Shown here one piece after another: positions 1 to 64,000 of a stretch of DNA of 64,000 nucleotides. A program made the translations under genes and the position numbers. The notes beneath the pieces are model-generated. The model saw nothing but the letters and a program-made list of their open reading frames with translations, was not told the origin of the DNA and made no database searches. Position 1 is the first letter of the stretch. Each line of letters begins with the position of its first letter. The stretch lies in IMG/VR virus record IMGVR_UViG_3300023296_000874, positions 124,001 through 188,000 of that record; one strand, written 5' to 3'.

Positions 1-2206
1 GGTACTTGTAGTCGCCGATGAGGATGTCATCTTCATCCACATCAGGCTGAGGAATGTTCACGTCAAGCTGGATGGTGCGGTAGTCCGTGATCGTCACGCC
101 GCTCAGGTCAAAGTCCTGTCCCGTAGAAGTGTTCCTCAGCCCGTAGCCCAAGGAAGCATCGTTCAGCATGGCGAAGATCGGAGTGGCCTCGGTCACTGCG
201 GCAGAAGTCGTCCGGAAGGTCAGGAGCGAGGCCTCGCCCACTGCTTCAAAACGCACGTTGAGGTCTTGGAGGTACTGGAAGGCAAAGGTCTCCTGCACCT
301 CGATGATTGCCGTGCCCTGGATCCAGAGGTCCACCTTGCCGCCGATGTGCTTCTCACGTACATCGTCCCAGTCCCGCATCATCAGGCTCTCACCCGCTTC
401 CTCAACACGGGCGCGGTGTACGCCGGAGGTGTCAAGTGCCGTGCGGAGGTAGCCTCCTGAGGTGCCACGGTCCACACTGACGTAGGAGAGCATGGCTCGC
501 TCAGCGAGACTGAGGTTGCTCTCCTGATCCTGTCCAAAGGTGGTGGCCTCGTTGTTGACGACACTGCTGAACCCGGAGGCTGAGGTAGATGTGATGGCTC
601 CCGCCGCCACGTTTCCCGTCGCCCCTGCGGTCACGGCAGAGATGGAGACGGTCAGCTCGTAGAAGCCCGTGTTCGCGTTGAAATACGAGCTACCATTGGC
701 CGCTGACATGGTCTTGCTCGCAGAGGTCACGAAACTCTGCGAGCTGGTGCCCGCAGCGCTATCTCCTCGGCTTGTCAGTGTGGTGCCCGCATCCACAACC
801 AAGTCCTTACTCGGGGCCGACGTCCGGCGCATGACGGCCTGTCCGATGGCCTTGGTTGCTCCCATACGCTCAGTGAGCGAGTTCATGGCGAGCTTGGTGA
901 ACGTCTCGTCGATGAGCGTCTGCACCTCAGCTTCGGTCAGAGCTACCGCAAGGGCGAGTGCCTGCTTGTAGTTCGATTCCTTGTAGGCGATGCTGGTGCC
1001 CGTCTGCTGAGGGTCATCGATCTGAATGAGCGTCAGGAAGCTCTGGGCTCGGCTCATGAAGTCGATGAGCAGCCAGATGCGGTTCATCTCCCACGCGGGC
1101 GGGTCTACGTGGATGTCACGGGTCACTGAGCCGGGGCGCACATCGATGTTCGACTGAACCCTGAGGATCTCGGTGATGAGTCCCTGCTGGATGGTGTTCA
1201 GGTTGCGGGGCGTGAGGTCCTTGACCCGCGTGCTCAGCACCAACGGCAGTCCTACAAGCTCACTCGAGAAGGTGCTCTCGTACTCAATGGCCAGGCTTGG
1301 GTCGTAGGCCAATGCCGTAGCGACGTAGTAGATCTCCTGGGTCAGTGCGATAGGGCTGAACAGAGCCTGCGCCGCATCCTGCTGCGGGTAGTCCGTCGCT
1401 GTGGAGTCGTTGGCGCGGACGTGGTTGAAGGCGTACACGTAGAACTTGTTCAGGGTCTGAACGTTGATGCTCGTGTCGATGATGACGTTGCTGTCGTCTG
1501 GGTCCACTTCTCGGTCGGTGGTTTCCACCGTGGACACTACCTTCTCCACCACCTCTTTGTAGTCATCTACGAGGCGGGTGTTGAGCAGTGTGTAGCCCGC
1601 AAGTCCGCCACCCGGCTCGGAAGCTGAGTAGAAGTTGAATCCTACGGTCATCGTGTCGCGCTCTACATCAGCGAGCAGCACGTCCTCAATGTGGGTAGCC
1701 AGGAACTCCACGCGGTTCGCGTACCGGTCAATCTTGATGCCGGTTGGTGCGTCAATGAGGAACCCAAGGGAGCCGTCAGAGACGTAATGAATGGTGAGCG
1801 TAGCTGCCGTGCTGAGGGAGCCGTCGTACCCTTCCGCCTGGATGAGGAAGACGTTCTGCCCCTCCACAAGCTGCGGGTTCGAGGGAAGTGTCAAGCTCCA
1901 CTCGCCATCTGAGAGTACAATGCCGCCTGTTGACCCTGTCGAACCGGTGGATCCGGTAGAGCCCGTGGTGCCCGTAGTCCCGGTACCTCCGGTTGTACCA
2001 GTGGTGCCAGAGCTTCCATCATCGAGCGGGAAGGCGTTGAAGTCCATCCCAGCGTCACTGCCGTTGGCGAGGACTCGCTTGGTCAGTTCATCCGCTGTGC
2101 CCGTGATGGTCTGGCTGAATGCGTTGGTCGAGTACAGGACCGTCGTATCCGAACCAGTGCCGTGGGGCTTGTGGATCTGAGGGATTGTTGGAGTTTCGTT
2201 TGCCAT
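1..2206 (-). CDS. Baseplate J/gp6-like wedge protein, partial (3' end runs off the window)
   Basis: Manual translation from ATG 2206 gives MANETPTIPQIHKPHG... and stays open to position 1. It contains the baseplate-J-like segments DVRPGSVTRDIHVDP, VTAGATGNVAAGSIT and TTFGQDQESNLSLAERA, and it follows the gp25-like gene. Confidence 0.8.
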   Translation of the reverse strand, partial: MANETPTIPQIHKPHGTGSDTTVLYSTNAFSQTITGTADELTKRVLANGSDAGMDFNAFPLDDGSSGTTGTTGGTGTTGTTGSTGSTGSTGSTGGIVLSDGEWSLTLPSNPQLVEGQNVFLIQAEGYDGSLSTAATLTIHYVSDGSLGFLIDAPTGIKIDRYANRVEFLATHIEDVLLADVERDTMTVGFNFYSASEPGGGLAGYTLLNTRLVDDYKEVVEKVVSTVETTDREVDPDDSNVIIDTSINVQTLNKFYVYAFNHVRANDSTATDYPQQDAAQALFSPIALTQEIYYVATALAYDPSLAIEYESTFSSELVGLPLVLSTRVKDLTPRNLNTIQQGLITEILRVQSNIDVRPGSVTRDIHVDPPAWEMNRIWLLIDFMSRAQSFLTLIQIDDPQQTGTSIAYKESNYKQALALAVALTEAEVQTLIDETFTKLAMNSLTERMGATKAIGQAVMRRTSAPSKDLVVDAGTTLTSRGDSAAGTSSQSFVTSASKTMSAANGSSYFNANTGFYELTVSISAVTAGATGNVAAGAITSTSASGFSSVVNNEATTFGQDQESNLSLAERAMLSYVSVDRGTSGGYLRTALDTSGVHRARVEEAGESLMMRDWDDVREKHIGGKVDLWIQGTAIIEVQETFAFQYLQDLNVRFEAVGEASLLTFRTTSAAVTEATPIFAMLNDASLGYGLRNTSTGQDFDLSGVTITDYRTIQLDVNIPQPDVDEDDILIGDYKY
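1923..2017 (-). repeat. Low-complexity (G-x-T)n coding repeat inside baseplate J-like protein
   Basis: Encodes GSS-GTT-GTT-GGT-GTT-GTT-GST-GST-GST-GST-GG. Confidence 0.85.
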
Positions 2207-2209
2207 GTA

Positions 2210-3025
2210 TCACCCGCTACGCTGGAACCTCGTATCCAAAGCACCCTGCTGAGGGGTGTTGTATACGAGGGACACTGGATCCGGAAGTGCGACCGTGGTG
2301 TCTACGGTCACGATCTCGGCGGATCGATTTGTGAATGCAATCTGGATATTGAAGGCGGTCGGTTCCAAGGTGTCTTGCTGCACCTGGAGCTTGAGAAGCG
2401 TGCCGAACCGCTCCCTGGGATCAACGGATGCCCCGCTGATGCTCAGGAGTGCTCTCATCTGCTTTGTCTGAGTGTCGGTGTACCGGCGAATAGCCACACG
2501 GATATCGGATTCCATCTTGGAGCGAATGATCGCTGCGTTCGTCACCTTTGATCCAATGAGGGACGGAATGCTTGTGCCGTACCAACGGTGGAAGGGGTTG
2601 GAACTGATGGCCGTCAGTACGATCTTCTTCATGTCCTGTACGAGCTTCTTCTCGTTGCGGACGGTGAGGAGGGTCCCGTTGATGTTGTACCGGTAATCGT
2701 GCTCCATCCGCAGCCCGTGACAACGGCGGCACTCAGAGGATCTGGTGTAGTAGGTGAGCTCGTAGAACTCATCCGTGGCGCGGCGTAGGCTGCGGAACTG
2801 AACAAGCCGGGCGGTGGGGTCAAGTGAGGAGGCGTCACGTACCAACCGGAAGCCGTAAGTGGTGTTGCCCACGTCCGTTACCAGGAACCCGTTGATCTTG
2901 AGTTCCACCTGACTGTTCGCAAGGGGTCGGAGCGTCTTGACCGTGCGCAAGTCATTCTCAATGGTGGACACTTCGTCCACCACCAGATGCGTGCAAACCT
3001 GCTCGATTTTGAGTTCCTGGGTCAC
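2210..3025 (-). CDS. Baseplate wedge / sheath-initiator protein, gp25-like C-terminal domain
   Basis: 271 aa. NPFHRWYGTSIPSLIG resembles the gp25/GPW motif. It has a CxxC (CRRCHG) and lies directly upstream of baseplate J. Confidence 0.7.
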   Translation of the reverse strand: MTQELKIEQVCTHLVVDEVSTIENDLRTVKTLRPLANSQVELKINGFLVTDVGNTTYGFRLVRDASSLDPTARLVQFRSLRRATDEFYELTYYTRSSECRRCHGLRMEHDYRYNINGTLLTVRNEKKLVQDMKKIVLTAISSNPFHRWYGTSIPSLIGSKVTNAAIIRSKMESDIRVAIRRYTDTQTKQMRALLSISGASVDPRERFGTLLKLQVQQDTLEPTAFNIQIAFTNRSAEIVTVDTTVALPDPVSLVYNTPQQGALDTRFQRSG

Positions 3026-4410
3026 CGCAGTCTCCAGAGAGCGCCGTCGTTGAAATACTGGACGTTCATGTCCAAGTGTAGGTGGTCGCCAGTCTTGTGG
3101 GTGGATTCGTGAGCGTACTCGTTGTAGAACGAGCGGATGTACCCCCGCCTCACTCCGAGTGCGCCAATGGCGGCTGCGAGCTCAGGCAGCGTGAGGTTCG
3201 TCCGGTCCTCGTCCTCTCCGATCAGGTCAAACACCAGGTCGATAGCGTTGCCAGTGAAGTGGGCAACGCCGCCGTGGTTTGCCGTCGGGGGCCAGGCCTC
3301 GGTGACACGGAATGCGATGCTGTAGGTGGAGTATACTTCAGAGGCGAAGTTGGCGAGATCAGCGGCTACGTTGGGAGGTGCATAGAACAGGCCCGATTCA
3401 TCTCCACCCGATCCGGTAGGGTTCCTGAACAGTGCAACGCTCGTAGGGATCTCAACCATCACTCCGGTCTTGAATCCGTACTCATACACGTTGGCAACGA
3501 GCTGACGTTTGCGCCGTGGGATGTTGGCGAAGGACACATCAGGGAACTCACCATCGAGCTCTGAAAGGTCGCCGGGGTCAGAGGAGTCCGTGACGTCCGA
3601 TAGGATCTGCAAGCCTACATCAGAAGGCACGAGCTGTCCGCGTACCTGATCCTGCTCGTCGTCGTCGGACTCAGCCACGGGAGCCAAGAGCAGGTCGTAG
3701 ATGCGCTCAATGTCGTCGGGGGAGGTGACGTCCGTCTTGAGATCCACTCCGGCGCTTGGGTAGTCAGATTCGGTGCGTACCACCCCGTCGGCCCCGGTCA
3801 CTTCCACCTCATTCGTCAGGAACGCGGTGACGGCAGCCATTTCTTCGGTGTACCGAAGAAGCATGGTCTTCTTGCGGTCGATCTCGTCATTGAGTGCCAG
3901 GTATCGATACCTGAGCTTCGCAACTCGGTCCTCAAGCTGGTCTGCGCGCTTGCCTACGCCCCGGAACTCCTGCACGATCTCAAGGGAGCGCTGAGCGGGA
4001 ACTGCGTCATCATCGGGGATGCCGTCCATTTTATCAGACTGGAGGTCGCCAACCTGTAGGAGTCGAGGCTCGGAGCGCCATGCGGTGTCGCCGTGAGATA
4101 GGTTCCCGGTGAGGCTGTCGTAGCGCATGGGGAACTGGCTATCGGTTGCGCCGTCATGTAGCGCGGAGATCTCGGTGCCCGGCACAAAGGAGGGCACCGT
4201 CACAGTGTGTAGGCTGTAGGTGCGTCCACACACTTCAGCGGTGATCTCAAAACTCTCTGCCGCGTCCTTTAGCACCTCAGACCCGAGCCGGTCCCTCTTC
4301 GCCTCAAGAGTCGCAATCACCCCTGGAAGCGAGTGAACCTGTGCGTTCAGGAACGCATTGCGTTCGAGGAGCTGGTTCCGAGTGAATGTTCCGAGGTAAT
4401 CGTAAGGCAT
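3022..4410 (-). CDS. Virion-associated protein with C-terminal Hedgehog/DD-peptidase (M15-like) Zn domain
   Basis: 462 aa. N-terminal coiled coil, acidic linker, then RVTEAWPPTANHGGVAHFTGNAIDL...HLHLD, which matches the H-x6-D...H ligand pattern. Confidence 0.65.
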   Translation of the reverse strand: MPYDYLGTFTRNQLLERNAFLNAQVHSLPGVIATLEAKRDRLGSEVLKDAAESFEITAEVCGRTYSLHTVTVPSFVPGTEISALHDGATDSQFPMRYDSLTGNLSHGDTAWRSEPRLLQVGDLQSDKMDGIPDDDAVPAQRSLEIVQEFRGVGKRADQLEDRVAKLRYRYLALNDEIDRKKTMLLRYTEEMAAVTAFLTNEVEVTGADGVVRTESDYPSAGVDLKTDVTSPDDIERIYDLLLAPVAESDDDEQDQVRGQLVPSDVGLQILSDVTDSSDPGDLSELDGEFPDVSFANIPRRKRQLVANVYEYGFKTGVMVEIPTSVALFRNPTGSGGDESGLFYAPPNVAADLANFASEVYSTYSIAFRVTEAWPPTANHGGVAHFTGNAIDLVFDLIGEDEDRTNLTLPELAAAIGALGVRRGYIRSFYNEYAHESTHKTGDHLHLDMNVQYFNDGALWRLR

Positions 4411-4423
4411 TGCTCCCCCTCGC

Positions 4424-4438
4424 TACAAAAGGACTATG
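4424..4438 (-). promoter_or_regulatory. Candidate late promoter motif, copy 1 (CATAGTCCTTTTGTA)
   Basis: Matches CATnnTCCnTTTGTA and ends 13 nt upstream of ATG 4410. Confidence 0.65.
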
Positions 4439-4497
4439 TTCGAGGACGCTGCACATCCATACCAGATGCCGCGTTCATTGGTGTATGGAGACCTACC

Positions 4498-5073
4498 ATG
4501 GAAGTCATCGAGCCTGAAACGGCCTACTGGAGCTTGATCTCCATCGTGTTCATCATCCTCTACTCCTTCGGGGTGTTCAAGGAGTGGAGGGCGAAGCGTG
4601 CGGAGAGTGATCGCGAGATCTTCTGGATGAAGTTCGTGCTCGCCTGCGTCGTGGGCATCTTCTTCTCCGAGCTGATGGACGGCAGCTACATCCTTGCCGT
4701 GGTGTGGTTTGTGATTGCCATGATGAACATCCTCTCCATTGGGATGCGCACACGCTTGGTGACGATGCGGGCTGAGCGTCGAGCCACAACGGCCCAGTAT
4801 GAAGCTCGGGCTGAGGAGCAGATGCTCGAAATCAACACACACATCGAGCAGATGTCGGCAGATGGCCAGGCATCCATGGCCGAGGCCATCCGCGCGATGG
4901 TAGGCATCCCTGATGAGCGTCGCCAAGATCTCCTCCGCAGGTGTGGCGTTTCAACTGAGGCCGAAGAGCAGCTTGACAGCGTTGAGAGCGCCGCCGACTC
5001 CGGCAGTGCCACCGAGCAGGGTGACAGAGGCGACGTACTCTTTGGACCCAGCGGAAGGCACCCCCTCGATTGA
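4498..5073 (+). CDS. Membrane protein (about 3 TM helices plus coiled coil), antisense to the baseplate module
   Basis: GGAG RBS before ATG 4498. Three hydrophobic stretches. The 3' end overlaps the 4951-6687 gene by 123 nt. Confidence 0.6.
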   Translation: MEVIEPETAYWSLISIVFIILYSFGVFKEWRAKRAESDREIFWMKFVLACVVGIFFSELMDGSYILAVVWFVIAMMNILSIGMRTRLVTMRAERRATTAQYEARAEEQMLEINTHIEQMSADGQASMAEAIRAMVGIPDERRQDLLRRCGVSTEAEEQLDSVESAADSGSATEQGDRGDVLFGPSGRHPLD

Positions 5074-6687
5074 GTCATCGTTGAGGGCCTGTAGGATGCC
5101 GCCGTTGCCGTTGTCGGTAGTGGTGAACAGGCATCCGAAGCTGATCAGCTCAAACACCTGCAACAGCGCGATGATCGCCTGGATCACCTCAATGAAGGTG
5201 TTCAGCGTGTTGATCTTCGTCTGCAAGAGCTCAATGAATGCGATGATCTGATCCACTACTCCCGCAATGGACGCAAGCATCATCTCAACGAAGTTGCGTA
5301 GCTCTTCAACGGCCAGGATCACGGGCTCGAACAGGTCGCCAATGCCAACCTTGGTCCACCCCTCGCCCGTGAAGTCTGCCGAGCTCATCCACCACTTGCC
5401 GTCGGATGCGGTGGCCTCTGCAAAGGCGATAGAGCGCGCCGTAGTGGACTCGCCCTCACCTGGGATGTAGACGCCCTTCACCTCTGAAGGTGTGCCCGTG
5501 CCGCTGGTGGCCTTCAAGATGCTCTGAATGAGGGCCACGATCTTCTTCACCACGTCACTTGCGCCGGGGTTCACATCCGGAATGGTCAACGGGTTCAAAG
5601 GTCCGTACCTTGGAGTCACCTGGTACCAGTAGGCTTTTCCGGCCTCTACGGTCTCATCCAAGTAGGCGAACTGCTCGTGGGATGCGCCTACCATCGACTG
5701 ACCGAAGCCGAAGTTGACGTCCACCGTGTCGAGCTCATCAAAGGTGCGGACGGGCTCTCCTTCCTCGTCTCTTACCATCTCCCCGGCAGATTCCACTTCC
5801 CCAGCCGAGTCGAGCACGTCGTAGGTCTCGATCTCCCCGCCTTGGGTCTCGGAGCGTGAAATGGTGAAGGTGTTGGGGATGAGCTTCTGGTCAAGCTTCC
5901 AGGTGAGTAGCGCGGAGTCCGGTGTGCCACCTGTGGTCAGGATGGCACCAGAGTTCTTCTCTACGATCAGCTCTTCCCCAGTGAACCAATCAAACCTGAG
6001 CACGAGCTCCATGTTCTCGGGGTCGACTGCTACGCCCGCAGTCTCGAACTGAGATGCAAGAGTCGCGGTTGTGGCCAGGAGTGTGTCCTGGCGTGCGTTG
6101 ATGAGCTTGCCATCAATCCTGCCGTACCCGTCGTCGTAGTACTCGTTGTAGAACTCCCCGTTGATGGCACGCACGCTGAAGTTCTTGGGTGGGTTCAGGT
6201 TGGGTGCAGCCTTCTGCTTGAACAGCGCCATCAGGAAGCCAAAGGACGCCATCAACTCGCCAATATCACCTGAGGTGACTACGAGGTGGAAGCTGATCAC
6301 GGAGGCCGAAGAGCTGAAGTTCGGTCGGTTGGACGCGTCAGGGCTGAGAAGGGCGTAGGCCATGCGACCGCGCCAACCCGACATACCGCCCAACACGTTA
6401 GCCCCAAAGCCCTTGTCGGTAGGCTTAGGGGCGTCGACGTACATATACAGGCCCGTTTGGGAAAGGTCTGCAAGGAGCCCCTCCACAATAGCCAAGAGAG
6501 CCTTCAGAACGACTGCCAGGATGTTGGTGATGTCGAGCAGGAACACCTTGATGATCTCGAGGATCGTGGACACGATCTCAAGAATGGTGGACACCGCCTC
6601 AAGGACATCGCCAATAGCCTCAAGCGCGTCGAGTAGCTCTTCAGGGAGTCCGACGGATACGGAGACCCACTTACCGCTTGTTGCCAT
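4951..6687 (-). CDS. Hypothetical baseplate-region protein (helical termini, central FN3-like beta domain)
   Basis: 578 aa, operonic with the baseplate genes. The segment ALLTWK...YWYQVTP is FN3-like. Confidence 0.55.
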   Translation of the reverse strand: MATSGKWVSVSVGLPEELLDALEAIGDVLEAVSTILEIVSTILEIIKVFLLDITNILAVVLKALLAIVEGLLADLSQTGLYMYVDAPKPTDKGFGANVLGGMSGWRGRMAYALLSPDASNRPNFSSSASVISFHLVVTSGDIGELMASFGFLMALFKQKAAPNLNPPKNFSVRAINGEFYNEYYDDGYGRIDGKLINARQDTLLATTATLASQFETAGVAVDPENMELVLRFDWFTGEELIVEKNSGAILTTGGTPDSALLTWKLDQKLIPNTFTISRSETQGGEIETYDVLDSAGEVESAGEMVRDEEGEPVRTFDELDTVDVNFGFGQSMVGASHEQFAYLDETVEAGKAYWYQVTPRYGPLNPLTIPDVNPGASDVVKKIVALIQSILKATSGTGTPSEVKGVYIPGEGESTTARSIAFAEATASDGKWWMSSADFTGEGWTKVGIGDLFEPVILAVEELRNFVEMMLASIAGVVDQIIAFIELLQTKINTLNTFIEVIQAIIALLQVFELISFGCLFTTTDNGNGGILQALNDDSIEGVPSAGSKEYVASVTLLGGTAGVGGALNAVKLLFGLS

Positions 6688-6967
6688 TCTTCTTGACCCT
6701 CACTGTGTGCCCCTTGGCGTTGTTGGCGCGGGAGCGCATCATCACTTCCAGCTTCTTGAGCTGGCGGACGTGCTCCTTCTCGTACTCTTCCTTGGTCATC
6801 TCCATCAACCGTTTCACGATCTGAAGCTGAATGCGCAGCGGAGATTTGCCGCTGGAGAAGGTCCACCCCTCTTTCGGGGGGTTTTGCATCTCCTCTGCGA
6901 GCTTCTTCAACTCGGCTACCTCAAGCTCATCGATGTTGATGTCGTCAAAGTTGACCCTGAATTCCAT
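6671..6967 (-). CDS. Small hypothetical protein, baseplate module
   Basis: 98 aa, charged and helical, tightly packed between two structural genes. Confidence 0.7.
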   Translation of the reverse strand: MEFRVNFDDINIDELEVAELKKLAEEMQNPPKEGWTFSSGKSPLRIQLQIVKRLMEMTKEEYEKEHVRQLKKLEVMMRSRANNAKGHTVRVKKNGNKR

Positions 6968-6968
6968 A

Positions 6969-9900
6969 TCAGCCTCCCAGTAGCGATAGGATGCTCAGCA
7001 ACGAGCTGGATTCTTGTACGTCCCGCACGTACTGAGCGTGCCCGGCGAGTGCCTTGAACAGTGTGCCTGATTCTCTGTTCACTCGTAGGTCGAGGAACGT
7101 GAACCTCTGGGTGTAGAGGTCCTCAGATGTGCTGTCTGCGCTGAAATCAGGCTGGTCCGTGTTGTCGTACCCGAGGGCGGTGTTGATCTCTCCCAAGCGG
7201 GCGACGATCGCTACCATCCGGGCCTCCACCTGGCTAATTCTGCTGTCCAGAGTCACGGGAGTGACGGGCAGCACGGTAGGTGGCGAAACGGCGCTCACAT
7301 CCACTCCGGTGAGGAACGTCCACCGGGTCCGGATCTGGGCATCGCTTGAGGTGCCTGAGCCGGTGACGATCACGTCATCGTACCACGTCTGAAGGTTGTC
7401 CAGAGCGGCCTGCACGTCCACAATAGCTTCGCCCACCAGAACCAGAGTGGCTACCGCGTCGTCGTAGGTGGTCACTTCGGGGTCACCGCTTGGAACCGGG
7501 GTGATCTGCCCCGTCAAGCTGGTGAGGAAGGTCTGCTGTCGGGTCAGGGACTCCTTCTGGAGGTTGAGTACCAGGAGCTGCTGCTTCGCGTTGTCGGTGA
7601 TGGCCGTGAGGTCAGCGGGGCGTCCGCCCGATTGCCACTCAGCCTCGAGTAGTACAAGCTCAGCAGCCGATCCGTTCTTGAGCAGGTCGTACTCGTTCAT
7701 GTCCCGGTAGATCCACCCCAAGAAGTCCGAGTAGGTGGTGGGATCCGCCTCAATGTTCCGGTGGGGCGTGCCCTTCAGAGTGTCAGCCTCAATGGCATCG
7801 TCAATGGTCTGAAGGGCTCCAATAGCCATGCCCTCGTAAGAGGACGGAACGTAGCTCATGGAGCGTGGGGCTGCGGATTCGTAGGTGGTCAAGGGAGGGG
7901 AGGATACGTCGAAGCCCGCCCAATCAGCGCGGTCAAGTTCCTTCTCAGCCGGTGGGAAGATGGGAACAGCGTCGCTCGGATCTCCTGTATCCTGTACTGG
8001 AGCCTGGGCTTCGATGTCAACGTCGGCTGGTGAGATCGCGTAGTTGGTGTAGTCGTCGGCGGTGATGGGATGAACGTAGGTCGGGTCCAAGGAGAATGGG
8101 TACCAGTTCTCGATGAAGGTCGTAGGCGCTGATGCTGAGAAGCCGATGCTGAAGATGCCGAGGATGCCGAACGCTGTCGGCTCCTGGTTCGCGCCCTTGT
8201 AATGCTTGCCCTGCGGGGGCCATGGCGGGAAGGTCACTACAGGAATGGTCGGGTAGTCGTCATCCATCACGAGCCGCCCTCCGTCGTCCTCAAGGGACTG
8301 TCCGAACAGCACCGGAAGGCGGTAGGGGCGCGCGGGCAGTGCAATGTCCTGTCCCTTCTTGAAGATCCTGAGGATGATGCTTGCCGTGATGGGGAACAGG
8401 CGTCCGGTCCCCCGAGCACTCTCCTCAAGGTCATCGTTCGTGAGCTGTCCTCCGTAGCCCCCTGTCACCTCACCGCTGAGCTCCTGCTTCTCCGATTCCA
8501 AGTATCCAACGCGGGTGGTCATGAAGTCGTAGATGCGTTGTGCAATCAGGTCATTGTCGTAGAGGTCTCCCACCTTGGTCACTGGCGTCTCGAGTCCGCT
8601 CTGGTGGTTCCCGCCGCTTGCTGCAACCGCAGGTGAGGAGCCTGCTGATACCTGCCCAGCCTTCTGCCGTACTGCACTCTCAACCACCGCCTGGTAGATG
8701 GCTGCTTGGGTGGAGTTGTTGACCACCCTGAAGTAGAAGGTGTCAGGCACCACGTAGTCCATCGATCCGCGCAAGCCCACACCGGAGGGTGAGACGCTGT
8801 AGTACGAGTAGGCGATGGTGAGCTCGTCACGTAGCGCGGAGAGGCGGAATGGCACGTACCGGATGACGATGGTGTCGTCAGATGCGTCCACAGGATCACG
8901 GAAGGTGATTGTGCCGTCCAAGGCTACGGTGTAGTCGATTCCGAAGTCCAGGTCTACGGCATTCCGGATCACCCGGATGCTGCGCCCACCCAAACCGGGA
9001 AATCTATCTTCCAGAGTCAGGAGATCTATGTTCCCGTTATAGCGGTCAGGGATTTCGTGGATGGGCGTGTAGAAGGTCTTGAGGTCCTCATCTCCTACTG
9101 TCGGGATCGGTACAGTCGTGATCTCAATGACGTTGGCTGCCTTGACGGGCTGTGTGAGCTGCTTTGTGAGCGATACGATCAGGTCAGTGCCATCGGTCAC
9201 CGCGCCCTTGATGGCGTAGACGTCCAGGTCGTTCACCCGGAGCAGGATGCCCTCGTAGTAGGCGGCTTCGTTGACGGCCTCGTTGAGCAGCGTGAAAGTA
9301 CTCACCCCTTCCGAGATGTCATCGTGAGTTCCGACCGCATCCATCCAGGTCACGGTGCTCTTGCTACGGAAGGTGCTCGGGTTGATGTACTTGGTGCGCG
9401 TGCCCGCTCCGAGGGTCAGTGTGGTCTTCAGTGTGGTGCCGTCGTAGGCTGAGGAAACGATGTGGTAGTGGTCGTCCTCGAGCTTCAACACCACACCGGC
9501 AACGTACTCAGCGGTACGGTCGCCGTCAACGGCGATTGTCAGCACGTCAGGCTCCAACTCCACACGGTTGAGCTGGATTGGCGGCCTCTGCACGGAGAAG
9601 CTGAACTCACCGCCCGCAGCGGGGTCCGCTCCAGTGATGAGGATGCCCACACGTCCAATGCCTGGCACCTCCACGGAAGGGCTCTTGACGTCCGCTCCCG
9701 TGATTACGGTCCCCTCGGACCCCTCCTCGTCGGTGGTGTAGTCAACGGTGGGATGGTCACCTTCGAACAGGGGGCGGTCGATGTTGATCCAGCCCGCTTG
9801 CGGCACGATGTTGTACTCGTCGATCTCCACACCGTTGACGTAGAAGGAGAAGTTGATGTCTACGAACGCGGTGTCCTCAATGAACACGTTGCCGAGCAGA

Positions 9901-11576
9901 GTCTCCTCCGTGTACCCGTGGGTGAGAAGCACCTGCCCAACCCCGAGGTCCACAATGTAGTCGGTGTCCTCGGTGAGAGTAACGGGAGTGCCTGTGGTGT
10001 CCTTCAGGACGATCGTGTTCGGCACCGCGTCGATGTTGGCGAGCTGAAGCATCTCATACTGTCGACGGCTACTGTCAGCGTCACCCGCAGCGCCGGGAGC
10101 ACTGTCGAAGTTGGTGAGTACCAACTCGCCTGGAATGGTGGCAGTGAACAGGATCGCGGGGAGGTCCTCGTCGATGGTGAAGTCCACGTTCTCAACGAGT
10201 GGGTCAGTGTACCCATCTGGCACGGGGTCATAGCGAAGGCTGATGGTGCCCGCCGTCGGTACGAAGCTCATCCGGACGTTGTTGACGCCGCTCAACTCAG
10301 AGGCAAGCACTTCGTCCTCGAGGGAGAAGTTCAGGCTGAGGTCCTTCTGCGAGAGTACGGGGTTCTCCTTGAAGGTGATGTCGATGCTGCGCTCAAGGGT
10401 GGCAACGCCTGTGCCTGCGCTGTAGGCCACGGTGGAAGTTCCGTCCTCCACCTCAGCGTAGTCCACCGTCTTCCCGGTGTAGGTGTCCAGGTCGTCCGTG
10501 TTGAAGTTGAACGTGCCCTCTGCAATGGCGAACTCCACGTTGCCGGATGCTGGAGTGCCAAAAGCCAGCTCATCGGCTACGGCTGCAACCGTGAGGGAGA
10601 TGCCCGACACCTTGATGGTGAAGTCGGCTGGCCTGTTGGAGAAGTCGTTGAGGTAGTCAGTGCTTACCTCAAGGCGTGGGCTGTTCGAGATCTTGCCCAG
10701 CTCGTAGTCAACGAGGGTCCACCGGTTGAGGCTCTGAGTGAACTCGAACTTGGTCTGCCAGTTGCTGTTCCGTGCCCAATCGACGGTCACGTCCCCAGCG
10801 AGGATCTTGCCTTCAAGGATCTCGGTGCCCTTGAAGTCATCGAACTCAATGCCCGCGTAAACGGTTGCAGACACAAGGGTCTTGAGCTTGAATCTCACGT
10901 ACCTCACGGAGGTTGAGGCGAACCCTACATCGTCTGTCTCGTTGGGAGCGTCTGCATCGAAGGTGAGGGTGTTCCAGCCTACGCTCAAGGAGCCGGAATC
11001 CACGCTCCACATGCGCTTGTTCCCAAGGGTGTCTTCCAGGGTGAATCGGATGTCGTCCAACCCAACCAAGGTCCCGAGGTACACGTCCACGAAGAAGTCA
11101 AGGTCGTCGTAGGCTGAGTAGTCAGCTACGGTGAGGTCCTTCTCAATACCTGCGTTGGTGCCCGCCGTTCCGGTCTTGTTGAAGACGATGCTCTTGGAGC
11201 CCTGCTGCGGGTCCCGGCTCGTCAAAGCTACGCCGGAGGCCTGGTTGATTGCCACCCACCCGTCGATGGTCTCGAACGTCTGCTCTGAGCTGACGTTGAT
11301 GCCCGATCCCTCGTCGCTGACGTAGACCATGTACTCGACGGCAAAGTCGGGCGGCGGTTTGGTGCCTTCTCGCTCATCTCCGACAGGAGTCTCGTCTCCG
11401 GGCGTGTACGGATAGGCACCCACTTCCTCAATGTTGTTGGGAAGGGGCCAGACGGGGGACTCCGCAAGAGGACGAGTCTTCGCAGGCAGCGTGCTTTGCG
11501 CGTTGGTCAGAGCCACGCGCGGCTGCTTCACGATAAACTCGTCTGTACGGACGAATGTGGATAGTTCAAGTGCCAT
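6969..11576 (-). CDS. Very large baseplate / tail-fibre-associated structural protein
   Basis: 1535 aa, rich in D/T/V beta-strand sequence, with repeated DY-x-V-D-x-x-x-G-x-[IV] modules and a helical C-terminus. Lies in the baseplate operon. Confidence 0.65.
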   Translation of the reverse strand: MALELSTFVRTDEFIVKQPRVALTNAQSTLPAKTRPLAESPVWPLPNNIEEVGAYPYTPGDETPVGDEREGTKPPPDFAVEYMVYVSDEGSGINVSSEQTFETIDGWVAINQASGVALTSRDPQQGSKSIVFNKTGTAGTNAGIEKDLTVADYSAYDDLDFFVDVYLGTLVGLDDIRFTLEDTLGNKRMWSVDSGSLSVGWNTLTFDADAPNETDDVGFASTSVRYVRFKLKTLVSATVYAGIEFDDFKGTEILEGKILAGDVTVDWARNSNWQTKFEFTQSLNRWTLVDYELGKISNSPRLEVSTDYLNDFSNRPADFTIKVSGISLTVAAVADELAFGTPASGNVEFAIAEGTFNFNTDDLDTYTGKTVDYAEVEDGTSTVAYSAGTGVATLERSIDITFKENPVLSQKDLSLNFSLEDEVLASELSGVNNVRMSFVPTAGTISLRYDPVPDGYTDPLVENVDFTIDEDLPAILFTATIPGELVLTNFDSAPGAAGDADSSRRQYEMLQLANIDAVPNTIVLKDTTGTPVTLTEDTDYIVDLGVGQVLLTHGYTEETLLGNVFIEDTAFVDINFSFYVNGVEIDEYNIVPQAGWINIDRPLFEGDHPTVDYTTDEEGSEGTVITGADVKSPSVEVPGIGRVGILITGADPAAGGEFSFSVQRPPIQLNRVELEPDVLTIAVDGDRTAEYVAGVVLKLEDDHYHIVSSAYDGTTLKTTLTLGAGTRTKYINPSTFRSKSTVTWMDAVGTHDDISEGVSTFTLLNEAVNEAAYYEGILLRVNDLDVYAIKGAVTDGTDLIVSLTKQLTQPVKAANVIEITTVPIPTVGDEDLKTFYTPIHEIPDRYNGNIDLLTLEDRFPGLGGRSIRVIRNAVDLDFGIDYTVALDGTITFRDPVDASDDTIVIRYVPFRLSALRDELTIAYSYYSVSPSGVGLRGSMDYVVPDTFYFRVVNNSTQAAIYQAVVESAVRQKAGQVSAGSSPAVAASGGNHQSGLETPVTKVGDLYDNDLIAQRIYDFMTTRVGYLESEKQELSGEVTGGYGGQLTNDDLEESARGTGRLFPITASIILRIFKKGQDIALPARPYRLPVLFGQSLEDDGGRLVMDDDYPTIPVVTFPPWPPQGKHYKGANQEPTAFGILGIFSIGFSASAPTTFIENWYPFSLDPTYVHPITADDYTNYAISPADVDIEAQAPVQDTGDPSDAVPIFPPAEKELDRADWAGFDVSSPPLTTYESAAPRSMSYVPSSYEGMAIGALQTIDDAIEADTLKGTPHRNIEADPTTYSDFLGWIYRDMNEYDLLKNGSAAELVLLEAEWQSGGRPADLTAITDNAKQQLLVLNLQKESLTRQQTFLTSLTGQITPVPSGDPEVTTYDDAVATLVLVGEAIVDVQAALDNLQTWYDDVIVTGSGTSSDAQIRTRWTFLTGVDVSAVSPPTVLPVTPVTLDSRISQVEARMVAIVARLGEINTALGYDNTDQPDFSADSTSEDLYTQRFTFLDLRVNRESGTLFKALAGHAQYVRDVQESSSLLSILSLLGG

Positions 11577-11601
11577 GTGATTTGATCTCTATTTGGCTGG
11601 T

Positions 11602-12186
11602 CTACAGAAGTCTGCCGCTTCCAGTTCCTGATGAAACACCGGGACCAGCAGGCCCAGCGATTACGACGGTGTATTTTACGTTGGTCATCATGAAAGTGAC
11701 CAACCCCGAGCTGATGGCCAGTACCATCTGGGGCCAGTTCACCCCTGTGAATCCCGCCGCTGCTGTGATAGCCCCAGCCATCCCCGCTGGCTCAATGCCG
11801 ATGATACTTCCGATACCTACGCCTGCTCCTACACCAGCGTGTGCGGTGACGGTCTGCGCACTCGCGAGGTACGTGCAAGTAGCTGACGCAAGGCCGAGTG
11901 CAAACTGACTCATCTGAGGTCCGAGCAGTCCAGCACCTTTGAGGTTGGCCTCGAGGATACCGTAGAGGATCGGCGGTGTGCAGGTAGGAGCCAACAGAAC
12001 CCCATTCCCTACTCCCGCTCCGGGTGCGCCCACGTCTCCAACGGTCGTGATGATGTTGGCTGGGTGGGCAGTCAGATACGTTGTGAAGCCGACAGCGATC
12101 CCGTTCGCCAGTTGAGCAGCCTGCGGTCCGACGAACGCGGTGTTCGTCATGATGAGCCCGGTGTATATGGAGGGTACCATCGCCAT
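11602..12186 (-). CDS. Gly/Ala-rich spike-adjacent structural protein
   Basis: 194 aa, coupled to the spike gene. Has G-x-G-x-G repeats; function unassigned. Confidence 0.55.
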   Translation of the reverse strand: MAMVPSIYTGLIMTNTAFVGPQAAQLANGIAVGFTTYLTAHPANIITTVGDVGAPGAGVGNGVLLAPTCTPPILYGILEANLKGAGLLGPQMSQFALGLASATCTYLASAQTVTAHAGVGAGVGIGSIIGIEPAGMAGAITAAAGFTGVNWPQMVLAISSGLVTFMMTNVKYTVVIAGPAGPGVSSGTGSGRLL

Positions 12187-14237
12187 CAGAGTGACGCCTT
12201 TACGGTGAGCGAGCCAATGTGCGGAGCTCCGGTCACAAGGCAGGGGTGAGCAGAGGTCACCACGCCGCCAATCGGAGCAGCTCCGAGGTTCACCGCGCCG
12301 CCAGTCACATTGATCACCCCGCCCGTGATCTGAATGATTCCCGAGGCCGCTATTGACATGGCTCCCGCCGCCGTCGAGACGCTGATTGCCCCCGTTGCCG
12401 TCACAATCGAAATGGCTCCCGTACCTACCGACACGGAGTAGCTTCCGGTACCAATCGACGTCAGCTTGTTGCCTGAGCCGATTGTGTCGGTCATGTTGCC
12501 CGCCGCAATCGTGGTCAGGTCGTTCCCGAGTGTGATGGTTGCCGAACGGCCACCAACCATGAGCAGGAGGATGTCAGCGTTGGTGCCTGTTCCGGGCGTC
12601 GATACCGTAACGTCACGGGGTCCACCAACCAGCTCGTTCTGCTCACCCGTGACGGTGTTCTTGTGGTCGCCACCGATGGTCTGGTGGAAGTCGCCCGTGA
12701 CGCTCGTGCTCTTCTTACCGAGGATCTTCTCGTTGGATGCACCGTGAATGGTCAGGTTGTAGCTGCCTTTGGTCGTGACGTGATAGTCGCGTCCAACAGT
12801 CCTGTACTCCTTGCCAGTCATCGATGTCCGGAGGCTGGTCTCCTCAGAGTCCGTGCCGTTGATGGACATGTTGACGCCGCCAGCAGCCGTCACGTCGATG
12901 GAGCGTCCCTTCTCCCCTTGATCGTTGGTCAACCCTCGGCCAATGACAGCCTTGACAGCGCCTTCGGCTCTTATATAGGCCGACGTGCCCGTTGCGTTTT
13001 CCTTCCCAAGCGTCAGCTTGAGAGCGCCCGCGAGAGCGGCATGGACGGAGTGCCCATCGCCCAACGACCCGCTCTGGGAGGATCGTGGCACACTGATGTA
13101 GACGTTTCCGGTCTTGGTGATGGCCCGTCGGTAGTTGCCTACACGGAGGTAATCAGCCACGGCTTCGGAGTGGATCTCGTTGTCCCTGAACACACCGCGC
13201 GAGCTCTGAGCCTCATTGAGTGCCCAAACGCCGGTCGCCTGGGTCATCGAAGTGAAGAGCTGAGCCTTGAGCACGCGTCCGTAGATGTCAGGGTCGGTGA
13301 TGTCGTTCCCTACGAGGGTTCCCTGCACATGCTCAATCAGGGGGATGCGGGCGTCGCTGTCCCCCGCGAAGTGCTCCGTATCCTCCGTGAACCTCATCGA
13401 CAGAGGCGAAAGCTCGTGAAGCTCCAACCGGCGTTCGGTCAGCGGCACACCTCGCTCAAGGGGTGAGATTGGGAGGGCACAGACGTAGTTGACCTTCTTC
13501 CCGTTGGGAAGGGTCATGGGATTGATCAGCCGGGCCGATACCGCACCTTCGTAGGTGCTGGTATCCATGAGGGGGATGCCCTCTTCCATGTCGTAGGTGT
13601 CACTTCCCGGCTGCAGGATGTGGTCGTCTACGGCAAGAAGGTTCCGAGTGATGGGTCCGGTCTTAACGTAGCCACCAGAAACGTTCTCTACGCGCGCAAT
13701 GGAGTTCCCTACGAGGGTGCCGTCATCACTCCTGAGGAGGAGCTCGTTGCCGTCGGAGTTGCTGAGAAGTACGTCATCGGTCAGTACAAGGTCAGAGCCC
13801 TGCGTGGATTGGAGCAGAACCTGGCCGGGGAAGAGCTTGCGCAGTCGGCCTCGGATGGTCTTGCTGATCCGCTCGCGAACGTCATCCTCTTCGGTGGCGG
13901 GAAGTCCAATCAACTGGGACTCACCGCGCCGGGCTGCCTGCACGCCGAGAGGGAGGTACGTGAGGATCACGGGCTCCCAAGTGTCTGCGCCCTTGTGGTA
14001 GAACCCAATGACGCAGAGAGCTCCCACCTCCGGCATCACGCCCATGAAGGCAGCACTGCTCCAGTATGCGGACGTGAGGTGGACGGCGCTTCGACCTCCA
14101 GTCTCCTGGAGGTACCGGAAGTCGATCTTGTACTTCGCCGTGTCAACGCGGGTGATCTCTGCCACGCGGAGGCGAAGGTACTGAAGATTCTTGAGCTCTG
14201 AATAGCCCGTGGAGTTCTCATCAAGAAATTCAGGCAT
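12186..14237 (-). CDS. Baseplate central spike (gp5/gpV/VgrG-like)
   Basis: 683 aa. N-terminal OB-fold-like segment (GVMPEVGALCVIGF), C-terminal beta-helix repeats, and an apex motif HPCLVTGAPH. Confidence 0.8.
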   Translation of the reverse strand: MPEFLDENSTGYSELKNLQYLRLRVAEITRVDTAKYKIDFRYLQETGGRSAVHLTSAYWSSAAFMGVMPEVGALCVIGFYHKGADTWEPVILTYLPLGVQAARRGESQLIGLPATEEDDVRERISKTIRGRLRKLFPGQVLLQSTQGSDLVLTDDVLLSNSDGNELLLRSDDGTLVGNSIARVENVSGGYVKTGPITRNLLAVDDHILQPGSDTYDMEEGIPLMDTSTYEGAVSARLINPMTLPNGKKVNYVCALPISPLERGVPLTERRLELHELSPLSMRFTEDTEHFAGDSDARIPLIEHVQGTLVGNDITDPDIYGRVLKAQLFTSMTQATGVWALNEAQSSRGVFRDNEIHSEAVADYLRVGNYRRAITKTGNVYISVPRSSQSGSLGDGHSVHAALAGALKLTLGKENATGTSAYIRAEGAVKAVIGRGLTNDQGEKGRSIDVTAAGGVNMSINGTDSEETSLRTSMTGKEYRTVGRDYHVTTKGSYNLTIHGASNEKILGKKSTSVTGDFHQTIGGDHKNTVTGEQNELVGGPRDVTVSTPGTGTNADILLLMVGGRSATITLGNDLTTIAAGNMTDTIGSGNKLTSIGTGSYSVSVGTGAISIVTATGAISVSTAAGAMSIAASGIIQITGGVINVTGGAVNLGAAPIGGVVTSAHPCLVTGAPHIGSLTVKASL

Positions 14238-14245
14238 CTAATACC

Positions 14246-16891
14246 TCAAGAGTCCTCACCCAGGATGTCCCGAATGATGGCGGATGTGGGGTTGGCCGGA
14301 ACCTGAACGGTGGTTGTGGGGCTCCCATTCCCTGTAGAACGCTCGGCAGCGGGCACAGATGGCGAAATGGGTCCCGCTTGGCGGCTAAGAAGATTGCCAA
14401 GCGTGTGAGAGGCGAACTGCCCAAAGGGTGTCGATGAGCCTCCATCCCCTTCCTGAGCACGGCTCTTCTCGGCTTCGTAGTCCCAGATCTCGGAGTCGGA
14501 TACCTGGTAGGAATCGTCAAGCAACGAGTCAATGTCAGACACTCGCTCGAACACATCGTTGAGGGTTGAGCCGAGGTTCTGTAGGGTGAGCACGTTGTCG
14601 ATAGTGTAGTTGTCCTGGCATCCGCAGACGTTTGAGCTCTCGTCGTCCGGGGACATGGATGCGAATAGTTGACCGACGTCCGTCTGGTCAATCTTCATCA
14701 CACCCGCGCCGGTCATGACGCCGCCACCCGCCGTAGATCGGGTCTGGGTTCCCTCCGTCACCTCGGTCTGGTCATCGGGAGTCATCTGCCTCAGAAGAAC
14801 AGCGGCATTGGCACGCGCGGCTGCGGCTGCGTCCGTACTTCCATCTGCCTGCCCATCCTCGTCCGTGTTACCGGATGCTGCGGCGATGTCGCCTACCTCG
14901 TCAATGATCAGGCCGCGCCCGTAGGGGAAAGCACCCACAAGCTCGTAGCCGCTGGAGTCTGATACTGGGATGAGCGCATTGCTCACATCCTGTCGGAGGT
15001 CAGGGCTGACGGTGTCCTCCGGACACCAATGGACGTGCATGGCGGTCTGATCATCGTCGAAATCGTACACCCACAAGCCACCGCTGATGTCCCATGTGAT
15101 GCCGCGCCGCATCTGGTCCCAGCCCTTCTGAAGCTGAAGCTTGTTGTCGGAAACGTCCACGTACCCACCCACACGAGCAACCTTGTGAGGGACGCCTTCC
15201 GCGTCAGGTACGCCAATGGAGAAGGGGTCGTCAAGTGAGGACTTTGCGTTGAACTCCTCCACCGAAGCTGGGCGCATGATCACGTTGGGCAACCCTACGT
15301 TCCTACCGTCGGTGTCGCGGTTGACGCCGTTGTTGTCCACCCGAACCATCTCACCGTTCGGAGCCTGCGTACCGTTCTTGAAGAGCAGGTCGGTGGAGCT
15401 GAACCGTGTACGCCTTGCGCGTAGGCCCAGGGTGGTCGTGAAGGAGCTTCCGAATGCGAAGGAGTGGCTGATGGAGTGAACGTAGTAGAAACAGTCACGG
15501 CTCTCAACGTACACAGGAAGACCGAGCCGGAGCTCAGGACGTCCTGGGATGGTGATTGAGCCGGTGAAACGGTTGGCTGCGTACTGAGCCACCTTGTCGA
15601 CGGCGTAAAAACCACAGGCTTCGCCGGTCTTCAGCCAGTGTGCTTGGATATTCTCCTGCCTCACCCCGTACTGACGGCAGAGGTGGAAGTCTTGGAAGCA
15701 TCCGTTGGGCTGTACCTCAGCGGACATGCCGCTGTCGAACATCGAGTTGAGCTGTCCCACAACGTCTACGCGCGTGGCCTCCGGCTCTGACTCCTCGAAG
15801 TTCCAGTTGAGGACGTCGATGTCCCTGATCCAACTCACCGGGAAGTTCTGGCGCGCATCGATGTTGAAGAACGGTGGCTTGAATACGATCTCGCCAGTGG
15901 TGTCCATAAAGAACTCCCACCCGATGTGGTCCTTCACCTGCACCATGATGTCCAGACGGCCTCGGTGCTCGCTCTGGAAGTTGTCGATGTTCCCAATGGT
16001 CAGGAACGGGCTGAAGTGGGATTCGTTCACCGCAAGGTCAACGCCGAAGAGGCGCTGCGATGAGACGTTGTTGAGCTCTGCCGCGATCTGAGCCTGGGTG
16101 TCTCGATCGCCTGCATAGAAGGCAGCGGAGTTGAAGATGCTGTCTCCGGCCACTCCGTACACACGGATTGCGCGGGCAATCTTGTTCATCCGAGCGCCCC
16201 AGTACTTGATGAGCTGGTCTGCGCTCTCCCTCCACACTTCTCGAGCGTCCTCAGATACCAGATTGGCGTTCTGGAAGCTCTGTACCTCGATCAGGTCCAC
16301 GCGCGATACGGTAGAGAGGGCCGCGAGGATCTGGAACGGATTGCTCCGCTGGAATCGTGTGGCCCATGCCTGTTGGTTGTTGCGCCCACTGATGCGGTCA
16401 CTCAGGAGTGAGGGATGCAGGTTGAACTTGATGATGTTCCAGAAGCTCAGCATGTCAGAGCAGTTGATGCTGAGCGTGTGGTTGCCGTCCGAGTAGTTCT
16501 CGCTGATGTTGTTGATGTAGCCCCAGAACGCGCGGTAGTAACGGGGGAATCCGTGTACCGTGTACGCCCCCTTGAACCAGATCTCCACTTCCATCATGTT
16601 GGTCAGAACGGACTGTCCATCACGGATGAAGGAGACGTTGGCCGAGCGTGGTACCACCATCTCGAGCGAGGCGTTGCCACCGCCAGCTCCGTCCGTGTCC
16701 AGAGACGTCGAGATTGAGGTGACGTACTGCTTGACTGGAACCTTGGAGTCACACTCAAGGCAGAACGGGATCGCGTACTCCTCGTTGACGTAGATCATCG
16801 CGTCGGGAGCCTGCACCACAGTGGGCTTCGTGTTGTACGTCCCCAGGTAAGGATTTCCCCGGATGTCCGCTGAGAAGTCGCTTGAACTCAT
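14246..16891 (-). CDS. Baseplate hub (gp27/gp44-like)
   Basis: 881 aa. IPGRPELRLGLPVYV...YYVHSISHSF...TTTLGL is typical of the hub C-terminal barrel. Lies upstream of the spike. Confidence 0.8.
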   Translation of the reverse strand: MSSSDFSADIRGNPYLGTYNTKPTVVQAPDAMIYVNEEYAIPFCLECDSKVPVKQYVTSISTSLDTDGAGGGNASLEMVVPRSANVSFIRDGQSVLTNMMEVEIWFKGAYTVHGFPRYYRAFWGYINNISENYSDGNHTLSINCSDMLSFWNIIKFNLHPSLLSDRISGRNNQQAWATRFQRSNPFQILAALSTVSRVDLIEVQSFQNANLVSEDAREVWRESADQLIKYWGARMNKIARAIRVYGVAGDSIFNSAAFYAGDRDTQAQIAAELNNVSSQRLFGVDLAVNESHFSPFLTIGNIDNFQSEHRGRLDIMVQVKDHIGWEFFMDTTGEIVFKPPFFNIDARQNFPVSWIRDIDVLNWNFEESEPEATRVDVVGQLNSMFDSGMSAEVQPNGCFQDFHLCRQYGVRQENIQAHWLKTGEACGFYAVDKVAQYAANRFTGSITIPGRPELRLGLPVYVESRDCFYYVHSISHSFAFGSSFTTTLGLRARRTRFSSTDLLFKNGTQAPNGEMVRVDNNGVNRDTDGRNVGLPNVIMRPASVEEFNAKSSLDDPFSIGVPDAEGVPHKVARVGGYVDVSDNKLQLQKGWDQMRRGITWDISGGLWVYDFDDDQTAMHVHWCPEDTVSPDLRQDVSNALIPVSDSSGYELVGAFPYGRGLIIDEVGDIAAASGNTDEDGQADGSTDAAAAARANAAVLLRQMTPDDQTEVTEGTQTRSTAGGGVMTGAGVMKIDQTDVGQLFASMSPDDESSNVCGCQDNYTIDNVLTLQNLGSTLNDVFERVSDIDSLLDDSYQVSDSEIWDYEAEKSRAQEGDGGSSTPFGQFASHTLGNLLSRQAGPISPSVPAAERSTGNGSPTTTVQVPANPTSAIIRDILGEDS

Positions 16892-17121
16892 GTGTCTTCT
16901 CCCGGTGTGTTCTGATTTACCTGCGCCCAGATCCGGGCGAGGAGGTCGTTTGGTGTCAGGTGGAGCACCTTCGCCACCGCTTCAACCCGGTCCTCTTGTG
17001 AGGTGGTTGCGGTGAGGAGGTACAGGATTTGATGCGCCGTTCGTGAGTCGCCGCGCGCTACATGGATGAGGGCTTCCTCCAAGCCGTAACGAATTACGTC
17101 GGGGTGTACTGCCTTGCCCAT
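16888..17121 (-). CDS. Small hypothetical protein
   Basis: 77 aa, GGAG RBS, stop overlaps the hub start. Confidence 0.6.
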   Translation of the reverse strand: MGKAVHPDVIRYGLEEALIHVARGDSRTAHQILYLLTATTSQEDRVEAVAKVLHLTPNDLLARIWAQVNQNTPGEDT

Positions 17122-17129
17122 GGATGCTC

Positions 17130-17381
17130 CTATTCGGAAGCCTCGGAGAGGAGCCGGGCCACCCTCTCACGTCCTTCCTGTGTGGCGAGTAGCCGGTTGA
17201 TTGCAACGATCTCAAGGTCCTTGACAGGCTCTTCAGAGGGGTTCCACTTCGCGATGGTCCAGTCGTGGAACCTATCTGCCGTTTCCCCAAAGAAGGGGAG
17301 CAGCGGGTGCGAGATGCAGTTGTGGACGATGTCCCAGAACTTGTCTCGGAAGTAGTAGGCTGCCAAACGGAAATCAATCAT
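17130..17381 (-). CDS. Small hypothetical protein
   Basis: 83 aa, coupled to its neighbours. Confidence 0.6.
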   Translation of the reverse strand: MIDFRLAAYYFRDKFWDIVHNCISHPLLPFFGETADRFHDWTIAKWNPSEEPVKDLEIVAINRLLATQEGRERVARLLSEASE

Positions 17382-17745
17382 TGAGTAGTTCCTGTCTTGT
17401 CACGGTTGGGAGTAGGTTGATGGCGTCCATCTGCGCTCCACTCACGCCAGCCACGGCGGGACATGTACCCAGAATGTTGTCGTTGTCTGCGTCAACCCAC
17501 CCATCAGATTCCAGCTCTGCGAGTCGAACCTTGGCCTCGGCGGGGGTCATCAACTCCTGCCCTTGAAGGCTGTCCCCTACGGACTCCGGACGCCATTCCC
17601 AGGTGTCAGAGTTGTCTTCAGAGCCACGCACCAGCACCACCCGCACACGGCGGTTCTTAGTGATCTGGAACACCATACGCTGACCGGGCTGGTCAGGGTG
17701 TCGCATAGAGAGGAACATGCTGAAGTCGCCGAAGGTCGTACTCAT
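17374..17745 (-). CDS. Hypothetical protein, weakly WGR-like
   Basis: 123 aa. Beta strands followed by AEAKVRLAELESDGW. Confidence 0.55.
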   Translation of the reverse strand: MSTTFGDFSMFLSMRHPDQPGQRMVFQITKNRRVRVVLVRGSEDNSDTWEWRPESVGDSLQGQELMTPAEAKVRLAELESDGWVDADNDNILGTCPAVAGVSGAQMDAINLLPTVTRQELLND

Positions 17746-18512
17746 GAGGTACTCAGGCTGGTATCGTTGAAGTATTCACGCACGGTGAACTCGAATGAGT
17801 ACTCCATGGTGTAGGGGTTGTCAGCATTCTCTGACATACTGAAAGTGTCGAAGTGGCCGATCCAAGTTTCTGTGTCGTAGGTGATCTGTACGGCACCTAC
17901 GAGTGAGATGCGGTTCGTGTCCGTCACCTCAAAGAGGTAGCCATTGTTCCGGTAGATCGTGAACAGGTGCATCAACTGCTGATACGAAGCGCTGTTACGC
18001 CTGAAGTACCGCGTCAGGCCGGTCTTGTTGGTGTAGGTGGCACCGATCTTCCCGTTGCAGGAGAGCTTGTCCTGCTCCTCACCCCAGTGCTCCTCAATGT
18101 GGCCGTGTCCAGCCATCTGCTCCTGAACTCTTCGTCCAAAGGTGCGGGTGAGGTCCGTGGGGTTGATGTAGAGCATGAGCGGCTCTATGAAGTCCAACGT
18201 CTGAAGTGTGAACTGAATGTCCTCAGCCATCTCAAAGAAGCCGTCCGAGCTCACAAGGTTGTCGCCTACGAACCCGACGTCTGATTGGGAGCGCTCAAGC
18301 TCGGCGTTCTGGTTGAATGCACCGTTGATATCGAGTTCAATCTTGGGTGGGAGCAGCTCGATGGTCATCGGGAGGTACGACTTGGAACTCGGGCGCACGG
18401 GCTCGACGTTCCCCGTGCGGGAAACATCCCCCGCGTAGGACACCTCCATCACGCCCGGCACCTGGATGAGGTCGACGAACCGCTGGGTCAGGCTCTTCTC
18501 AGTCTTTGCCAT
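17742..18512 (-). CDS. Tail tube initiator (gp48/gp54-like), paralog 2
   Basis: 256 aa. YINP...EEHWGEEQDKLSCNG...YRNNG is shared with the next gene. Lies between TMP and hub. Confidence 0.7.
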   Translation of the reverse strand: MAKTEKSLTQRFVDLIQVPGVMEVSYAGDVSRTGNVEPVRPSSKSYLPMTIELLPPKIELDINGAFNQNAELERSQSDVGFVGDNLVSSDGFFEMAEDIQFTLQTLDFIEPLMLYINPTDLTRTFGRRVQEQMAGHGHIEEHWGEEQDKLSCNGKIGATYTNKTGLTRYFRRNSASYQQLMHLFTIYRNNGYLFEVTDTNRISLVGAVQITYDTETWIGHFDTFSMSENADNPYTMEYSFEFTVREYFNDTSLSTS

Positions 18513-19159
18513 CAGCGCCCCACAGTACGGAACTGATGGTGAACCTTGAAAGTGAAACTCACATCAAACACGAAGGGGCTTGCGGAGCTCTCAGCGATCA
18601 CAAGATTCTCGAAGTAGCCGTTGAAGATGTTGGAGTCGAAGTGGAGGTTGATTGAGCCGCTGAAGATCACGTTGCCGCGCTGGTCGTAGACGAGTCCATT
18701 GTTCCGGTACAGGGCTACGAGCTCAAGGTACTTCCTGTAGGCAATGCTGGCCTTGCGGTTCAGTGCCGAGATGCCAGAAGTGGTCGTGATGAACGCCCCG
18801 GTGGAGCCGTTGCATGAGATGGAGTCGAGCTCCTCGCCCCAGTGCTGCTCAAGGTAGCCGCCGCGTGTGATCTGCCGGGTGATGAGCTTGGTGTATTGCT
18901 CTTCGAAGGTCGAGGGGTTGACGTGCATCACCATGTAAGGGAAAGTCGCACCACTCTGAACCACGCTGCTCTCGCCGTGCCTCACGTCGACAAGCTCAAA
19001 CACCACGAACTGACGCAGCTTGTCGATGTAGCCACCGGCTGGGTTCGTGCCTTGAGCACTACCAACCGCATCCGTGATGGTACCCACGGCTCCGGCAACA
19101 ACACTCCCGCCCGTGGGAGCCCCCGTGTTGTTGATTACTGGTGAGGGAATCTTAGGCAT
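18512..19159 (-). CDS. Tail tube initiator (gp48/gp54-like), paralog 1
   Basis: 215 aa. HVNP...EQHWGEELDSISCNG...YRNNG. Lies immediately after TMP. Confidence 0.7.
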   Translation of the reverse strand: MPKIPSPVINNTGAPTGGSVVAGAVGTITDAVGSAQGTNPAGGYIDKLRQFVVFELVDVRHGESSVVQSGATFPYMVMHVNPSTFEEQYTKLITRQITRGGYLEQHWGEELDSISCNGSTGAFITTTSGISALNRKASIAYRKYLELVALYRNNGLVYDQRGNVIFSGSINLHFDSNIFNGYFENLVIAESSASPFVFDVSFTFKVHHQFRTVGR

Positions 19160-21897
19160 CAGACCCTCTGGCTACGTGAGTATTCTTGGAAGGCTCGGCC
19201 CATCATCCGCTTGATGTCATCAATGCCGTAGACGTTGCCGTGAACGTGGAAATGGAATCCGCCCGGTGCATTGCCGCCGCTGAGAGGCACAACAGCCTCA
19301 GGTCCCGCCTCACCAATGAGCGCCATCGTGGGGCGGTTGACAATGCCTCCCTCTGCCATGGGGTTAGCCAAAGCTGCCCAGTACGAATTGATTGCTGCTT
19401 GAGCAGCGTGCGCCTCGGGGGTGTCGTTGATGAGCCCCCTGTCGCCTGCGTACATGAAGGCCATCGAAGGGGTGTTCGCCTTCATCGCAAGAGGGTGCTG
19501 GTCTCTCCAAGACGCGAACATGGGGTCATCTGTCGTGACGTCGTCGAGCGTCCAGCCGCTTGCAGAAAGAGCAGCAAGAGCGGAGTCCCGAGCCGTGGTG
19601 CTCAGGTCGCCCATGTTGTGCGCGGCCTGCACTCTCTCTTCAGCCGCCGCCCGCGCCTCGGGTCCTCTGGTCGGGTTGATTGATCCGCCTACGCTCAGGG
19701 GTGCTCGAAGTGCGCCGGATTCGTGAGTGAGGGATCCACCAGGAGCTCCACCAGCAAGATTGTCTCGGCCCGTACCAAGCCTGGAGTCAACCGCTGTATC
19801 AACGCTACCGCTCGAGAAGCTCGATCCACCGCCGTATGCGTCAACGAAATTCTGGAAGTCAGTGTCGCCGTAACCCCTTACAGCCTCTTGCTCCTGCGCA
19901 ACATCTTGTCGCATCTGGAGCAGCCGTTCTTGACGCTGAGGGCTTGCGTCCTGGATCTCGTTGTCAATCTGACGCAGAACCTTGTCGTAGGCGTGTACGG
20001 CCTTCTGCTGGTCACTGCCGAAGGCGGATACCAGGATGTCGTACATGCCAACGAGTACGTCGTAGAGCTTGCTCTTGAGCCACTCGGTGATGTTCTTCAG
20101 TAGGATGTCGATCGAGGTGGTCTCGCGGAGCATTTCCTGCGCAAGTCGGATGTCCTCAGCTACCTCATTAGCCATGGGAGCCATCGATTTGTTGTGCATG
20201 TCCTCAATGGCTTCAGCAGCGCCGCCGTTCTCCTCAATGATGGCTGCCATGGCTGCGAGGTTGGTGTTCACCTCGTCCGTGGAGCTGCCCATAACGCCCA
20301 AGCTCTTGAGGAGCTCGGTGTTCTCAGCGTTCACATTGATCAGATCTGAGTAGTTCAGGTCGTCCACGCTCTTGCCGAGCACCTTCGCTACCGCAGCCAT
20401 GCGGGTCTCAAGGTTGGCTGCCTCACCGAGGAGTCCGCCTTCGAAGAGGTGCATCTGCTCCAACAGGCCACCGTTCAGAGCTTCTTCAATCTGCTTCCGT
20501 TCCATCTCAAGGCGACGTCGGAGGGTGGGGTCAAGTCCGCCGTCTGCCAGGCGTCCTTCTACACGCTCCAACTCGTTGCGTGCGATCCGAATGGCCTCTG
20601 CCTCACCAACCCAGGCAAGCACTGTCCGGGCGTTCTGCTCGTCGAGCTTGCCCATGATGCTTGCCGCTGCCGTAGCCGCCTGCTCAAGCCCGAGCGGGCC
20701 GGAGCGTACAATGTCAGCGAGGATGTCGGACTGAGCAGCGAGGGATCCGTTCATCAGGCCGAGCTGAGTGTTGAGGCTCTGTACCTTGCCGAAGAACACT
20801 CCGGCACTGATCCCGGCTCGCTGGGCTCCTTGATCAATGGCTGCGAGTGAGTCGCGCGCCTGTCCGAAGGAGTAGCCCAAGTTGAGCATGATGTCGCCCA
20901 TGAAGGAGCCAATGTCCCCCACGCTGGTCTTGAACTGCGTCGAGTAGGTGCGGGTCGTGTCAACGATGTCCCGTGCGGTGTTGCCCACGCCCTGTACGTC
21001 ACGCCCAAGCTGACGGTTCACCTTGCCCAAGGTGACGCCAGATGCGGTGAGTGCGTTCATAGCCTCGTAGGCTTCCTCAGTCGACATGCGCCACTTGAAG
21101 TTCGTCTGGATGTTCTCCATGAACTCCTTCCGAAGAACCTTCACTCCCTCCCCCACGTCGAGGAAGCCCGCACCCATCAGGTCGGTAGCTGAGATGGACT
21201 GCGTCATCTGAGTGTTCAGCGCCTTCATCTCACGCTGAATCTCCAGCGCCTTCTTGGCAAGCACTCCCAGCGCGGCCACGGCTCCCATGACAACGCCAGC
21301 CATACCTGCGAACTTGCCGAGCTTTCCAATGGCTCCACCGGCCTTGCCCATCAGCTCACCGGCCTTGCCTCCTACCTTGGTGCTGCCCTTTGAAAGAGCG
21401 CCGCCCAACTGCTCAGCCCGGTCCTTGAATTGCCCGCCACGCTTGCCACCACCGCCACCACCGCCACCACTGTCGCGAGATGCACGCTTCTCGAGCTTGA
21501 TGCGCTCCTTGAGGCCGTCAAGTTCCTGGTCGATGATCTGCTGAGTGGCTTTGGCGCGGTCCTCGAAGTTGTCTGACTGGATCTTGGCGATGCGGTCAAC
21601 CGCCTTCTTCATCGCCTTGATGTAGCCCTTGGAACCCTTCTGAGCAGCGTCCTGAATGTCGTCACCGAAGTTGCCCGCTGCACGCTTGAACATGCCATCG
21701 AACTCACGTGAGAGGTGCTCGGCTGTGGCATCACCAACCTTGTTGACCTCCTTCATGTGCTTCTTGAGTTCCTTGCTCGCCTCACGATAGCTCTGACGCC
21801 AGAACGCTCCACCGAACACTTCCTCCTGCGCCTTTTGGACGCGGCGGTAAGCGGCTGAGTTCAGCGCAAGTTCGATTTCGTGGCGTGTCTTAGGCAT
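19159..21897 (-). CDS. Tape measure protein
   Basis: 912 aa, helical and rich in A/G/E/K. The C-terminal MAEGGIVNRPTMALIGEAGPEAVVPL is a typical TMP motif. Confidence 0.85.
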   Translation of the reverse strand: MPKTRHEIELALNSAAYRRVQKAQEEVFGGAFWRQSYREASKELKKHMKEVNKVGDATAEHLSREFDGMFKRAAGNFGDDIQDAAQKGSKGYIKAMKKAVDRIAKIQSDNFEDRAKATQQIIDQELDGLKERIKLEKRASRDSGGGGGGGGKRGGQFKDRAEQLGGALSKGSTKVGGKAGELMGKAGGAIGKLGKFAGMAGVVMGAVAALGVLAKKALEIQREMKALNTQMTQSISATDLMGAGFLDVGEGVKVLRKEFMENIQTNFKWRMSTEEAYEAMNALTASGVTLGKVNRQLGRDVQGVGNTARDIVDTTRTYSTQFKTSVGDIGSFMGDIMLNLGYSFGQARDSLAAIDQGAQRAGISAGVFFGKVQSLNTQLGLMNGSLAAQSDILADIVRSGPLGLEQAATAAASIMGKLDEQNARTVLAWVGEAEAIRIARNELERVEGRLADGGLDPTLRRRLEMERKQIEEALNGGLLEQMHLFEGGLLGEAANLETRMAAVAKVLGKSVDDLNYSDLINVNAENTELLKSLGVMGSSTDEVNTNLAAMAAIIEENGGAAEAIEDMHNKSMAPMANEVAEDIRLAQEMLRETTSIDILLKNITEWLKSKLYDVLVGMYDILVSAFGSDQQKAVHAYDKVLRQIDNEIQDASPQRQERLLQMRQDVAQEQEAVRGYGDTDFQNFVDAYGGGSSFSSGSVDTAVDSRLGTGRDNLAGGAPGGSLTHESGALRAPLSVGGSINPTRGPEARAAAEERVQAAHNMGDLSTTARDSALAALSASGWTLDDVTTDDPMFASWRDQHPLAMKANTPSMAFMYAGDRGLINDTPEAHAAQAAINSYWAALANPMAEGGIVNRPTMALIGEAGPEAVVPLSGGNAPGGFHFHVHGNVYGIDDIKRMMGRAFQEYSRSQRV

Positions 21898-21902
21898 CTA
21901 TC

Positions 21903-23483
21903 TCACTTCTTCGCTTTCTTGTTGGTGAATGAGGTCTCGCTACCGGCGAAGAAGTCATCCTCCCCCGGTACTTCAGTGTAGGTGGTTCCTGTCTTCCTCA
22001 CGCTTACTCGTTTGCCCTGAACGCGTCTTCCTTGCTCTCGTTGCTGCTCAGGTCCGTAGTTGTGGCGTGTCAACCGCTTGCTCGGTCCACCGTGCGAGAT
22101 GTCTCCACCTTTCTGAGACACTCCACCCGCATTCGCATACACAGGCACTCGATCCCCGTTGGGGAGCTCCTTCCAACCCGTTTGCTTGCCCCGTCCGCGC
22201 TGAGTCGGGGCCGTGTCAGGCCCCCTGGCGGCTTGCGGCGGTGTGGGCGGTTGGTTGCCCGGAGTAGGAATGCGCGTGTTCCTGGCGGGCCTACGGCTTA
22301 CCTCTGGTGCAGGCTGACGTCCAGTGGGTCCCTGTGGTCCGGTTGCCAGGTCGAGACGGTCAGGCGGTCGTCCATCTTCACGAGCAGCCATACGCTCCTC
22401 AAGGGCGGCGAGCTCTTGGAGCTCACCCGCAATCTCATCCCGGTCTTGCTTGTACGCCTTCGCGCGCTCGTACCGGCCTTCGCGGGCGCGGCGGGAGAAG
22501 TCCAGGGATTCCTGAGCCTGACGCTTGCGCATATCGTCTACTTGGTCCTTGGTGAATACCTTCACGAATCCATCTCCGTTTGCGATCTGCGCTGCGAGCT
22601 CCTCGTCAGTGAGGTCCTCGCGTTCGGTGCGAGCGGCGTCAATACTTTCCATTCTAATAGCAGCCATCTGCGCTTCGCGTTGTTCACGGCGCTTGCGCAA
22701 GGAAGTCTCGTACTGCGAGATGATCTTGTCGTGAAGGTCCTGCTTGCCCGTGATGTCGGACTCAAGCTGAGCACGGAGATCAACGACGGTCCTACGCTCA
22801 ATGCGCTGAGGCCCTTCGTACTCCTGTCCCAGTCTGACGCGCTCACGCTCTTCCATCAACCGCTTGAGGCGTGCCGCGTCTCGGGTCTCAATCTTCTTGA
22901 CACCCTTGGAGTTGGCTGCCGAGGCAACGAACTTGGCGAACCCCCAGAGCATCTCAGCTTCGGTCCGGTTGTCTTCTTCCCCGTTGAGGTAGGCCCAAGC
23001 AATCTGATGTGAGTTGAGGCCCAGACTCTGCGTCCCCGCAATGCCTGTGAGCATGGGGTCGTTGATGCTTCTGCCCTTGTAGCTCCCCCACATGGATCGG
23101 GAGCTGGCCTCATAGCTGAAGGCTTCCAGACGCATCAAGGCGAAGTCCTGGGCCTTCTGAAGAACCAGTACTTCGCCCATGAGTTCGGCGCGCAGGTTTT
23201 GAGGTACTTCCCGCATTTCGGCTACAAGCTCGGACAGGTTGCCGGGGCGTCCGGCAATGACGTTCTCACCCTCAAGTAGGTACAGAGCGTAGGCCAGGAT
23301 CAACGCCTCGAAGATCTCCTCGTACTCTGGACTGCTCTTGAGTGGTGTGCGCTCACGAATAGCGTCCAACTCCCTGGGATTCAGGGACTTGACGACGAGA
23401 TACACGTCACCGAGCTGTACCTTTGTGGAGAGGAACCCACGGAAAATCAGCTCTTCGACGTCCTTGTGACGCCGTTCGCTCAC
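21903..23483 (-). CDS. Tail assembly chaperone-like protein with long disordered C-terminus
   Basis: 526 aa, directly upstream of TMP. The N-terminus resembles that of the 23480-24244 product. Confidence 0.55.
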   Translation of the reverse strand: MSERRHKDVEELIFRGFLSTKVQLGDVYLVVKSLNPRELDAIRERTPLKSSPEYEEIFEALILAYALYLLEGENVIAGRPGNLSELVAEMREVPQNLRAELMGEVLVLQKAQDFALMRLEAFSYEASSRSMWGSYKGRSINDPMLTGIAGTQSLGLNSHQIAWAYLNGEEDNRTEAEMLWGFAKFVASAANSKGVKKIETRDAARLKRLMEERERVRLGQEYEGPQRIERRTVVDLRAQLESDITGKQDLHDKIISQYETSLRKRREQREAQMAAIRMESIDAARTEREDLTDEELAAQIANGDGFVKVFTKDQVDDMRKRQAQESLDFSRRAREGRYERAKAYKQDRDEIAGELQELAALEERMAAREDGRPPDRLDLATGPQGPTGRQPAPEVSRRPARNTRIPTPGNQPPTPPQAARGPDTAPTQRGRGKQTGWKELPNGDRVPVYANAGGVSQKGGDISHGGPSKRLTRHNYGPEQQREQGRRVQGKRVSVRKTGTTYTEVPGEDDFFAGSETSFTNKKAKK

Positions 23484-24244
23484 TTCCGAATGCTCTGCGG
23501 TGCCTCGTCAACAACCTCCGGCTCGGGAGCCAAGGGGACGGGGTATACCTCAGGATTCTCCTCACGCTCACGGGCAAGCTGCTCGTCAACGGGATGTACT
23601 TCTTCGGCGGGCTCAGGAGCAGGAGCAAGGGCTTCCTCACGCAACCGGATGGCGCGGAGAAGAGCGTCGCTGCTTGGGTTGTCCAGCGTACCACCGCCGA
23701 ACACTCGTACAAGCTCATCGTCGAGCTTGACGTCACGTTGCTGCGCCTGCTGCACAAGGTCGCGGAGCTCGTCAGATAGCGCCTGCACCTTCATCTGAAG
23801 GGAGGTGTCGCCAAGCTCAACCTTGATGGTCTTGGAGAGGCTCTTGTCGATGTCGTCCATCAACTGCGCGTAGCGGGCGAACAGGGTGTCGATCACTACG
23901 TCGGGCCACGAGTCTACAATCTCACGCATGAAGATCGCACGGGGCAGCTTGATGGGCTTGCCGTTGCCGAGTACCTCCCCCGTTTCAATGTGGGTGAGGT
24001 TGCGTAGGTCGATGGGCTCACCTTCCGCTGGCTGGATCCACTTGATCGCATACGCGAGGGATTCGAGCTTGGTGTAGTGGCCGAGGCTCTTGCCGAGGTG
24101 TTCCCGTAGGTAGTCGGCAATCGCTTTGTCATCCGCCCCAGTCAGGGAGGAGATCACAACCAACATTCCATCGGGGAGCTGAAGAGGCTCGGTTTCCCGG
24201 TAGTTGGCGTTCTTGAGCTTTCTCAGCTTCGTCGCGATAGACAT
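23480..24244 (-). CDS. Tail assembly chaperone-like protein
   Basis: 254 aa, between tube and TMP, with an ATGA overlap to the next gene. Confidence 0.55.
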   Translation of the reverse strand: MSIATKLRKLKNANYRETEPLQLPDGMLVVISSLTGADDKAIADYLREHLGKSLGHYTKLESLAYAIKWIQPAEGEPIDLRNLTHIETGEVLGNGKPIKLPRAIFMREIVDSWPDVVIDTLFARYAQLMDDIDKSLSKTIKVELGDTSLQMKVQALSDELRDLVQQAQQRDVKLDDELVRVFGGGTLDNPSSDALLRAIRLREEALAPAPEPAEEVHPVDEQLAREREENPEVYPVPLAPEPEVVDEAPQSIRK

Positions 24245-24432
24245 GGTCTACTCCTATGCCGCGACGAGGACGAGTAGATCAGGGGTTCCGGCAATGCCGG
24301 GATGTGGGTCTGATACTCATCTTCGTTCGTGTTTGGATTTGATTTACTCTGGTCAAACCAGAGGACGCACTACGTGAGATGGTTTAGTTCTGATCTGATC
24401 TGCGATTCTTTGTATCTGATTTGACGAACCGT

Positions 24433-24466
24433 GCGGCATCCTACTTCCTAAGAAGTAGGATGCCGC
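24433..24466. terminator. Perfect 15-bp hairpin downstream of tail tube gene
   Basis: gcggcatcctacttc-ctaa-gaagtaggatgccgc. Confidence 0.75.
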
Positions 24467-24472
24467 TCAGGA

Positions 24473-25144
24473 TCATGCGAGGGGGAAGCGGTCGGAGCCG
24501 AGCTGGTCAGCGAACGGGTTGTTGCCGCTGTCGAGGAACTCGCCGTACTCACCGTCGAAGTTGGGATCGAGGATGTCGCTCACCATGATGCTCACGCTCT
24601 CCGCTACTGCGGTTCCCTCGGAAGGGAAGTCAGCCGAGTAGTCGTTCATCCAGCAAGCCTCGTAGAGGGTCACCAGAGCAAACAGCCCGGAGTCAGCATG
24701 TGAGGTAGCAGCAGAGAACTGAAGCTCGGCGGGTCCGAGGTGGTTCGTGGTCGGGAACTCTTGGTTCACGAGCTCACTGAACACGATCTCCTGCTTGATG
24801 TCGAAGGGCCAGCGGTGGTGCTTCAAGGAGCGCACCATTCCGTCAATGCCACCTGCGTAACCGAACACCTGGAAGATGTTGGCCAGGTAGAGCATCGTGC
24901 GCTCCACCGAGAGGGTGACGGGGTCGGTGGCGCTCGGGATGAGCTCCGCAACCTGGTCTCCGTAGCCAACGCCCCGGATTGGGTCAACGGCTCGGGATTC
25001 CGACATGGAGAAGTTGGTCATCACGCCGATCTGAACCATCTGGTTCTGAGCCACAGCGGGTGCCCAAATCTTGTTCTTGGAGCTTACGACGGCCCGTGTG
25101 TTGGGCGTCGCGCCTTCGCGGTATACATAGGAGGTGGTCTGCAT
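24473..25144 (-). CDS. Tail tube protein
   Basis: 223 aa. QIGVMTNFSMSESRAVDPIRGVGYGDQVAELIP...LSVERTMLY and TLYEACWMNDYS fit the tube fold. Lies between sheath and chaperones. Confidence 0.85.
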   Translation of the reverse strand: MQTTSYVYREGATPNTRAVVSSKNKIWAPAVAQNQMVQIGVMTNFSMSESRAVDPIRGVGYGDQVAELIPSATDPVTLSVERTMLYLANIFQVFGYAGGIDGMVRSLKHHRWPFDIKQEIVFSELVNQEFPTTNHLGPAELQFSAATSHADSGLFALVTLYEACWMNDYSADFPSEGTAVAESVSIMVSDILDPNFDGEYGEFLDSGNNPFADQLGSDRFPLA

Positions 25145-25228
25145 GAGCTACGCCTCACGGGTCTTTGAGGTTGATGTGATCTGATGTGAGCGTGCTTGTA
25201 TGTATCAGTCCCAGTATAGGACGGGAGA

Positions 25229-25252
25229 GATCAGACCCATAGGGGTCTGATC
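25229..25252. terminator. Hairpin downstream of 25329-25994
   Basis: gatcagaccc-atag-gggtctgatc. Confidence 0.6.
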
Positions 25253-25328
25253 ATCTCTCAAGGAAACGCAGCTCTTCAGGGTCAACGTCTTCCATGCCGT
25301 CCTCCTCGGTACCCGAGGAGTTGCCGCC

Positions 25329-25994
25329 TCAGGCAGCTACAGCAGAAGCGTTCACAGCCTTGACGGATGCGTGCATCTCCATCACCTTGGAGCCAACAGC
25401 CGAAAGCGCGTCGCCGGTCGTCTCGTCGGAGAAGTCAGCGGTCGCAACCACGGAGGCAAGAGCCTTCATGTGCGCGGCAATGGCAGTACGGGCACCGCTT
25501 GAGCGGGACGCCTTCTTGGCCTGCTTGGCAGCAACCTCGTAGCCTTCAATGGCCGAAACCACCTCAGATACGCGGTCAAGGATGTAGGAAACGTGCTGCT
25601 GGTTGTGGTCAGCGTAGACGTTGGTGTGGTCATCCAGAGCGCCCATGGGCACCTCTGCATCACCGGCAACGAGTCCGTCGTCCATGTAGAGGCCCATTGC
25701 CTCTTCCACGCCGCCGAAGTCTTCTACGCCCATACCAACGGGCTCCTCAAGGGCGTCTTCGACGGTCTCCTCGAGCATTCCCACTTCGGGCTGAAGCGGC
25801 TGTGCGGGCTGATGGTCTTCGTCCATACCCCAAAGGCCGTCATCCATGAACGACTCGTAGTCATCCATGGCAACGTCGATGTCGGTGAACAGCTCAGCCT
25901 GACGGGGGGTGGATGCGGTCTTCAGCTCGGAACGCATGGCAGTGATCGCCTGACGAATCTCTGCCGCCTTCTGGTGTCGGATCTGACGGTTCAT
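25329..25994 (-). CDS. Hypothetical late protein (acidic core, helical ends), possible virion internal protein
   Basis: 221 aa. It has its own promoter motif and RBS, and contains ELKTAS. Confidence 0.7.
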   Translation of the reverse strand: MNRQIRHQKAAEIRQAITAMRSELKTASTPRQAELFTDIDVAMDDYESFMDDGLWGMDEDHQPAQPLQPEVGMLEETVEDALEEPVGMGVEDFGGVEEAMGLYMDDGLVAGDAEVPMGALDDHTNVYADHNQQHVSYILDRVSEVVSAIEGYEVAAKQAKKASRSSGARTAIAAHMKALASVVATADFSDETTGDALSAVGSKVMEMHASVKAVNASAVAA

Positions 25995-26000
25995 TACGTG

Positions 26001-26065
26001 TCTCCAGGGTTGGGGATAGATCCAGTCAGGCGCATTGAAGCGCCTTTGACTCGATCCCCTGGAGA
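26001..26065 (-). promoter_or_regulatory. Structured 5' leader hairpin sequestering the RBS of 25329-25994
   Basis: On the minus strand: tctccaggg...agtca..aggcgc-ttcaat-gcgcct.gact...ccctggaga. The GGAGA Shine-Dalgarno sits in the 3' arm. Confidence 0.55.
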
Positions 26066-26080
26066 TACAAATGGAATATG
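26066..26080 (-). promoter_or_regulatory. Candidate late promoter motif, copy 2 (CATATTCCATTTGTA)
   Basis: Consensus match upstream of ATG 25994. Confidence 0.7.
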
Positions 26081-26101
26081 ACGGCGTCTGCCGCAGGAAA
26101 C

Positions 26102-27007
26102 TCAGGCCCTCAGGAAGCTCAGCCCCTCGCGGTACTCGAGGCTCCGGAGCCGGTTGGCTACCTCTTGGTACTCAGGCAGTGTGAAGGTTCGCGGCTCCTG
26201 AAACTCTTGCCAGTTGTCATCCATGCGGTCGATGGGGAGGCACACGGGAGCGGTGTGAGGCCCCCACTCGGAGTCGAGCTCACGGCGGTGGTCGGTGGCG
26301 AAGTACTCGTCGGTTTCCTCGTTGCGCGGGCGGCGCTTGTTGTACTTCGCCCACTGCTCAGGGTCCCCTTGGAAGAGCATCATCTGCCAGCCGCAGTTGT
26401 AGAACTGGATGATGTAGACGTCCTTCTGCTCTCCCCAATCAAAGGGGAAGAAGAAGGCTGCGGCCTCACGGTCCCGCCCGTTGATGATGTAGATGTTGGA
26501 GCACTCCCCAATCTTGAGGCGGCGATTGATCACTTCCCAGGCCATCTGCGCCGGGTGAACCATCATGCTCTCGTGCTTGTAGCGATGCGGTCCGGATTGG
26601 GTGGCGGGAACCCAGGGCTGCTTGTCCTCGAAGAGCATTCCGGTGCTGTAGCCGCGTCCCACTCGGGTGTACATCGGCTTGTCGTCATCATCGGTCTCAG
26701 GCCAGCGGAACAAGCCCTTCTCCCGCTCTTCAGCGGTGCCTACCTCGAGGATGCCGTAGCACGGGTGTTGGATGTGAAGCTCACCGCTGTAGATCTTTTC
26801 GCCTTCAGGTCCGTACTCGAACCCCCTGTCGTCATCACGCTTCGCCTGGAAGCGGAGGTCGTGGCAGCCACGGTTGCAGAACCACTTCACAGCCTCGAGG
26901 AACGCCTCGGCCTTGGTGAACGCCTTGGCGATGTCCGCAGCCCACAGAGCTCCGGCAGCGGCGTCATCAGGATAGTCGATATCGATTCGCGGTGTCTCTT
27001 TGGGCAT
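26102..27007 (-). CDS. Hypothetical protein
   Basis: 301 aa, aromatic-rich globular-looking ORF with GGA RBS. No recognised family. Confidence 0.75.
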   Translation of the reverse strand: MPKETPRIDIDYPDDAAAGALWAADIAKAFTKAEAFLEAVKWFCNRGCHDLRFQAKRDDDRGFEYGPEGEKIYSGELHIQHPCYGILEVGTAEEREKGLFRWPETDDDDKPMYTRVGRGYSTGMLFEDKQPWVPATQSGPHRYKHESMMVHPAQMAWEVINRRLKIGECSNIYIINGRDREAAAFFFPFDWGEQKDVYIIQFYNCGWQMMLFQGDPEQWAKYNKRRPRNEETDEYFATDHRRELDSEWGPHTAPVCLPIDRMDDNWQEFQEPRTFTLPEYQEVANRLRSLEYREGLSFLRA

Positions 27008-27060
27008 GACTGTTCCATCCTTCGGCGGTAGACTGCTCTTATACTGGAGGAACGATCCCT

Positions 27061-27579
27061 ATGCCTGACAACTCAGAGCCCATCTCAAAGCTCGACCTGC
27101 TCTTCGATGATGGTGACATCGACAACGCCACCCTGCTACAGAGGTTCAAGTGGAACGTTCTGGAAGACGGTCAATGGGACTTCAGTAACGGTGTCCATAC
27201 CGCGAAGGGTCACTTCATCACGGTCACCTACTCTGGAGCCCACAAGGGTAGCCCAGCCGACCACAGCCTCAGGCTCGGTGACGTGCTCGGCATACGCAAG
27301 GGGAGATGTTGGCGTGTCAAGGCCAGCCGTATGCCAGGCAAGTTTGACAGCTACGGCATTGCCCTTGGGTGGTACGACGACAGTGACGCCGCACTGGTGC
27401 TTGTGTCGGGCCGCATCAACAACATCGGGTCCAACTGGGAAGCTGGGGACCGTCTGTACCTACCCTTCTACGGCTTCGGCGGGCCGGACCAGACCAACGG
27501 GAACCGTAGTGACACGTTCCCCATCGGCATTGCTGTTGGGCCGAAGGACATGCTGTTCGTGCCGCGTTTGGACGTTTAA
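27061..27579 (+). CDS. Hypothetical protein, possibly capsid decoration/cement-like beta fold
   Basis: 172 aa with GGAGG RBS. The segment WEAGDRLYL...IGIAVGPKDMLF resembles virion cement/fibre domains. Confidence 0.55.
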   Translation: MPDNSEPISKLDLLFDDGDIDNATLLQRFKWNVLEDGQWDFSNGVHTAKGHFITVTYSGAHKGSPADHSLRLGDVLGIRKGRCWRVKASRMPGKFDSYGIALGWYDDSDAALVLVSGRINNIGSNWEAGDRLYLPFYGFGGPDQTNGNRSDTFPIGIAVGPKDMLFVPRLDV

Positions 27580-27810
27580 GCGGTATGACAGTAACTTACT
27601 AAGGCTAAGTGTACGGCATTGGCAAGGCACACAGGTACGGGAAACTGGAGGGGTTTGGGCCTCTCTGCCGCTTGCTAAGAGAAGTCCGGGTGGAGGCGCC
27701 TCCAACACCCTCAGCCCACCCCTCTTGAGTAACTCGTGGGGAGCGCCTGAGTCCAACCTTACCTAATGTACCTTAATACATTGGGTACGGTTACTGACAG
27801 CAAGACCAAG

Positions 27811-27841
27811 CGAGCCCTCCTGAGTAACTCAGGAGGGCTCG
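27811..27841. terminator. Perfect 14-bp hairpin between convergent genes
   Basis: cgagccctcctgag-taa-ctcaggagggctcg. Confidence 0.75.
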
Positions 27842-27873
27842 TTCAGTCTTAACTCTTAGCACAAACAGGCTGG

Positions 27874-28098
27874 CTACCAGTACCACCGGTCTTGGTGTTC
27901 GGGTGGGCAGTCGTCCAACCACCCATCATCCTCATCCCACTCGGGTGCGTCAAAGGGTGGGTAGTCGAATATGGAGTCTCCTATGTACTCCCAGTACTCA
28001 TCCCACTCAAAAGGCAGCCAGGTGCTCAAGCCGTCATCAACCATGCTCACACTCCGTGTCTCAACAACGGAGTAAACAAGCGTGGTCTCAGAGTACAT
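27874..28098 (-). CDS. Small Trp/Asp/Glu-rich protein
   Basis: GGAGG before ATG 28098. 74 aa, MYSETTLVYS...WDEYWEY...WDEDDGWLDD...RWYW. Confidence 0.5.
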   Translation of the reverse strand: MYSETTLVYSVVETRSVSMVDDGLSTWLPFEWDEYWEYIGDSIFDYPPFDAPEWDEDDGWLDDCPPEHQDRWYW

Positions 28099-28141
28099 CA
28101 GCCACCCTCCAACACTTTCCCAGTTGGCGGTGCCATTTGTA

Positions 28142-28336
28142 TCAGTACCTTCGCTGCCGCTTTCGCTGAAGTCTTTCGGTATGCTGACGCATCTGATCAT
28201 AGAACGCGCGGTGGAGACGGTCGAGCTTGTCCTCGATAGAGTCCACCCGGTCCTCAACCGACCGCGCTGCACTCTTGTCCAGCGAGGCTGCAATCCGATC
28301 AGCGAGATCGGATATGCGGTTTTGGATACCGTCCAT
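28142..28336 (-). CDS. Small helical late protein
   Basis: 64 aa, start overlaps the sheath stop. Contains RISDLADRIAAS. Confidence 0.7.
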   Translation of the reverse strand: MDGIQNRISDLADRIAASLDKSAARSVEDRVDSIEDKLDRLHRAFYDQMRQHTERLQRKRQRRY

Positions 28337-31300
28337 CAGCGGCTACGGAGGTTGAAGGTCACCACGATGTAGTTCAGGGGGAACACAGGCACGTAGGCCA
28401 GTTCAACCTGCACGGCGGTCGGGTCCGCTGCATCGGGGGTTGCCTTCACGGCGGTGTAGCTCGTGATGATCTCAGCGGCAATGAGGCTCTTCATTGTGGT
28501 CTTAACCGCGCGCTCGATGTCACCGAGTACGCCGCCAAGGAACTTGATACCAATGAACTGAGAGAGGGTAGAGCGCATCACAAGCTGAACGTGGTCAGAG
28601 ATCGTGATAACGGTCGGCTCCCTCTTCAGGGTGGAGCTCATGTTCGTCGTGAATGCCTGGCGGATGCGGATGTTCGGATCCAGGTCCTCGAGCACGGTGA
28701 TACCGGCTACGGCGGTCTGGTTCTTCTCTACCTCATCCATCTCACGCACGAGGCGCTTGAAGCCAACAATCTGTCGGAAGGTCATGGGCGATGCTACGTC
28801 GTATGCCGTGCTCACGTTGGAGCCCGCAACTGCGGCAGCCAGGAAGGAGCCATCAACGATGTGCTCCGTCTCTACGCCCTGCTCATCCGTCAGCGATACA
28901 ATCGCAGAGTCAGGGTACACAGCCCACAGGCGCTCGTTGGCGTAACCCTGTGCTGCACTCTGAGCGGCGGTAGGAGTGGTACCATCAGCAAATCCGAAGA
29001 TCGTGATGCGCTCCTGACGCCATCGAGGGCTGCTCTGTACGATGCAGTGCGTCTTGCAGAAGGCAATCACCTGCGGCTCGGTCGTCACGGGCATGATGAG
29101 TGCGGGGCGGAACCTGCGCTCAATCGGCTTGCGGAGGCTGTCAATGGCATCGATGTACGATGTCACGGTACCGTCCGTGCCGCCCGTCTCCTTCACAACC
29201 TGCTTTCCGGCAACCAGGAGGGCACCGTTGGCAATCGCAAGGAACATGGCCAGCGTCAGCCGGTTGGTCGGATCCAACGCGCCGTACTCAGCGGTGATGT
29301 CACCGAACTTGGTGAACACCTTGGCGTCGTAGTTCGTCTTCTCGTAGCAGTAGGAGATGTAGTACGTGTCACCGTTGGCGGGCTCGTTTCCGGCCTTGTC
29401 GAAGGTGTCAATGCAAGCGGTGTCGCCCACTCCGATGTCGGCGGTGTTCGCTACCTTCACCTCAGCACCGTGCATCGCGTACACAGGGTTGCTGCTATCC
29501 GTCACGAAGGTCTTGAGCACGCTGAAGCGGATCACGCCTCCGTCGTCGTAGGAGGATGCCTCGGTGGGGAGCAAGAAGCTAATCCGCAGTCCCGTCACTT
29601 CGTCGATGTAGGTCTGTCCCACAACGCCTTCGAAAACGGTGCCGCTACCTGTTCCCGTCGGGTGGCTGATGCTGAAGGCATCGTCCATGAAGGATTCAAC
29701 GGCGAACTGAGCGTATGCGTCTTCCCCGCCATCCGTCTGTCCGGCTTCGAAGCCGAGCAGTGTGTAGGCATCGTTCGCAACCGCGTTCAGGGTCAGAGTC
29801 TCACTCAAGCCCGTTGCGTCAGTAGTGAGGCGCACGCAGTCGCCTTCAACGGTAGCAGTCACATCGCCCAGTGCGAGGTTGATGTCTGCTGCCACGGTGG
29901 TCGCACTCACGGAGCTACCGGTCGTGGTATCGGCATCGAAGCCAAGCTCAGTGTTCGCGGTACCGGAGGCAATCAGGATCAGAGCCGAATCGCCTACGTT
30001 CACGCTGGTCAGTACAACCACGCCACTGTCGTCCGTGGCAACCACTCCAGTGTCGGTCCCAGGTACAACGCCGGTAGAACCGGTGGTGCCCGTAGAGCCG
30101 CTGGAGGTGATGCCCGTTCGAAGTGCGCCGTTGATCTGGTCTGCAACCTCTTCAGCGGTGAGCCCGTTGCCGAGGAAGATCACCTCGGTCAGTGTGCTGC
30201 TCTCATCGCTACGGAGGTAGAAGGTCAGGCCGTCAAGGTCGAAGGTCTGAGTACCAGTACCGGTCACAACTGCGGGTCGCGCCGCCGTCAGGGTGATGGT
30301 AGTTCCATTCACGCTGATGGTGTCGCTCACGCCGTTTTCGAAGGCCCAAGGTCCATCTTCGCCGCAGAACAAGGTCGCGCCGCGAGCAATCTGCTCTTCC
30401 ACTTCAATCTCAACGTACTCTTCAACAGGTACGCCTGAGCCATCGTGGAACATGCCCAGCAGAGTCTGGCTGCCTGTACCCCAGTTCAGGGTCTGGCTAA
30501 TCGCGCTCTTGCTGATGTACTTGGCGTCGTAGATGAAGTCGTTGAGCAGCTCGCTCTCAACCGTGTAGGTACCGGTGCCGGAGGCTCCCGCAACTACGTT
30601 GGTCAGGGTGTAGCAGTCATCAACCAGGAAGTTGGTGAAGTAGGTAGCGAACACACTCTCGTTGGGCTGTACGTCCTCAGCGAGCGTGATGAGCCGGTTG
30701 GCTCCGTCTACCTTGATCACCGTCACCGGGTTGCGGCTCATGGCGTCTACAACATCCTCACCCACGTAGGCGGTGATGAGCTCGGGACGGTCAGTCACAA
30801 GGTCAAGACGCCCATTGGAGATGGCGTTGAAGGTGTCGCTTCCGAGTGTGGTGTCACGCCCGTTGCCCAAGGTGGGCACGTAGGTGAGGCGGAACACGTC
30901 GCTGCTCACTGCCGAGGTAGCGGGGTCCGTGTAGGAAGCGGCGGCATCCAGATACACCTTGGTGTCCACAAGGGTCACGGTGATCTGGGTTTCGTCGAAG
31001 TACTCGGTACCGTCGATGTGAATCACGGAGTTGATTGCGTAGCTGCTTCCCCAGTAGATCAGGGCCGGGCCTGCGCTCTGGTTCTTCACTACGAAGTCAG
31101 TCTCCTCGATGTAGGAGGCATCGCCGGGGGCGAGTCCTACACGGGATACTTCGGTCACATCAGCATCGGGCAGGTAATCGAACGTGTCCTGCCAGGTGTT
31201 GTGGTAGTAGGTCACCAACACAACAGCGCCGGATGCGGGAGCTGCGGCGAGTACGATCTCGCCAGTGCTCCCACTCACGCTGCTCACGGTCACCGCAACG

Positions 31301-31917
31301 CCGTCTACTTCCACAACCACATCAGATGCAGTAGTGGAGGTTACGCCGCCGTTGGTTCCGTCAACAACCGGCACATTGAACACCTTGATGGTGGTCGCGG
31401 TGCCGTCACACTGATCGCTCACGTCGTCCGTGAAGGAAGTGTCGGTACGGTTGAAGTAGTAGGTGCAACGCACGTCGGCAGAAGCACTCGGGAAGCTCTT
31501 CAGCGTCACGAGTCCCAAGGTACCGCTCACTGCGGTAACCTGCACTTCTTCGCCGTCTACGGTGACGGTCACATCTGCTGCGCTGGTCGAGGTCGTACCC
31601 TGCCCATCGCCCTTGACGATTGGGTAGTTCGTTACCTGGAACTGCCGCAGTGCTCCATCTTGTGCTCCAAGGACGGGGCTCTGAGGGTTCGCGAGCGAGG
31701 TTACCCACCGCGCACTCAGATCTTCCTTGGTGATGAGGTTGTCAGAAATCGCCGAGCTGCCGCGAATCATCTCGTAGTCGTCGCGGCACAGCACTTCCTG
31801 CCCTACGCCAATGAAGACGGGAAGGCGAATGGTGTCAATCAGCGTATTGACGGCTGGCTCAAACAGAGTTCGAGTGTACACGCCCGGTGGAACGTAGCTG
31901 GTGAATGGACCCGGCAT
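28336..31917 (-). CDS. Contractile tail sheath protein with large inserted beta domains
   Basis: About 1193 aa. N-terminal YVPPGVYTRT and C-terminal sheath domain (TEPQVIAFCKTHC...ERITIFG...EPTVITISDHV...AYVPVFPLNYIVVTF). Confidence 0.9.
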   Translation of the reverse strand: MPGPFTSYVPPGVYTRTLFEPAVNTLIDTIRLPVFIGVGQEVLCRDDYEMIRGSSAISDNLITKEDLSARWVTSLANPQSPVLGAQDGALRQFQVTNYPIVKGDGQGTTSTSAADVTVTVDGEEVQVTAVSGTLGLVTLKSFPSASADVRCTYYFNRTDTSFTDDVSDQCDGTATTIKVFNVPVVDGTNGGVTSTTASDVVVEVDGVAVTVSSVSGSTGEIVLAAAPASGAVVLVTYYHNTWQDTFDYLPDADVTEVSRVGLAPGDASYIEETDFVVKNQSAGPALIYWGSSYAINSVIHIDGTEYFDETQITVTLVDTKVYLDAAASYTDPATSAVSSDVFRLTYVPTLGNGRDTTLGSDTFNAISNGRLDLVTDRPELITAYVGEDVVDAMSRNPVTVIKVDGANRLITLAEDVQPNESVFATYFTNFLVDDCYTLTNVVAGASGTGTYTVESELLNDFIYDAKYISKSAISQTLNWGTGSQTLLGMFHDGSGVPVEEYVEIEVEEQIARGATLFCGEDGPWAFENGVSDTISVNGTTITLTAARPAVVTGTGTQTFDLDGLTFYLRSDESSTLTEVIFLGNGLTAEEVADQINGALRTGITSSGSTGTTGSTGVVPGTDTGVVATDDSGVVVLTSVNVGDSALILIASGTANTELGFDADTTTGSSVSATTVAADINLALGDVTATVEGDCVRLTTDATGLSETLTLNAVANDAYTLLGFEAGQTDGGEDAYAQFAVESFMDDAFSISHPTGTGSGTVFEGVVGQTYIDEVTGLRISFLLPTEASSYDDGGVIRFSVLKTFVTDSSNPVYAMHGAEVKVANTADIGVGDTACIDTFDKAGNEPANGDTYYISYCYEKTNYDAKVFTKFGDITAEYGALDPTNRLTLAMFLAIANGALLVAGKQVVKETGGTDGTVTSYIDAIDSLRKPIERRFRPALIMPVTTEPQVIAFCKTHCIVQSSPRWRQERITIFGFADGTTPTAAQSAAQGYANERLWAVYPDSAIVSLTDEQGVETEHIVDGSFLAAAVAGSNVSTAYDVASPMTFRQIVGFKRLVREMDEVEKNQTAVAGITVLEDLDPNIRIRQAFTTNMSSTLKREPTVITISDHVQLVMRSTLSQFIGIKFLGGVLGDIERAVKTTMKSLIAAEIITSYTAVKATPDAADPTAVQVELAYVPVFPLNYIVVTFNLRSR

Positions 31918-31987
31918 CAACTGCCTCCGGAGTGGAAAGCTGTGAGACCGCCAATATAGGAGGTCATGATCATCAGCTCCCTCTGAT

Positions 31988-32002
31988 TACAAATGGAATA
32001 TG
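31988..32002 (-). promoter_or_regulatory. Candidate late promoter motif, copy 3 (CATATTCCATTTGTA)
   Basis: Consensus match about 70 nt upstream of the sheath start. Confidence 0.7.
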
Positions 32003-32128
32003 ACGGTCTCTGAGAGAGCCGCCGCGACCTACGTCGGTAGGACACTGCACTTGTGCTTGTTGAGCCGTCCAATGTGCTGGGGGCGTAGCTGACTGTGAGT
32101 ATATGCTCAGTTGTATGGAGGACCGAAG

Positions 32129-32539
32129 GTGATACTCAGGACGCTAAAGAGAGTTCCCTCCCTACTCGGTAGAACCCTCGCCTACATCGAGGTGAACGCT
32201 CTTGCGTTCCTTGCCCTGGTAGCTGGAGCCAACATCCTCGACGCCCTCATGACGTGGGGGTGGATCACTTTCGGCATGGCAACGGAAGATAATCCCGCCC
32301 TTGCTTGGGTGATGGACTTCAACGGCGGCATGGCCAGTTTCCTGGTTCTCAAAATAGTCACGGTCACCGCGCTCATCGGTATTCTCTACCTCGGAACACG
32401 ACGGACCAAGTACCAAAGAGCAGCCACCCTTGCTGTAGGGTTCGTGTTCTCGGTGTACTCGGCCCTCATGACGTGGCACGCCATCGGCGTACTGCTCGCC
32501 GGGAAGGACATGCTGGTTTCGTACAACATCCTGGGGTAG
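32129..32539 (+). CDS. DUF5658-like small membrane protein
   Basis: GGAGG before GTG 32129. The pattern NILDALMTW...EDNPAL...FLVLK across 3-4 TM segments fits the family. Confidence 0.6.
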   Translation: MILRTLKRVPSLLGRTLAYIEVNALAFLALVAGANILDALMTWGWITFGMATEDNPALAWVMDFNGGMASFLVLKIVTVTALIGILYLGTRRTKYQRAATLAVGFVFSVYSALMTWHAIGVLLAGKDMLVSYNILG

Positions 32540-32560
32540 GTCGCCCCACCCCAGGGCTGC

Positions 32561-34024
32561 TTACTTCGCTTGCGCCGTGATCACAGTGCTCACACCACCA
32601 GCCTCGTCAATGACGTACGCCTGAAGCGCGGGCTTCGCGGTGACGTAGCCGTTGCGCGAGTGCCAGCGGTCGTGTCCCGCAAGGCTCGGCATGAGGTAGT
32701 GAACCAACCCGCCGTGCTCCTCAACCTTCTGGTGGTGGAGGTGGCCTCCGAACGCCAGGTGGTGCTCGGTGCGGCCCCACATGCGGCGAGCCTCTGTCGC
32801 AACGATGTGAGCAAGGTCACGGGGCTTCGTGCGGCTACCGTCACCGTGGCTGAAGGCCAGGAGGTTGTCGCCGTACTCCACGTACACGCGGGGAGCGTAG
32901 TCCATCACCACCGTCACGTCGTCCGTGTCACGGTACCAGGCGTTGAGGTAGAGCAGAAGAGCCAGGCCGTTGTGCCGGTCGTGGTTGCCCGCCATCATCA
33001 CACACCGAACAGGGGCTACCTGTCGGAGCAAGTCGATGTAGAGGCGGGTCATCTCACAGCCAGTGATCAGGATCTCGCTGGGAGTGCCGTCACTGTCCTG
33101 CGGTGTGCCCTTGGTAGTGGATGCCGAGTCTCCGTCCACGTCAAAGAAGTCACTGCCGATGGGCAGGATGATCTCGTCAGGGGCGGATGGGAGGCGGCGC
33201 AAGATCTCCTGCGTGGTCTCCCTCAGTCGGCGCTCAGCCTTGGGTCGCGAGTAGCCGTCGCCGGTCTCAGGTCCCCAGGCGTAGGCTCCCCAGTGGAAGT
33301 CGGTCAATCCCATCACGAGCACAAATGGGTGCTCGGAATCGATCAGCTCAAGGGTTGGTACGGAGTAGCCGCCCGCTCCTTCGCCAATACCCTCAATGAG
33401 GGAGCCGAGCACTTCCTGCTCGAACCTGTTCCACTTGTTCGCGTCCTTCTGGATGGCCTTCCACTTGGCGATCTCGTACTGCTGGAAAAGAACCATCTTC
33501 CGGATCTGGAGGGCGTCAGCTACCAGTTCGTCAGTGTCCTTCTCGAGCATCTCCTCATTGCTGAAGGGCTCGCTGTCGTGTGTCCAGCCGTGCTTCGCCT
33601 TGTACTCAACGAACCAGGGGCGCGGAATCTCAAAGCTCCGGCAAATCTGGTTGATGGTGCCGGGCTGTCCGTCCCAGTTGGAGTACGCACGCTTCATCGA
33701 GCGGTGCATGTGCCCCGGCAAGACGATGGGCTTCGGTGAGCTCTTGATGTAGGTGACGTAGGTGTCCGTCTCCTCGTTGTAGTAGTACTCCGTAGCGTGG
33801 AGGTACTTGCTGACCTCTACCTCGTCGGCAGAGTCTTCGTCTTGTGTTGTCTCCTCGTTTTGGTCAGGGCTCGAACCGTTGGCCTTGACATGCTTGATCA
33901 GGGTTCCTGCTTTGTACTTCGAGAGGCCAGTGGTAGCAGAAAGACGGCGGATGCTGATGCCAGTGTTGGCGAGAGCACCCCACCGCAATACGGCTGCTTC
34001 CAGCCAGTCGGGGGTCTGAGACAT
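32561..34024 (-). CDS. Calcineurin-like metallophosphoesterase with N-terminal HTH-like segment
   Basis: 487 aa. All five MPE motifs are present: TDFHWG, GSDFFD, AGNHD, FSHGD, GHLHH. Confidence 0.85.
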   Translation of the reverse strand: MSQTPDWLEAAVLRWGALANTGISIRRLSATTGLSKYKAGTLIKHVKANGSSPDQNEETTQDEDSADEVEVSKYLHATEYYYNEETDTYVTYIKSSPKPIVLPGHMHRSMKRAYSNWDGQPGTINQICRSFEIPRPWFVEYKAKHGWTHDSEPFSNEEMLEKDTDELVADALQIRKMVLFQQYEIAKWKAIQKDANKWNRFEQEVLGSLIEGIGEGAGGYSVPTLELIDSEHPFVLVMGLTDFHWGAYAWGPETGDGYSRPKAERRLRETTQEILRRLPSAPDEIILPIGSDFFDVDGDSASTTKGTPQDSDGTPSEILITGCEMTRLYIDLLRQVAPVRCVMMAGNHDRHNGLALLLYLNAWYRDTDDVTVVMDYAPRVYVEYGDNLLAFSHGDGSRTKPRDLAHIVATEARRMWGRTEHHLAFGGHLHHQKVEEHGGLVHYLMPSLAGHDRWHSRNGYVTAKPALQAYVIDEAGGVSTVITAQAK

Positions 34025-34288
34025 TATTTGCCTCCGGCAAAGGTGGACGCACTTCCGCTCGGGCTACGGGATGTCTGTTTGCTTTTGCAACAGACGAGGT
34101 ATAAACAAGTTAGTGACTGGCACATAATCTCTTTATGTGCCGGGGAGAATCGAGTCGGACTCTCCCTATCCTCTACTGAGAGGTCGGAGAGTTCGTAGGT
34201 TGGCTCCGGCCATAAGGCACCGTGGATTTGGCGTTCGTAGCCCATGGGCAAATCGCATCGACACGGTCTTCCTGTCACCCGCTCTCCC

Positions 34289-35221
34289 TTATTTCTTGGA
34301 GGGCTTCGATCCGTCATCCTTGGGTTCACCCTTCGGTACGGTCTCTGCCTTATCCTCGCCCGGCGTGGGGCTCTTGCCCTTTTCACGCTTGGCGGCGGCT
34401 TCATCTTTCTTAGAGTCGGCCTCGCTTTCCTTTTCCTCACGCTTGCTGTCGGCCTCGGCCTTCAGCTTCGCCGCCATGGCTTCCCAGTCCTTGCGGGTGA
34501 TGTGGCCCTTGTCAGCACCGTCCATCTCTTTGACGTAGTCATTGTAGGAGATGTTGGGTTTCTCACCCAAAACCTTCTCAGCGGTCTCCTCATTCTCTTC
34601 CTGAACCTTGCGCAGGTGTTGGGCAAGCTCCTTGGCTTTCGCGGGTAGACCAGTGATGTACTCGTCTACTTCCACCACGTCAGTGAGAGTCTCGGCTGCG
34701 TCCTCGAGACGCTCCCCAATGTCCTTCTCGTCGTCGTCCTTGTCGCCCAAAATCTCGGAAAGTGCGTCGCGTAGGTCATCCTCGTCGATGTCAACATCGA
34801 TGTCGGCCTCTTCCTTGATGTCCTCTTCCTCAGTCTCGGTGCCCTCGTCATCATCGACGTCAGGGGTCTTGCCTTCAGGGCTATTGGCCTTGTCAGCAAT
34901 GTCCTTCTTGCGTTGGTGCTTTTCGTCGATCTTGTCGATCTTGTCGTCGGTGTTCTTCTTCTTGGCTGCCGAGTCATCTTCATTCCGCGTGGTGGCGCGG
35001 TTGTACTTGTCCCAGAGGCCCTTGATGTAATCGCCCTCGCTCTTCTTGGAGTCTGGGTGCTCCTTCTTGTACTTCTGGTACTGCTTCTTGAACTTGCCGT
35101 CCAGACGCTTCTTCTGAGCATCGGACAGCGCCACGATCAGGCGCGCAATACGGGAGGCGGTACGCGAACGAGGACGTAGCGCAAGGAATCCCAGGCGTAG
35201 TCGGAGCTGAAGCGGTTCCAT
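34289..35221 (-). CDS. Highly charged (D/E/K-rich) largely disordered protein, possible internal/scaffold protein
   Basis: 310 aa dominated by D, E and K. Starts ...RSRTASRIAR..., with a TGATG overlap to the upstream gene. Confidence 0.7.
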   Translation of the reverse strand: MEPLQLRLRLGFLALRPRSRTASRIARLIVALSDAQKKRLDGKFKKQYQKYKKEHPDSKKSEGDYIKGLWDKYNRATTRNEDDSAAKKKNTDDKIDKIDEKHQRKKDIADKANSPEGKTPDVDDDEGTETEEEDIKEEADIDVDIDEDDLRDALSEILGDKDDDEKDIGERLEDAAETLTDVVEVDEYITGLPAKAKELAQHLRKVQEENEETAEKVLGEKPNISYNDYVKEMDGADKGHITRKDWEAMAAKLKAEADSKREEKESEADSKKDEAAAKREKGKSPTPGEDKAETVPKGEPKDDGSKPSKK

Positions 35222-35628
35222 CAGTGTATCACCTTCTTCCCTGTTCGCTTGGCGAACTCGAACTTGTCAAAGCCGCCCTGTCGCGCGTCCAGTTGGGCTT
35301 TGCTCATGGGGGCATACGTGCCATCGACTCTACGTCCAACGGCGCGCTGGCCCGTTGCTCGGCGTACGTCGTTGCGCTTTTCGCGCTCGGTGTCGTAGCT
35401 GTCGTGACGCTTCTCTGCATCTGCCCCAATCATGCGGTCCATGTCCCGCTTTCCAGACCCTCGGAGGTTTCCATCCAGGGGTGTCTGTACTATGGGAGCC
35501 GAGGCCGTGCGCTTGGTGTCCAGGTCGCCGCAGTCGGGACACTTGAACGGAGCGTCACGGTCTCGGATGCCTCGTAGGGCCTCGGAGCGTACTCCACAAG
35601 CCCAGCAGTCGTACTTGTAGGTTGGCAT
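35221..35628 (-). CDS. FmdB-family zinc-ribbon protein
   Basis: MPTYKYDCWACG...FKCPDCG...KRTAS matches the FmdB Zn-ribbon signature. Confidence 0.8.
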   Translation of the reverse strand: MPTYKYDCWACGVRSEALRGIRDRDAPFKCPDCGDLDTKRTASAPIVQTPLDGNLRGSGKRDMDRMIGADAEKRHDSYDTEREKRNDVRRATGQRAVGRRVDGTYAPMSKAQLDARQGGFDKFEFAKRTGKKVIH

Positions 35629-36821
35629 CAGATGATCCTTTCAAAGTTGTGGCTCAGCCCTGTCTTCGGCATGTACGGAGTCAGGGAGGGCACAACCGTC
35701 AAGCTGCTTGGAAGGTTGGCTACGTCCGCATCTGAGGCTGTCCTCAGTGCTTGGAGGTCCTCAACAAAGAAGAAGGAGTGGATGGCGAATGGTACGGGCA
35801 CATGGATGTTCCAATCCGTCTGAAGGGAGAGGTCCATGGACACCATGTAGTACATGTCCTGGCCTGTTTCGTCGTATACCTCATCAGCTTCACCGCCGTG
35901 TGAGATGTCCGTGATCTTGAGGCCCTCGAACTCCAGCTTGCTCTTCTTCTCGCCCCACAAGTACATCAGACAGAGGTCAGCGATCTCTTCCATCTGGATG
36001 GGGTCTCGAGCGAGTACGTCAAAGCTGACGTTCACGTCCCATTGCCCACCGTACTCCAGGGCCGTCAGGGTGCGCTTCTCGGTAACGATGATCGCACTCC
36101 CGTCACCCTCGTGCATGTTGCGCCCGAAGGCCATGATCACGCCAGGAATGGCGGTGTTGTTGAAGGAGTTGTCCGTCACCGTGTAGGGTCCACGGGACGC
36201 TACTGGGTAGTGGTAGTCGGCATAGATGCGTGTGTAGTTGGCCAGGTCTGTCAGGAACGTAATCACTCCGGTGCCGTAGTCGACAGAGTAGTGAGTTCCC
36301 TCAACCAGCACAGTGGTGTCGGCTACGAAGATGAACAGCGTGGCCGGATGGATCATGCCCGCGTCAACGGTCACGGTCGCACCAATGCTGTTGTCCCCAG
36401 GGTCGTACTCAGCCAGGAACTCTCTCGTCACCGCCAGTAGAGGATCTACAGTGAAGGTGGTGTCGGAGTCCCAGTTGATGTAGTAGGCTCCCGCAGGGCT
36501 CGCGAAGGCTGCGCCCGTTGGGTCGTTGGCTACAACCGCGCGTGTGTCCTCTCGGACCCACTCGATGCTGTTCCCCGTCTTGCCTTCCACCCTTGCTTTC
36601 TGGATGTAGGAGATGAGGTGGCCCACGAAGTTGTCCGCCGACATCTGAACCTTGGAGGCTGAGATGTTCTTGACAACGATGCCGTACTGTGGCTGTTCCT
36701 GATAGGCGAACTTATCCTGGATCCAGGGCACCAACTTCTTGTAGTGGTGGTGCCGACCAAAGGAATCCTGTAGCTCTGCAATCAGACGTCGCTTGACGGC
36801 CCTGGAGAGGTAGTAGTACAA
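35628..36821 (-). CDS. Tail terminator / tail completion-like protein
   Basis: 397 aa. GGQWDVNVSFDVLARDPIQMEEIADL suggests the terminator fold, with an inserted beta domain (GTHYSVDYGTGVITF). Position fits. Confidence 0.55.
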   Translation of the reverse strand: MYYYLSRAVKRRLIAELQDSFGRHHHYKKLVPWIQDKFAYQEQPQYGIVVKNISASKVQMSADNFVGHLISYIQKARVEGKTGNSIEWVREDTRAVVANDPTGAAFASPAGAYYINWDSDTTFTVDPLLAVTREFLAEYDPGDNSIGATVTVDAGMIHPATLFIFVADTTVLVEGTHYSVDYGTGVITFLTDLANYTRIYADYHYPVASRGPYTVTDNSFNNTAIPGVIMAFGRNMHEGDGSAIIVTEKRTLTALEYGGQWDVNVSFDVLARDPIQMEEIADLCLMYLWGEKKSKLEFEGLKITDISHGGEADEVYDETGQDMYYMVSMDLSLQTDWNIHVPVPFAIHSFFFVEDLQALRTASDADVANLPSSLTVVPSLTPYMPKTGLSHNFERII

Positions 36822-36824
36822 GGT

Positions 36825-36992
36825 CTACTCCTTGGTGTCTTCGTCCTCGTCACCCTTCTCTACTTCCTCGGCGAGGCGGTTGATGTCGGAAGCGAGACGC
36901 TGCGCGGCACTCTTGACCTCAGGCTTGATCTCAAGCTCCTTGGCGATGGTGTCGAGCTCGTTGGAGATACGGTTCAGTGCTGGTGTTGCCAT
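36825..36992 (-). CDS. 55-aa helical protein (not in ORF track)
   Basis: Manual translation: MATPALNRISNELDTIAKELEIKPEVKSAAQRLASDINRLAEEVEKGDEDEDTKE. Preceded by a GGAG RBS. Confidence 0.65.
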   Translation of the reverse strand: MATPALNRISNELDTIAKELEIKPEVKSAAQRLASDINRLAEEVEKGDEDEDTKE

Positions 36993-37030
36993 GGTTGGCT
37001 CCTGTCAGGTTGGTTGGGGGGTCAAACGTA

Positions 37031-37342
37031 CTACTCGAGAAGGTCCTTGGCGTCGTCGTAGACGCTAACGATCTCATCGTTCAGATCATGCATCGTTCTG
37101 AACTGAAGGTCTTGCAGCTTCTGAAGCAAGTCGTCCGTGAACTGAGGCCGGGCTCCAGAGTCACTCACCATCTCATGTGCTTCACTGAAGAAGTCGTTGA
37201 TGGCTTCCACGCCCTTGTCCGCCTTGTTGCGGAGCTTGAGCAGGTTGTTTCGTGAGCCGGTCTTGTCGTTCAGCTCGGCAACGATGGTGTTCACTTCCGC
37301 GCGGAGCGTAGCGAGACGGTCGGATGGCTTGTCAGAAGGCAT
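37031..37342 (-). CDS. Small coiled-coil protein
   Basis: 103 aa from ATG 37342 (GAGG RBS), directly downstream of the actin-like gene. Confidence 0.7.
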   Translation of the reverse strand: MPSDKPSDRLATLRAEVNTIVAELNDKTGSRNNLLKLRNKADKGVEAINDFFSEAHEMVSDSGARPQFTDDLLQKLQDLQFRTMHDLNDEIVSVYDDAKDLLE

Positions 37343-37349
37343 AGGAACC

Positions 37350-38399
37350 TCAGTAGTTGATGCTCGCATTCACGAGCAGTCCCTTAGCTACCGCACCGAG
37401 GGGATCCTCGGCGTGGCGTACTTCGGAAATGGGGATGGGGAACTTTGTTCGCTTGGCGAACTCCTCCTTGAAGAAGGGGATGAAGTTCTTGGCCAGCGAG
37501 GTACCACCCGCGATGATCAGCGGAATCGGCTCAGGGGCGTCCGCGTCACCACGGATGAACTCCTTCTCGATGTGGTCCAGAGTGTAGTCGATCAGGGCGC
37601 GGTAGTACACCTGGATTGCTTCGCGGGCACGGGCGTTCTTGAGGTCGCCCTCCATGAAGTCCAGCAGGTCCGCTTCCTTCTCCTTCAGGGCCGCGATCTT
37701 CGATGCGGTGCTGTTCACGGCGCGGGCCGCAGAGGAGTCAATCCAGTCGCCGCCACGGGCGAGGCTGAACTTCATCGTGGTGATGGTGCGGTAGGTCAGA
37801 GCCACGTTCACCATTCCTGCTCCGAAGCTCATGGTGAGGGCGCTGAAGCCGTCCTTGTTCGCCTCGCTGAAGCAGATCGCTGCGGCCTCGTTGAAGGGGC
37901 GCGCGTCGTACCCAAGGTCTCCAACGAGACGCTTGAAGACGCCCTCGTGGAAGATCACGTCCTGGTCGGGGCGGTCAATGGGTGCAGCGGGTACGCTGAA
38001 GAAGCAGATCTCATCCTTGACGGAAGGCTTGCCGAGGAGCTGCTCGATCATGAGGCTGAGTACGCCGTAGCTGTCCAGCTCAGTGTTCGAGATCACGCCG
38101 TCCTGAAGGGGGCGTCGTACCTCACGCTTGAACATGTTGGCGATGTGTAGGGCTTCGTCGCCTACAATCACGATGCTGTCGTCCTTCTCGATGTAGTTGA
38201 CGTCACTCAGCTTGAGGAACTGGGTGTGGCCCGGCTCCAGGTCGAGGAACGCGTCCCGCATCTTCTTGGTCGCTACCTTGCCGTCGGTCGTCTTGCGAGC
38301 CGAAAGGAAGTTCATGGTGCCAACGTCCAGACCTACGCCGGGTGCGGCGGCGGGAGCTGACTTGGGAGGCGTGGCCTCCGGCTTGGTATCTTCAGACAT
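37350..38399 (-). CDS. Actin-superfamily ATPase (MreB/MamK/ParM-like)
   Basis: 349 aa. Phosphate-1 GLDVGTMN, RRPLQDGVI, FSVPA, connect-1 NEAAA, phosphate-2 SFGAGMVN, GGDWID, adenosine IIAGGTS, connect-2 AVAKGLL. Confidence 0.85.
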   Translation of the reverse strand: MSEDTKPEATPPKSAPAAAPGVGLDVGTMNFLSARKTTDGKVATKKMRDAFLDLEPGHTQFLKLSDVNYIEKDDSIVIVGDEALHIANMFKREVRRPLQDGVISNTELDSYGVLSLMIEQLLGKPSVKDEICFFSVPAAPIDRPDQDVIFHEGVFKRLVGDLGYDARPFNEAAAICFSEANKDGFSALTMSFGAGMVNVALTYRTITTMKFSLARGGDWIDSSAARAVNSTASKIAALKEKEADLLDFMEGDLKNARAREAIQVYYRALIDYTLDHIEKEFIRGDADAPEPIPLIIAGGTSLAKNFIPFFKEEFAKRTKFPIPISEVRHAEDPLGAVAKGLLVNASINY

Positions 38400-38417
38400 G
38401 TGTATCTCCGGTGTGTA

Positions 38418-38852
38418 TCAGTTCAGCTCGAAGGCTTCTTCGAGCTTGCCGCTCAGAGGAATGTTCACAAGGGACTCCCTCATGGCTCGGGAGCGGTCCC
38501 AGGGGGACCATGCAAATCGGGCAGTCCCTACGGCGTCCTTGGGAAGTGCAAAGGTCCTCCCGTCGTCACACCGGAAAATCACCATCTTCTCGGCGATCTT
38601 CGTTCCTGATGTCACTCCGAAGGCTTCTTCGAGTGCAGGGGGCGTGGAGACGTTGAACAGTCCGTCCCTTGGAGCACGACGCCGTGTGTACGGGCTGTGC
38701 ATGAAACGGGCCTTGCCGGTCAGCTCGTAGGGGATGAAGAAGACGTGGCCTTCCTCGTCCCTGAAACGAGCCCACTTGTCGGCTGTCTTGACCGTAGCTG
38801 AATGCTCAACCGCCCAGGCCAGCTTGTAGATCTCGCGTGCGAGCTTCTTCAT
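38418..38852 (-). CDS. Hypothetical late protein
   Basis: 144 aa. MKKLAREIYKLAWAVEHSATVKTAD, with a short internal repeat (FRDEEGHVFFIP / FRCDDGRTFALP). Confidence 0.7.
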   Translation of the reverse strand: MKKLAREIYKLAWAVEHSATVKTADKWARFRDEEGHVFFIPYELTGKARFMHSPYTRRRAPRDGLFNVSTPPALEEAFGVTSGTKIAEKMVIFRCDDGRTFALPKDAVGTARFAWSPWDRSRAMRESLVNIPLSGKLEEAFELN

Positions 38853-39412
38853 GGTTTCTCCATCAGGTTCCGAAGGTCGTCCTCAGCACTTCCCAGGCTA
38901 CCGTCCTCATTCTCCTCCACCTTGATGCGTGAACCTTTCACATCAGGAGAGGCAAGTACGGAAGGGATGAATACGGGGACGTCTCGGTCTACATGGGTTG
39001 AGGTTTTGGGGTTCGCGGTTCGGGACGGGACGTAGCTAACTTTTCCAATCTGACTCCCGAGACGATCTACCGATGTGATCAACTCCCGAAGGAGTCTGTG
39101 TGTTTCCACATCCGGAGCCGTACTTCGGTCCAGTCCCTTGACGGACTCCACAAAACGATTATGAAGCTCCTCGTAAGAAGGCTCCTCAATCGGTGCGGGG
39201 CCGCGACGTCTCTTGAGTCCCTTCTCGGCGGGCTTGGGTCTCTGCACCGCTGGCGGCACCACCTTGATCTCGCCCTTCTTGATGGCAGTCCTGAGCTGAG
39301 CGCTCCGACGTACAATGCGGTCGTCGATCTCAACCGTACCCACTCTGAACACAATGTTGGGAGTGACGTCGCTGAGCCGGAGTCCGGCAATGTTGCACTT
39401 CAGTGTGATCAT
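38849..39412 (-). CDS. Hypothetical protein, neck module
   Basis: 187 aa, coupled on both sides. Confidence 0.7.
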   Translation of the reverse strand: MITLKCNIAGLRLSDVTPNIVFRVGTVEIDDRIVRRSAQLRTAIKKGEIKVVPPAVQRPKPAEKGLKRRRGPAPIEEPSYEELHNRFVESVKGLDRSTAPDVETHRLLRELITSVDRLGSQIGKVSYVPSRTANPKTSTHVDRDVPVFIPSVLASPDVKGSRIKVEENEDGSLGSAEDDLRNLMEKP

Positions 39413-39870
39413 CAGGAGCCCACCATGATGTACTTCTCGAGCATCTCAACGGCCAGTCGGTCCTGAGCCTTCTCCATGGCGTCAGCCACGAAGTTGAGAG
39501 GATCAATGCCCGGATGCTTGGGGTTGTCGCTGAGGCGGCGGAATGCTACTCCCCTACGGCGCTCACGGGCGGTAGGGATGGCCTTCAGGGACTTGAGGTC
39601 GATGGGGATGACACGGTTGCGCACGTACCGCATCTGGTGAGGCTTGACACCCTGATCGAGGTAGAAGGAAGGGTGGTCGGAGTACACGAGGATCTTGCCG
39701 GGCAACATCTTCCACTTGATGCTGCGCTTGATCTCTTCCTTGTTCTCCAGGTTGGTCTTGCCAATGGCAATCTTGAGCTCTTCAACCGTGAGCTGCCCGA
39801 GCCGGACCAGCATCCGGTTCTCGTTGGCCCGATTGGCAACCGCGATGTCGTTGTTCTCTACGAGGGCCAC
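39412..39870 (-). CDS. Putative neck / tail-completion protein (HK97 gp10-like)
   Basis: 152 aa. IKRSIKW...HPGI..LNFVADAMEKAQ pattern, plus position in the module. Confidence 0.5.
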   Translation of the reverse strand: MALVENNDIAVANRANENRMLVRLGQLTVEELKIAIGKTNLENKEEIKRSIKWKMLPGKILVYSDHPSFYLDQGVKPHQMRYVRNRVIPIDLKSLKAIPTARERRRGVAFRRLSDNPKHPGIDPLNFVADAMEKAQDRLAVEMLEKYIMVGS

Positions 39871-40230
39871 TCAATCTCCTATGACGGTCTCGTCCGATTG
39901 GTACCACCACTGGCCGTCGAAGATGTACACGGCCCCATCATTGACGATGACAGCCTTGTGGCGTCCAGGAGGAATCGGACGCCGACGGGATCGCTTGAAT
40001 TTCTTGGACACGGGAGCTCCGTCATCCCATGTGTCCTGGGTCGCCTTGGCGGTGTTCCCCGGAAGCACGGTCACTTGCTCGACCTTGGCTGTGTATCGAC
40101 CATTCTCGTTGATGTCCTCGGCCCATGCTTTGGTAGGGTCAAAGGCGACGCGGAACAATCCGTACTCTCGCAGGTGAGCCGTCAGGCGGCGGCTCAGTAC
40201 TCCAATATCTCGACTCGTACTCATAATCAC
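39871..40230 (-). CDS. Hypothetical protein, neck module
   Basis: 119 aa, coupled. Confidence 0.65.
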   Translation of the reverse strand: MIMSTSRDIGVLSRRLTAHLREYGLFRVAFDPTKAWAEDINENGRYTAKVEQVTVLPGNTAKATQDTWDDGAPVSKKFKRSRRRPIPPGRHKAVIVNDGAVYIFDGQWWYQSDETVIGD

Positions 40231-41582
40231 CTCACAATTCGACCGTAGGTCGGGGATCGACCTCGGTCCTGCATACCATCACGCGCTTTCTCTTCGCCTG
40301 TGTTGGTGTTGTCGTTGATCTGTGGGTACACGGTGCCCTCCGCACCGGGCTTACCGAACCCACCGTGCTGGCGGGTTTGAGGGTAGGCCAGGTTGGCGAG
40401 CATCTCAGCATTGGCAGGAACCTTGTACCGGATGTCCTTCTCACCGAAGTAGCCGATCATGAAGTGCTGCTGAAGGATGTTGCCACGGTTGGAGGGAACG
40501 TTCACCGCGCCAATGGAGTAGCGGTCGTTGTTCTGCCGGACAATGAAGTCGCGCTGGCTGACCATCGGGGTGGGTCCAGTCCAAACCTCGTACTGGTGGA
40601 GTACCTGCATCCCGTTCTGAGTCAGCTCAATGCGGCGCTCGCCGTCCTGAGGAGCGATCAGGATGTCGTAGGGTCCCTCGTAGCCACCCTGGATGCTCGT
40701 ACCGAAGCAGTTGAGGCAGTCGTTCTCAGCTTGCTTGTGAACGTCCGAGTAGCAAGCGCACCGCACTCCCACCCACTTCCGGATGAACAGCTTGACGGCC
40801 TCGCCGCCTTGCTCGAGGATCCAGCGGTTGCGCCGAATGCCCTCCTTCCAGATGTAGTCCAACTTCTCAATCTCATGCGCGCTGACGCCCTCTACACCCT
40901 TGAGCGGAGTCTCAATCTGAGCTCCCGTGCCGTCATCTACTACGGTGGTGAGCTTGTAGAAGGTCCGCTGTCCGATCTGCCCCGTGAGGAGCGTCGTGTT
41001 GAAGCGGTAGCTCATAGTCACAACAGAGGAGAGGGTAGGGAGCACAGGCGTCACGAGCTTCCGGGTCACCTTGTCCCAAATGCGGGCCTGGTTGAGGAAT
41101 ACCTCGCCGGTAGCTCCGTTCACGCTGCGCACGGGCACAGCCACTCCGTCGATCTTCACTACCACGTCGGAAGGGACGTTGGCGGGGATCGCTTGGGATC
41201 CTTCCTTTACAATCGGGTTCGGCACCTGGATGATGTAGAGACCTTCAGGGTGGTCAGCGCCTCGAGCCGTCATCATTCCGCTGACGTCTTCGTTCAGTAC
41301 CGCCTGGTTCTGGGTGCTGTCACGGAAGAAGGTGGTTCCGATGGGTACGGTGTTGACCTTGGTGTAGGTCGCCCACTGACTGTCCGAGGATCGGTAGAGG
41401 TTGACGCCAAGCACCGTCCACTTCCCATTCCCCAGGATGAGGGCGGGATTGTCCCAACGCACGTCCATCATCCCCACGTCCGGTGAGGTCACGAACATGT
41501 TCAGGGGTGCGATGGGTGTGCGCGGATCATCGCGCTCTCTTGGGTCGGTCTCCCGACTCAGCCTGTAGGTCTCATTAGGCAA
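40227..41582 (-). CDS. Head-completion / neck protein with FN3-like N-terminus and Cys Zn motif
   Basis: 451 aa. RCAC...DCLNCFGTSIQGGY resembles large-myovirus neck proteins. The segment VRWDNP...GVNLYRS is FN3-like. Confidence 0.6.
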   Translation of the reverse strand: MPNETYRLSRETDPRERDDPRTPIAPLNMFVTSPDVGMMDVRWDNPALILGNGKWTVLGVNLYRSSDSQWATYTKVNTVPIGTTFFRDSTQNQAVLNEDVSGMMTARGADHPEGLYIIQVPNPIVKEGSQAIPANVPSDVVVKIDGVAVPVRSVNGATGEVFLNQARIWDKVTRKLVTPVLPTLSSVVTMSYRFNTTLLTGQIGQRTFYKLTTVVDDGTGAQIETPLKGVEGVSAHEIEKLDYIWKEGIRRNRWILEQGGEAVKLFIRKWVGVRCACYSDVHKQAENDCLNCFGTSIQGGYEGPYDILIAPQDGERRIELTQNGMQVLHQYEVWTGPTPMVSQRDFIVRQNNDRYSIGAVNVPSNRGNILQQHFMIGYFGEKDIRYKVPANAEMLANLAYPQTRQHGGFGKPGAEGTVYPQINDNTNTGEEKARDGMQDRGRSPTYGRIVR

Positions 41583-42216
41583 GGTTCACTCCCGGTACGA
41601 GGCGACGCTCGCGGATACTCACCACGAGGTCTACGAAGTTGTCGGGTCTGTAGGATGCGCTCACCACGTCCCAGAGCAGGGAGTAGCTTTCCTCGTGACG
41701 CTCAACGGGTAGCCACCGGTCGAGCAGGTCTTCTGCGCCGTGCTTGTGGATGTAGCGGCTGAAGTCCGGAGCGCTGTCTGCCAGGAAGGATGCGGTGTGG
41801 TTCCACACGCGGGAATCAGTCTCGCCCATCGTCTCGAGCAGGGAGGCTACGTTGATGTGGAACGTCACTTTGGAGCTGAAGAAGTGCTCCATGTGGGGCT
41901 GTCCGCCTACCTCGAGGATGTCCGTGGTCTCGTCCACGATCTCATCTCGTACCGCTGCAACGATGCCGCTGGCGCTCAACATCTCGGCGTAGAGGTCAGA
42001 AGTGCCAAGCACCTTGTTCGGTGTGGCCCACTTCTTCGCCTTGTCCTTGCGGTTGCCGCCGTGGATGCTGTCCTGCTCATCGAGCAAGTCCTTCTGGAGC
42101 TCCCGAACGATGGTATGTCCACCGGGACGGGGCTTCTTCAGACCGTGATCGATCTTCTTGAGGGCCGTCTGCGTGACGTAGTCATTCGCCAGCAGGTCTT
42201 GTAGGGTCTGGGGCAT
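41575..42216 (-). CDS. Hypothetical late protein
   Basis: About 213 aa from ATG 42216, directly downstream of a promoter motif copy. Confidence 0.7.
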   Translation of the reverse strand: MPQTLQDLLANDYVTQTALKKIDHGLKKPRPGGHTIVRELQKDLLDEQDSIHGGNRKDKAKKWATPNKVLGTSDLYAEMLSASGIVAAVRDEIVDETTDILEVGGQPHMEHFFSSKVTFHINVASLLETMGETDSRVWNHTASFLADSAPDFSRYIHKHGAEDLLDRWLPVERHEESYSLLWDVVSASYRPDNFVDLVVSIRERRLVPGVNLA

Positions 42217-42250
42217 GTTGCGCTCGCAAAGGTGTTCAAGCACCCTGGAG

Positions 42251-42265
42251 TACAAATGGACTATG
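42251..42265 (-). promoter_or_regulatory. Candidate late promoter motif, copy 4 (CATAGTCCATTTGTA)
   Basis: Consensus match at the head of the neck/actin/terminator gene run. Confidence 0.7.
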
Positions 42266-42277
42266 AGTGGCGGATCT

Positions 42278-42967
42278 CTACTCGCGGAACTGGTGGTCCA
42301 GTACGTCTGACAGTGCGGGCGGGTAGAACTCTTCGCTGTCTGAAACCCCGATACCAGGCCGGACTGACTCCGTGTCCAAGCTGATTGCCATCAGCCGTAC
42401 CGACGCGGGGACGTGAATCGGAGTGCCGGTGTACGAGTACATGCAGACTTTCTGTCCGCTGTCTCCTCGTAGGTGGTCGCTCCAGTTCGCCATGGCCCCA
42501 ACCTCGTCGAACAGCACCACGTCCGCCCGTCCTACATCCATCGTTCGAGAGGACCAAGCATGTGCATCGATGCCCGCCCTCCTCAACATATCCCTCGTGT
42601 ACGGGTACGCGGAGTACGCTGCTACAGATCCATCGCTGAGCATCAACTCACCCATTCGAGTGAGCATGTCCGTCTTGCCCGAGCGTCGGCCCAAGCACAA
42701 CAGGATCACTTCGGGGTCGGGGTCTGACCTGTAGCGGTCAGATGCCTGAAGCCTGTCAAGATAGGCCCTCTCGACAGGTTCAAGCTCCAATCCCATGCAG
42801 AGCTTCATCAAGAGGCGCTGGATGGGGGTTGAGCTGCGGGTGGTGATGGTGAATGCCGAGGGCACCGGCAAGGCTGCGGGTATCGGCGGGGCGATTACTA
42901 CGCAGTCTGGATGTATCTCATCAGTCCAGAGGAGATGGAGTCTTGCTTCGCTCGGATCCACTGGCAT
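42278..42967 (-). CDS. Truncated terminase-large-subunit-like P-loop ATPase
   Basis: 229 aa. PIQRLLMK, Walker A LGRRSGKT, Walker B VVLFDE and coupling motif TGT are present. No nuclease domain. Confidence 0.6.
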   Translation of the reverse strand: MPVDPSEARLHLLWTDEIHPDCVVIAPPIPAALPVPSAFTITTRSSTPIQRLLMKLCMGLELEPVERAYLDRLQASDRYRSDPDPEVILLCLGRRSGKTDMLTRMGELMLSDGSVAAYSAYPYTRDMLRRAGIDAHAWSSRTMDVGRADVVLFDEVGAMANWSDHLRGDSGQKVCMYSYTGTPIHVPASVRLMAISLDTESVRPGIGVSDSEEFYPPALSDVLDHQFRE

Positions 42968-43547
42968 CTACACGTCTCCTCACAATGTCGGTGATGTCGC
43001 TGCCCCACTCGCCCAACACGTCGAGGGCGGCTTCACGGGTGAGCTTCTTCACCGGGAGATGCTCAATCGATGAAACAACGCCATCGAAGCAGAGTACCTC
43101 GGGGTACGTCATCAGCATACCGGCGCGCATCTGTCCGGGCGCGATGTCAAACTGGACGTAGTCGCCACGGTTGAAGTGTTCGCGGGCGATGCTCCCCTTC
43201 TTCTTCCCGTCAGCCTTGGGTCCGCTGGTGTCAGGCTCAACGAGCTCGAAGTGCGTCTCAAGCCCGCTCTCCTCCCAGCACACATTGGGCTCAAAGCCGC
43301 GATAGAGCAGGTCGGTGTAGACCTCCATCTTGACGTAGAGGCCGCTCTCGTCGTCGTCAATCTCGTCACCGAGCTGACCCGCCTGAATCCAGTAGCCCGC
43401 ATCCAGGATGGATGCGATCAAGGAGGCGTAGTCCTCTTCGCTGAAGGTCTCTACCGACTGCGCGATCTCCGACTCTGAGATCTGCTGAACCTTGTCAGCG
43501 AGGTCAAAGAAGGTGCCCGCGAGGATGTCTTCCTGTGTGAACGGCAT
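42921..43547 (-). CDS. Hypothetical protein
   Basis: 208 aa, acidic N-half, possible small beta-barrel at the C-terminus. Confidence 0.7.
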   Translation of the reverse strand: MPFTQEDILAGTFFDLADKVQQISESEIAQSVETFSEEDYASLIASILDAGYWIQAGQLGDEIDDDESGLYVKMEVYTDLLYRGFEPNVCWEESGLETHFELVEPDTSGPKADGKKKGSIAREHFNRGDYVQFDIAPGQMRAGMLMTYPEVLCFDGVVSSIEHLPVKKLTREAALDVLGEWGSDITDIVRRRVDASGSERSKTPSPLD

Positions 43548-44047
43548 CAGTACTCCACTGTCTTAGACGGCGATTCGTACCGCAACCGGGCTTTCTCAAT
43601 CTCAACCTTCTTGCGGTTCAGATCGCGCCCGTCCGTTGCGAGGATCGGCTGGTTGTCTTCGCTCAGTCCGGCAAAGAGCCAGTCCTTGCCATTGCGGTCC
43701 CGCACTTGGTCGCCGTGCATCAGGACGCGCTTGCGAGGGTCCTCGTGCATCTCACCGAACACGGAGCGCATAGGCATCAGCCCGTACCGCTTGGGTCCGG
43801 AGAGTACAAGGCTCGGAGGGCTTCGTCGTCCTGCCACGGTTGCTCTCCTATCTCGGTGCTTCCACGCGGGCTCGAGGCGGCGGCTGAATGCTCGGAGCTC
43901 GTCCGCAAGCACGCTGCCTTCCTCTACACCGAAGCGAGGGTCCTCAAGGACGCTGATCGCCTGTCCGATGAGCTCGGCGGGGTGGAACTTGTTGAAGCTC
44001 TCACGGTTGAGAGCGGCAAGCCTCTGAATCTCAGTTGATACGGTCAT
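43547..44047 (-). CDS. Hypothetical late protein with STEIQRLAA N-terminus
   Basis: ATG 44047 overlaps the upstream stop (ATGA). Confidence 0.7.
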   Translation of the reverse strand: MTVSTEIQRLAALNRESFNKFHPAELIGQAISVLEDPRFGVEEGSVLADELRAFSRRLEPAWKHRDRRATVAGRRSPPSLVLSGPKRYGLMPMRSVFGEMHEDPRKRVLMHGDQVRDRNGKDWLFAGLSEDNQPILATDGRDLNRKKVEIEKARLRYESPSKTVEY

Positions 44048-46038
44048 TCTGCCCACCTCTGTCGCATACGGCGGGAAGCCGCGTCGGATTGGTCACGCTT
44101 GGCATCACTCATGGAGTGGCGCTTCAGCCAGGTTTCAGCGTTGTCGCGGGCTCCAATGATCTGGCCCCACGTCTGCTTCAGCTCAGCACGTAGCGGTGTG
44201 TCCACCCGGTAGATGCGGCGGTTCTTGGCAATCACCTGGAACCGCTTGATCAGGTCGTGGCTGCGGATCATTGCCCGGAGGTCCTTGAGGCCCTCACCGA
44301 ACTTCTTCGCGTCCTGATCTCGGGAGGCACTCATCATCCTTCCGATGATGCTGTCGTACTCGTTGGCTACCTGAGCCACCACGTACTCGCCCAAGTCCTG
44401 CATCGCCTGCCCATTGGCTACCAGCTTCTGCTCAGCCTTGTTGAGCGCGCCGTTGCGCTTCTTTGCCTGCACCTTCACAACCACTGCGTCACGGGCTTCC
44501 TGGTACTGAGCCAGTACCCCACGTCGGATCTTGAGGTGGTCGTCTGCACGCACTACACGGGCGAGCTTCTGAATCTGACTGGATGTTGTCACCTTGGTAC
44601 TCCCGAAGGCCTCAAAGGCTTTGTAAGCGAACCACCTCTGTAGGCGGGGGAGCGCGTAGGTGTCAAGAGTATCCCTGCCTACCCACTCGAATGCATCGTT
44701 CTCCCAGTCCAGTTCAACCTCACCTGTGAACTTTCGCGAGAGGAAGATGTGGACCGTGTCCTCACCGGGCGAGTTGGCTACGCCGAGTAGCTTGAGCTCC
44801 GTAGGCTTCAGCTTGGTCTCCTCGTAGGCTTCACGCTTGGCGGCTTGTGCGGGGCTCTCACCCTTTTCTACGCCGCCCACAACGAGGGTCCAACTGCCCG
44901 GCATCCATGGAGCCGTAATGCCGCGTCGTACAAGGAGGATCTTGTTGTCGCGCATGAAGCATACGCCTGCGGCCTTGTAGTCGTTCGTGGCTGCATTCTT
45001 GGGGGGTTCTTCAGGCACGGGGCAATCCTTGGGACGTCGGTCGGTGTTGTAGAAGTCGGTCCAGAACACCGAGATGATCGCGAACTCGTTCTTCCTTCGC
45101 CCGCCGCGAAGTACGATGGTCAGCCTGTCCTTGGGGTCTTCCCATACAAGCTTCCTGCCGTACTCCAACTCCTCAGTCACCCGCTTGCCTGCGGGAGTCT
45201 GCATGGACTTCTCACGGTTGAGCCACTTCTGCCAGTTCTTGATGCCGCTCCGGATGTCCTGCACGGTGATGCCGCGCTCATCCATTCGACGCTGGGTGTG
45301 CGGTGTGAGAACGAGCTTGCTGTTGTTCGGTCCGCGTTCAGCCAAGAGGTCATAGACGATCTGCTCGTCCTTGCCATCAAAGTCACGTCCGCCTTCCTCG
45401 ATCTCAGCGATGAGCTGGTCACGTACTCGGGGGTTGCGCACGTTGCGGTAGACGCGCTCAGCCAGGTAGCAAGGTCCAGCCTCGGTGGGCAGTCCCAGTG
45501 AAGGACTGAGGTCAGCCGTCCGGCTCTTGAATGGGAACCGATGTACCTTGCTCATGCCCCACACCTCAAGAACAGGAGAGAACGTCCCAGTCGGCTCGGG
45601 TCCTGTGTAGGGCGCGTCGCCGTCTGAGTAGGAAAGTGTCGCGTGTGGACGGTAGTTCGGGAACCTGTCCGAGATGTCGTAGCCAGCATCCATCAGCTCT
45701 CGCTTGACGGCTTTGCGCAGTGCGCCCATGTCGCGGCTGAAGGCGATGGGCATGTGGTGGATGCTCTGTCCGGAGGGGTTCTTGAACTCGTCCTTGGCTT
45801 GCAGCGTACAGATCACGTCACCGAAGCGTCGTACCTGTCGGGAAACCAGAGCGAGGAACTCCTGCTCACGTTCGGGTGGGACGTTGCCCACGATCAGGAA
45901 GGTGATGTGCGCCGGGGAACGGTCGTTCGGCAGCTTGGGAAACTGGTGGGCGAGCCAGATAGGCATCGGCATGAACAGCCCGACAGACGTATAGTCTCCG
46001 GTCTTGTTCCCGTCCAGTGGTGAGGCATTCTTGATCAT
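44044..46038 (-). CDS. Multidomain protein: 2H phosphoesterase + DUF4258-like domain + Nudix hydrolase + helical C-domain
   Basis: Two HxT motifs (AHITF, PHATL). LVLTPHTQRRMDERGITVQDI is DUF4258-like. Nudix box GGVEKGESPAQAAKREAYEET. Likely start ATG 46038. Confidence 0.8.
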   Translation of the reverse strand: MIKNASPLDGNKTGDYTSVGLFMPMPIWLAHQFPKLPNDRSPAHITFLIVGNVPPEREQEFLALVSRQVRRFGDVICTLQAKDEFKNPSGQSIHHMPIAFSRDMGALRKAVKRELMDAGYDISDRFPNYRPHATLSYSDGDAPYTGPEPTGTFSPVLEVWGMSKVHRFPFKSRTADLSPSLGLPTEAGPCYLAERVYRNVRNPRVRDQLIAEIEEGGRDFDGKDEQIVYDLLAERGPNNSKLVLTPHTQRRMDERGITVQDIRSGIKNWQKWLNREKSMQTPAGKRVTEELEYGRKLVWEDPKDRLTIVLRGGRRKNEFAIISVFWTDFYNTDRRPKDCPVPEEPPKNAATNDYKAAGVCFMRDNKILLVRRGITAPWMPGSWTLVVGGVEKGESPAQAAKREAYEETKLKPTELKLLGVANSPGEDTVHIFLSRKFTGEVELDWENDAFEWVGRDTLDTYALPRLQRWFAYKAFEAFGSTKVTTSSQIQKLARVVRADDHLKIRRGVLAQYQEARDAVVVKVQAKKRNGALNKAEQKLVANGQAMQDLGEYVVAQVANEYDSIIGRMMSASRDQDAKKFGEGLKDLRAMIRSHDLIKRFQVIAKNRRIYRVDTPLRAELKQTWGQIIGARDNAETWLKRHSMSDAKRDQSDAASRRMRQRWAE

Positions 46039-46039
46039 A

Positions 46040-46432
46040 TCAGTCCAATAGGTCCGCAAGCCACCCTTCCCGGTTGGCCTCGATGTCTTCCCTATTGGTC
46101 TCGGCCCGGCGTCGGATGCGCTCAAGTTCGTTGGTGGTCAACATCCAGATCTCGTTCAATCGTTCTTGAACGGCGACACCGAAATAGGAGATGTCAGAGC
46201 CGAAACGGCGCTGGCTGTTTTCCACTACTGATAGGACACCGCGACGTAGCGTCTGTGCAGTATCTTCGATGTTCGTAGAGGATCGGGTAGTGAACTTCAC
46301 CCGCTCGGTATCAGTCACCAACCAGTACTCCTCGAGACCGAAGTCCGACTGCACTTTGATGAACCAGTAATCGGTAGATGACCCGAAGCGTCGATCTATG
46401 TTCTGAACACGGCTGAGTTTGCCAAGTGACAT
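46040..46432 (-). CDS. Hypothetical protein with internal tandem duplication
   Basis: GGAGG before ATG 46432. Two copies of N..RRFGS...Y...VQ...E.W..T..E...R..TN.ED. Confidence 0.7.
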   Translation of the reverse strand: MSLGKLSRVQNIDRRFGSSTDYWFIKVQSDFGLEEYWLVTDTERVKFTTRSSTNIEDTAQTLRRGVLSVVENSQRRFGSDISYFGVAVQERLNEIWMLTTNELERIRRRAETNREDIEANREGWLADLLD

Positions 46433-46455
46433 CGCGTCCTCCATCAACCGCTTCA

Positions 46456-46470
46456 TACAAACGGAATATG
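46456..46470 (-). promoter_or_regulatory. Candidate late promoter motif, copy 5 (CATATTCCGTTTGTA)
   Basis: Consensus match at the very start of the minus-strand block. Confidence 0.7.
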
Positions 46471-46592
46471 AGTCCCACACTCACTCGCTGGGGCGGCGAC
46501 CTCGAAATAAGTGAGATACTCTCTAACTTCTAACCTCAGAGGGTCGTTAGAGGGACCTAAGCCCAACGATACCGGCCAAAGGAGCCCAGCGA

Positions 46593-47288
46593 ATGTTCAA
46601 ATCAATCCGTGACGCCCTCTTCGTTTCTGACGAAGGCGGGGCCGATACTCCCACGGCTGCTCCAACTTCGGACGTTGAAGCCCTTCTGGCGAACCTCCAC
46701 GGTTCGCCCGCTGCTGCCCCCAGCGGAACCATCACGCCTCCCACTCCCGCGCCGACCCCGGCTCCGGTTGCAGTGGTGGCGACTGGCGGGTGGGTAGAAG
46801 GACGTCCGTTCGAGGAGCTGTACGCTGAGGCCGGTGTGCCGGTTGGCAGCTACCCCGTGGAGCGCTTCCTTGCGGTTGCGGACGGGCTGAAGGCGATGGG
46901 ACCTCAGGTTGCCAAGCAGGCACTCGCCGCCATGGATGCGGGTGATGCCTCTTGGAGTGCCGCTGACGTACGCTCTGACCAGCAGGCCAAGCTCGGCGTG
47001 TTGGCGGGCATCGACGGACAGATGGACGCTCAGGTGACCTCTGCTACGGCGGCACGGGATGCTGCGGTGACTGCTGCGGATGAGACGGTGGCCGAGGCTA
47101 CCTCACTGCTCCGCGAGCAGATTGCAGAGCTCGAAGCCCAGATCACTTCCTTTGCGGAGGAGGCCGGAGCCGAGAAGGCCGGAGCCGAAGCCGCACTCGA
47201 AGCGACGACCGCATTGGCCGCTCGTGAGAAGGCTCGGGTGCTCAACGCAACCCTGCGCCTCACCGAAGCCTCGCAGTACCTCGACTGA
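46593..47288 (+). CDS. Ala-rich coiled-coil protein at head of ABC module
   Basis: 231 aa with AAGGAG RBS. Pro/Ala linker followed by a long coiled coil. Confidence 0.8.
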   Translation: MFKSIRDALFVSDEGGADTPTAAPTSDVEALLANLHGSPAAAPSGTITPPTPAPTPAPVAVVATGGWVEGRPFEELYAEAGVPVGSYPVERFLAVADGLKAMGPQVAKQALAAMDAGDASWSAADVRSDQQAKLGVLAGIDGQMDAQVTSATAARDAAVTAADETVAEATSLLREQIAELEAQITSFAEEAGAEKAGAEAALEATTALAAREKARVLNATLRLTEASQYLD

Positions 47289-47383
47289 ACACGAACCGCC
47301 TACACTTCGAACCTCAACACTTTGTTCATCTTGCTGCGACTCCCGTAGCATACCCGCCGAAAAGGCACCCTGGAGAATACGAC

Positions 47384-49066
47384 ATGGCCCTCACCCCACT
47401 CGCAAAGAACATCGTCAAGGGAGTTGGCGCGCTCGCCATCCTCGCCGTGACGTGCAGCGTTGGCTTCTACATCTACAGCAACTCCGGCGACGACCCGGCG
47501 ACCACGGTGGCCTCGGCTCCCGGTGAAGCGGCTCCCGCTCAGGCAGAGGATCGCGGCGTCTTCAGCGGCATCTTCGGGGGCGGTGGCAACAGCGGCCCGC
47601 TCGGCTCCGAGGGCAACCCCCTCACCGTGAGCATCGTGAGCTGGCACGGCTACGTTGGCGGGCTGACCGCGAACGGCGGCTTGACCACGCAGCCCGGCAG
47701 CATCAACGCCCGGAACGGCCTGTACGTGAAGTACATCCTCGACGACGGCATCCCGACGATGGCCGAGCGCTTCGAGCCGGGTGACGCGCAGTGCATGTGG
47801 CGCACCGTCGACTTCTGGGCTCAGGAGCAGCCTGCCCTCCGCAGCGTGGGGCTCGACGGCCGCATGGTGATGGTGGTGGACAACTCCCGAGGCGGTGATG
47901 CGATCATCGGACGCAAGGGCACCATCGAGAGTGTGGAAGACCTGGCCGGGAAGACGGTGGCGATCACCGAATTCACGCCCAGCCACATGCTCGGCCTCTA
48001 CGCGGTGGAGCAGAGCTCCCTCAGCGGACGCGCCAAGAGCAGCGTGAACTTCCGGGGCTTCCCCGACAACGCGACGGCACTCGCCGCCTTCCGCGCCGGA
48101 CAGGTTGACGCCCTCATCACCTGGGAGCCCGAGACCAGCATCGCCCTGACCACCGTGGACGGTGCGACCCCCGTGTTCACCACCGCCGAAGCCACCTCGC
48201 TGATCTACGACGGTATCGTGTGCAACACCCGCACCATCGAGACCCACCCCGACGTCATCCAGCGCTTCGTTGGCGGATGGATGGAGGGTGCCACGGCAGC
48301 CCGTGCGAACCCCGGTGCCGGTGCTGACGTGCTGACCGCCAACGAGCCGCTCTTCGCCGCCCTGGTTGCGGACAACGGACGCAACTTCCTGACCGACCGC
48401 GTGTTCGGCGGCATCGTGTGGAGCGACCTCGCGGACAACATCCGAGTGCTGGGCCTCGCCGGAAGCGGTGGCGACCAGATTGCCCGGATCTACAGCGAGA
48501 GCAACGACATCTGGCGGGCGAACACCAACCTGCTCGACGGCATGGCTCAGGTGAGCTCCGGTGACGCCTTCGACGACACCTTCATCCGCGCCCTGATGGA
48601 CACCGCACCCCAGGCTCGAACGGCTGCGGCAGCCCCCGAGTTCACCTTCACCTCCACCGAACGGGCGACCGTGGTGCAGACGGGTGGCTCGGCTCTGACC
48701 AAGCCCATCGCGATCAACTTCGCCACGGGACAGGCCACGCTGAACGCACGAGGCAAGGCGACCATCGAGGCTGAGCTCATCCCCCTGCTCGACGCTACGG
48801 CTGGAAGCTACGTGCGAGTGAGTGGCAACACGGACTCCACGGGTGGTGCGGCGCTCAACACCCGCCTCTCCGGACAGCGTGCCGGAGTGGTGAGCGAGTG
48901 GCTGCAGAGCGAGTGGGAGATTCCGGGTGACCGCCTCGAGGTGGTTGGCAACGGCGAGGACAACCCGATCTGTGACGAGAGCAACCCGACCGGCGACGGC
49001 TACGACGACCTCGAGACCTGCCGGGCGGCGAACCGCACGACCCGCTTCGAGATTCTCTCCCGCTGA
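47384..49066 (+). CDS. ABC substrate-binding protein (NMT1/SsuA/TauA-like) fused to C-terminal OmpA-like domain
   Basis: 560 aa. N-terminal TM anchor. PBP2-type DNSRGGDAII...DLAGKTVA...AFRAGQVDALITWEP. OmpA motifs INFATG, GNTDSTG...N.RLS.QRA and NRTT. Confidence 0.85.
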   Translation: MALTPLAKNIVKGVGALAILAVTCSVGFYIYSNSGDDPATTVASAPGEAAPAQAEDRGVFSGIFGGGGNSGPLGSEGNPLTVSIVSWHGYVGGLTANGGLTTQPGSINARNGLYVKYILDDGIPTMAERFEPGDAQCMWRTVDFWAQEQPALRSVGLDGRMVMVVDNSRGGDAIIGRKGTIESVEDLAGKTVAITEFTPSHMLGLYAVEQSSLSGRAKSSVNFRGFPDNATALAAFRAGQVDALITWEPETSIALTTVDGATPVFTTAEATSLIYDGIVCNTRTIETHPDVIQRFVGGWMEGATAARANPGAGADVLTANEPLFAALVADNGRNFLTDRVFGGIVWSDLADNIRVLGLAGSGGDQIARIYSESNDIWRANTNLLDGMAQVSSGDAFDDTFIRALMDTAPQARTAAAAPEFTFTSTERATVVQTGGSALTKPIAINFATGQATLNARGKATIEAELIPLLDATAGSYVRVSGNTDSTGGAALNTRLSGQRAGVVSEWLQSEWEIPGDRLEVVGNGEDNPICDESNPTGDGYDDLETCRAANRTTRFEILSR

Positions 49067-49099
49067 ACCCTTGCCGGGCGACCGGTACTTGAACCCAAG

Positions 49100-49135
49100 G
49101 CAGGGCCGAGGTGGCATACACCACCTCGGCCCTGC
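49100..49135 (+). promoter_or_regulatory. Perfect 15-bp intercistronic hairpin after the SBP gene
   Basis: gcagggccgaggtgg-cataca-ccacctcggccctgc, with no U-tract. Confidence 0.65.
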
Positions 49136-49150
49136 GCATAGGAGCCTGAG

Positions 49151-49933
49151 ATGAACCCGAACAAGAACATCACCCGCACCATGGGATACGCCCTCGGTGC
49201 CACCAGCATCCTGATGGTGCTGACCCTCTGGAGCGCGCTTGCGGGCTTCGACATGGTGAGCCCCGCCAAGCTCCCCGCACCCTGGAACGTAGCCTCTGCA
49301 TGGTGGGCACTCGCCTTCACCAAGGGACAGCTCGGGGGAGCGATCTTCGCCTCCGTAAGCCGCATCGGCATCGCAGCAGTGCTCATGATCCTCGTTGGCT
49401 TCCCCATGGGCATCCTGATGGGCTCAAGCAAGGCTGTGAATGCCTTCTTCAGCCCGCTCGTTGACCCCTTCCGCTCCGCGCCCATCGTGGCCGTGATCCC
49501 CATCCTCGTGATGTGGTTTGGCATCGGAGAGACGATGAAGGTGGTGTTCTTGTGGCTCGGTGCTGTGGTGTACCTTGTGCCTATGGTGCGAGATGCCATC
49601 CAGGCGGTTGACTCCCGGTGGTTCAAGGCAGCAAAGGACCGGGGCGCATCCGACACCGAAGCGTTGGTGTACGCCGTGCTGCCTATGGCGAAGCCGCGCA
49701 TCGCTGACGCACTCATCACCAGCATCAGCGTGATGTGGACCTACATCACGGTTGCGGAGCTCGTGAACGCTGACAGCGGCATCGGGAAGCTCATCGAGAC
49801 CTACCGAAAGGTGAGCCAGATGGACAGCGTCTTCGCAGGCATCCTGACCATCATGGTGCTGGCTCTGATCTCCTACACGGCGATGGTTGCCTTGCGGAAC
49901 AAGCTCTACCCGGACTACAAGTACGAAGCCTAA
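49151..49933 (+). CDS. ABC transporter permease (NitT/TauT type)
   Basis: 260 aa with about 6 TM segments, RSAPIVAVIPILVMWFGIGE, an EAA-like FKAAKDRGAS, and AELVNADSGIG. Confidence 0.9.
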   Translation: MNPNKNITRTMGYALGATSILMVLTLWSALAGFDMVSPAKLPAPWNVASAWWALAFTKGQLGGAIFASVSRIGIAAVLMILVGFPMGILMGSSKAVNAFFSPLVDPFRSAPIVAVIPILVMWFGIGETMKVVFLWLGAVVYLVPMVRDAIQAVDSRWFKAAKDRGASDTEALVYAVLPMAKPRIADALITSISVMWTYITVAELVNADSGIGKLIETYRKVSQMDSVFAGILTIMVLALISYTAMVALRNKLYPDYKYEA

Positions 49934-49973
49934 GTTCGATACTCTCTGACTTTCAACGGCTTCCACTCGTTAC

Positions 49974-50795
49974 ATGAGAACAGAGCCCAACCACGGGACA
50001 GGTGACATGATTCTGACACTCAACGACATTGTGCAGGAGTACCCCGACCCCTTGAACAAGGGTGCCGTGGTGAGGATTGCTGACGGCGTATGCCTCGAGT
50101 ACCCGGAGCCCAGCATCAACTTCATCATGGGACCCTCCGGCTGTGGCAAGACCACCCTGCTGAGGCTCATGGGAGGCGTGCGACCCTCCAACGTGGTGAC
50201 TCCTACCTCCGGTACGGTGACCATCGACGACAAGCCGTGCATCGGAATGCATCCTGACAGCGTGACCGTCTTCCAGCAGCTCGCCAACTACCCCTTCCTC
50301 ACCGTGGAGGAGAACATCCGCTTCGCCTTCAAGACCGGGGAGTGGGCCGCGCGGGTTGACGCCAAGGAGCAGGACGAGCGAGTGGAGTGGATCCTCGAAG
50401 CAGTGGGCCTCGCCGACCGGAGGGCCAACTACCCTTCGCAGTGCTCGGGTGGGCAGAACCAGCGGATTGCACTCGCCTCGGCGTTGGTGCTCAAGCCACG
50501 CATCCTCCTCATGGACGAGCCCTTCCGTGGCCTCGACCCCAACACCCTGCGCGAAGTGCAGGAACTGCTGGTGCGTATCTGGACCGAGATCCAGTGCCTG
50601 GTGGTGTTTGTTGGACATGACGTTGAAGAGGCGCTCCTGATTGCGGACCGTGTGACAGTGCTGACAACCAAGCCTGCCACCGTCGCTAAGGAGTTCCACA
50701 TCGCAACTCCACGCTCCATGCGGAGCGAGGACTGGCTGGAAACCACGCCGACGCGTGCAACCGAACGTGAGATTCTGCGCTTGATGCGCGGCTGA
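49974..50795 (+). CDS. ABC transporter ATP-binding protein (NitT/TauT type)
   Basis: Walker A GPSGCGKTT, Q-loop VFQQ, signature CSGGQ, Walker B LLMDEP, H-loop GHD. Confidence 0.92.
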   Translation: MRTEPNHGTGDMILTLNDIVQEYPDPLNKGAVVRIADGVCLEYPEPSINFIMGPSGCGKTTLLRLMGGVRPSNVVTPTSGTVTIDDKPCIGMHPDSVTVFQQLANYPFLTVEENIRFAFKTGEWAARVDAKEQDERVEWILEAVGLADRRANYPSQCSGGQNQRIALASALVLKPRILLMDEPFRGLDPNTLREVQELLVRIWTEIQCLVVFVGHDVEEALLIADRVTVLTTKPATVAKEFHIATPRSMRSEDWLETTPTRATEREILRLMRG

Positions 50796-50843
50796 TTTAG
50801 AGAGGGCTTCGATGACTACTATCCCCACAAGAGAGGGAACACG

Positions 50844-51752
50844 ATGAGCCGCTACGACCCCAAAGATGGCGACGTCTCCTACCTGCTTGAGATGCTCGCG
50901 CATCCCGCCAACATCGTCACCGCGAGTGTGGCGGGTTTGGCAGGAGCAGCTTTGCTCGTGACTGCCGGACCACTCGCTGCGGCGCTCCCCTTTGTCGCCC
51001 TTGTTGGTGGGGAGGGCATTGCAGCCCTCTTCGTGCCCAGCAGCGTGGTGTTCAAGGAGTTCGTGAACCGTGGCAAGCGGAGCGACGCTCGGGACAAGGA
51101 GCGCGAGCGTTTGCTCGAAGAGCTCAACAGCCGAGTGCAGGTGTACCGCCACCCTACCGATGAGTGGGGACAGCGACGCGAGGACCGCCGCCCAAGCTCA
51201 GGGCACCTCGACCGGTACAACCGGATTCGGGAGCGCGTGGAGCGCTTCTACGAGCTCAGTGCTGAGGGAGGATCCGCCCTCACCTACACGGATGCGGAGC
51301 GGCTTGACGACCTCAGCGTCGACTTCCTGCGACTGTGGCTCGTGACCTACACGCTTCACGAGCGTGGACAGAGCATCGACGTGGGCGACCTCACGAAGCG
51401 GGTGCGAAGCCTGAACGAGCAGATCAAGGACGCCAATGTGCTGGAGCAGCGCAAGCTCGCCTCGGCCCGAGATGGACTCCAGAAGGTGCTCGACCGGCGC
51501 TCAAGCTTCTCCTCTCAGCGGGACTCTGCCGAGGCCCGGATGCTGACCATGGCGGACGGCATCGAAGAGATGTACTCCCGCACGTTGGCGAGCCCCGGTG
51601 AAGCCAGCAGCTTCCTCGACGACCAGCTCGGACGGCTGGAAGTGGAGGAACGCCTCGGCGCAGAGTTGGACATCGAGCTCGCGGAGATGGGCCTCGGCAA
51701 GACGCTCCACCGCGACCCCCGGATGGATCTGCTCATGGACGGCAACTCGTGA
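50844..51752 (+). CDS. Two-TM membrane protein with long helical/coiled-coil tail (XpaC-like architecture)
   Basis: 302 aa. TM hairpin at residues ~20-65, then coiled coil. Ends in RMDLLMDGNS. Confidence 0.65.
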   Translation: MSRYDPKDGDVSYLLEMLAHPANIVTASVAGLAGAALLVTAGPLAAALPFVALVGGEGIAALFVPSSVVFKEFVNRGKRSDARDKERERLLEELNSRVQVYRHPTDEWGQRREDRRPSSGHLDRYNRIRERVERFYELSAEGGSALTYTDAERLDDLSVDFLRLWLVTYTLHERGQSIDVGDLTKRVRSLNEQIKDANVLEQRKLASARDGLQKVLDRRSSFSSQRDSAEARMLTMADGIEEMYSRTLASPGEASSFLDDQLGRLEVEERLGAELDIELAEMGLGKTLHRDPRMDLLMDGNS

Positions 51753-51910
51753 GCGGTTTCGAACTGTGCATCGTGGCCGGAATAGTGTGGTACGGAGCTG
51801 TAGCCGCACACGGCCTCCGCGTGTACCGCATTGCTCGGGAGGACGGCCGCTCCTACTCTTTCACATGGAACGTCCTCACCGGACCTTCCGTCATCTACCA
51901 GGATTGAACC

Positions 51911-52807
51911 ATGCCCCAGATCACCGTTGACGACCTCCAGACCCGATACGACTTCCCCTCCTGCGACGGGCGCGTCAAGGACACCATCGAAGCGGCTATG
52001 GACGCCGGACCTGCAAGCTTCCTGCGCTTCCTCTATCGGTACGCGGAGTGGAATGGCTTCTTCGGCTCCGGCGTTGCGACGTTGGCGGGCAAGGTGGGGC
52101 GCTCCCGTGGGCTCTTCATGGACCCCGAGGAGACGATCACTCCGCTCGCTGACCGTGGTGTGCTCGTTGCCGCCTACGTGTTCAACGCGGCACGGGACGA
52201 GTTCGACGACAGCGGCACCGAGGCCCTCGACACTCACCGCTGCCTCGCACAGGCCATGCTCAAGGGCTCCGTTGAGTACCTGACGCCAGGTTCCTTCGTG
52301 ACCCGCGCTGAGGATGGCACGGCGGTTCAGGCTCCCTTCGGCTGGGCCGACGGTGAGTTGGACGAGCTGCTCGACATCCCGATCTGGCTGCAGGGCCTCT
52401 GCGATCAGGTGGCTGTGGGGTACGGGAACGGCTCGCCGGACGACCGACCCAGCATCTTCCGCGCCATGGGCTACCACATGGGCTCTGAGGTGCTCGCCGC
52501 CAAGGAGTTCACGCAGATCGACATGAGCTTCCGCGCCCGGATGATGGACATGGTGGAGTACCTCGAGCGCAACGAGGTGACCTTCAACAGCCAGAGCTAC
52601 CAGTGCTACTACTGGATCCGCATTCACAGTGACCTCGGTGGCGCTGTTGAGAGCGCTCACTTCGAGGATGCGCTCCGCGCCATCCGCTACGCCCTCGGCT
52701 TCGTGCCGGAGGAGGACCGGGACGCCCTGCGGTACCAGGCTCTGCTGGGATTTGACGACTTCGCCGCCGACCATGCGGGCTTCTTCCGCATGGTGAACAC
52801 AGCCTGA
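51911..52807 (+). CDS. Heme-oxygenase-like diiron oxidase (HDO/CADD-like) superfamily protein
   Basis: 298 aa, helical. Ligand-like motifs RDEF...DTH, GSEVLA and WIRIH...VESAH. Confidence 0.6.
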   Translation: MPQITVDDLQTRYDFPSCDGRVKDTIEAAMDAGPASFLRFLYRYAEWNGFFGSGVATLAGKVGRSRGLFMDPEETITPLADRGVLVAAYVFNAARDEFDDSGTEALDTHRCLAQAMLKGSVEYLTPGSFVTRAEDGTAVQAPFGWADGELDELLDIPIWLQGLCDQVAVGYGNGSPDDRPSIFRAMGYHMGSEVLAAKEFTQIDMSFRARMMDMVEYLERNEVTFNSQSYQCYYWIRIHSDLGGAVESAHFEDALRAIRYALGFVPEEDRDALRYQALLGFDDFAADHAGFFRMVNTA

Positions 52808-52816
52808 GAGGACCCC

Positions 52817-53266
52817 ATGATCATCAAGCCTGATATCTGCGAGCTCCTGCCCATCGGCTTCCGGCTGAGGTTGCAAGGTGGCGAGACCAAGCCTCAGCGA
52901 GACCAAGCCCTCAAGGCGGGTCTCGCGCACGCCAGGGGGCAGGGAGAGTTTCCGCTCGACCTGACCACGACGGCGATGGTTTGGTACAAGAAGGACCAGC
53001 ACAACGCGCGCTCGTGCAAGTACATCCTGCTTGCCCACCAGGGCGGCGTGAAGTGGGTGATGACCATCGCCCATGTGCATCAGCGCAAGACCGGAGTGAT
53101 TGGTGCGGAGCTACGCGCCTTCCACCCCCAGGAAGTACCCTGCCGACGGAAGCAGATCCCCTCCAGTGCCGTCCCCGTGGATGTGATGGATGCCGTGGGC
53201 CTGATCTTCAACATCATCAAGCCGACCGCAGCAGAAGCGCGGATGGACATCCTCTTCGACGATTAG
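52817..53266 (+). CDS. Hypothetical protein ending RMDILFDD
   Basis: 149 aa with GAGG RBS. Confidence 0.75.
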   Translation: MIIKPDICELLPIGFRLRLQGGETKPQRDQALKAGLAHARGQGEFPLDLTTTAMVWYKKDQHNARSCKYILLAHQGGVKWVMTIAHVHQRKTGVIGAELRAFHPQEVPCRRKQIPSSAVPVDVMDAVGLIFNIIKPTAAEARMDILFDD

Positions 53267-53274
53267 GAAGTGAC

Positions 53275-53550
53275 ATGGACATCCTCGTAGTGACCCTGAC
53301 CGAAGCCGGACACGAGGTCTTCAGTGCAAGCCCCGGCGAGCAGTTCTTGGCGGTGGGCTGGAACGGCACCACCTTCGAGAGTCTGCTGGACATCAAGACT
53401 CACAAGCTCCGTGCGGGCACCGTGGGAGCAGCTCGCGTCAATGTGGTGGGAAGGCTGGTTGAGATCCCTGCCACTCGGGAAGAAGTAGGACTGCCTCCAC
53501 TCCCTGAGCCCAAGCTGAAGGGTCGGATGGGTATCCTGTTCGACGATTAG
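53275..53550 (+). CDS. Hypothetical protein ending RMGILFDD
   Basis: 91 aa from ATG 53275 (AGGA RBS). Confidence 0.7.
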   Translation: MDILVVTLTEAGHEVFSASPGEQFLAVGWNGTTFESLLDIKTHKLRAGTVGAARVNVVGRLVEIPATREEVGLPPLPEPKLKGRMGILFDD

Positions 53551-53601
53551 CCTCTGAGTTCTGAGTGCCTCACCTCGTTATCCCTATGTAACGGAGGCAC
53601 C

Positions 53602-53958
53602 ATGAAGCTCGCAGAACTCAAAGCCGCAGCCCACGCACTGACCAATGTGGAAGCACACCTCGGAAGAGGCTGGGACTACATCGGTAGTGCCGGTGGATCT
53701 GAGTACACCTTCGGACTCGACCTTGAGGCCGACGGTGGAGAGTTCCCTGAGGCTCCCGGTGGCAAGTTTGAGCTCGTGCGTGCCAACGGCATCGTGAGTG
53801 CTTGGACCATCCGTTGGTACGCGGAAGGCGAGCACCTGTACACCGAATACGAGGGACGTGGCGACTCCCCCACCAAAGCCTACTACAGCCTCCTCTACAC
53901 CTTCGAAGACTCCGACAGCGCAGAGCTCAACGCATGGGCCGCTGCGGCTGACGAGTAG
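53602..53958 (+). CDS. Hypothetical protein
   Basis: 118 aa with GGAGG RBS. Confidence 0.75.
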   Translation: MKLAELKAAAHALTNVEAHLGRGWDYIGSAGGSEYTFGLDLEADGGEFPEAPGGKFELVRANGIVSAWTIRWYAEGEHLYTEYEGRGDSPTKAYYSLLYTFEDSDSAELNAWAAAADE

Positions 53959-53981
53959 ACCATCCACCAGTAGGAAAGGGA

Positions 53982-54500
53982 ATGCCCTCAGACGACAAGT
54001 GTACCAAACAGAACCACAACCTCTCCCTCTCTATGGAAGGGCTCCTGATGATGGCTCGAATGCTCCGCGCACTCGGGTTCACCGGGAAGGAATGGAGAGC
54101 CTCCAACGTCAGCCTGGACCGTGCCTTCTCAACTGAGAAGTTGAGCCGATCATGCAACGCGAAAGCGCTCGAACATGACAAGGAAGGACGGTACCCACGT
54201 CCCGTGACGCTCGACCTACGTGTTCTCTACCAAGAGAGCCGCAAGGAAGCCTCTGAAGGCATCACGGTCTCCTGGTTTTTCTCCTGCACAGTGTGGGGTC
54301 AGGATCTTTCGGGCGGTGCCCGTCTACCCAAGGTGGTAGTTCCTCTCGACGCTGATGTTGCCACGGCTGACATGATCATCCTGAAGGGCGCGCAAGCTGC
54401 CTACGCTGATCTCCTCGGAGCGATCCAGAAGAAGACAGCCAAGATGCTGAGTGACGCTGGAGGTGAGCTCTCCTACGAAGCCTCCCCTGAAGTTGAGTAG
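53982..54500 (+). CDS. Hypothetical protein
   Basis: 172 aa; the start may be at a downstream ATG. Confidence 0.65.
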   Translation: MPSDDKCTKQNHNLSLSMEGLLMMARMLRALGFTGKEWRASNVSLDRAFSTEKLSRSCNAKALEHDKEGRYPRPVTLDLRVLYQESRKEASEGITVSWFFSCTVWGQDLSGGARLPKVVVPLDADVATADMIILKGAQAAYADLLGAIQKKTAKMLSDAGGELSYEASPEVE

Positions 54501-55069
54501 CGGGCGTAGGGGCTGAAGGATCATCTGCTGAAGCGGCTGCTGTATAAGCATTTGCTGTAGCACTGGTACCGTTGGTACTGGCATAGGTATTCGGATCAAG
54601 GGCTGTCGGAGGTATAGTTTTAGACCCAGGGAGCTTCACTGTATTGACTCTGTATCTGAGTCTCTCTATTGAGTAGAGAGTAGATAGAGAGTCAGTCATG
54701 CTACTTCTGGATGGCAGACACCGGAGCTTCGTTGAGCACGCTTCGGTGTGGAACATCTGCCCTCCCTGATGGAGTTCACCTTTCCGCCATGAGCGGAGTT
54801 GGACAATTCTTTTAGGCTCGCGGAACCCATAGACGAGACCTCTGCTTCCACAGCAGATAAAGACATCACGCTTCGATTTACTCAGGCGTTGGGGCGTTTG
54901 ATTATGCTCGATCAAATGCGACAGGCTTCCTGCTCGTAGGTGGTGCTTCGATGAAGTAGTACACGCGGATTATCGGCGGATAGCGAATTCATTCTATAGT
55001 TCTTTCCCTGGAGGCTTGACTCCTCATGGCAGTTGCGTCCTACAAGCATCCACTTGAACAGGATGAAGC

Positions 55070-56005
55070 ATGGCCCGCTGGATTGGACGGAACGTACTCA
55101 GCATCGACGACATAGACCAAGAGGACATCGTTGAGCTGTTCAAGAGGGCGGACGGCCTTCAGGGTGCCTGGCCTCACGTCTTTGAGACCTTGAAGTTCGC
55201 TCGGGTGACCAACCTGTTCTACGAGCCAAGCACCCGGACCGCCAAGAGCTTCGAGGCCGCTGCTCAGATGCTCGGTGCTGACGTGCTGAACATCACGGAG
55301 CCCGCCTACTCTTCAATCAGTAAGGGCGAGAGCCTGGAGGACACGGTCCGCACGCTTGCCTGCTACAGCAACCTCATCGTACTGAGGCACCCCGACGTCG
55401 GCGCGGCGGCACGAGCGGCTAAGGTGGCCGGGGTACCTGTGGTGAACGCCGGAGACGGGGTTGGAGAGCACCCGACACAAGCACTCCTGGACTTGTACTG
55501 CATCTACAGGGAGCTCGGCACCTTGGATGGCCTCACCGTTGGGCTTGTTGGTGATCTGAAGCACGGACGCACCGTCCACTCTCTTGCGAAGCTGCTCTCC
55601 AGATACGACACCAAGTTCGTGCTCGTGAGTCCTCCCGCAATGGGAATGCCTGAGGGCTACTGCGAAGGTGAGTGCATGACCCTTGAGGAAGCCGTGCCGC
55701 AGGTGGACGTCCTCTACGTCACCCGCGTCCAGAAGGAACGCCTCAGTGCTGAAGACCTCACCGCCCACGGGTTGAGCGGTGGTTACGTCATCACCCCTGA
55801 GACCATGAGCCGTGCGAAGGCTTCGATGGCTCTGATGCATCCCTTCCCCCGCGTCGGTGAGATCCTCCCTTCAGTGGACAGCGATCCTCGCGCCGCGTAC
55901 TTCAGGCAGATTGAGGGAGGCTTGTGGGTTCGCGCCGCTTTGCTATCCTTGGTGCTCGGATCGGTCAACCAAGAAGGCTACCTGCCTCTCGCGAAGAACC
56001 GATAG
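55070..56005 (+). CDS. pyrB: Aspartate carbamoyltransferase catalytic subunit
   Basis: FYEPSTRT, KGESLEDT, RHP, NAGDGVGEHPTQALLD, GDLKHGRTVHS, YVTRVQKER, MHPFPR. Confidence 0.95.
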   Translation: MARWIGRNVLSIDDIDQEDIVELFKRADGLQGAWPHVFETLKFARVTNLFYEPSTRTAKSFEAAAQMLGADVLNITEPAYSSISKGESLEDTVRTLACYSNLIVLRHPDVGAAARAAKVAGVPVVNAGDGVGEHPTQALLDLYCIYRELGTLDGLTVGLVGDLKHGRTVHSLAKLLSRYDTKFVLVSPPAMGMPEGYCEGECMTLEEAVPQVDVLYVTRVQKERLSAEDLTAHGLSGGYVITPETMSRAKASMALMHPFPRVGEILPSVDSDPRAAYFRQIEGGLWVRAALLSLVLGSVNQEGYLPLAKNR

Positions 56006-56047
56006 AAACCGTCTGAGTTTCCCACCCCTCGGCTCGTTGTACGGGTA

Positions 56048-56614
56048 ATGGAGGCAGACAGCATGTTCGGATCGACACTTCAGATGGTGCGCCACCCCGA
56101 CCCCCGACTGGAGCAGGTTTCTGCAACAGTTGAAGAGGGTGAGTTTGGTGCCGACATGCTGACCCGCGCCCAGGCCATGAACCACCTCCGCAAGATCGAG
56201 GGCGGCATTGGTATCGCGGGTGTGCAGGTTGGCGACATGCGCCGCATCCTGCTCGCGGTTGTGGGTGAGAAGCCCGCACATCAGGCCAGCCGCGACGCTA
56301 CCTTCTTCGCGAACCCCGTGATCACCGCTCATGGTGACACCGTACCCTCCGGCTTCAAGGAGGGATGCCTCAGCTACCCCAAGCTCAAGGTGAACATCCA
56401 CCGCTACGCCTGGATCGTGCTTGAGTGGCGCGACTTTGACGGCAGCCAGCACACCCGCCGCTTTGAGGGGATGGACGCCATCGTGCTTCAGCACGAGATG
56501 GACCACCTTGACGGCAAGACCCTTCTTCAGCAGGCCTCATCGACGGCGAAGCGCAAGTTCGCTACCGGAAAGCTCCCACGCCCCAAGAAGACGCGTAGAA
56601 GCTCCCGCCGCTAA
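56048..56614 (+). CDS. def: Peptide deformylase
   Basis: GIGIAGVQVG, EGCLS and QHEMDHLDG motifs, with a basic C-terminal tail. Confidence 0.95.
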   Translation: MEADSMFGSTLQMVRHPDPRLEQVSATVEEGEFGADMLTRAQAMNHLRKIEGGIGIAGVQVGDMRRILLAVVGEKPAHQASRDATFFANPVITAHGDTVPSGFKEGCLSYPKLKVNIHRYAWIVLEWRDFDGSQHTRRFEGMDAIVLQHEMDHLDGKTLLQQASSTAKRKFATGKLPRPKKTRRSSRR

Positions 56615-56738
56615 GTAGCCGACAACTCGGCACTTTCATGAAAGTTTAGTTCGTATTGCGATTTACTCTGAGTATCTCGCGGATGGTTTCGTTTTCCTTA
56701 TGTAACCCCCAAGGGGAAGTACAGAAGGAACCAAAACC

Positions 56739-57737
56739 ATGCGACTCTATCCCGCCCTCATGATTGCCCTACTCACCCTCACCGTGGGCTGTATGCCCGC
56801 ACAGGGGATCCTCGAAATCGAAGAGGACCCCACCGAAGACTGCTGCCCTGACGAAGATGACGACGTTGTGGTGGACGATGACGACGACTCCGGCGACACC
56901 GGTGATGACGACGACAGCGCCTGCGTTGACTGCGGCGACGATGATGACCACGGCGACAGCGACGTGGACAACGACGAGGACGGATACTTCGACGACGTTG
57001 ACTGCAACGACTACGACGACACCGTGTACCCCGGCGCGGAGGAGACTCCCTACGATGGCATCGACAGCAACTGCAACGGCCTCGAGGACGACTACGACTT
57101 CGACGGTGACGGCGAGGTGGCCCTGGGCTACGGCGGCGCGGACTGCAATGACCTGGATGCGGACGTGAACCCCGACGCGGACGAGGTTTGGTACGACGGC
57201 GTCGACCAGAACTGCGACGGGTGGAGCGACTACGACCAGGACGGCGATGGCTTCGACAGCGAGAGCTACGGCGGCGATGACTGCAACGACATCAACGGCG
57301 TGATCTTCCCCGACGCTCCTGACGTGTGGGACGGAGTGGACAGCGATTGTGATGGAGACGCTGACTACCTGGAGATGGAGGTGGCTGCACCCACCACCGT
57401 AGCCTCTACCACGACCATCGAGATTGAGGACGGCGACCCCAGCGGCCACTTCATCGAAATGTGGAACACCGTGATCGACGAAGAGGGTGGCGTTGACGAG
57501 AGCTACTACGGCTACTACGAGGTGGACGTGGACGGTACCTGCCTGAGCCTCTTGGCGGGTGACGAAGGCTGCGGGACGATGGCATCAGCAGGCGACCTCC
57601 TGATGACCTGGCTTGCTACGAACAGCACCCTGATCCTCTGGAACAGCACGGAGACCGAGTGCGTGGCCTGGGGAGCGTACCTCGACCTCCACGACGCGGC
57701 TGGACTCTGTACCGTGATCTCCCCCGACGCCCTGTAG
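56739..57737 (+). CDS. Acidic lipoprotein with three MopE-related putative metal-binding repeats
   Basis: Lipobox LTVGC, poly-Asp linker, then three copies of D.DGDG...DCND....P.A.E..YDG.D.NCDG. Confidence 0.85.
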   Translation: MRLYPALMIALLTLTVGCMPAQGILEIEEDPTEDCCPDEDDDVVVDDDDDSGDTGDDDDSACVDCGDDDDHGDSDVDNDEDGYFDDVDCNDYDDTVYPGAEETPYDGIDSNCNGLEDDYDFDGDGEVALGYGGADCNDLDADVNPDADEVWYDGVDQNCDGWSDYDQDGDGFDSESYGGDDCNDINGVIFPDAPDVWDGVDSDCDGDADYLEMEVAAPTTVASTTTIEIEDGDPSGHFIEMWNTVIDEEGGVDESYYGYYEVDVDGTCLSLLAGDEGCGTMASAGDLLMTWLATNSTLILWNSTETECVAWGAYLDLHDAAGLCTVISPDAL

Positions 57738-57969
57738 GAACCCACCCCAGATCCTCCTGTACTTCCCCGGTGCCCCTGCTCTTCGCAGGGGCATTCGAGG
57801 TCTTCGTCTTGTTTGACGGATACGTGCCTGAAAGCGCCCTGACCACAAGGGTTTAGACCACCGCTATCCAGTTCGAAGCTTCGCAACTTCTGGCCGGACT
57901 TGTTGTTCAATGACATACGCCTCACCTGGGGCTAAAACGCGACAGTGAACCAGAAAACGGAGCTAATCC

Positions 57970-60435
57970 ATGGACAGCCGATTTGCCACTCGTAACTTCG
58001 GCGGCGCATCTCGCCGCTACTTCTTCGTCGAGGCTTTGGCCTGCGGTTCGACCGACACGGTCGACACCGATACGAACCCCTCCCATCACATCGTCGTGCT
58101 GGACGCCTCCGGCTCCATGTACCGCGACATGGCCTCGATGAAGGCCACCGTGCGCAAGCTCTGGACCCTCGAGGAGTTCCAGAACAGCAACCAGCTCGTG
58201 AGCCTCCTCAGCTACTCTTCGGAGGGCGACCTCCGCACCCACTTCAGCCGCGTGCGCGTAGCTGACGTGATGGCAGCGGACAGCAGCTACCTCAAGGAGA
58301 TCGACAACCTCCGCGTGCGTGGCCTCACCTGCATGAGCCAGGCCCTCGAGGGTGCCCGCCAGCTCTGCCAGACCGGCGAGCTGACCTGCATCACCCTCCA
58401 CTCCGACGGCTACGCCAACCACCGCTCCCCGACTCAGGAGCGCCGCACGATCGACCGCATCATTGGCGACTTCGCCGGTATGCAGGACGTGTACGTCAAC
58501 ACCATCGCTCACCGCGCGTGGAGCGACTTCGGACTGCTCAACAGCATCTCCAACTCCCTGAGTGGCAAGTGCGTGCAGGCGGGTGACATCCGCGCGGTGT
58601 TCGATGCACTCCACGACACGACCACGCTGCTCAGCGGCCAGCGCACCCCGGCAATCGCCCAGCAGATCGGCAACGCCGACTACCAGGTGTTCGTCAGCGT
58701 GGATGACGGCCGAGTGAACGGCACCGACGGTGACCTGCAGGTGACCGGGCTGAGCAACGACGGCGACAAGACCATCTACCGCTACCGCAGCGTCACCGAG
58801 GCCGAGTACAACAGTTCTTCTCTGCCCGAGTGTGGAGAGGGCAACGACGACCTGACCCCGGTGTACGCCTACAGCCGTGCGATGCTGGCCGAGGGTAGCC
58901 TCAACACCGCCAAGTACGCGCTGGTGAGCACCCGCAACGGCACGCTCCTCGACGAGTACAGCCGCGCCCTGACCAACGAGGAGATCGCGGCCTTCAGCAA
59001 CGGCCTCGAGAACGTGCTCTTCAACGACCCCGACCACACCTTCAGCGATGGCTACGGAGTGGACACCTCGGTTGCCCCCGTGCTGAGCATCCTCGGCGTG
59101 CTGGACACTTGGAGCCGGGCACTGCGCCTCGACACCAAGGCTCTGAGCGCTGGCTACAAGCGGCGTGGCCTCAAGCGCGTCGCTGGCAAGCGTCTGGATG
59201 ACGGCTCGCTCGAGCTGCCCTGGATCGACTCCGTGGAGACGGACACCGATGACTTCGCCCAGGTTGGCGCGGTTGAGGTGAACCGCAACACGGCGACGGC
59301 CAACATCCGCGTCGAGCGTTCGATGCAGATCGTTGAGCGGGAGAGCGGCAACGCGATCCTCGACATCAGCGGTGTGGACGTCAGCGACCTGAAGAGCTAC
59401 CGGAACTACACCCTCGTGGGTGACGGCAGCTTGAACGTGAGCGAGATCGTGGTGCAGATCAGCGACAAGCGTGCCTTCCGCGAGTTGGTTGCGCTGGGCG
59501 TGCTGACGGGTGACTACAACCCGACTGCCTCCTACACCATCAGCCTCGCCGGGCGTCCGCTGGTTGCCTTCGACCAGACCTACGCTTCCATCGACGGCGT
59601 GTTCGACACCTTGGCTCAGTACAAGGCGCTCGGCAGCATCCTGACCGCACTGACCGCGACGACCTCCGAGGCGTTGACGGGCGAGCAGGTGACCGAGCTG
59701 AAGCGTCACTACCTGAGCCCGGCGCTCTACCTCAGCCTCCCGACCACCTACGAGTACACGGAGCTCGACGATGCGATGGCGGACGGCAGCGTCGACACCC
59801 GCCTCTCCTACAAGGTGGACATCGGCAACACCGACATCGTGAGCACCGGCAAGCTGAAGAGCGCCAACGCCTACCTGGTGCGCCGCTTCACCGTGGCTCT
59901 GGACAACGTGGCGCAGAAGAAGGGCACCTGGGCGATGTGGTGGGACGACAACTACAGCGTCGGACTCAAGAAGCTGACCGCGCGTACCAAGCTGGACGCC
60001 ACCGACGACATCCTGATGCCGATCTTCGAGGGCTTCCTCGGCTTCGGCAACTCGGCGGCGGTGACCGACATCCTGGTTGCTGCGGGTGCGGATGCGGCCT
60101 TGGTTGCCTCCATCGAAGCTTCGCTGGTGAAGACCAACGAGCCCGAGGAGCAGGTTGAGGCCTTCAACGCTGCCAAGCGTTGCGTGAAGGCGGCTGAGAA
60201 GGCGCTCTTCGCGGACCGCGTGAGCCCCGTGGCCTTCTACATCGGCGCAACCGGCCTCGTGCCGGATGAGTTCGATGCTCCGGCCATGACCGCTGACGAC
60301 CTCGCGGGCAGCTTCCCCAACATCAAGCTCTCCAAGGGCGAGAAGGAGGGGACGTTCTTCCAGGTGGGCAGCAGCCTCATCAGCGTGTTCATCAAGGAAG
60401 AGCGCTTCAGCACGGGGAACCAGGCCACCGCCTGA
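57970..60435 (+). CDS. von Willebrand factor A (vWA) domain protein
   Basis: 821 aa. MIDAS VVLDASGSM, then GLTCMSQAL and LHSDG. The long C-terminal region is unassigned. Confidence 0.85.
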   Translation: MDSRFATRNFGGASRRYFFVEALACGSTDTVDTDTNPSHHIVVLDASGSMYRDMASMKATVRKLWTLEEFQNSNQLVSLLSYSSEGDLRTHFSRVRVADVMAADSSYLKEIDNLRVRGLTCMSQALEGARQLCQTGELTCITLHSDGYANHRSPTQERRTIDRIIGDFAGMQDVYVNTIAHRAWSDFGLLNSISNSLSGKCVQAGDIRAVFDALHDTTTLLSGQRTPAIAQQIGNADYQVFVSVDDGRVNGTDGDLQVTGLSNDGDKTIYRYRSVTEAEYNSSSLPECGEGNDDLTPVYAYSRAMLAEGSLNTAKYALVSTRNGTLLDEYSRALTNEEIAAFSNGLENVLFNDPDHTFSDGYGVDTSVAPVLSILGVLDTWSRALRLDTKALSAGYKRRGLKRVAGKRLDDGSLELPWIDSVETDTDDFAQVGAVEVNRNTATANIRVERSMQIVERESGNAILDISGVDVSDLKSYRNYTLVGDGSLNVSEIVVQISDKRAFRELVALGVLTGDYNPTASYTISLAGRPLVAFDQTYASIDGVFDTLAQYKALGSILTALTATTSEALTGEQVTELKRHYLSPALYLSLPTTYEYTELDDAMADGSVDTRLSYKVDIGNTDIVSTGKLKSANAYLVRRFTVALDNVAQKKGTWAMWWDDNYSVGLKKLTARTKLDATDDILMPIFEGFLGFGNSAAVTDILVAAGADAALVASIEASLVKTNEPEEQVEAFNAAKRCVKAAEKALFADRVSPVAFYIGATGLVPDEFDAPAMTADDLAGSFPNIKLSKGEKEGTFFQVGSSLISVFIKEERFSTGNQATA

Positions 60436-60453
60436 TCTCCTGAGTTGATGCGG

Positions 60454-60489
60454 ACGACGCCCGAGTGGGGAGACCTGCTCGGGCGTCGT
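60454..60489 (+). terminator. 12-bp hairpin after vWA gene
   Basis: acgacgcccgag...ctcgggcgtcgt. Confidence 0.55.
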
Positions 60490-60591
60490 TGGTCCTGACC
60501 CGTCCATGACTCAAGTCCGACGTCTACACACTTCTGGGCCGCTCTTGTGGTTCTATGGCTGTACCTGAACAACTTGCACCCCGGAACCCTT

Positions 60592-61092
60592 ATGCGCGAA
60601 TTGACCATCTACGTCACGGATGACGGGAGGCGGTACGACGACAAGCGTGCCGCTCAAGAGCATGAGGCAGTCGATGCCGCCATGCTCCCTCTCTTGGCGA
60701 TGCTCCCCCCGAAGTACGACATCCCCTACGCGCAGTACATCGACCACGGGCCGTCCGCCTACGTCCGGGGACAGGAAGCTCGCCTTGCCGCCTACACCTA
60801 CCTGCGAGACAACCCGCCGCAGTACAAGAGCATGGACCACGCCCGCATCCCAGAGGTGATCCAGGCGCTCGTTGATGGCAAGGACGTGAACGACGGGTGG
60901 ATCGAACGCTGCATCCTCTACGAGAGCACCCCGTGGGCGAACATGCGTCAGATCTTCAGCCGCCTTGCTTGCATGGACGCGGGTGGGCGGGAGTACGACC
61001 AGCAGTACCACAAGAACAACAGCGAGAAGACCACCGAGCACATCGTCCCCGGTTACAGTCGCAGGCTTGACCTGTTGATGGAGGAAGCATGA
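60592..61092 (+). CDS. Hypothetical protein ending RRLDLLMEEA
   Basis: 166 aa from ATG 60592, with an ATGA overlap to the next gene. Confidence 0.75.
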   Translation: MRELTIYVTDDGRRYDDKRAAQEHEAVDAAMLPLLAMLPPKYDIPYAQYIDHGPSAYVRGQEARLAAYTYLRDNPPQYKSMDHARIPEVIQALVDGKDVNDGWIERCILYESTPWANMRQIFSRLACMDAGGREYDQQYHKNNSEKTTEHIVPGYSRRLDLLMEEA

Positions 61093-61571
61093 AAGAGATC
61101 CGTAGCCCCCATGCAGTGAGCTGGCATGACACCGATGGCCCGACCATCTTCCTCGCTGGCTCCATTGAGGGCGGCAACGCTCCTCCGTGGCAGGCTGAGT
61201 TCGTGGAGCGCTTCAAGGGTGAGCGTGGCACCATCGTCAACCCACGCCGCAAGGACTGGAATCCTGAGCACAGCAAGTACCGCCACCCCGCGCTCATCGC
61301 TCAGATCCAGTGGGAGCTGAAGGCACTCTCCAAGGTGGACCTGATCTTCATGTACTTCGCGCCCGGCACCATCTCCCCCATCTCGCTTCTTGAGCAGGGT
61401 TGGTTCGGATTCCAGCACGGGAAGGAAGGGAACATGATCACCGTCTGCCCGCCCGAGTACTTCCGCGCCACCAACGTAGAAGTGTTCTGCGAGATGGTTG
61501 GCATCGATGTACACCTCGACCTCTGCGAAGGCTACGACGCCGTAGAGGATTGGCTGGAGGCGCGTAGATGA
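61089..61571 (+). CDS. Nucleoside 2-deoxyribosyltransferase-like protein (Nuc_deoxyri_tr2 type)
   Basis: IFLAGSIEGG...WQ...IVNPRRKDW...QIQWE...SPISLLEQG. Confidence 0.85.
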   Translation: MKEIRSPHAVSWHDTDGPTIFLAGSIEGGNAPPWQAEFVERFKGERGTIVNPRRKDWNPEHSKYRHPALIAQIQWELKALSKVDLIFMYFAPGTISPISLLEQGWFGFQHGKEGNMITVCPPEYFRATNVEVFCEMVGIDVHLDLCEGYDAVEDWLEARR

Positions 61572-61936
61572 AGATCCATACCTGGATGCTCGAAGCAGGC
61601 GCGGTGCTCGCCGTGCTTGTGACCGTGGCGCTCTTTAGCGACAAGGGGGCAGTAGAGTGGGTTGGAGTCTATGGCGTCTTCATGAGCTTCCTACACTCCC
61701 AGGTATCTGACCGCCTCGCAGAGAAGGAGGCTCAGAGGTACGACCTCGGCTCCAACATCGATGGACTTGTGGAGTGCTATGCGTGGGAGCGTCGGTACTT
61801 CTACGCCAAGGAGGGCGGCTGGTTCTTCTACTTCATGGCTCTGGAGGCCTGGAGCGCTTTGGTAGGCGTCTTCGTATTCCTTGGCTACCGCATCTGGCGG
61901 AAGTTCTACCGACGATATCGACCCCTTCGCACTTGA
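61568..61936 (+). CDS. Small membrane protein
   Basis: 122 aa with 3-4 hydrophobic segments, coupled to the upstream gene. Confidence 0.7.
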   Translation: MKIHTWMLEAGAVLAVLVTVALFSDKGAVEWVGVYGVFMSFLHSQVSDRLAEKEAQRYDLGSNIDGLVECYAWERRYFYAKEGGWFFYFMALEAWSALVGVFVFLGYRIWRKFYRRYRPLRT

Positions 61937-61992
61937 AGCTGATCTCACCGTTTCTTGACTTGACCCTGAACCCCTTGACCCGGAGCGCACAA

Positions 61993-62301
61993 ATGCGTCG
62001 CCTTCTTCTCCTCGCCTCCCTTTCCTTGCTCGTCGGCTGTTCCAACCTCACCGCTGGTGAAGTGACGGAGGCAGAGACCACGGGTATTGCCCACTGCGAG
62101 AAGCTCCACGCGGGCTCCACCTGCGCCGCTGCCTGTCAGGAGCGGGACACGGATGAGGACGGCTTTGTCCGTTGCAGCCTCACCGCCACGCCTGATGGCT
62201 CCACTGTGGCTCAGGACCTTCCGGCCCTCGAGTGCGCCTACGGCAAGACGTGGAGCTGGGCGAAGGGCTGCCGTCAGCCCAACAAGGCCGTCACGCGCTG
62301 A
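61993..62301 (+). CDS. Small Cys-rich lipoprotein
   Basis: MRRLLLLASLSLLVGC lipobox from ATG 61993, with six further Cys. Confidence 0.75.
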   Translation: MRRLLLLASLSLLVGCSNLTAGEVTEAETTGIAHCEKLHAGSTCAAACQERDTDEDGFVRCSLTATPDGSTVAQDLPALECAYGKTWSWAKGCRQPNKAVTR

Positions 62302-62737
62302 GCACGTTCCGGATGATGCGCTCAATGAAGGGCACCATCTTGTAGCGTTTGAGATCGTCCACACCCACCCAGGCGATTGCGATGTTCTCGTGATCTGTCA
62401 GGCGTGGCTTCCCTCTGTAGCCCTCACTCACGAAGGGATGCAGGATGCCGAGCTCCGGACCCATGTTGATGGACCGGAGCTTTCGCAGTCTTCCGGGTCG
62501 GATCCCAGCTTCCTCAACGAGCTCACGCACCGCGCCTTGCTGTGGCGTTTCTCCGGCATCCACTCCACCGCCCGGTAGGTTCCACGCCAAAGGCATCCAA
62601 GGGGCTGTACCGCCGCGCTGTAGTAGGAGGACCTTGCCGTCTTCCACTACGACAGTGACGGCTGAGTGCTCAAGCTGAACAGCCGCCGCCAGCTTGCGGA
62701 TCTCACTTGATGTGGATGTTTTCTGTGGTGCTGGCAT
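62291..62737 (-). CDS. Nudix hydrolase (MutT-like), late-type gene
   Basis: Nudix box GGGVDAGETPQQGAVRELVEEAGI. Shares TAPWMP with the Nudix domain of 44044-46038. N-terminus SSEIRKLAA. Confidence 0.9.
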   Translation of the reverse strand: MPAPQKTSTSSEIRKLAAAVQLEHSAVTVVVEDGKVLLLQRGGTAPWMPLAWNLPGGGVDAGETPQQGAVRELVEEAGIRPGRLRKLRSINMGPELGILHPFVSEGYRGKPRLTDHENIAIAWVGVDDLKRYKMVPFIERIIRNVLSA

Positions 62738-62763
62738 GGGTGCCCTCCTAACTGGGATGTGAC

Positions 62764-62778
62764 TACAAAGGGATCATG
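62764..62778 (-). promoter_or_regulatory. Candidate late promoter motif, copy 6 (CATGATCCCTTTGTA)
   Basis: Consensus match 26 nt upstream of the Nudix ATG 62737. Confidence 0.65.
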
Positions 62779-62985
62779 CCACAATGGAGTATGGAAGCTG
62801 AGCACCCCTACAAGCAGTTCATCCTCGAGTGTCTGGCCTTGCTGCATCTACCCAGTGGAAAGTGGGAGGAGATTGCCAAGGACAGGAACTGGGCACTGCT
62901 ATGGGCGTGGGGATGTGATCCATGCGAGGCGGTAGTCACCTACCTTCATGACAGCATGAGGGAGTACGATGTGATAGATGAATAA
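62776..62985 (+). CDS. Small hypothetical protein
   Basis: 69 aa, collinear with its neighbours. Confidence 0.5.
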   Translation: MPQWSMEAEHPYKQFILECLALLHLPSGKWEEIAKDRNWALLWAWGCDPCEAVVTYLHDSMREYDVIDE

Positions 62986-63043
62986 GCTCGACATTCCGAC
63001 ACTCGTCCAAATCCTTGTCGAATGACTTGAACCGGAGGCCCAC

Positions 63044-63292
63044 ATGCCTGATACCCCCGTTACCAAAGATGAGATTGCTGAAGTAGCCAAGGACACCGCT
63101 GACACAGTAGCGGCAGAGTTCGCGGCAGAGCTCGGAGGGGATCACGGTCCCAACGGACCCGACATCAGCCCTGACCTACTCGCCCGGATGTTCGCCCGCG
63201 TGGGTTTCGTAGCGGAAGGCGAGTTGCGTCTACGCGCGGCCCTCACCCCTCCTGAGAAAGTCAAGCCGGACCCTGAGTTCGAAGTAGAGTAG
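63044..63292 (+). CDS. Small hypothetical protein
   Basis: 82 aa with GGAGG RBS. Confidence 0.7.
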   Translation: MPDTPVTKDEIAEVAKDTADTVAAEFAAELGGDHGPNGPDISPDLLARMFARVGFVAEGELRLRAALTPPEKVKPDPEFEVE

Positions 63293-63354
63293 GGCACTGC
63301 ACGTTCCGCCTGTCTGAGCGTTCTACGCTATATGACCACAAAGGAGCGCACGCC

Positions 63355-63741
63355 ATGACCCCCGACACCCTTGTCCGCGAAGAAGCGGAGACCATCATCG
63401 GGGCCTTGGAGGGGTCGCACGCCAATCGAGTCATCGCCGCATACATCGACCTCCGTGTTCGGGAATCCACCGCCCGTCGGAACGCTGTAGGAAATGTCTC
63501 CAAGTTCCTTGGGACTGCGGGGATGGTTGCGGCAGTGATCCTGTTGGGGTATGGTTTCAAAGTCTGGATGTCTGCTGACGACGGCCTGGTTGCATATCAG
63601 GTACAAGCCCAAGAGGAGCTACGAGAAGTGAGAGCTGAATATCAAACAGAGCTATCCGAACAAGGTGCTCTACTTGACGCGGCCACAGTTGAGAACACTC
63701 AACTGCGCGACAAGTGTATTGACGGCATACTCACCCAGTAG
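63355..63741 (+). CDS. Single-pass membrane protein with C-terminal coiled coil
   Basis: 128 aa with AAGGAG RBS and one TM helix. Confidence 0.7.
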   Translation: MTPDTLVREEAETIIGALEGSHANRVIAAYIDLRVRESTARRNAVGNVSKFLGTAGMVAAVILLGYGFKVWMSADDGLVAYQVQAQEELREVRAEYQTELSEQGALLDAATVENTQLRDKCIDGILTQ

Positions 63742-63780
63742 CTCTGGTCCCACCGGAGCTGCGTAGCTACCGGAATCAAC

Positions 63781-64000
63781 ATGGGCAGGAAGAAGAGGCG
63801 CGGACGTAGCAGCTACGTCGTCACGCGCACATCCAAGAAGAACGTCCCTGGATCGGGGACTCCGAAGCACCGCTTCGCTCAACACCTCGAAAGGGATGGG
63901 CAGAAGCAGCAGCTCAGCGGGAACCTCCGCGAGTGCGCCATCCCTTCCGGCGTCCCCGCCACCCACACCAGCTACCGAGGCGGCTGCAACTACAAGCTCA
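63781..64000 (+). CDS. Partial hypothetical basic protein (runs off window)
   Basis: MGRKKRRGRSSYVVTRT... is open to the end of the window. Confidence 0.5.
   Translation, partial: MGRKKRRGRSSYVVTRTSKKNVPGSGTPKHRFAQHLERDGQKQQLSGNLRECAIPSGVPATHTSYRGGCNYKL

What the first reader, a model, noticed from the sequence alone, without database searches (positions are those of the whole stretch)
44044..46038. Late polyprotein of nucleotide-signal-degrading domains separated by K/R-x-A linkers
Seen: 2H phosphoesterase (two HxT motifs), DUF4258-like domain, Nudix hydrolase and a helical domain. The junctions read MIKNAS, KSRTAD, PKNAAT and IQKLARVVRAD. Established: the phage 2H enzyme Acb1 degrades CBASS cyclic nucleotides, and Nudix enzymes hydrolyse ADP-ribose/NAD-type molecules. 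Inference: a packaged, protease-processed anti-defence cassette delivered with the DNA to destroy several immune second messengers at once.
Basis: partly seen in the sequence, partly recalled or inferred. Interest (0 to 1): 0.78.

Follow-up and report, generated by a model that had tools for sequence, protein, structure and literature searches.

The report
Four-module phage effector (polyvalent) protein
This is an intact 664-residue gene of a very large contractile-tailed phage that strings together four separate modules (a 2H phosphoesterase, an RNase-toxin-like domain, a Nudix hydrolase and a basic helical tail), a new example of the already described "polyvalent" proteins that phages are thought to carry in the particle and deliver with their DNA.

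Summary
The ORF is real: 44044..46038, minus strand, 664 aa from the ATG.

- **Residues 1-172:** a LigT/ThpR-type 2H phosphoesterase with both HxT motifs.
- **Residues 173-345:** a DUF4258-like BECR-fold (RNase-toxin type) module.
- **Residues 350-482:** a Nudix hydrolase with an intact Nudix box.
- **Residues 495-664:** a basic helical module of unknown function.

Each module recurs on its own or in other combinations, in proteins of 171 to 3381 aa. Their partner domains (ART-PolyVal, InPase, CCA-type nucleotidyltransferase, topoisomerase IB) are those of the "polyvalent protein" network of Iyer et al. 2017.

The gene opens a tightly packed neck/tail block of a huge phage. The same slot in relatives holds 2H-Nudix, 2H-BECR, 2H and BECR as two separate genes, or a 1362-aa peptidase-2H-ART-GNAT protein in the cultured phage Tunturi_5.

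- K/R-x-A is no commoner than chance (9 sites against 8.9 expected), and MIKNAS is the N-terminus.
- No peptidase is present.
- The 2H domain is not Acb1-like by sequence, and one module is a predicted RNase, not a signal degrader.

Packaging and injection are plausible by context only. Verdict: a new member of a known, computationally defined kind, of moderate interest.

The parts
44044..46038 (-). Whole gene: 664-aa four-module protein (P0001), stop codon at 44044..44046
   Evidence: The identical protein is called on 8 metagenome contigs of up to 257 kb.
45523..46038 (-). Module 1, residues 1-172: 2H phosphoesterase of LigT/ThpR type
   Evidence: Pfam PF13563 scores 29.5 bits, above its cut-off of 27. 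A profile of 63 relatives hits LigT/ThpR structures 1vdx and 2fyh at E 1e-6, and 1iuh and 5h7e more weakly, while Acb1 7t26 reaches only E 1.7. 118 copies occur in the listed hits, at any position in proteins of 171-3381 aa.
45901..45909 (-). First HxT motif (H44-I-T46)
   Evidence: H44 and T46 are invariant columns of alignment A4. Coordinates were verified.
45637..45645 (-). Second HxT motif (H132-A-T134)
   Evidence: H132 is invariant and T134 nearly invariant in A4. Coordinates were verified.
45004..45522 (-). Module 2, residues 173-345: DUF4258-like BECR-fold (RNase-toxin type) domain with a conserved Cys-containing N-terminal extension of about 60 residues
   Evidence: The 36-sequence alignment A2 has 13 invariant columns. 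18 of 36 members hit Pfam DUF4258, best E 2e-6. The AlphaFold model has pLDDT 86.7 and pTM 0.80. The best structural matches are almost all BECR RNase toxins (CdiA-CT, RelE, BrnT, YoeB, HigB, ParE, colicin E5/D, RegB), but with Z no higher than 5.4.
45493..45528 (-). Junction of modules 1 and 2: KSRTADLSPSLG, the conserved start motif of module 2
   Evidence: [KR]-x-[AS]-D-L-x-P-x-L-G opens the module whether it is internal or at a protein's N-terminus. In locus L016 a gene boundary falls exactly here: the 2H gene ends and a separate gene starts with MRRNADL.
45274..45300 (-). Predicted active-site helix of module 2, HTQRRMDER (H247, R251, D253, R255); the S323 codon lies at 45070..45072
   Evidence: H, R, M, D and R are invariant in A2. 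The S/T position is nearly invariant (T in most sequences, S here). This arrangement, His in the first helix plus Ser/Thr in strand 4, is the one described for BECR RNases in PMC5512222.
44593..44991 (-). Module 3, residues 350-482: Nudix hydrolase
   Evidence: Pfam NUDIX scores E 1.4e-18. PHROG Nudix families match, as does phrog_15528, a 'portal protein' family in which the match falls on the query's Nudix module. PDB Nudix enzymes of mixed specificity match at E 6.5e-7 or weaker. Relatives reach 61-74% identity in P0012 and P0002.
44809..44877 (-). Nudix box GGVEKGESPAQAAKREAYEETKL
   Evidence: Read directly from the sequence. It fits GX5EX7REUXEEXGU except for K in place of the last G.
44047..44556 (-). 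Module 4, residues 495-664: basic helical module of unknown function with a conserved C-terminal tail
   Evidence: Residues 481-664 carry a net charge of +16. The only homologue found is P0046, a stand-alone 187-aa protein in a 478-kb phage-like contig, and the C-terminal tail ending RRMRQRW-x-E is shared. Further searches found nothing.
46040..46432 (-). Upstream gene (130 aa, unknown function); its stop lies 1 nt before the ATG of the main gene
   Evidence: A gene of the same length and position also precedes the 2H-Nudix relative in L007.
28336..44047 (-). Downstream co-directional neck/tail block: four small unknown genes, the 451-aa neck/tail protein (40227..41582), a Volactin-family protein, the 397-aa protein, an SbcD-like protein and the 1194-aa tail sheath (28336..31920)
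   Evidence: Gene gaps from the main gene to 38849 range from -47 to +61 nt. The sheath is identified by PHROG at E 2e-35. The 451-aa family is viral, and its nearest Atlas cluster's predicted model resembles neck and head-tail-joining proteins. Synteny holds with LR745208.1, Tunturi_5, L008 and L016.

Best explanation
The gene encodes a compact 'polyvalent' effector protein of a huge contractile-tailed phage. It consists of four autonomous modules fused in one chain: a LigT/ThpR-type 2H phosphoesterase, a DUF4258-like BECR-fold RNase module, a Nudix pyrophosphohydrolase and a basic helical tail.

Shown here:
- The modules and their boundaries.
- Intact catalytic motifs in the first three modules.
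- Free recombination of the modules in other phage proteins, alongside hallmark polyvalent-protein domains.
- A position at the head of the tightly packed neck/tail gene block.
- A variable effector at the same slot in related huge phages: fused, partly fused, or split into separate genes.

Inferred:
- The protein is made late with the virion proteins, carried in the particle and released into the cell with the DNA. There each module works on its own.
- The shared chemistry is that of RNA and nucleotide phosphoesters. The BECR module cuts RNA, leaving 2',3'-cyclic phosphate ends. The 2H module opens 2',3'-cyclic phosphates or 2'-5' linkages, on RNA ends or on small cyclic or oligo-nucleotides. 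The Nudix module cleaves a nucleoside-diphosphate-X bond, such as an RNA 5' end or cap, or an ADP-ribose/NAD-derived molecule.
- My best guess is that RNA is the main target, either for host RNA takeover or for healing of RNA damage. Degradation of immune signals is a possible second job of the 2H and Nudix modules.
- Nothing requires cleavage between the modules.
For: - Domains and motifs.
- Modularity: among the 149 other listed hits, the 2H module occurs 118 times (43 N-terminal, 33 internal, 33 C-terminal, 9 stand-alone). The BECR module occurs 41 times, in proteins of 183-2308 aa.
- Partner domains in those proteins: PolyA_pol/CCA-type nucleotidyltransferase (32 of 82), topoisomerase IB (19), ART-PolyVal (4), InPase (2), HAD_SAK_1, SWIM, Fic, PARP and one RNA ligase. 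ART-PolyVal and InPase are families defined from polyvalent proteins (PMC5512222).
- Slot conservation, upstream of the 451-aa neck/tail protein homologue:
  - L008 holds 2H-BECR (55% identity).
  - L007 holds 2H-Nudix (74% identity) behind a 130-aa upstream gene of matching length and position; the 1.9-kb contig ends before the 451-aa region.
  - L016 and L017 hold 2H and BECR as two overlapping genes.
  - LR745208.1 holds a 2H ORF 6 kb upstream.
  - Cultured Tunturi_5 gp321 is SprT-like peptidase + 2H + ART-PolyVal + GNAT.
- Late and virion context: sheath, gp5-like spike, tape-measure-like and neck proteins are co-directional, with gaps of -47 to +61 nt.
- The giant relatives P0106 and P0010 lie six genes upstream of a weak Phage_capsid_4 hit in 138-520 kb phage contigs.
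- Published predictions state that phage polyvalent proteins sit next to virion genes, and that 2H and Nudix domains fused to MuF or portal proteins are head-packaged.
Against: - There is no direct evidence of packaging, injection or any enzymatic activity. No MuF, portal or peptidase domain is present in this protein.
- The only homologue of the C-terminal module lies among small non-structural genes, so that module is not obviously a virion anchor.
- The BECR assignment rests on sub-threshold Pfam scores for this protein and on structural Z scores of 5.4 or less, a range the tool warns can be unspecific.
- The substrates of the 2H and Nudix modules cannot be told from sequence. A LigT-like sequence does not exclude cyclic-oligonucleotide cleavage.
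- Four small unknown genes separate this gene from the first recognisable virion gene.
Confidence: 0.5

Rival explanations
1. One reading: a virion-packaged polyprotein is cut by a phage protease at K/R-x-A linkers into separate enzymes. Together these destroy several immune second messengers (CBASS, Pycsar or type III CRISPR cyclic nucleotides; Thoeris ADPR-derived signals).
For: - 2H enzymes include Acb1, and Nudix enzymes hydrolyse ADPR- and NAD-type molecules (established knowledge).
- Iyer et al. propose this role for 2H and Nudix domains in head-associated phage proteins.
- The modules exist as separate genes in L016 and L017, so they can work apart.
- An Acb5-family gene lies near a relative of the BECR module in L014.
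Against: - [KR]xA is at chance frequency. One 'linker' is the N-terminus, and another is the conserved start of a domain.
- No peptidase is found in the protein or its neighbours.
- The Acb1 model scores below its cut-off, and the family profile prefers LigT/ThpR.
- Of 82 relatives scanned, 1 hits Acb1 against 49 hitting 2_5_RNA_ligase2.
- The middle module is an RNase-toxin fold, not a signal hydrolase.
- The commonest partner of this 2H module is an RNA 3'-end nucleotidyltransferase.
Confidence: 0.15
2. A cytoplasmic enzyme that is not packaged. It is a late-expressed RNA repair or turnover fusion that keeps phage translation going. It would heal tRNA or mRNA ends damaged by host ribonucleases (2H), process 5' ends or clean up nucleotide by-products (Nudix), and trim RNA (BECR). 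It is simply co-transcribed with the structural genes.
For: - The 2H module is LigT/ThpR-like.
- In giant relatives it is directly followed by a CCA-type nucleotidyltransferase (P0106: 2H at 13-180, PolyA_pol at 229-379). It also co-occurs with HAD_SAK_1 'RNA repair' domains and once with an RNA ligase.
- Jumbo phages commonly carry RNA-repair sets (PMC7824862).
- No virion-anchoring domain is detected.
Against: - An RNase-toxin-type domain is an odd partner for a repair enzyme.
- The slot is held in Tunturi_5 by a classical polyvalent protein with ART, GNAT and peptidase domains, which are host-modifying rather than repair functions.
- No RNA ligase, polynucleotide kinase or CCA enzyme is found in the 64-kb window.
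- The position at the head of the neck/tail block is conserved across relatives.
Confidence: 0.25
3. An artefact: a chimeric assembly, or a decaying fusion of unrelated genes with no function.
For: - The four-module architecture is unique in two very large protein collections.
- Close relatives lack one or two of the modules.
Against: - The identical 664-aa protein is called on 8 contigs from several samples and sources.
- The frame is open throughout, and all catalytic motifs are intact.
- The gene overlaps its downstream neighbour by 4 nt and starts 1 nt after its upstream neighbour, as in an operon.
Confidence: 0.02

Closest known systems
Polyvalent proteins of phages and conjugative elements (Iyer, Burroughs, Anand, de Souza, Aravind 2017, PMC5512222); nearest concrete example: Tunturiibacter phage Tunturi_5 gp321 (PP885688.1)
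   Same: - Several unrelated enzymatic domains sit in one chain.
- The gene is phage-encoded and lies next to virion genes.
- Its modules recombine with ART-PolyVal, InPase, GNAT and zincin-peptidase domains in other proteins.
- gp321 occupies the syntenic place, directly upstream of the 451-aa protein homologue, and also contains a 2H domain.
   Different: - It is small (664 aa).
- It has no zincin-like peptidase, no MuF or portal domain, and no ART or methylase-helicase.
- Its RNase-like module is DUF4258-like rather than one of the PBECR1-5 Pfam families, none of which hit.
- Nudix is rare in the original survey: the word occurs once in the paper.
- No sequence similarity to gp321 was detectable with my module profiles.
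Acb1 (phage T4 anti-CBASS 2H phosphodiesterase; PDB 7t26; Pfam PF23474)
   Same: It belongs to the 2H superfamily and has two HxT motifs. It is a phage enzyme that could in principle open phosphodiester bonds of cyclic oligonucleotides.
   Different: - The Acb1 Pfam model scores 19.4 bits against a cut-off of 27, and only over the second HxT motif.
- The family profile finds Acb1 only at E 1.7, while LigT/ThpR structures score E 1e-6.
- From my own knowledge, Acb1 is a small stand-alone protein that is not known to be virion-borne.
LigT/ThpR RNA 2',3'-cyclic phosphodiesterases (PDB 1vdx, 2fyh, 1iuh, 5h7e)
   Same: These are the best sequence matches among solved structures. The alignments cover both HxT motifs.
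   Different: - They are cellular stand-alone enzymes.
- Here the domain has a conserved N-terminal extension (G-x-K-T-G-D ... S-V-G-x-F) and is a shuffled phage module.
- Its activity is untested.
BECR-fold RNase toxins: DUF4258 (PF14076), RelE/HigB/YoeB/BrnT toxins, EF-Tu-dependent CdiA-CT tRNases (PDB 7vmc, 5i4q), and phage PBECR domains fused to MuF or portal proteins
   Same: - The H-x-Q-x-R-M-D-x-R-G-I helix matches the start of the DUF4258 model.
- The predicted fold aligns best with these toxins.
- It has a His in the first helix plus a Ser/Thr in the last strands, as described for BECR RNases.
   Different: - The module is about 170 residues long. It has a conserved 60-residue N-terminal extension carrying an invariant Cys, and a long helical insert.
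- No antitoxin or immunity gene is evident.
- DUF4258 itself has no characterised member (PMC11980606).
- The structural Z scores are low.
Phage Nudix proteins: T4 NudE-like enzymes and Nudix domains fused to portal, MuF or capsid-protease proteins (Iyer et al. 2022, PMC9503650; phrog_15528)
   Same: The Nudix box is canonical. The match to the 'portal protein' PHROG family phrog_15528 falls on the query's Nudix module. The gene sits in a late-gene neighbourhood.
   Different: Here the Nudix domain is fused to 2H, BECR and helical modules rather than to a structural protein. No sub-family or substrate could be assigned: PDB hits range over Ap4A, ADPR, CoA and diphosphoinositol-polyphosphate hydrolases.
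T4 head-internal proteins and Alt (packaged, cut by the prohead protease, injected)
   Same: They are a functional analogy for the proposed route: made late, carried in the head, active at the start of the next infection (background in PMC9503650).
   Different: There is no sequence relation. The T4 proteins carry a known capsid-targeting sequence and cleavage motif, and neither could be identified here.

Membership tests
Polyvalent proteins (Iyer et al. 2017) | Two or more domains of disparate biochemical activity in one polypeptide | tested here: met
   There are four modules, three of them with distinct enzyme folds.
Polyvalent proteins (Iyer et al. 2017) | Encoded by a phage, plasmid or conjugative element | tested here: met
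   The window carries sheath, gp5-like spike, tape-measure-like and neck genes. It is syntenic with the huge phages LR745208.1 and Tunturi_5.
Polyvalent proteins (Iyer et al. 2017) | In phages: located near late or virion genes | tested here: met
   It is the second gene of a co-directional, tightly packed neck/tail block. The same slot is used in four related loci.
Polyvalent proteins (Iyer et al. 2017) | Its domains belong to the shared, recombining domain network of such proteins | tested here: met
   The 2H and BECR modules occur in 148 of the other listed proteins. These carry ART-PolyVal, InPase, SWIM, Fic, PARP, PolyA_pol and topoisomerase IB domains. Tunturi_5 gp321 combines 2H with SprT-like peptidase, ART-PolyVal and GNAT.
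Polyvalent proteins (Iyer et al. 2017) | Zincin-like metallopeptidase for self-processing (a frequent theme, not obligatory) | tested here: not met
   There is no peptidase Pfam hit, and no HExxH in the protein or nine neighbouring genes.
Polyvalent proteins (Iyer et al. 2017) | Present in the virion and delivered with the DNA | not testable with these tools
   This needs virion proteomics or infection experiments. The Tunturi paper reports no virion mass spectrometry.
2H phosphoesterase superfamily | Two H-x-T/S motifs in the conserved register | tested here: met
   H44-x-T46 and H132-x-T134 fall on invariant or nearly invariant columns. They align with both motifs of LigT/ThpR structures.
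2H phosphoesterase superfamily | Significant match to a 2H family model | tested here: met
   PF13563 scores 29.5 bits against a cut-off of 27. 49 of 82 relatives also hit it.
Acb1 family (anti-CBASS) | Match to the Acb1 model or structure at family level | tested here: not met
   PF23474 scores 19.4 bits against a cut-off of 27. The protein alone against 7t26 gives E 0.31, and the family profile gives E 1.7.
Acb1 family (anti-CBASS) | Hydrolysis of cyclic di- and tri-nucleotide signals | not testable with these tools
   This needs an enzyme assay.
Nudix hydrolases | Nudix box GX5EX7REUXEEXGU and a match to the family model | tested here: met
   The box lies at residues 388-410 with the catalytic R-E ... 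E-E intact and the last G replaced by K. Pfam gives E 1.4e-18.
DUF4258 / BECR-fold RNases | Match to the DUF4258 model | tested here: inconclusive
   The protein's own score is 21.6 bits, below the cut-off of 25. However, 18 of 36 aligned relatives hit DUF4258, best E 2e-6, and no other family appears.
DUF4258 / BECR-fold RNases | BECR fold (N-terminal helix plus a 4-5-stranded sheet) | tested here: inconclusive
   The model is confident (pLDDT 86.7). A whole-PDB search gives almost only BECR toxins at the top, and AlphaFold DB clusters named DUF4258, RelE/ParE and PBECR2 appear. All scores are weak: Z no higher than 5.4, and Foldseek E no better than 3.5e-3.
DUF4258 / BECR-fold RNases | Conserved His in the first helix and Ser/Thr in a late strand | tested here: met
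   H247 is invariant. S323 sits at a position that is T in at least 90% of relatives. The configuration is as described in PMC5512222.
Protease-processed viral polyprotein | Recurrent cleavage motif at domain junctions, above chance | tested here: not met
   [KR]xA occurs 9 times against 8.9 +/- 2.7 expected. The junction motifs are domain-internal conserved starts.
Protease-processed viral polyprotein | A cognate protease encoded in the protein or beside it | tested here: not met
   None was found in the protein or its neighbours. The phage's head protease was not located within the window.
MuF- or portal-fused effectors (MuF toxins) | An N-terminal MuF or portal domain | tested here: not met
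   No such Pfam or PHROG hit was found. The phrog_15528 'portal' match falls on the query's Nudix module.

The most novel reading that the evidence does not exclude
A lineage of huge phages keeps a dedicated 'effector slot' at the head of the neck/tail operon. There, RNA- and nucleotide-directed modules are swapped, fused and split. The four-module protein in this window would be loaded into the particle and injected, acting as a coordinated kit. The kit would comprise an injected BECR RNase plus 2H and Nudix enzymes.
Probability: 0.15. Interest if true: 0.72.

Novelty: new member of a known kind. Interest (0 to 1): 0.45.

Why it matters
Polyvalent proteins are a large class defined only by computation. 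Almost none of their 2H, Nudix or BECR modules has been assayed, and packaging has been shown for very few.

This locus offers a clean natural series at one genomic slot: four modules fused, two fused, or the modules as separate genes. A cultured relative, Tunturi_5 gp321, occupies the same slot. Three questions therefore become testable:
- Are such proteins in the particle?
- Are they cut?
- Do the 2H and Nudix modules act on RNA ends or on immune signals?

The work also brings out a widespread module that, as far as I could find, is undescribed: a DUF4258-like BECR domain with a Cys-containing extension. It further shows a 2H + CCA-type transferase + topoisomerase IB architecture in giant proteins of phages up to 520 kb.

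Tried and rejected
- **Single-sequence AlphaFold of the whole protein:** pLDDT 35, unusable. The second and last job went to the middle module, so there is no model of the 2H, Nudix or C-terminal modules.
- **Searches of 50,697 GenBank phage records:** tblastn and megablast with the protein, its first 345 residues and the 19-kb region found nothing.
- **Word-index protein search:** it returned only the protein itself.
- **C-terminal module:** two protein searches, the PDB and the ESM Atlas gave nothing beyond P0046. The best Atlas score, 0.60, is noise level.
- **K/R-x-A motif enrichment:** rejected.
- **A linker-specific cleavage motif before the middle module:** rejected. The same basic-x-[AS]-D-L start is present when the module is N-terminal.
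- **HExxH or peptidase in the gene or its neighbours:** none.
- **Promoter and terminator scan around the gene:** nothing above shuffles.
- **PDB sequence search of the middle-module profile and of three long partner proteins:** no hits.
- **BFVD viral structure library:** only weak hits, most of them unnamed.
- **CCA-transferase or topoisomerase IB homologue in the window:** none.
- **A prophage-edge reading of the strand switch at about 46.5 kb:** considered but not favoured. The plus-strand block also consists mostly of genes with no Pfam family plus typical phage auxiliary genes, and contigs carrying the gene reach 257 kb. This is not proven.
- **PADLOC:** one hit to a candidate Nudix family, PDC-S07, on the Nudix module only. 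It is uninformative.

Full report
**The object.** The finding is one open reading frame on the minus strand. The mechanical ORF runs from a TTG at 46125 to the stop at 44044 (693 aa). The ATG at 46038 lies one base after the TGA of the upstream gene. It is also the start used in public gene calls: the 664-aa product P0001 is found letter for letter on 8 contigs from several samples, the longest 257,533 bp. All residue numbers below refer to the 664-aa protein.

**The domains.**
- Pfam finds NUDIX (E 1.4e-18) and 2_5_RNA_ligase2, a 2H phosphoesterase family, at 29.5 bits against a cut-off of 27.
- Below their cut-offs, it also finds Acb1 (19.4 against 27, over the second HxT motif only) and DUF4258.
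- The two HxT motifs are H44-I-T46 and H132-A-T134.
- The Nudix box GGVEKGESPAQAAKREAYEETKL is canonical except for K in place of the last G.

**The linker motif.** [KR]-x-A occurs 9 times in the protein, against 8.9 +/- 2.7 in composition-preserving shuffles, so the pattern carries no information. MIKNAS is the N-terminus. KSRTAD belongs to a strongly conserved motif, [KR]-x-[AS]-D-L-x-P-x-L-G, that opens the middle module. The motif is present whether the module is internal or starts a protein, as in MKRT-SDL, MRRN-ADL and MNRR-SDL.

**Modularity.** An exhaustive HMMER search of 1.84 billion representative proteins gave 2603 hits, none with all four modules. Mapping the listed 149 other proteins gave the following:
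- The 2H module (residues 1-172) occurs 118 times. It is N-terminal 43 times, internal 33, C-terminal 33 and stand-alone 9, in proteins of 171 to 3381 aa.
- The middle module (173-345) occurs 41 times, in proteins of 183 to 2308 aa, often as a tandem pair.
- The Nudix module (350-482) recurs at 61-74% identity in P0012, where it is fused to CutA1, and in P0002.
- The C-terminal module (495-664) recurs once, as the stand-alone 187-aa protein P0046.

His segmentation is therefore correct, even though the 'linker motif' is not real.

**What the modules travel with.**
- Pfam scans of 82 partner proteins show a PolyA_pol/CCA-type nucleotidyltransferase in 32 and topoisomerase IB in 19.
- They also show DUF5661, inteins, HAD_SAK_1 ('Swiss army knife' RNA repair), ART-PolyVal (4), InPase (2), SWIM, Fic, PARP, CutA1 and one RNA ligase.
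- ART-PolyVal and InPase are families defined from the 'polyvalent proteins' of Iyer et al. 2017. These are multidomain proteins of phages and conjugative elements that are predicted to enter the host with the DNA (PMC5512222).
- That paper and its successors name 2H and Nudix domains explicitly. They predict that copies fused to MuF, portal or capsid-protease proteins are head-packaged and may counter nucleotide-based immunity.
- They also note that phage polyvalent proteins lie next to late virion genes.

**The 2H module.**
- A profile of 63 copies has invariant D39, H44, T46, G51, F85, H132, G151 and W160.
- Among solved structures it finds archaeal and bacterial LigT/ThpR 2',3'-cyclic phosphodiesterases at E 1e-6 to 1e-3. 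Acb1 (7t26) reaches only E 1.7.
- Among relatives, 49 of 82 hit 2_5_RNA_ligase2, 18 hit AKAP7_NLS, 14 hit LigT_PEase and 1 hits Acb1.
- In the giant proteins the module is directly followed by the CCA-type transferase: in P0106, 2H is at 13-180 and PolyA_pol at 229-379.
- From my own knowledge, this recalls the cyclic-phosphodiesterase HD domain attached to the E. coli CCA-adding enzyme, which suggests work on RNA 3' ends.
- Sequence class does not fix the substrate, so cleavage of small cyclic or 2'-5'-linked nucleotides is not excluded.

**The middle module.**
- The 36-sequence alignment has 13 invariant columns, including a Cys in a 60-residue N-terminal extension and the motif H-x-Q-x-R-M-D-x-R-G (H247, R251, D253 and R255 here). 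A nearly invariant Thr is a Ser (S323) in this protein.
- Half of the members hit Pfam DUF4258 (best E 2e-6), and no other family appears. DUF4258 is an uncharacterised member of the RelE/ParE (BECR-fold) toxin superfamily (PMC11980606).
- An AlphaFold model built on this alignment is confident (pLDDT 86.7, pTM 0.80).
- Foldseek against the PDB gives only weak hits, but they are RelE, HigB, BrnT, ParE and CdiA-CT toxins.
- AlphaFold DB clusters named DUF4258, RelE/ParE, toxin 35 and PBECR2 appear at E 3.5e-3 and weaker.
- A Foldseek-independent search of 48,161 PDB chains found only 62 with Z of 2 or more. The top of that list is almost entirely BECR RNase toxins: EF-Tu-dependent CdiA-CT tRNases at Z 5.4 and 4.2, then RelE, BrnT, YoeB, MqsR, colicin E5, colicin D and T4 RegB.
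- Each score is low, and the tool warns about such values. The agreement of sequence, motif and fold nonetheless makes a BECR-type RNase the best reading.
- This module is therefore not a nucleotide-signal degrader.

**The C-terminal module.**
- It is predicted helical, though only from the poor whole-protein model, and has a net charge of +16 over residues 481-664.
- Its one homologue, P0046, shares a conserved C-terminal tail ending RRMRQRW-x-E. It lies among small non-structural genes of a 478-kb contig.
- Further searches were empty. Its function is unknown. Nucleic-acid binding is a guess from the charge.

**Genomic setting.**
- The window's minus-strand block from 46.4 kb down to about 2 kb holds a 1194-aa tail sheath, a gp5-like spike, a tape-measure-like protein and other virion genes.
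- From the upstream 130-aa gene down to 38849, the gaps between consecutive genes run from -47 to +61 nt.
- The 451-aa protein five genes downstream belongs to a viral family. The predicted model of its nearest Atlas cluster resembles neck and head-tail-joining proteins.
- That protein has homologues in an uncultured 485-kb phage (LR745208.1, 45.5%), the cultured 309-kb jumbo myovirus Tunturi_5 (31%) and Bacillus phage G.
- Synteny with these phages extends over the 349-aa and 397-aa proteins, the sheath and the 223-aa protein.
- The gene is thus the second gene of the neck/tail late block of a huge phage. That it is expressed late is an inference from this arrangement.

**The slot in relatives.**

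| Locus | What sits at the slot | Calls |
|---|---|---|
| L008 | 367-aa 2H + middle-module protein (55% identity), followed by homologues of the window's 208-aa, 229-aa (weak) and 451-aa (75% identity) proteins | 49, 80 |
| L007 | Complete 329-aa 2H + Nudix protein (74% identity) behind a 130-aa upstream gene of matching length and position; no middle or C-terminal module. The 1.9-kb contig ends before the 451-aa region | 48, 50 |
| L016, L017 (two samples) | 2H module (185 aa) and middle module (183 aa, 55% identity) as separate genes overlapping by 17 nt, followed by homologues of the 451-aa, 152-aa, 397-aa, SbcD-like and sheath proteins at 49-62% identity.
| LR745208.1 | A 2H-module ORF about 6 kb upstream of the 451-aa homologue | 75, 77 |
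| Tunturi_5 | gp321, the gene directly upstream of the 451-aa homologue, 1362 aa and annotated 'MutT/NUDIX hydrolase'. By Pfam it is SprT-like zincin peptidase + 2H + ART-PolyVal + GNAT + DUF3990, a textbook polyvalent protein | 74, 77 |

- The giant 2H + CCA-transferase + topoisomerase IB proteins (2308 and 3381 aa) lie in a conserved arrangement six genes upstream of a weak Phage_capsid_4 hit, in contigs of 138-520 kb.

**Interpretation.**
- The evidence places the protein among polyvalent proteins. It meets the features I could test: disparate domains, a phage origin, a virion-gene neighbourhood and membership of the domain network. It lacks the frequent but non-obligatory zincin peptidase and any MuF or portal domain.
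- Packaging and injection remain inferences from context and from the published hypothesis.
- On substrates, three observations point to RNA: the RNase-toxin-like module, the LigT-like 2H module with its CCA-transferase partnership, and a Nudix domain of unassignable specificity. I therefore prefer RNA and RNA ends as the main targets. Degradation of immune signals is a possible additional role.
The existence of split versions shows only that the modules can work as separate chains.

**Novelty and score.** The class and the idea were published in 2017 and 2022. The exact four-module architecture is unique in the two collections searched, but variable architecture is what defines the class. I rate it a new member of a known kind, with interest 0.45. 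Its value lies in the natural fusion and fission series at one slot, and in the cultured relative that makes packaging and processing testable.

Noticed in passing
window 37350..38399 (-): A 349-aa protein gives a full-length, strong match to the Pfam Volactin family (E 1.7e-64, positions 3-321 of 321) and a weak match to MreB_Mbl. It is thus an actin-fold protein inside the neck/tail structural block of a huge phage. A 48%-identical homologue sits at the syntenic place in the 485-kb uncultured phage LR745208.1 (L012 17533-18501).
   Followed up: partly
window 46593..60435 (+): A divergent plus-strand block with higher G+C (0.62-0.64 against 0.59) carries auxiliary-type genes. These are an ABC transporter set (NMT1+OmpA fusion binding protein 47384..49066, permease 49151..49933, ATPase 49974..50795), a carbamoyltransferase (55070..56005), a peptide deformylase (56048..56614), a MopE-type metal-binding repeat protein (56739..57737) and a VWA protein (57970..60435). 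Whether this is phage cargo or the edge of host DNA was not settled.
   Followed up: partly
window 32561..34024 (-): A 487-aa SbcD/Mre11-like metallophosphoesterase ('DNA repair exonuclease', PHROG E 1e-60) lies between the neck genes and the tail sheath. It is conserved at 56% identity at the same place in L016.
   Followed up: no
L013 7819-11907 (Tunturiibacter phage Tunturi_5 gp321, PP885688.1): gp321 is annotated 'MutT/NUDIX hydrolase', but Pfam finds no Nudix domain. It finds SprT-like peptidase, 2H, ART-PolyVal, GNAT and DUF3990, so it is a polyvalent protein in the neck/tail module of a cultured jumbo phage.
   Followed up: yes
L010 10001-20146 (P0106, 3381 aa) and L009 10001-16927 (P0010, 2308 aa): Giant proteins of 138-520 kb phage contigs start with the same 2H module, directly followed in P0106 by a CCA-type nucleotidyltransferase, and contain a topoisomerase IB core. 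Inteins and LAGLIDADG domains occur in several relatives of this set. The genes lie in a conserved arrangement six genes upstream of a weak Phage_capsid_4 hit.
   Followed up: partly
L016 7460-8552 and L017 7260-8352: In a related phage the 2H and BECR-like modules are two separate genes overlapping by 17 nt in different frames. This is a natural split of the fusion seen in the window, and it was found in two independent samples.
   Followed up: yes
L014 15757-16119: A 120-aa gene with an Acb5-family Pfam hit lies about 4.6 kb downstream of P0129, a 1055-aa protein that starts with the BECR-like module. It is a possible anti-defence neighbourhood.
   Followed up: no
L008 1784-2371: A PARG_cat_microb (ADP-ribose glycohydrolase type) gene lies about 0.7 kb upstream of the 2H + BECR relative P0003.
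   Followed up: no
window 46040..46432 (-): The 130-aa upstream gene has no family hit. A gene of the same length sits directly upstream of the 2H-Nudix relative in L007, though its sequence was not compared. By eye the window's protein seems to contain two similar halves, each with an R-R-F-G-S motif.
   Followed up: no

What the first reader, a model, noticed from the sequence alone, without database searches (positions are those of the whole stretch)
46593..51752. Phage-borne complete ABC importer with a peptidoglycan-tethered binding protein and two coiled-coil partners
Seen: a five-gene unit of coiled-coil protein, TM-anchored SsuA/NMT1-like SBP fused to an OmpA-like domain, permease, ATPase and a 2-TM coiled-coil protein. 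Established: OmpA-like C-domains bind peptidoglycan, and NitT/TauT systems import small anions or pyrimidine/thiamine precursors. Phages more often carry lone binding proteins such as pstS than whole importers. Inference: this is either nutrient scavenging for the infected cell (pyrB is nearby) or an envelope-stress/sensing machine in which the SBP bridges the inner membrane and cell wall.
Basis: partly seen in the sequence, partly recalled or inferred. Interest (0 to 1): 0.75.

Follow-up and report, generated by a model that had tools for sequence, protein, structure and literature searches.

The report
Phage copy of PspA-linked tethered ABC operon
A 257-kb salt-lake phage carries an intact six-gene copy of a conserved bacterial operon, a wall-tethered ABC transporter with two helical partner proteins, which in bacteria and other huge phages is linked to PspA membrane-repair proteins, so it more likely looks after the infected cell's envelope than gathers nutrients.

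Summary
Five + strand genes lie exactly at the stated coordinates, and a sixth gene (F, 51911-52807) belongs to the same unit.

The contig is viral on both sides. The cassette sits at the same genomic position in independently assembled related phages, so it is not an assembly chimera.

All six genes are collinear homologues (31-56% identity) of a chromosomal operon found in Gamma- and Betaproteobacteria, Myxococcota and Geobacter. There C, D and E accompany B in 52 of 52 loci with enough flank, and A in 46 of 52. The operon usually continues into PspA/IM30 and an AAA+ ATPase.

Two further deep clades of the binding protein were seen only in huge phages, including Bacillus phage G and Lak phages. 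They keep the transporter and an A-like protein, but have a membrane-anchored PspA-like protein where E would be.

The conserved partnership is therefore with PspA/ESCRT-III-type membrane machinery, not with metabolism. The nearby pyrB is incidental.

Ravi et al. 2024 described the bacterial operon computationally. Yuan and Chen 2026 noted ABC transporters next to phage pspA genes. This window is a PspA-less member. Ligand, transport direction and protein contacts remain unknown. Interest is moderate.

The parts
46481..46592 (+). Divergent intergenic region at the strand switch, upstream of gene A. AGGAG ribosome-binding site at 46580-46584.
   Evidence: Sequence read directly. The - strand ORF ends at 46480 and A starts at 46593. 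No sigma-70-like promoter was found by the simple scan.
46593..47288 (+). A: soluble 231-aa partner protein. It has a short N-terminal motif, a Pro/Ala-rich linker, a conserved helical domain (about residues 70-140, with E90, G98, L99, D115, W121, D129 and K133 invariant) and a C-terminal coiled-coil-like helix. The family is unnamed.
   Evidence: No Pfam, NCBIfam, PHROG or PDB match. 31% identical to the gene upstream of B in Agrilutibacter and 39% to the one in phage contig L004. Alignment A5. hhalign links it to the A-like proteins of the other two phage module types: Prob 85%, E 6e-6, and Prob 90%, E 1.4e-6, which includes phage G gp246.
47384..49066 (+). B: inner-membrane-anchored substrate-binding protein of the SsuA/TauA/NMT1 class (about residues 78-420), fused to a C-terminal OmpA-like peptidoglycan-binding domain (446-537).
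   Evidence: Pfam and NCBIfam. phrog_25518 matches nearly full length, E 3.6e-47. TM segment at 10-28. D484 and R499 are conserved in 126 and 134 of 134 homologues. The nearest solved binding proteins are SsuA, TauA and an entry titled nitrate transport protein (3e4r), all weak and partial. More than 700 homologues, mostly bacterial, at 42-50% identity.
49151..49933 (+). C: TauC/SsuC-like ABC importer permease.
   Evidence: BPD_transp_1 E 2.5e-23. TauC E 3.7e-37 but below the equivalog cut-off. 54% identical to the Agrilutibacter orthologue. EAA-type loop at residue 165.
49974..50795 (+). D: ABC ATPase with all catalytic motifs intact.
   Evidence: ABC_tran E 8.8e-25. Motifs located. 56% identical to the bacterial orthologue.
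50844..51752 (+). E: 2-TM hairpin followed by a cytoplasmic all-helical bundle. The family is unnamed and always follows D.
   Evidence: AlphaFold2 model with pLDDT 85.7 and pTM 0.76. Present in 52 of 52 bacterial loci with enough flank. 359 cluster representatives match at E <= 0.001. The 55 relatives listed carry no Pfam domain, and ten divergent representatives gave none above threshold. No detectable PspA or Snf7 relationship. No meaningful structural match. Only weak resemblance to XpaC-like 2-TM proteins.
51911..52807 (+). F: accessory enzyme with a heme-oxygenase-like fold, probably metal-dependent.
   Evidence: 47% identical to the gene after E in Agrilutibacter. Model with pLDDT 91.8. 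Best PDB matches are the diiron enzymes HamA, PolF, UndA and CADD, and TenA homologues, at TM about 0.5. D96, E97, H109, H189, E193, E199, H239, E247 and H250 are invariant in 27 sequences. Present in 20 of 52 bacterial loci, in viral contigs L087, L088 and L093 and in phage-like contig L139.

Best explanation
Window 46593-52807 is a six-gene cassette, A-B-C-D-E-F. It is a jumbo phage's inherited copy of a conserved bacterial operon.

Shown:
- The gene products are a soluble helical protein (A), an inner-membrane-anchored SsuA/TauA-class binding protein whose C-terminal OmpA-like domain keeps the peptidoglycan-binding Asp and Arg (B), a TauC-like permease (C), an intact ABC ATPase (D), a 2-TM protein with a cytoplasmic helical bundle (E) and a heme-oxygenase-like, probably diiron, enzyme (F).
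- The conserved genomic partner of this transporter is PspA/IM30-type membrane machinery. In Beta- and Gammaproteobacteria the operon continues into PspA and an AAA+ ATPase.
- In two phage-only clades, which include Bacillus phage G and Lak phages, an A-like protein and a membrane-anchored PspA-like protein sit beside B, C and D.

Inferred:
- The cassette acts on the envelope of the infected cell rather than as a nutrient-scavenging gene set.
- B spans the gap between inner membrane and cell wall and binds a small periplasmic solute.
- C and D move that solute, or respond to it, at the cost of ATP.
- A and E couple the transporter to the cytoplasmic face of the membrane. They do this either by recruiting the host's PspA or by doing a PspA-like job themselves. 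E occupies the slot that a TM-anchored PspA-like protein holds in the other modules.
- F modifies the solute or a related small molecule.
- The benefit to a large, slow-replicating phage would be to keep membrane integrity and energisation until lysis.

The ligand, the direction of transport and all protein contacts are unknown.
For: Collinear homology of all six genes with the Agrilutibacter solisilvae chromosome: 31, 47, 54, 56, 31 and 47% identity.

Census of 52 bacterial loci with enough flank: C, D and E in 52, A in 46, PspA in 42, AAA+ in 42, F in 20. All six Myxococcota loci lack PspA and AAA+, like the window.

Phage type-ii modules run C, D, A-like, 1TM-PspA, B. 27 of 29 proteins in the PspA alignment A4 (17 bacterial operon PspAs, 12 phage ones) match PF04012.

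Phage type-i modules run A-like, 2TM PspA-like, B, C, D. hhalign against PspA gives Prob 73%, E 3e-5. Two of six members hit PF04012 at E 2e-7 to 5e-6.

The A-like domain is homologous across all three module types.

The cassette is intact: ATPase motifs, EAA loop, PG-binding residues and F's invariant His/Glu set.

It is stably inherited. It has the same flanks on both sides in related phage L004 at 33-71% protein identity. Another phage-like contig, L139, carries A-F at 24-44% identity.

Prior computational descriptions exist. PMC11237479, section 18 and Table S3, describes the bacterial operon. Preprint 10.64898/2026.10.24.761521 reports ABC transporters next to 15 pspA genes of huge phages.
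Against: - No PspA/IM30 gene is detectable in the 257-kb contig, which is 81% complete. Its only AAA+ ORF matches just the generic ATPase core and lies about 90 kb away. The PspA link here is therefore by homology of the cassette, not by local context.
- E shows no detectable sequence or fold relationship to PspA or Snf7.
- The A-E complex prediction gave no answer.
- Nothing excludes that the transporter simply imports a nutrient. Its parts are those of a classical type I importer, and F could be a catabolic enzyme.
- The N-terminal amphipathic helix is clear in bacterial A proteins but not significant in the window's A.
- No expression data were obtained.
Confidence: 0.5

Rival explanations
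1. The cassette is a nutrient-scavenging auxiliary metabolic module. It imports a small anion or precursor (sulfonate or taurine, nitrate or bicarbonate, or a pyrimidine or thiamine precursor) for the infected cell. F processes the imported compound. The OmpA-like domain merely keeps the binding protein near the permease.
For: All parts of a type I importer are present and intact. The SBP is nearest to SsuA, TauA and the nitrate-transport-protein entry 3e4r. F has the fold of TenA and of diiron oxidases that act on small molecules. Nucleotide-metabolism genes lie nearby: pyrB-like at 55070-56005 and a nucleoside deoxyribosyltransferase-like gene at 61089-61571.
Against: - No component reaches any NCBIfam equivalog cut-off, so no substrate is assigned.
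- The transporter is always accompanied by the non-metabolic partners A and E, and usually by PspA and AAA+.
- In the two phage-only clades its neighbour is a membrane-anchored PspA-like protein.
- pyrB is absent from the related phage L004 that carries the cassette.
- F is optional, present in 20 of 52 bacterial loci.
- A wall tether, a membrane anchor and a conserved cytoplasmic tail on B are not features of ordinary nutrient binding proteins.
Confidence: 0.25
2. The cassette alters the envelope to exclude other phages or to control the timing of lysis. Tethering the inner membrane to peptidoglycan and changing periplasmic solute content would block incoming phage DNA or resist lysis from without.
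For: It is a membrane- and wall-associated module kept by many huge phages of unrelated hosts, namely Bacillus, Prevotella and probable Proteobacteria or Myxococcota. It starts a + strand block right after a NUDIX/2H-phosphoesterase gene that may be a counter-defence gene.
Against: The same operon is chromosomal and widespread in free-living bacteria, next to ribosomal protein genes in Agrilutibacter. That points to a housekeeping envelope role rather than a phage-conflict role. There are no meaningful PADLOC matches: only generic ABC-ATPase similarity for D and one marginal MotB-type hit for B. There is no direct evidence for exclusion.
Confidence: 0.1
3. The cassette is an assembly artefact or a host fragment. 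On this reading it is bacterial DNA joined to phage DNA by mis-assembly, or the host flank of a prophage.
For: The cassette's GC content is 62-64%, against 57-60% for most of the window. Its closest named relatives are bacterial.
Against: - Logan contigs from two runs (12.7 and 12.4 kb) cross the upstream junction and run about 6.9 kb further into phage genes. Depth is even at 38x and 36x, with no joints or loose ends.
- A third sample holds a SNP variant of the same arrangement.
- Both flanks are syntenic with an independently assembled related phage from other environments.
- Phage structural genes lie upstream, and genes shared with related phage contigs lie downstream.
Confidence: 0.02

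Closest known systems
[quoted passage not shown] 2024, mSystems, PMC11237479, section 18 and Table S3; example OGG56892.1)
   Same: Same transporter triad with the same SBP-OmpA fusion, and a membrane-anchored helical protein directly after the ATPase. In most Gamma- and Betaproteobacterial homologues of the window's cassette, PspA_IM30 and an AAA+ ATPase follow.
   Different: The window, and the whole 257-kb contig, have no PspA and no operon-type AAA+. The protein after the ATPase (E) is not detectably Snf7 or PspA here. The paper does not describe the A family or F. That description is computational only, and no function has been tested.
PspA-adjacent complete ABC transporters in huge phages (Yuan and Chen, bioRxiv 10.64898/2026.10.24.761521, 2026); for example Bacillus phage G gp243, gp245, gp246, gp247, gp249 and gp250
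   Same: The hosts are phages with very large genomes. The binding protein, permease and ATPase are homologous at 28, 30 and 32% identity to phage G. The A-like partner is homologous (gp246 family; hhalign Prob 90%).
   Different: Gene order differs (C, D, A-like, 1TM-PspA, B). Those modules contain a true PspA with an N-terminal TM segment where the window has E. Their B proteins form a separate deep clade. The preprint found its cases by searching for pspA, so PspA-less cassettes like this one would not have been counted.
NitT/TauT-family ABC importers (SsuABC, TauABC, NrtABCD, ThiXYZ)
   Same: SsuA/NMT1-class binding domain, TauC-like permease and an NrtC/TauB-like ATPase.
   Different: All matches fall below the equivalog cut-offs. 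The binding protein is membrane-anchored and fused to an OmpA-like domain. The transporter has obligate non-transport partners A and E. No substrate can be assigned.
Phage-borne lone binding proteins such as cyanophage PstS (from general knowledge, not tested here)
   Same: A phage-encoded periplasmic binding protein of an ABC system.
   Different: Here the whole transporter and its partner proteins are carried. The genomic associations point to membrane maintenance rather than nutrient uptake.

Membership tests
Type I ABC importer, NitT/TauT family | Permease of the BPD_transp_1 type with an EAA loop | tested here: met
   PF00528 E 2.5e-23; TauC-like E 3.7e-37. EAA-type loop GASDTEALVYAVLP at residue 165.
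Type I ABC importer, NitT/TauT family | ABC ATPase with Walker A, signature, Walker B and H-loop | tested here: met
   GPSGCGKT at 53, CSGGQ at 157, ILLMDE at 177, VGHD at 213. PF00005 E 8.8e-25.
Type I ABC importer, NitT/TauT family | Cognate binding protein of the SsuA/TauA/NMT1 class | tested here: met
   NMT1 E 1.6e-7 (above the Pfam cut-off). SsuA_fam E 2e-22 over residues 154-319 only. Nearest PDB entries are SsuA, TauA and 3e4r.
Type I ABC importer, NitT/TauT family | Assignable substrate (equivalog-level match to a characterised system) | tested here: not met
   Every NCBIfam match for B, C and D is far below its curated cut-off, for example TauC at 128 bits against 342.
Type I ABC importer, NitT/TauT family | Demonstrated solute import | not testable with these tools
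   Needs ligand binding and transport assays.
OmpA-like peptidoglycan-binding domain (PF00691) | Domain match above the gathering threshold | tested here: met
   E 1.3e-12, 48.3 bits against a cut-off of 27.2, residues 446-537. Many solved OmpA-like domains match at E 1e-18 to 1e-11.
OmpA-like peptidoglycan-binding domain (PF00691) | Conserved Asp and Arg of the NTD...LS..RA motif. That these residues contact diaminopimelate in Pal/OmpA-type domains is taken from general knowledge. | tested here: met
   Window D484 and R499 are present. D is conserved in 126 of 134 homologues and R in 134 of 134.
Psp-type envelope stress system (PspA-associated operon of Ravi et al. 2024) | A PspA/IM30 (PF04012) gene in the operon or genome | tested here: not met
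   No PF04012 match in the 257-kb record at E <= 0.1, and the record is 81% complete. Bacterial homologues of the cassette have one in 42 of 52 loci.
Psp-type envelope stress system (PspA-associated operon of Ravi et al. 2024) | Double AAA+ ATPase (inactive plus active domain) next to PspA | tested here: not met
   The only AAA+ ORF (528 aa, about 90 kb away) matches the operon AAA+ profile over positions 297-450 only, which is the generic ATPase core.
Psp-type envelope stress system (PspA-associated operon of Ravi et al. 2024) | Membrane-anchored divergent Snf7/PspA-like protein after the ABC ATPase | tested here: inconclusive
   E has the right position and a TM anchor. However, hhalign against PspA gives Prob 0.6% and against the phage TM-PspA-like family 2%. 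No Snf7 or PspA Pfam hit appears in 30 members. No ESCRT-III structural match was found, though helical folds are often missed.
Psp-type envelope stress system (PspA-associated operon of Ravi et al. 2024) | SBP-OmpA fusion, permease and ABC ATPase in one operon | tested here: met
Heme-oxygenase-like diiron oxidases/oxygenases (for F) | Heme-oxygenase-like helical fold | tested here: met
   Model pLDDT 91.8. Foldseek probability 1.00 to HamA, PolF, UndA, CADD and TenA homologues, at TM 0.4-0.57.
Heme-oxygenase-like diiron oxidases/oxygenases (for F) | Three His and three or more carboxylates forming the dimetal site | tested here: inconclusive
   H109, H189, H239, H250, E97, E193, E199 and E247 are invariant in 27 sequences. 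Their positions were not superposed on a solved site.

The most novel reading that the evidence does not exclude
The transporter may not be a nutrient importer at all. It could be the engine or sensor of an ancient five-part envelope-maintenance machine, made of an A-like protein, a membrane-anchored helical or PspA-like protein, a wall-tethered binding protein, a permease and an ATPase. The machine would be shared by bacteria and by huge phages of both Gram-positive and Gram-negative hosts. B would report the state of the periplasm, or the distance between inner membrane and wall. ATP hydrolysis would drive or gate the assembly of PspA-type polymers on the inner leaflet. E would be a non-homologous replacement for the TM-anchored PspA.
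Probability: 0.2. Interest if true: 0.8.

Novelty: new member of a known kind. Interest (0 to 1): 0.5.

Why it matters
No one has tested what PspA-linked ABC transporters with a wall-tethered binding protein do. The operon is known only from comparative genomics.

Huge phages of unrelated hosts keep the module. It occurs in three deep variants that all retain the A-like partner and a membrane-anchored helical protein. This points to a single functional machine, and to envelope upkeep being under selection during long infections by large phages.

Two culturable systems make the question testable:
- Bacillus phage G, genes gp243-gp250.
- Panacagrimonas perspica DSM 26377, which carries the full operon.

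The analysis also defines two unnamed protein families (A and E) and an optional diiron-type enzyme (F) as parts of the system.

Tried and rejected
- Megablast of the cassette against GenBank phages found nothing.
- The search for related loci with the single B protein found nothing in viral contigs. The B alignment was needed.
- My first iterative HMM for A drifted, because an ORF that my caller fused across A and B entered the profile. A counts were therefore restricted to ORFs that end just upstream of B.
- E as ESCRT-III, Snf7 or PspA was not supported. This was tested by hhalign, a Pfam scan of 30 members, a PDB profile search, Foldseek against PDB, VIA-align wide (helical noise only, Z <= 10) and Pfam on ten divergent family members (one weak XpaC hit).
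- A as PspA: hhalign Prob 0.4%. The PDB profile search returned only coiled-coil noise.
- The A-E complex prediction scored 0.00. The tool gives no answer, so it is evidence neither way.
- The Atlas lead linking E to Rv2743c/PspM was not confirmed by Pfam.
- PADLOC found no defence-system membership.
- The N-terminal amphipathic helix of A is significant in bacterial members (muH 0.75-0.78, 1 of 500 shuffles as high). It is not significant in the window's A or in phage G gp246.
- The promoter and terminator scans showed nothing above chance.
- The chimeric-assembly hypothesis was rejected.
- The pyrB connection was rejected.

Full report
**1. What is in the sequence**

- A (46593-47288, 231 aa) has no match in Pfam, NCBIfam or PHROGs.
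- B (47384-49066, 560 aa) has one N-terminal hydrophobic segment at residues 10-28. It has an NMT1/SsuA-class binding domain and a C-terminal OmpA-like domain.
- C (49151-49933) is a TauC-like BPD_transp_1 permease with an EAA-type loop.
- D (49974-50795) is an ABC ATPase with intact Walker A, signature, Walker B and H-loop motifs.
- E (50844-51752, 302 aa) has two hydrophobic segments at 24-42 and 46-64. The AlphaFold2 model (pLDDT 85.7, pTM 0.76) shows a TM hairpin followed by a compact all-helical cytoplasmic domain.

An AGGAG lies 8 nt before A's ATG. A is the first gene after a strand switch.

**2. The unit has six genes and is a copy of a bacterial operon**

B has more than 700 homologues, mostly bacterial, at 42-50% identity over the full length. 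NCBI labels several of them 'phosphate ABC transporter substrate-binding/OmpA family protein'.

In the complete chromosome of Agrilutibacter solisilvae, the B homologue lies in a run of genes just downstream of the ribosomal-protein/rpoA cluster. All six consecutive window ORFs, A to F, are collinear homologues of that run, at 31, 47, 54, 56, 31 and 47% identity. F is 51911-52807. The bacterial operon then continues with a PspA_IM30 protein, a 608-aa AAA+ ATPase and a small TerB-like protein.

I fetched 80 bacterial loci with an alignment of B and assigned their ORFs with iterated HMMs. Among the 52 loci with enough flanking DNA:

| Gene | Loci with it (of 52) |
|---|---|
| C, D, E | 52 |
| A | 46 |
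| PspA | 42 |
| AAA+ | 42 |
| F | 20 |
| TerB-like | 20 |

All Gamma- and Betaproteobacterial loci have PspA and AAA+. All six Myxococcota loci lack them and so look like the window.

It clearly fails.

**3. The contig is a phage and the cassette belongs to it**

- The window is part of a 257,533-bp IMG/VR virus record, 81% complete by CheckV.
- Tail sheath, baseplate-hub and tape-measure genes lie upstream.
- The DNA comes from salt-lake metagenomes.
- Logan contigs from two runs (12.7 and 12.4 kb) span from about 6.9 kb upstream of the cassette through E or into F. Depth is flat at 38x and 36x, with no joints or loose ends. A third sample carries a SNP variant of the same arrangement.
- Related phage contigs from other samples, one labelled groundwater (L004-L006; B 58% identical), carry A-B-C-D-E at the same place. 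They have homologous flanks on both sides. Upstream these are a 451-aa protein at 71% identity, two further ORFs and a NUDIX gene. Downstream they are a 149-aa ORF, peptide deformylase, a MopE-motif protein and an 821-aa VWA protein at 56% identity.
- A third phage-like contig (L139) has A-F at 24-44% identity, with two small genes inserted between B and C.

The cassette is therefore old and stably inherited in this phage group. Chimerism is rejected. The junction at about 52.8 kb was not covered by the single read-laying run. It rests on synteny.

**4. The module in other huge phages**

tblastn of B against GenBank phages hits only very large genomes:

- Bacillus phage G (497 kb, gp249 and gp250)
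- Lak phages of Prevotella (about 540 kb)
- two 735-kb uncultured phages

B also matches phrog_25518 over nearly its full length. A scan of IMG/VR with the B alignment returned 50 loci, mostly from contigs over 100 kb.

A maximum-likelihood tree of 86 B sequences shows three deep clades:

- a phage-only clade (type i)
- a second phage-only clade that includes phage G (type ii)
- a clade of all 58 sampled bacteria, with the window and L004 as a pair at its base and three other viral contigs nested among Myxococcota

The bacterial sampling was limited to the 80 best matches. Bacterial sisters of the two phage clades may therefore exist.

Gene orders differ between the types:

| Module type | Gene order | Evidence |
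|---|---|---|
| Type ii (includes phage G) | C, D, an approximately 185-aa protein, a PspA with an N-terminal TM segment, B | 27 of 29 proteins in PspA alignment A4 (17 bacterial, 12 phage) match PF04012; |
| Type i | an approximately 220-aa protein, a 2-TM protein of about 340 aa, B, C, D | |

In type ii, phage G gp247 is the TM-anchored PspA.

The type-i 2-TM protein is PspA-like. hhalign against the PspA alignment gives Prob 73%, E 3e-5 over PspA positions 8-132. Two of six members hit PF04012 at E 2e-7 and 5e-6, below the gathering score.

The approximately 220-aa and 185-aa proteins are homologous to A through its central conserved domain. This includes phage G gp246. hhalign gives Prob 85% (E 6e-6), Prob 90% (E 1.4e-6) and, between the two phage families, 80%.

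The invariant core across all three clades is thus an A-like protein, a membrane-anchored helical protein (E or a TM-PspA-like protein), the wall-tethered binding protein, the permease and the ATPase.

**5. What the parts are**

*B.* The OmpA-like domain keeps the Asp and Arg of the NTD...LS..RA motif. D484 is conserved in 126 of 134 homologues and R499 in 134 of 134. From general knowledge of Pal/OmpA-type domains, these residues contact the peptide stem of peptidoglycan. The binding domain is nearest to SsuA, TauA and the nitrate-transport-protein entry 3e4r, but only weakly and partially. No component reaches an equivalog cut-off, so the ligand is unknown. Many polar residues of the binding domain are invariant even between the window and phage G, which argues for a real, conserved ligand. 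The short cytoplasmic tail of B carries a conserved (K/R)-L-T-P-x-A-K motif. I infer that this is a contact site for a cytoplasmic partner.

*A.* It has a short N-terminal motif, a Pro/Ala-rich linker, a conserved helical domain and a long C-terminal helix. The N-terminal motif is strongly amphipathic in bacterial members but not significantly so in the window's A. A is not detectably related to PspA.

*E.* It belongs to a discrete family. 359 cluster representatives match at E <= 0.001. The 55 relatives listed carry no Pfam domain, and ten divergent representatives gave none above threshold. Ravi et al. call the protein in this position a membrane-anchored divergent Snf7. I could not reproduce that for the window's family by profile-profile comparison, Pfam, PDB profile search, Foldseek or VIA-align. 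Helical folds are hard for these tools, so the result is inconclusive rather than negative. Weak leads point to XpaC-like 2-TM proteins.

*F.* It has a confident heme-oxygenase-like fold (pLDDT 91.8). Its best solved matches are diiron enzymes (HamA, PolF, UndA, CADD) and TenA homologues. Four His and four Glu, plus an Asp, are invariant in 27 sequences. It is probably a metal-dependent enzyme. I did not superpose the residues on a solved site.

**6. How it most likely works**

Shown: the cassette is an intact, inherited homologue of an operon whose constant genomic partner is PspA/IM30-type membrane machinery. That partnership has been kept in three deeply diverged versions with different gene orders.

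Inferred: in the infected cell the cassette serves envelope or inner-membrane maintenance or sensing, rather than nutrient supply.

- B bridges the inner membrane and the wall and binds a periplasmic solute.
- C and D transport it or signal its presence.
- A and E link the transporter to the inner leaflet. They may recruit host PspA, since the contig has none. Alternatively they substitute for it, since E sits where the other modules have a TM-PspA-like protein.
- F acts on the solute.

I put this at 0.5. The nutrient-scavenging reading gets 0.25. It is not excluded, because the transporter is a classical importer and F could be catabolic. An exclusion or lysis-timing role gets 0.1, and artefact 0.02. 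The A-E complex prediction gave no answer.

**7. Comparison with what is known, and novelty**

- The bacterial operon was noted by comparative genomics in Ravi et al. 2024 (PMC11237479, section 18, Table S3). They suggested a link between membrane remodelling and solute transport.
- Yuan and Chen (bioRxiv, October 2026) reported complete ABC transporters next to 15 pspA genes in huge phages.
- The window is a PspA-less phage member of this kind, of the form also found in Myxococcota.

I rate it a new member of a known kind. As far as I could find, the following are new:

- the A family as a universal partner
- the E versus TM-PspA alternation
- F as an optional enzyme
- the three-clade structure of B

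No experiment on any member was found in the searched literature. Interest is 0.5. The system is uncharacterised and testable in phage G and in cultured bacteria, but its existence is not surprising given those two papers.

Noticed in passing
window 44044-46125 (- strand): A 693-aa fusion protein. It combines an N-terminal 2H phosphoesterase (2_5_RNA_ligase2 E 9e-7; weak Acb1 anti-CBASS hit E 9.5e-4), a weak DUF4258 match and a NUDIX domain (E 1.4e-18). It is a candidate nucleotide-signal-degrading or counter-defence enzyme. Only the NUDIX part is shared with phage L004.
   Followed up: no
window 37350-38399 (- strand): An actin-like protein of the Volactin family (PF25216, E 1.7e-64; weak MreB match) encoded by the jumbo phage. 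Volactin genes are also called on the related phage contigs L004 and L139.
   Followed up: partly
window 55070-62301: The + strand block after the cassette holds five recognisable genes:
- an aspartate/ornithine carbamoyltransferase (pyrB-like, 55070-56005)
- a peptide deformylase (56048-56614)
- a MopE copper-motif protein (56739-57737)
- an 821-aa VWA protein (57970-60435)
- a nucleoside 2-deoxyribosyltransferase-like protein (61089-61571)

The pyrB-like gene is missing from related phage L004.
   Followed up: partly
window 28336-31920 (- strand): The tail sheath ORF is 1194 aa, but the sheath match (phrog_2839) covers only residues 846-1191. About 845 N-terminal residues have no match. The ORF starts at TTG, so the true start may lie further in.
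   Followed up: no
L001 5803-7380 and 7452-9008 (Bacillus phage G gp249, gp250): Phage G has two tandem paralogues of the SBP-OmpA protein. Both have Asn or Ala in place of the peptidoglycan-binding Asp (window D484), while keeping the Arg.
   Followed up: no
window 47384-47410 (B residues 1-9): The short cytoplasmic tail of B carries a (K/R)-L-T-P-x-A-K motif. It is conserved in roughly 96-120 of 134 homologues from bacteria and phages, which suggests a docking site for a cytoplasmic partner.
   Followed up: no
window 46000-54000: GC content is 62-64% across the cassette, against 57-60% in most of the window. The AT skew changes sign at the strand switch near 46.5 kb.
   Followed up: no
L139 4439-5213: In a third phage-like contig that carries A-F, two small unknown genes (126 and 128 aa, no Pfam match) are inserted between B and the permease.
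   Followed up: no
G000 contig 1, 81-83 kb (L137 1075-2661, - strand): A 528-aa ORF with a single classical AAA domain at residues 285-410 and an unmatched N-terminal half. It matches the operon AAA+ profile only over the ATPase core, so it was not counted as part of the system.
   Followed up: partly

Follow-up and report, generated by a model that had tools for sequence, protein, structure and literature searches.

About 25 otherwise unrelated proteins of an uncultured huge phage carry the same eight-residue tail, of the R-L-D-L-L-F-D-D type, and this tail is kept in diverged relatives. It looks like a plug for one shared partner, which is still unidentified. The 64,000-nucleotide stretch that we analysed (the window) lies in a 257,533-bp contig of this phage. 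Genome-wide, about 19 proteins ended in [S/D/N]-R-[LM]-x-[ILM]-L-[FM]-[DE]-[DE], three more carried the motif at the N-terminus and about three carried an internal copy near the C-terminus, out of roughly 296 proteins. The initial annotation had listed four unrelated plus-strand proteins sharing the tail and a similar peptide near the N-terminus of a fifth. All five peptides were found where they had been placed, so the observation holds, and it is much larger than was first seen. The features are listed in the table.

Positions of the motif copies and of the other genes considered (w, window coordinates; g, genome coordinates)
Feature	Position	Strand	Protein	Remarks
C-terminal tail RMDLLMDGNS	w 51720-51749	+	302 aa, w 50844-51752	two-helix membrane hairpin followed by a long coiled-coil region
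C-terminal tail RMDILFDD	w 53240-53263	+	149 aa, w 52817-53266	
C-terminal tail RMGILFDD	w 53524-53547	+	91 aa, w 53275-53550	preceded by the linker LPPLPEPKLKG; same 91-aa product in independent public gene calls
C-terminal tail RLDLLMEEA	w 61063-61089	+	w 60592 (or 60547)-61092	immediately downstream of the vWA gene; 166 aa in public gene calls
N-terminal copy KLDLLFDD	w 27088-27111	+	172 aa, w 27061-27579	residues 10-17
N-terminal copy MIDRLALLMDDDDD	g 53239-53748	-		outside the window
N-terminal copy MAHPKLELLLG	g 80427-81251	-		outside the window
Paralogue pair of carriers	g 1665-1910 and 1907-2161			
vWA protein	w 57970-60435		821 aa	
Actin-like gene	w 37350-38399			67% identical to that in L078
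Cdc48-like AAA protein	g 17365-19659		764 aa	
Ycf46/SpoVK/Vps4-type AAA protein	g 81331-82917		528 aa	
AAA protein	g 88142-89035		297 aa	
PolA, family A polymerase	g 85006-87594			

To test whether the tail is enriched at protein ends, the first of two conditions named in advance as capable of overturning the idea, we compared the real proteins with several controls. First, the strict pattern R-[ML]-[DG]-[IL]-L-[FM]-[DE] occurred only five times in all six frames of the genome, and four of these lay within 3 residues of a stop. In addition, the class pattern R-x-x-[ILMV]-[ILM]-[FLMI]-[DEN] near the C-terminus hit 13 of 293 proteins, whereas residue shuffles gave 0.24 on average (maximum 3 in 2000). 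When the four seed proteins were left out, 9 were observed against 0.22 expected (P about 3e-12). These counts rest on our own crude gene calls. Interior 12-residue windows of the same proteins gave about 1.1 under a related pattern, R-[LMIVF]-x-x-[LMI]-[LMIFW], which also hit 13 C-termini, and reversed sequences gave 0 under the original pattern. Finally, in a six-frame control, the tail occurred in 13 of 293 called ORFs and in 3 of 2370 uncalled ORFs, and those three are probably genes missed by our caller. Terminal enrichment is therefore strong.

We next asked whether a DNA repeat or paralogy could cause the pattern. Codons differed between copies, as the initial annotation had noted, and a DNA repeat was rejected. 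All-against-all BLAST of 20 carriers found only one paralogue pair, every other match being the motif itself; paralogy was rejected as well, and the description of the four proteins as unrelated is correct. Pfam and PHROGs searches of the carriers gave nothing except a bL12-CTD-like domain in one of them. The context was tabulated over 20 aligned copies, with R as position 1. Position 1 was R in 17, K in 1, Q in 1 and I in 1; position 5 was L in 19/20; and D/E was found at position 7 in 18/20 and at position 8 in 15/20. The residue just before the motif was S, D, N or T (an N-cap-type residue) in 13/20. Proline made up 14% of the 12 preceding residues, against 4.7% in the proteome. One of the tails ends in PGYSRRLDLLMEEA. 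In the one carrier model made, of the 149-aa protein, the body (residues 8-134) was confident and the tail (138-147) was a low-confidence helix detached from it. The 149-aa body had no clear structural match (Foldseek E >= 0.34, VIA Z <= 4.6, atlas TM < 0.45).

The second condition set beforehand was conservation of the tail in homologues, and here too the idea survived, in three families, two of them in the replisome operon. The 149-aa family has 7 representatives plus the orthologue in L070 (L070 and L086 are contigs of a groundwater phage), with bodies 20-45% identical. Its members end in EARLDLLFED, EARFDLFFEDDE, ELRFKILFCDD, EERLSLMWDLL, SHRMMMFTDE and degenerate forms. An 88-aa replisome-operon family shows NRIDLLFKDD, NRFSILMDG and SKLDLLMNPD, with bodies 27-38% identical. 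The protein just downstream of the 528-aa AAA gene keeps an N-terminal copy (HPKLELLLG, HPKLSLLLED and RHKKLEMLMG). Linkers differed between orthologues. These relatives range from 39% to 65% G+C, so the partner is either phage-encoded or universally conserved. However, the L070 orthologue of the 302-aa carrier (42% identical) lacks the tail, indicating that the tail is dispensable for at least that body, and two distant relatives (485 kb and 395 kb) showed no enrichment. A 103-aa family ending in RLRVVFADV, RLEQVFDDI and LILEVFEDA was not counted, because the residues before the motif are conserved too and it may be part of the fold.

Further searches for carriers and relatives yielded nothing new. 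A degenerate DNA pattern for R-x-D-[ILM]-L-F-[DE]-D-stop gave 5 hits in IMG/VR, all of them chance (short ORFs or wrong frames). A search for related loci in viral contigs with the vWA protein and with its closest homologue found nothing, and a metagenome scan with the 149-aa family returned only contigs already known; the ENA and JGI relatives were not searched as whole records. A word search with the 302-aa carrier found only itself although the 42% identical orthologue exists, so that blank means little.

Given these results, the explanation we favour, at about even odds or slightly better, is that the tail is a short linear docking motif that sits at a protein terminus behind a flexible, proline-rich linker. 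In this view, the motif is disordered when free and on binding would become a short helix or strand, inserting its hydrophobic residues into a groove on one common cytoplasmic partner, while the Arg and the trailing acidic residues would pair with opposite charges around that groove. About 25 unrelated accessory proteins, including two membrane proteins, would thus be tethered to the same hub, and new clients would arise easily because only eight residues must evolve. Our analysis demonstrates the motif itself, its terminal enrichment, its independence from protein body and DNA sequence, its linker context, its conservation in orthologues and its gain or loss between them. That it binds anything, that all copies bind the same partner, and which partner that is are inferences. 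The interpretation in the initial annotation, a docking motif comparable to the β-clamp motif or the SSB tail that recruits diverse early proteins to one hub, or else a degron, is thus partly supported. The comparison with clamp-binding tails is apt. The early character of the carriers, the choice of hub and the distinction between tethering and marking for an unfoldase or protease were either not supported or not examined; the carriers lie on both strands and in several modules, including the replisome operon.

The most likely kind of hub is a replisome-associated toolbelt protein of the sliding-clamp type, which would be the host β clamp because no phage clamp is detectable, but we hold this identity as doubtful. 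In sequence and architecture the motif is closest to clamp-binding tails. T4 gp43 ends in ASLDFLFG, gp55 in PSLDFLYEAND and gp33 in NTLDFLL; these tails, which bind the gp45 clamp, are described as interchangeable 'hydrophobic and acidic C-termini' on divergent flexible linkers (PMC2988020). Our motif shares the L-D-Φ-L-Φ core, the acidic end, the terminal position on otherwise unrelated proteins of one phage and the flexible linker. Position 1 is R rather than S/T and position 4 is L/I/M rather than F, and this mixture leaves membership in the T4 pattern undecided. The bacterial motif (QL[SD]LF; Qφx[LM]x[FL]) has five or six residues, with an aliphatic residue at position 2, a free position 3 and hydrophobic residues at positions 4 and 6. 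It is followed by acidic residues or the C-terminus, and it occurs in disordered N-termini (Hda), C-termini (Pol II, Pol IV, the alpha subunit) or loops, many clients sharing one pocket (PMC11139829). The terminal or internal location and the acidic flank of our copies agree with this. The conserved Gln is replaced by Arg in most copies, although Gln is called important but not essential (PMC11139829). Position 2 is L or M in 13/20; position 4 is L or M in 13/20 and I in 6; and position 6 is F or L in 10/20 and M in 9, Met being as common as Phe. This partial fit to the hydrophobic positions does not settle the matter either way, and binding to the clamp pocket was not assayed, the host being unknown.

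Several findings argue against a clamp in particular. Position 1 is Arg, not the Gln of bacterial motifs or the Ser/Thr of T4. PolA, the replicative polymerase, ends in YKAVEWGL without a tail, as do its orthologues. No PF02916, PF00705, PF00712 or PF02768 match (DnaN, gp45 or PCNA domains) was found in the contig, none for PF00712 or PF02916 was found in two relatives, and no clamp loader was detectable. The contig is, however, estimated to be 81% complete, and the PF02916 control did not include a T4-like genome. Ten unassigned replication-module proteins gave no clamp hit, and the 266-aa neighbour of the 88-aa carrier is a membrane protein, not a clamp. Finally, twenty-five clients, including multi-pass membrane proteins and N-terminal copies, is far more than any known clamp toolbelt in a phage; in T4 there are three carriers.

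The main rival, which we consider unlikely, is that the tail is a recognition tag or adaptor plug for one of the phage's own classic AAA ATPases, the 528-aa or the 764-aa protein. Carriers would be delivered for unfolding or remodelling, or would act as adaptors and membrane receptors, in the way that MIM motifs dock on the Vps4 MIT domain and SHP, VIM and VBM motifs dock on the p97 N-domain. Both ATPases have a large uncharacterised N-terminal region. The 528-aa gene sits inside the replisome operon and is 59-69% identical between G000, L086 and L087 (a 478-kb scaffold), all of which carry tails, and tblastn found no match to it in the two tail-less genomes. Ten of the 20 copies contain R-L-x-x-L, the core of MIM1 ((D/E)xxLxxRLxxL(K/R)), a C-terminal helical motif of ESCRT-III proteins. 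Terminal position is what unfoldase tags need, and the membrane-anchored and soluble carriers mirror the range of p97 adaptors. However, the upstream Leu and trailing basic residue of MIM1 are absent, our copies ending in acidic residues. Pfam found only the AAA domain in both ATPases, with no MIT or Cdc48_N domain; their N-terminal folds were not modelled and no complex with the tail was predicted. In addition, the 764-aa protein has a 40% identical homologue in the tail-less 395-kb phage and the 528-aa family is widespread in phages and bacteria, so neither protein is specific to tail-bearing genomes.

A degron, timing the destruction of accessory proteins by a host protease (ClpXP, ClpAP, Lon or FtsH), was the alternative offered in the initial annotation, and we regard it as improbable. 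The motif is terminal and exposed, it sits on many small accessory proteins, and hydrophobic residues are typical of degrons. An ssrA/ClpX-type degron has a non-polar extreme C-terminus at a fixed distance from the carboxylate, and our tails do not fit this. The ends are acidic (DD, ED, EEA, DDD), which blocks ClpX-type C-terminal recognition, as in ssrA-DD, and FtsH and Tsp prefer non-polar ends. The distance to the terminus varies from 0 to 7 residues in the terminal copies, internal copies lie 16-42 residues from the end, and N-terminal copies also exist. Furthermore, the motif is almost unchanged across the 39% to 65% G+C range of phages, which presumably infect very different hosts. The acidic ends weaken the degron reading for the classical host proteases, but it is not excluded for the phage's own AAA ATPases. 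The SspB adaptor tail (the XB peptide, which docks on the ClpX N-domain) has the same architecture of body, flexible linker and short C-terminal docking peptide. Its sequence (LRVVK, basic) is unrelated, and it is a single adaptor rather than a proteome-wide set.

We also considered whether the tail is a ligand of the conserved vWA protein, one of its acidic residues coordinating the metal at the MIDAS site as in integrin or CbbO-type recognition, with the 297-aa AAA protein perhaps acting as a MoxR/CobS-like motor. The MIDAS signature D45-x-S47-G48-S49...T120...D146 was invariant across 60 homologues, and the model was confident, with a vWA domain plus a β-sandwich core like ArnB and the Sec24 trunk. 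The 149-aa family lies just upstream of the vWA gene in G000, L070, L078 (a 245-kb Tara contig) and L080, and four of the window's carriers flank it. The synteny may only reflect common descent, because many genes around it are collinear, and the vWA protein is equally conserved in relatives without tails (W01, L072-L075). The one complex prediction, of the vWA protein (60-row alignment) with Mg and the last 32 residues of the 181-aa carrier, gave ipSAE values of 0.00 and 0.02, which is evidence neither for nor against binding. We consider this reading very unlikely.

A sorting or self-association signal, loading proteins into the capsid as encapsulin cargo peptides do, or targeting them to a compartment, a condensate or the actin-like filament, is similarly improbable. 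Many small proteins of unknown function share the peptide, a highly conserved actin-like gene is present, and ParR-type and encapsulin-type terminal peptides are precedents; this reading was not tested directly. By our reading of the sequences, two carriers are integral, multi-pass membrane proteins with cytoplasmic tails, which argues against capsid loading, and this signal was set aside. In the 302-aa carrier, for example, basic residues follow the second transmembrane helix, so its tail should be cytoplasmic. In addition, three carrier families sit in the replisome operon rather than the structural module, and the actin-like gene is also present in tail-less W01.

Motif-and-hub networks are well known in eukaryotes and their viruses, but in bacteria and phages they are largely limited to a few cases, such as the β clamp, the SSB tail and T4 gp45. 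Here, one peptide marks about 25 proteins of unknown function in a single uncultured phage and is kept across relatives with very different base composition. This links a large share of the phage's unannotated genes to one shared, testable interaction, and naming the hub could assign a pathway to two dozen orphan genes. If the hub is the host clamp, this phage hijacks the toolbelt on an unusual scale. A more speculative and unlikely possibility is that a lineage of huge phages has evolved its own proteome-wide address tag, spread to new clients by de novo evolution, that would plug about 8% of the phage's proteins, soluble and membrane-bound, into a phage-encoded hub. The most interesting candidate would be a Cdc48/Ycf46-like AAA machine with the carriers as substrate adaptors and membrane receptors. 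That would be a new kind of viral adaptor system, a bacterial-world counterpart of the p97 or Vps4 adaptor networks.

The window (bases 124001-188000) belongs to a single 257,533-bp contig of 59% G+C, which is recorded in IMG/VR as a linear virus sequence. The contig is incomplete, with a CheckV completeness of 81%. The same phage occurs in about a dozen public assemblies. Its only relative among GenBank phages is the unannotated 485-kb 'uncultured phage' LR745208.1, which shares the structural and replication core with this genome. The genome encodes a family A DNA polymerase, a DnaB-like helicase, a type IA topoisomerase, an SNF2 helicase, PhoH, an SPFH protein, many metabolic genes and an 821-aa vWA protein. 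In LR745208.1, the family A polymerase matches in four pieces over 4.8 kb, suggesting inteins or introns in the gene. The phage also has three AAA-family ATPases. Two of them (764 aa and 528 aa) are Cdc48/VCP-like by PDB sequence search (E 3e-29 and 4e-42) and have large unassigned N-terminal regions. The third (297 aa) is small and has an extremely acidic C-terminus, ending in DDAEDDEYYEEDE. It is therefore a huge phage from an uncultured lineage, and its host is unknown.

The initial annotation described a shared C-terminal tail on four proteins and a similar KLDLLFDD near one N-terminus, and this observation held, since all five peptides were found exactly where it had placed them. Its strict pattern occurs five times in all six frames of the genome, and four of these occurrences are within three residues of a stop codon. 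To examine the whole proteome, we made a gene call based on codon usage, which yielded 292 genes covering 92% of the contig, and one gene was added by hand. This gene call is our own and crude. Reading all C-termini showed that the initial annotation had captured only part of the set. In total, about 25 of roughly 296 proteins carry the motif at the C-terminus, at the N-terminus or 16-42 residues from the C-terminus.

Coordinates of the motif copies and of other features (genome coordinate = window coordinate plus 124000)
Feature	Coordinates	Strand	Sequence or locus
C-terminal copy	genome 1665-1910	+	RLTMLMDDEADG
C-terminal copy	genome 1907-2161	+	RLTMLMDDEAEEAGS
C-terminal copy	genome 4887-5624	-	RVEILID
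C-terminal copy	genome 6968-7693	-	IWDILFDVDDD
C-terminal copy	genome 7677-8435	-	RLGMLMNDDAG
C-terminal copy	genome 13274-13993	-	RLDMIMDGE
C-terminal copy (145-aa carrier with bL12-like segment)	genome 31811-32248	-	RTTLLFDEG; locus L002:12811-13248
C-terminal copy	genome 35551-35847	-	QPFVLFEDD
C-terminal copy	genome 43296-43691	-	RIELLLEA
C-terminal copy	genome 44491-45000	-	RMTLLMEG
C-terminal copy	genome 45092-45322	-	RLELLMEV
C-terminal copy	genome 50324-50581	-	RLALLLED
C-terminal copy	genome 89840-90106	-	RIDLLFKDD
C-terminal copies of the four window genes	window		
C-terminal copy	genome 191291-191578	+	RLALLFDDE
C-terminal copy	genome 194003-194251	+	RAEILFED
N-terminal copy	genome 53239-53748	-	MIDRLALLMDDDDD
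N-terminal copy	genome 80427-81251	-	MAHPKLELLLG
N-terminal copy	window 27061-27579		KLDLLFDD
Copy 16-42 residues from the C-terminus	genome 36233-36871	-	
Copy 16-42 residues from the C-terminus	genome 243389-244054	-	
Copy 16-42 residues from the C-terminus (second copy in this gene)	genome 4887-5624	-	
Three AAA-family ATPases	genome 17365-19659, 81331-82917 and 88142-89035	-, - and +	loci L001 and L005
Two paralogous LPG_synthase_C genes	genome 68117-70759	-	locus L004:11120-13759
Actin-like protein	window 37350-38399	-	
ABC importer cassette	window 47384-50795	+	
Three auxiliary genes	window 55070-57737	+	
vWA protein	window 57970-60435	+	
Shadow ORF of the vWA gene	window 57922-60507	opposite to the vWA gene	
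Polymerase pieces in LR745208.1	LR745208.1 285080-289891		
Six small genes in a 65% G+C relative		-	locus L072:11894-15119
Four tandem genes in the 395-kb phage	G001 259590-261230	+	loci L025-L026

We next tested whether the tails exceed chance, since a lack of terminal enrichment over shuffled controls had been set out beforehand as an outcome that would count against the motif. The four seed tails were generalised to the class pattern R-x-x-[ILMV]-[ILM]-[FLMI]-[DEN]. First, thirteen proteins carry this pattern at the C-terminus, whereas 2000 within-protein shuffles gave 0.24 on average and at most 3. When the four seed proteins were left out, 9 were observed against 0.22 expected from the interior rate (P about 3e-12). 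Reversed sequences gave none. In addition, a related pattern, R-[LMIVF]-x-x-[LMI]-[LMIFW], hit 13 C-termini against about 1.1 for random interior 12-residue windows. Finally, among all stop-to-stop ORFs of 50 codons or more, the tail ends 13 of 293 called genes and 3 of 2370 others (Fisher P about 1e-10), and those three look like genes missed by our gene call. The codons differ from copy to copy, as the initial annotation had stated, indicating that this is not a DNA repeat. Its description of the carriers as unrelated was also examined. All-against-all BLAST of the carriers found one paralogue pair only, and all other matches were the motif itself.

The anatomy of the motif was tabulated over 20 aligned copies, with the conserved Arg as position 1. 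Position 1 is R in 17, position 2 is L or M in 13, position 3 is D or E in 11, position 4 is L, I or M in 19, position 5 is L in 19, position 6 is M or F in 17, position 7 is D or E in 18, and position 8 is D or E in 15. The residue before the Arg is S, D, N or T in 13 of 20, and these are typical helix N-cap residues. Proline makes up 14% of the twelve preceding residues, against 4.7% in the proteome. In an AlphaFold model of the 149-aa carrier, built on an 8-sequence family alignment, residues 8-134 form a confident alpha-plus-beta body, and the tail (residues 138-147) forms a helix of low confidence, with pLDDT near 52. A classical host degron is disfavoured by the acidic ends, the variable spacing to the terminus and the N-terminal copies.

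The carriers are small (median 159 aa against 209 for the proteome), lie on both strands and are almost all without a Pfam or PHROG family. One carrier (145 aa) contains a ribosomal bL12 C-terminal-domain-like segment (Pfam E 3.6e-6) but lacks the bL12 N-terminal domain. It is a translation-factor-binding fold on a docking tail. Two carriers are membrane proteins. By our reading of the sequences, basic residues follow the last transmembrane helix in both, which places the tails in the cytoplasm. The partner must therefore be cytoplasmic, and a capsid-loading signal is unlikely.

Conservation of the tails in homologues had likewise been named in advance as a test, and we therefore examined relatives of the phage, of which only about 20 kb of each close one was read. 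Two distant relatives were read whole, LR745208.1 and a 395-kb IMG/VR contig (G001) that shares the 764-aa AAA gene, and neither showed any enrichment. In G001, four tandem genes (96-165 aa) end in a near-identical peptide, LVSEEVLEDIVLNHLPGF (one copy has D for the second E), and two other small proteins there end LEVLFDLN(QF/C). Closer relatives were reached through the vWA protein and the 528-aa AAA protein. The groundwater contig L070 has 39% G+C, a vWA protein 56% identical to that of this phage, and is collinear with the window. Its 144-aa orthologue of the 149-aa carrier is 33% identical and ends EARFDLFFEDDE, and a 95-aa protein there ends TRMQILFEDV. In contrast, its orthologue of the 302-aa carrier (42% identical) has no tail. 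A profile search of 1.84 billion representative proteins found seven representatives of the 149-aa family. They end EARMDILFDD, EARLDLLFED, ELRFKILFCDD, EERLSLMWDLL and SHRMMMFTDE, plus the degenerate YRLRLLRL and AMRLMFML. Four other contigs, whose vWA proteins are 48-52% identical, showed no tails in 61 kb. A relative of 65% G+C (L072) carries six small genes that all begin M-[KR]-x-R-[HNS]-G-F-V-S-N-S-S-S, an N-terminal signature shared by otherwise short, diverse proteins.

The vWA protein was considered as a possible partner of the tail. It has an invariant, perfect MIDAS site and more than 430 homologues (40-56% identical) on contigs up to 650 kb. Its model is confident (pLDDT 88.7), and the N-terminal half resembles the vWA-plus-beta-sandwich core of ArnB and the Sec24 trunk, although its function is unknown. 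The 861-codon ORF on the opposite strand is a shadow of this gene. The vWA protein lies beside the conserved 149-aa family in four lineages. However, this synteny may be simple inheritance, and the protein is just as conserved where tails are absent. The single complex prediction that we made, of the vWA protein plus Mg plus a 32-residue tail, returned no answer, with a score of 0.02, which by the rule of the method is no evidence either way. Other genes of the window are also conserved in relatives. A complete ABC importer cassette, comprising an NMT1-type binding protein fused to an OmpA-like domain (560 aa), a permease (260 aa) and an ATPase (273 aa), is conserved and collinear in L070. An actin-like protein (349 aa; public annotation of its homologue gives Volactin/MreB_Mbl) lies inside the structural gene block. 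It is 67% identical to that of the Tara phage L078 and 48% identical to that of LR745208.1, which makes it one of the most conserved genes of the clade. Three auxiliary genes of the window sit in a row, encoding aspartate carbamoyltransferase (311 aa), peptide deformylase (188 aa) and a predicted lipoprotein (332 aa) that has Asp-rich repeats and is listed as Cu-binding_MopE in public annotation.

The replisome operon was compared across this phage, L086 (39% G+C) and L087 (a 478-kb scaffold, 55% G+C). The 88-aa carrier keeps its tail (NRIDLLFKDD, NRFSILMDG, SKLDLLMNPD) with bodies 27-38% identical. The protein just downstream of the 528-aa AAA gene keeps an N-terminal copy (HPKLELLLG, HPKLSLLLED, RHKKLEMLMG) with bodies 24-31% identical. 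Elsewhere in this genome, two adjacent paralogous genes have the C-terminal domain of phosphatidylglycerol lysyltransferase (LPG_synthase_C), a domain that recurs in L086 and L087. They lie near a class II aminoacyl-tRNA-synthetase-like gene, identified only by its C-terminal sequence, which has a 48% match in G001. The main rival explanation is that the tail is a plug or tag for one of the classic AAA ATPases of the phage. Such machines are recruited through short motifs, namely MIM on the Vps4 MIT domain, and SHP, VIM and VBM on the p97 N-domain. The 528-aa AAA gene lies in the replisome operon next to a motif-bearing gene, and we found no match to it in the two tail-less genomes. However, its family is widespread, and the 764-aa AAA protein also occurs in a tail-less phage.

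These comparisons indicate that the tail is under selection in at least three families, across phages of very different base composition. It can be gained or lost, and it has multiplied in the lineage of this phage. A partner that serves phages of 39-65% G+C must be either phage-encoded or a universally conserved host protein. Terminal position at either end, a flexible linker, eight conserved residues on unrelated bodies, conservation that outlasts the body, and easy gain and loss are, taken together, the marks of a short linear motif that docks on a partner. The interpretation in the initial annotation, a docking motif for one hub or else a degron, was thus partly supported. The motif, its enrichment and its conservation were observed directly, whereas docking is inferred from them and no binding was shown. 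We therefore regard a docking motif for one common hub as about as likely as not, or slightly more likely.

The nearest known motifs are the clamp-binding tails. In NC_000866, T4 gp43 ends EEKASLDFLFG, gp55 ends DDSPSLDFLYEAND and gp33 ends EKTNTLDFLL. A review of T4 late transcription describes them as highly similar, interchangeable 'hydrophobic and acidic C-termini' on divergent linkers (PMC2988020). The bacterial beta-clamp motif is defined as Qφx[LM][FL] or Qφx[LM]x[FL], is often followed by acidic residues or the free C-terminus, and is found at N-termini (Hda), C-termini or in loops (PMC11139829). We read the present motif as fitting the hexameric form at every position but the first, although Ile at position 4 and Met at position 6 leave this agreement undecided. 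Two carrier families lie in the replisome operon. However, Arg replaces Gln or Ser at position 1 almost without exception, the polymerase has no tail, and no clamp gene was detectable in this contig or in two relatives. Furthermore, twenty-five clients, including membrane proteins, is unlike any known phage toolbelt. We therefore regard a sliding clamp, presumably that of the host, as a possible but unlikely hub.

A motif-and-hub toolbelt is a known arrangement. What differs here is the scale (about 8% of a phage proteome), the Arg-first variant of the motif, the membrane-bound clients and the absence of a recognisable clamp, and we consider the system of real interest. Naming the hub could tie two dozen orphan genes of this phage to one pathway.
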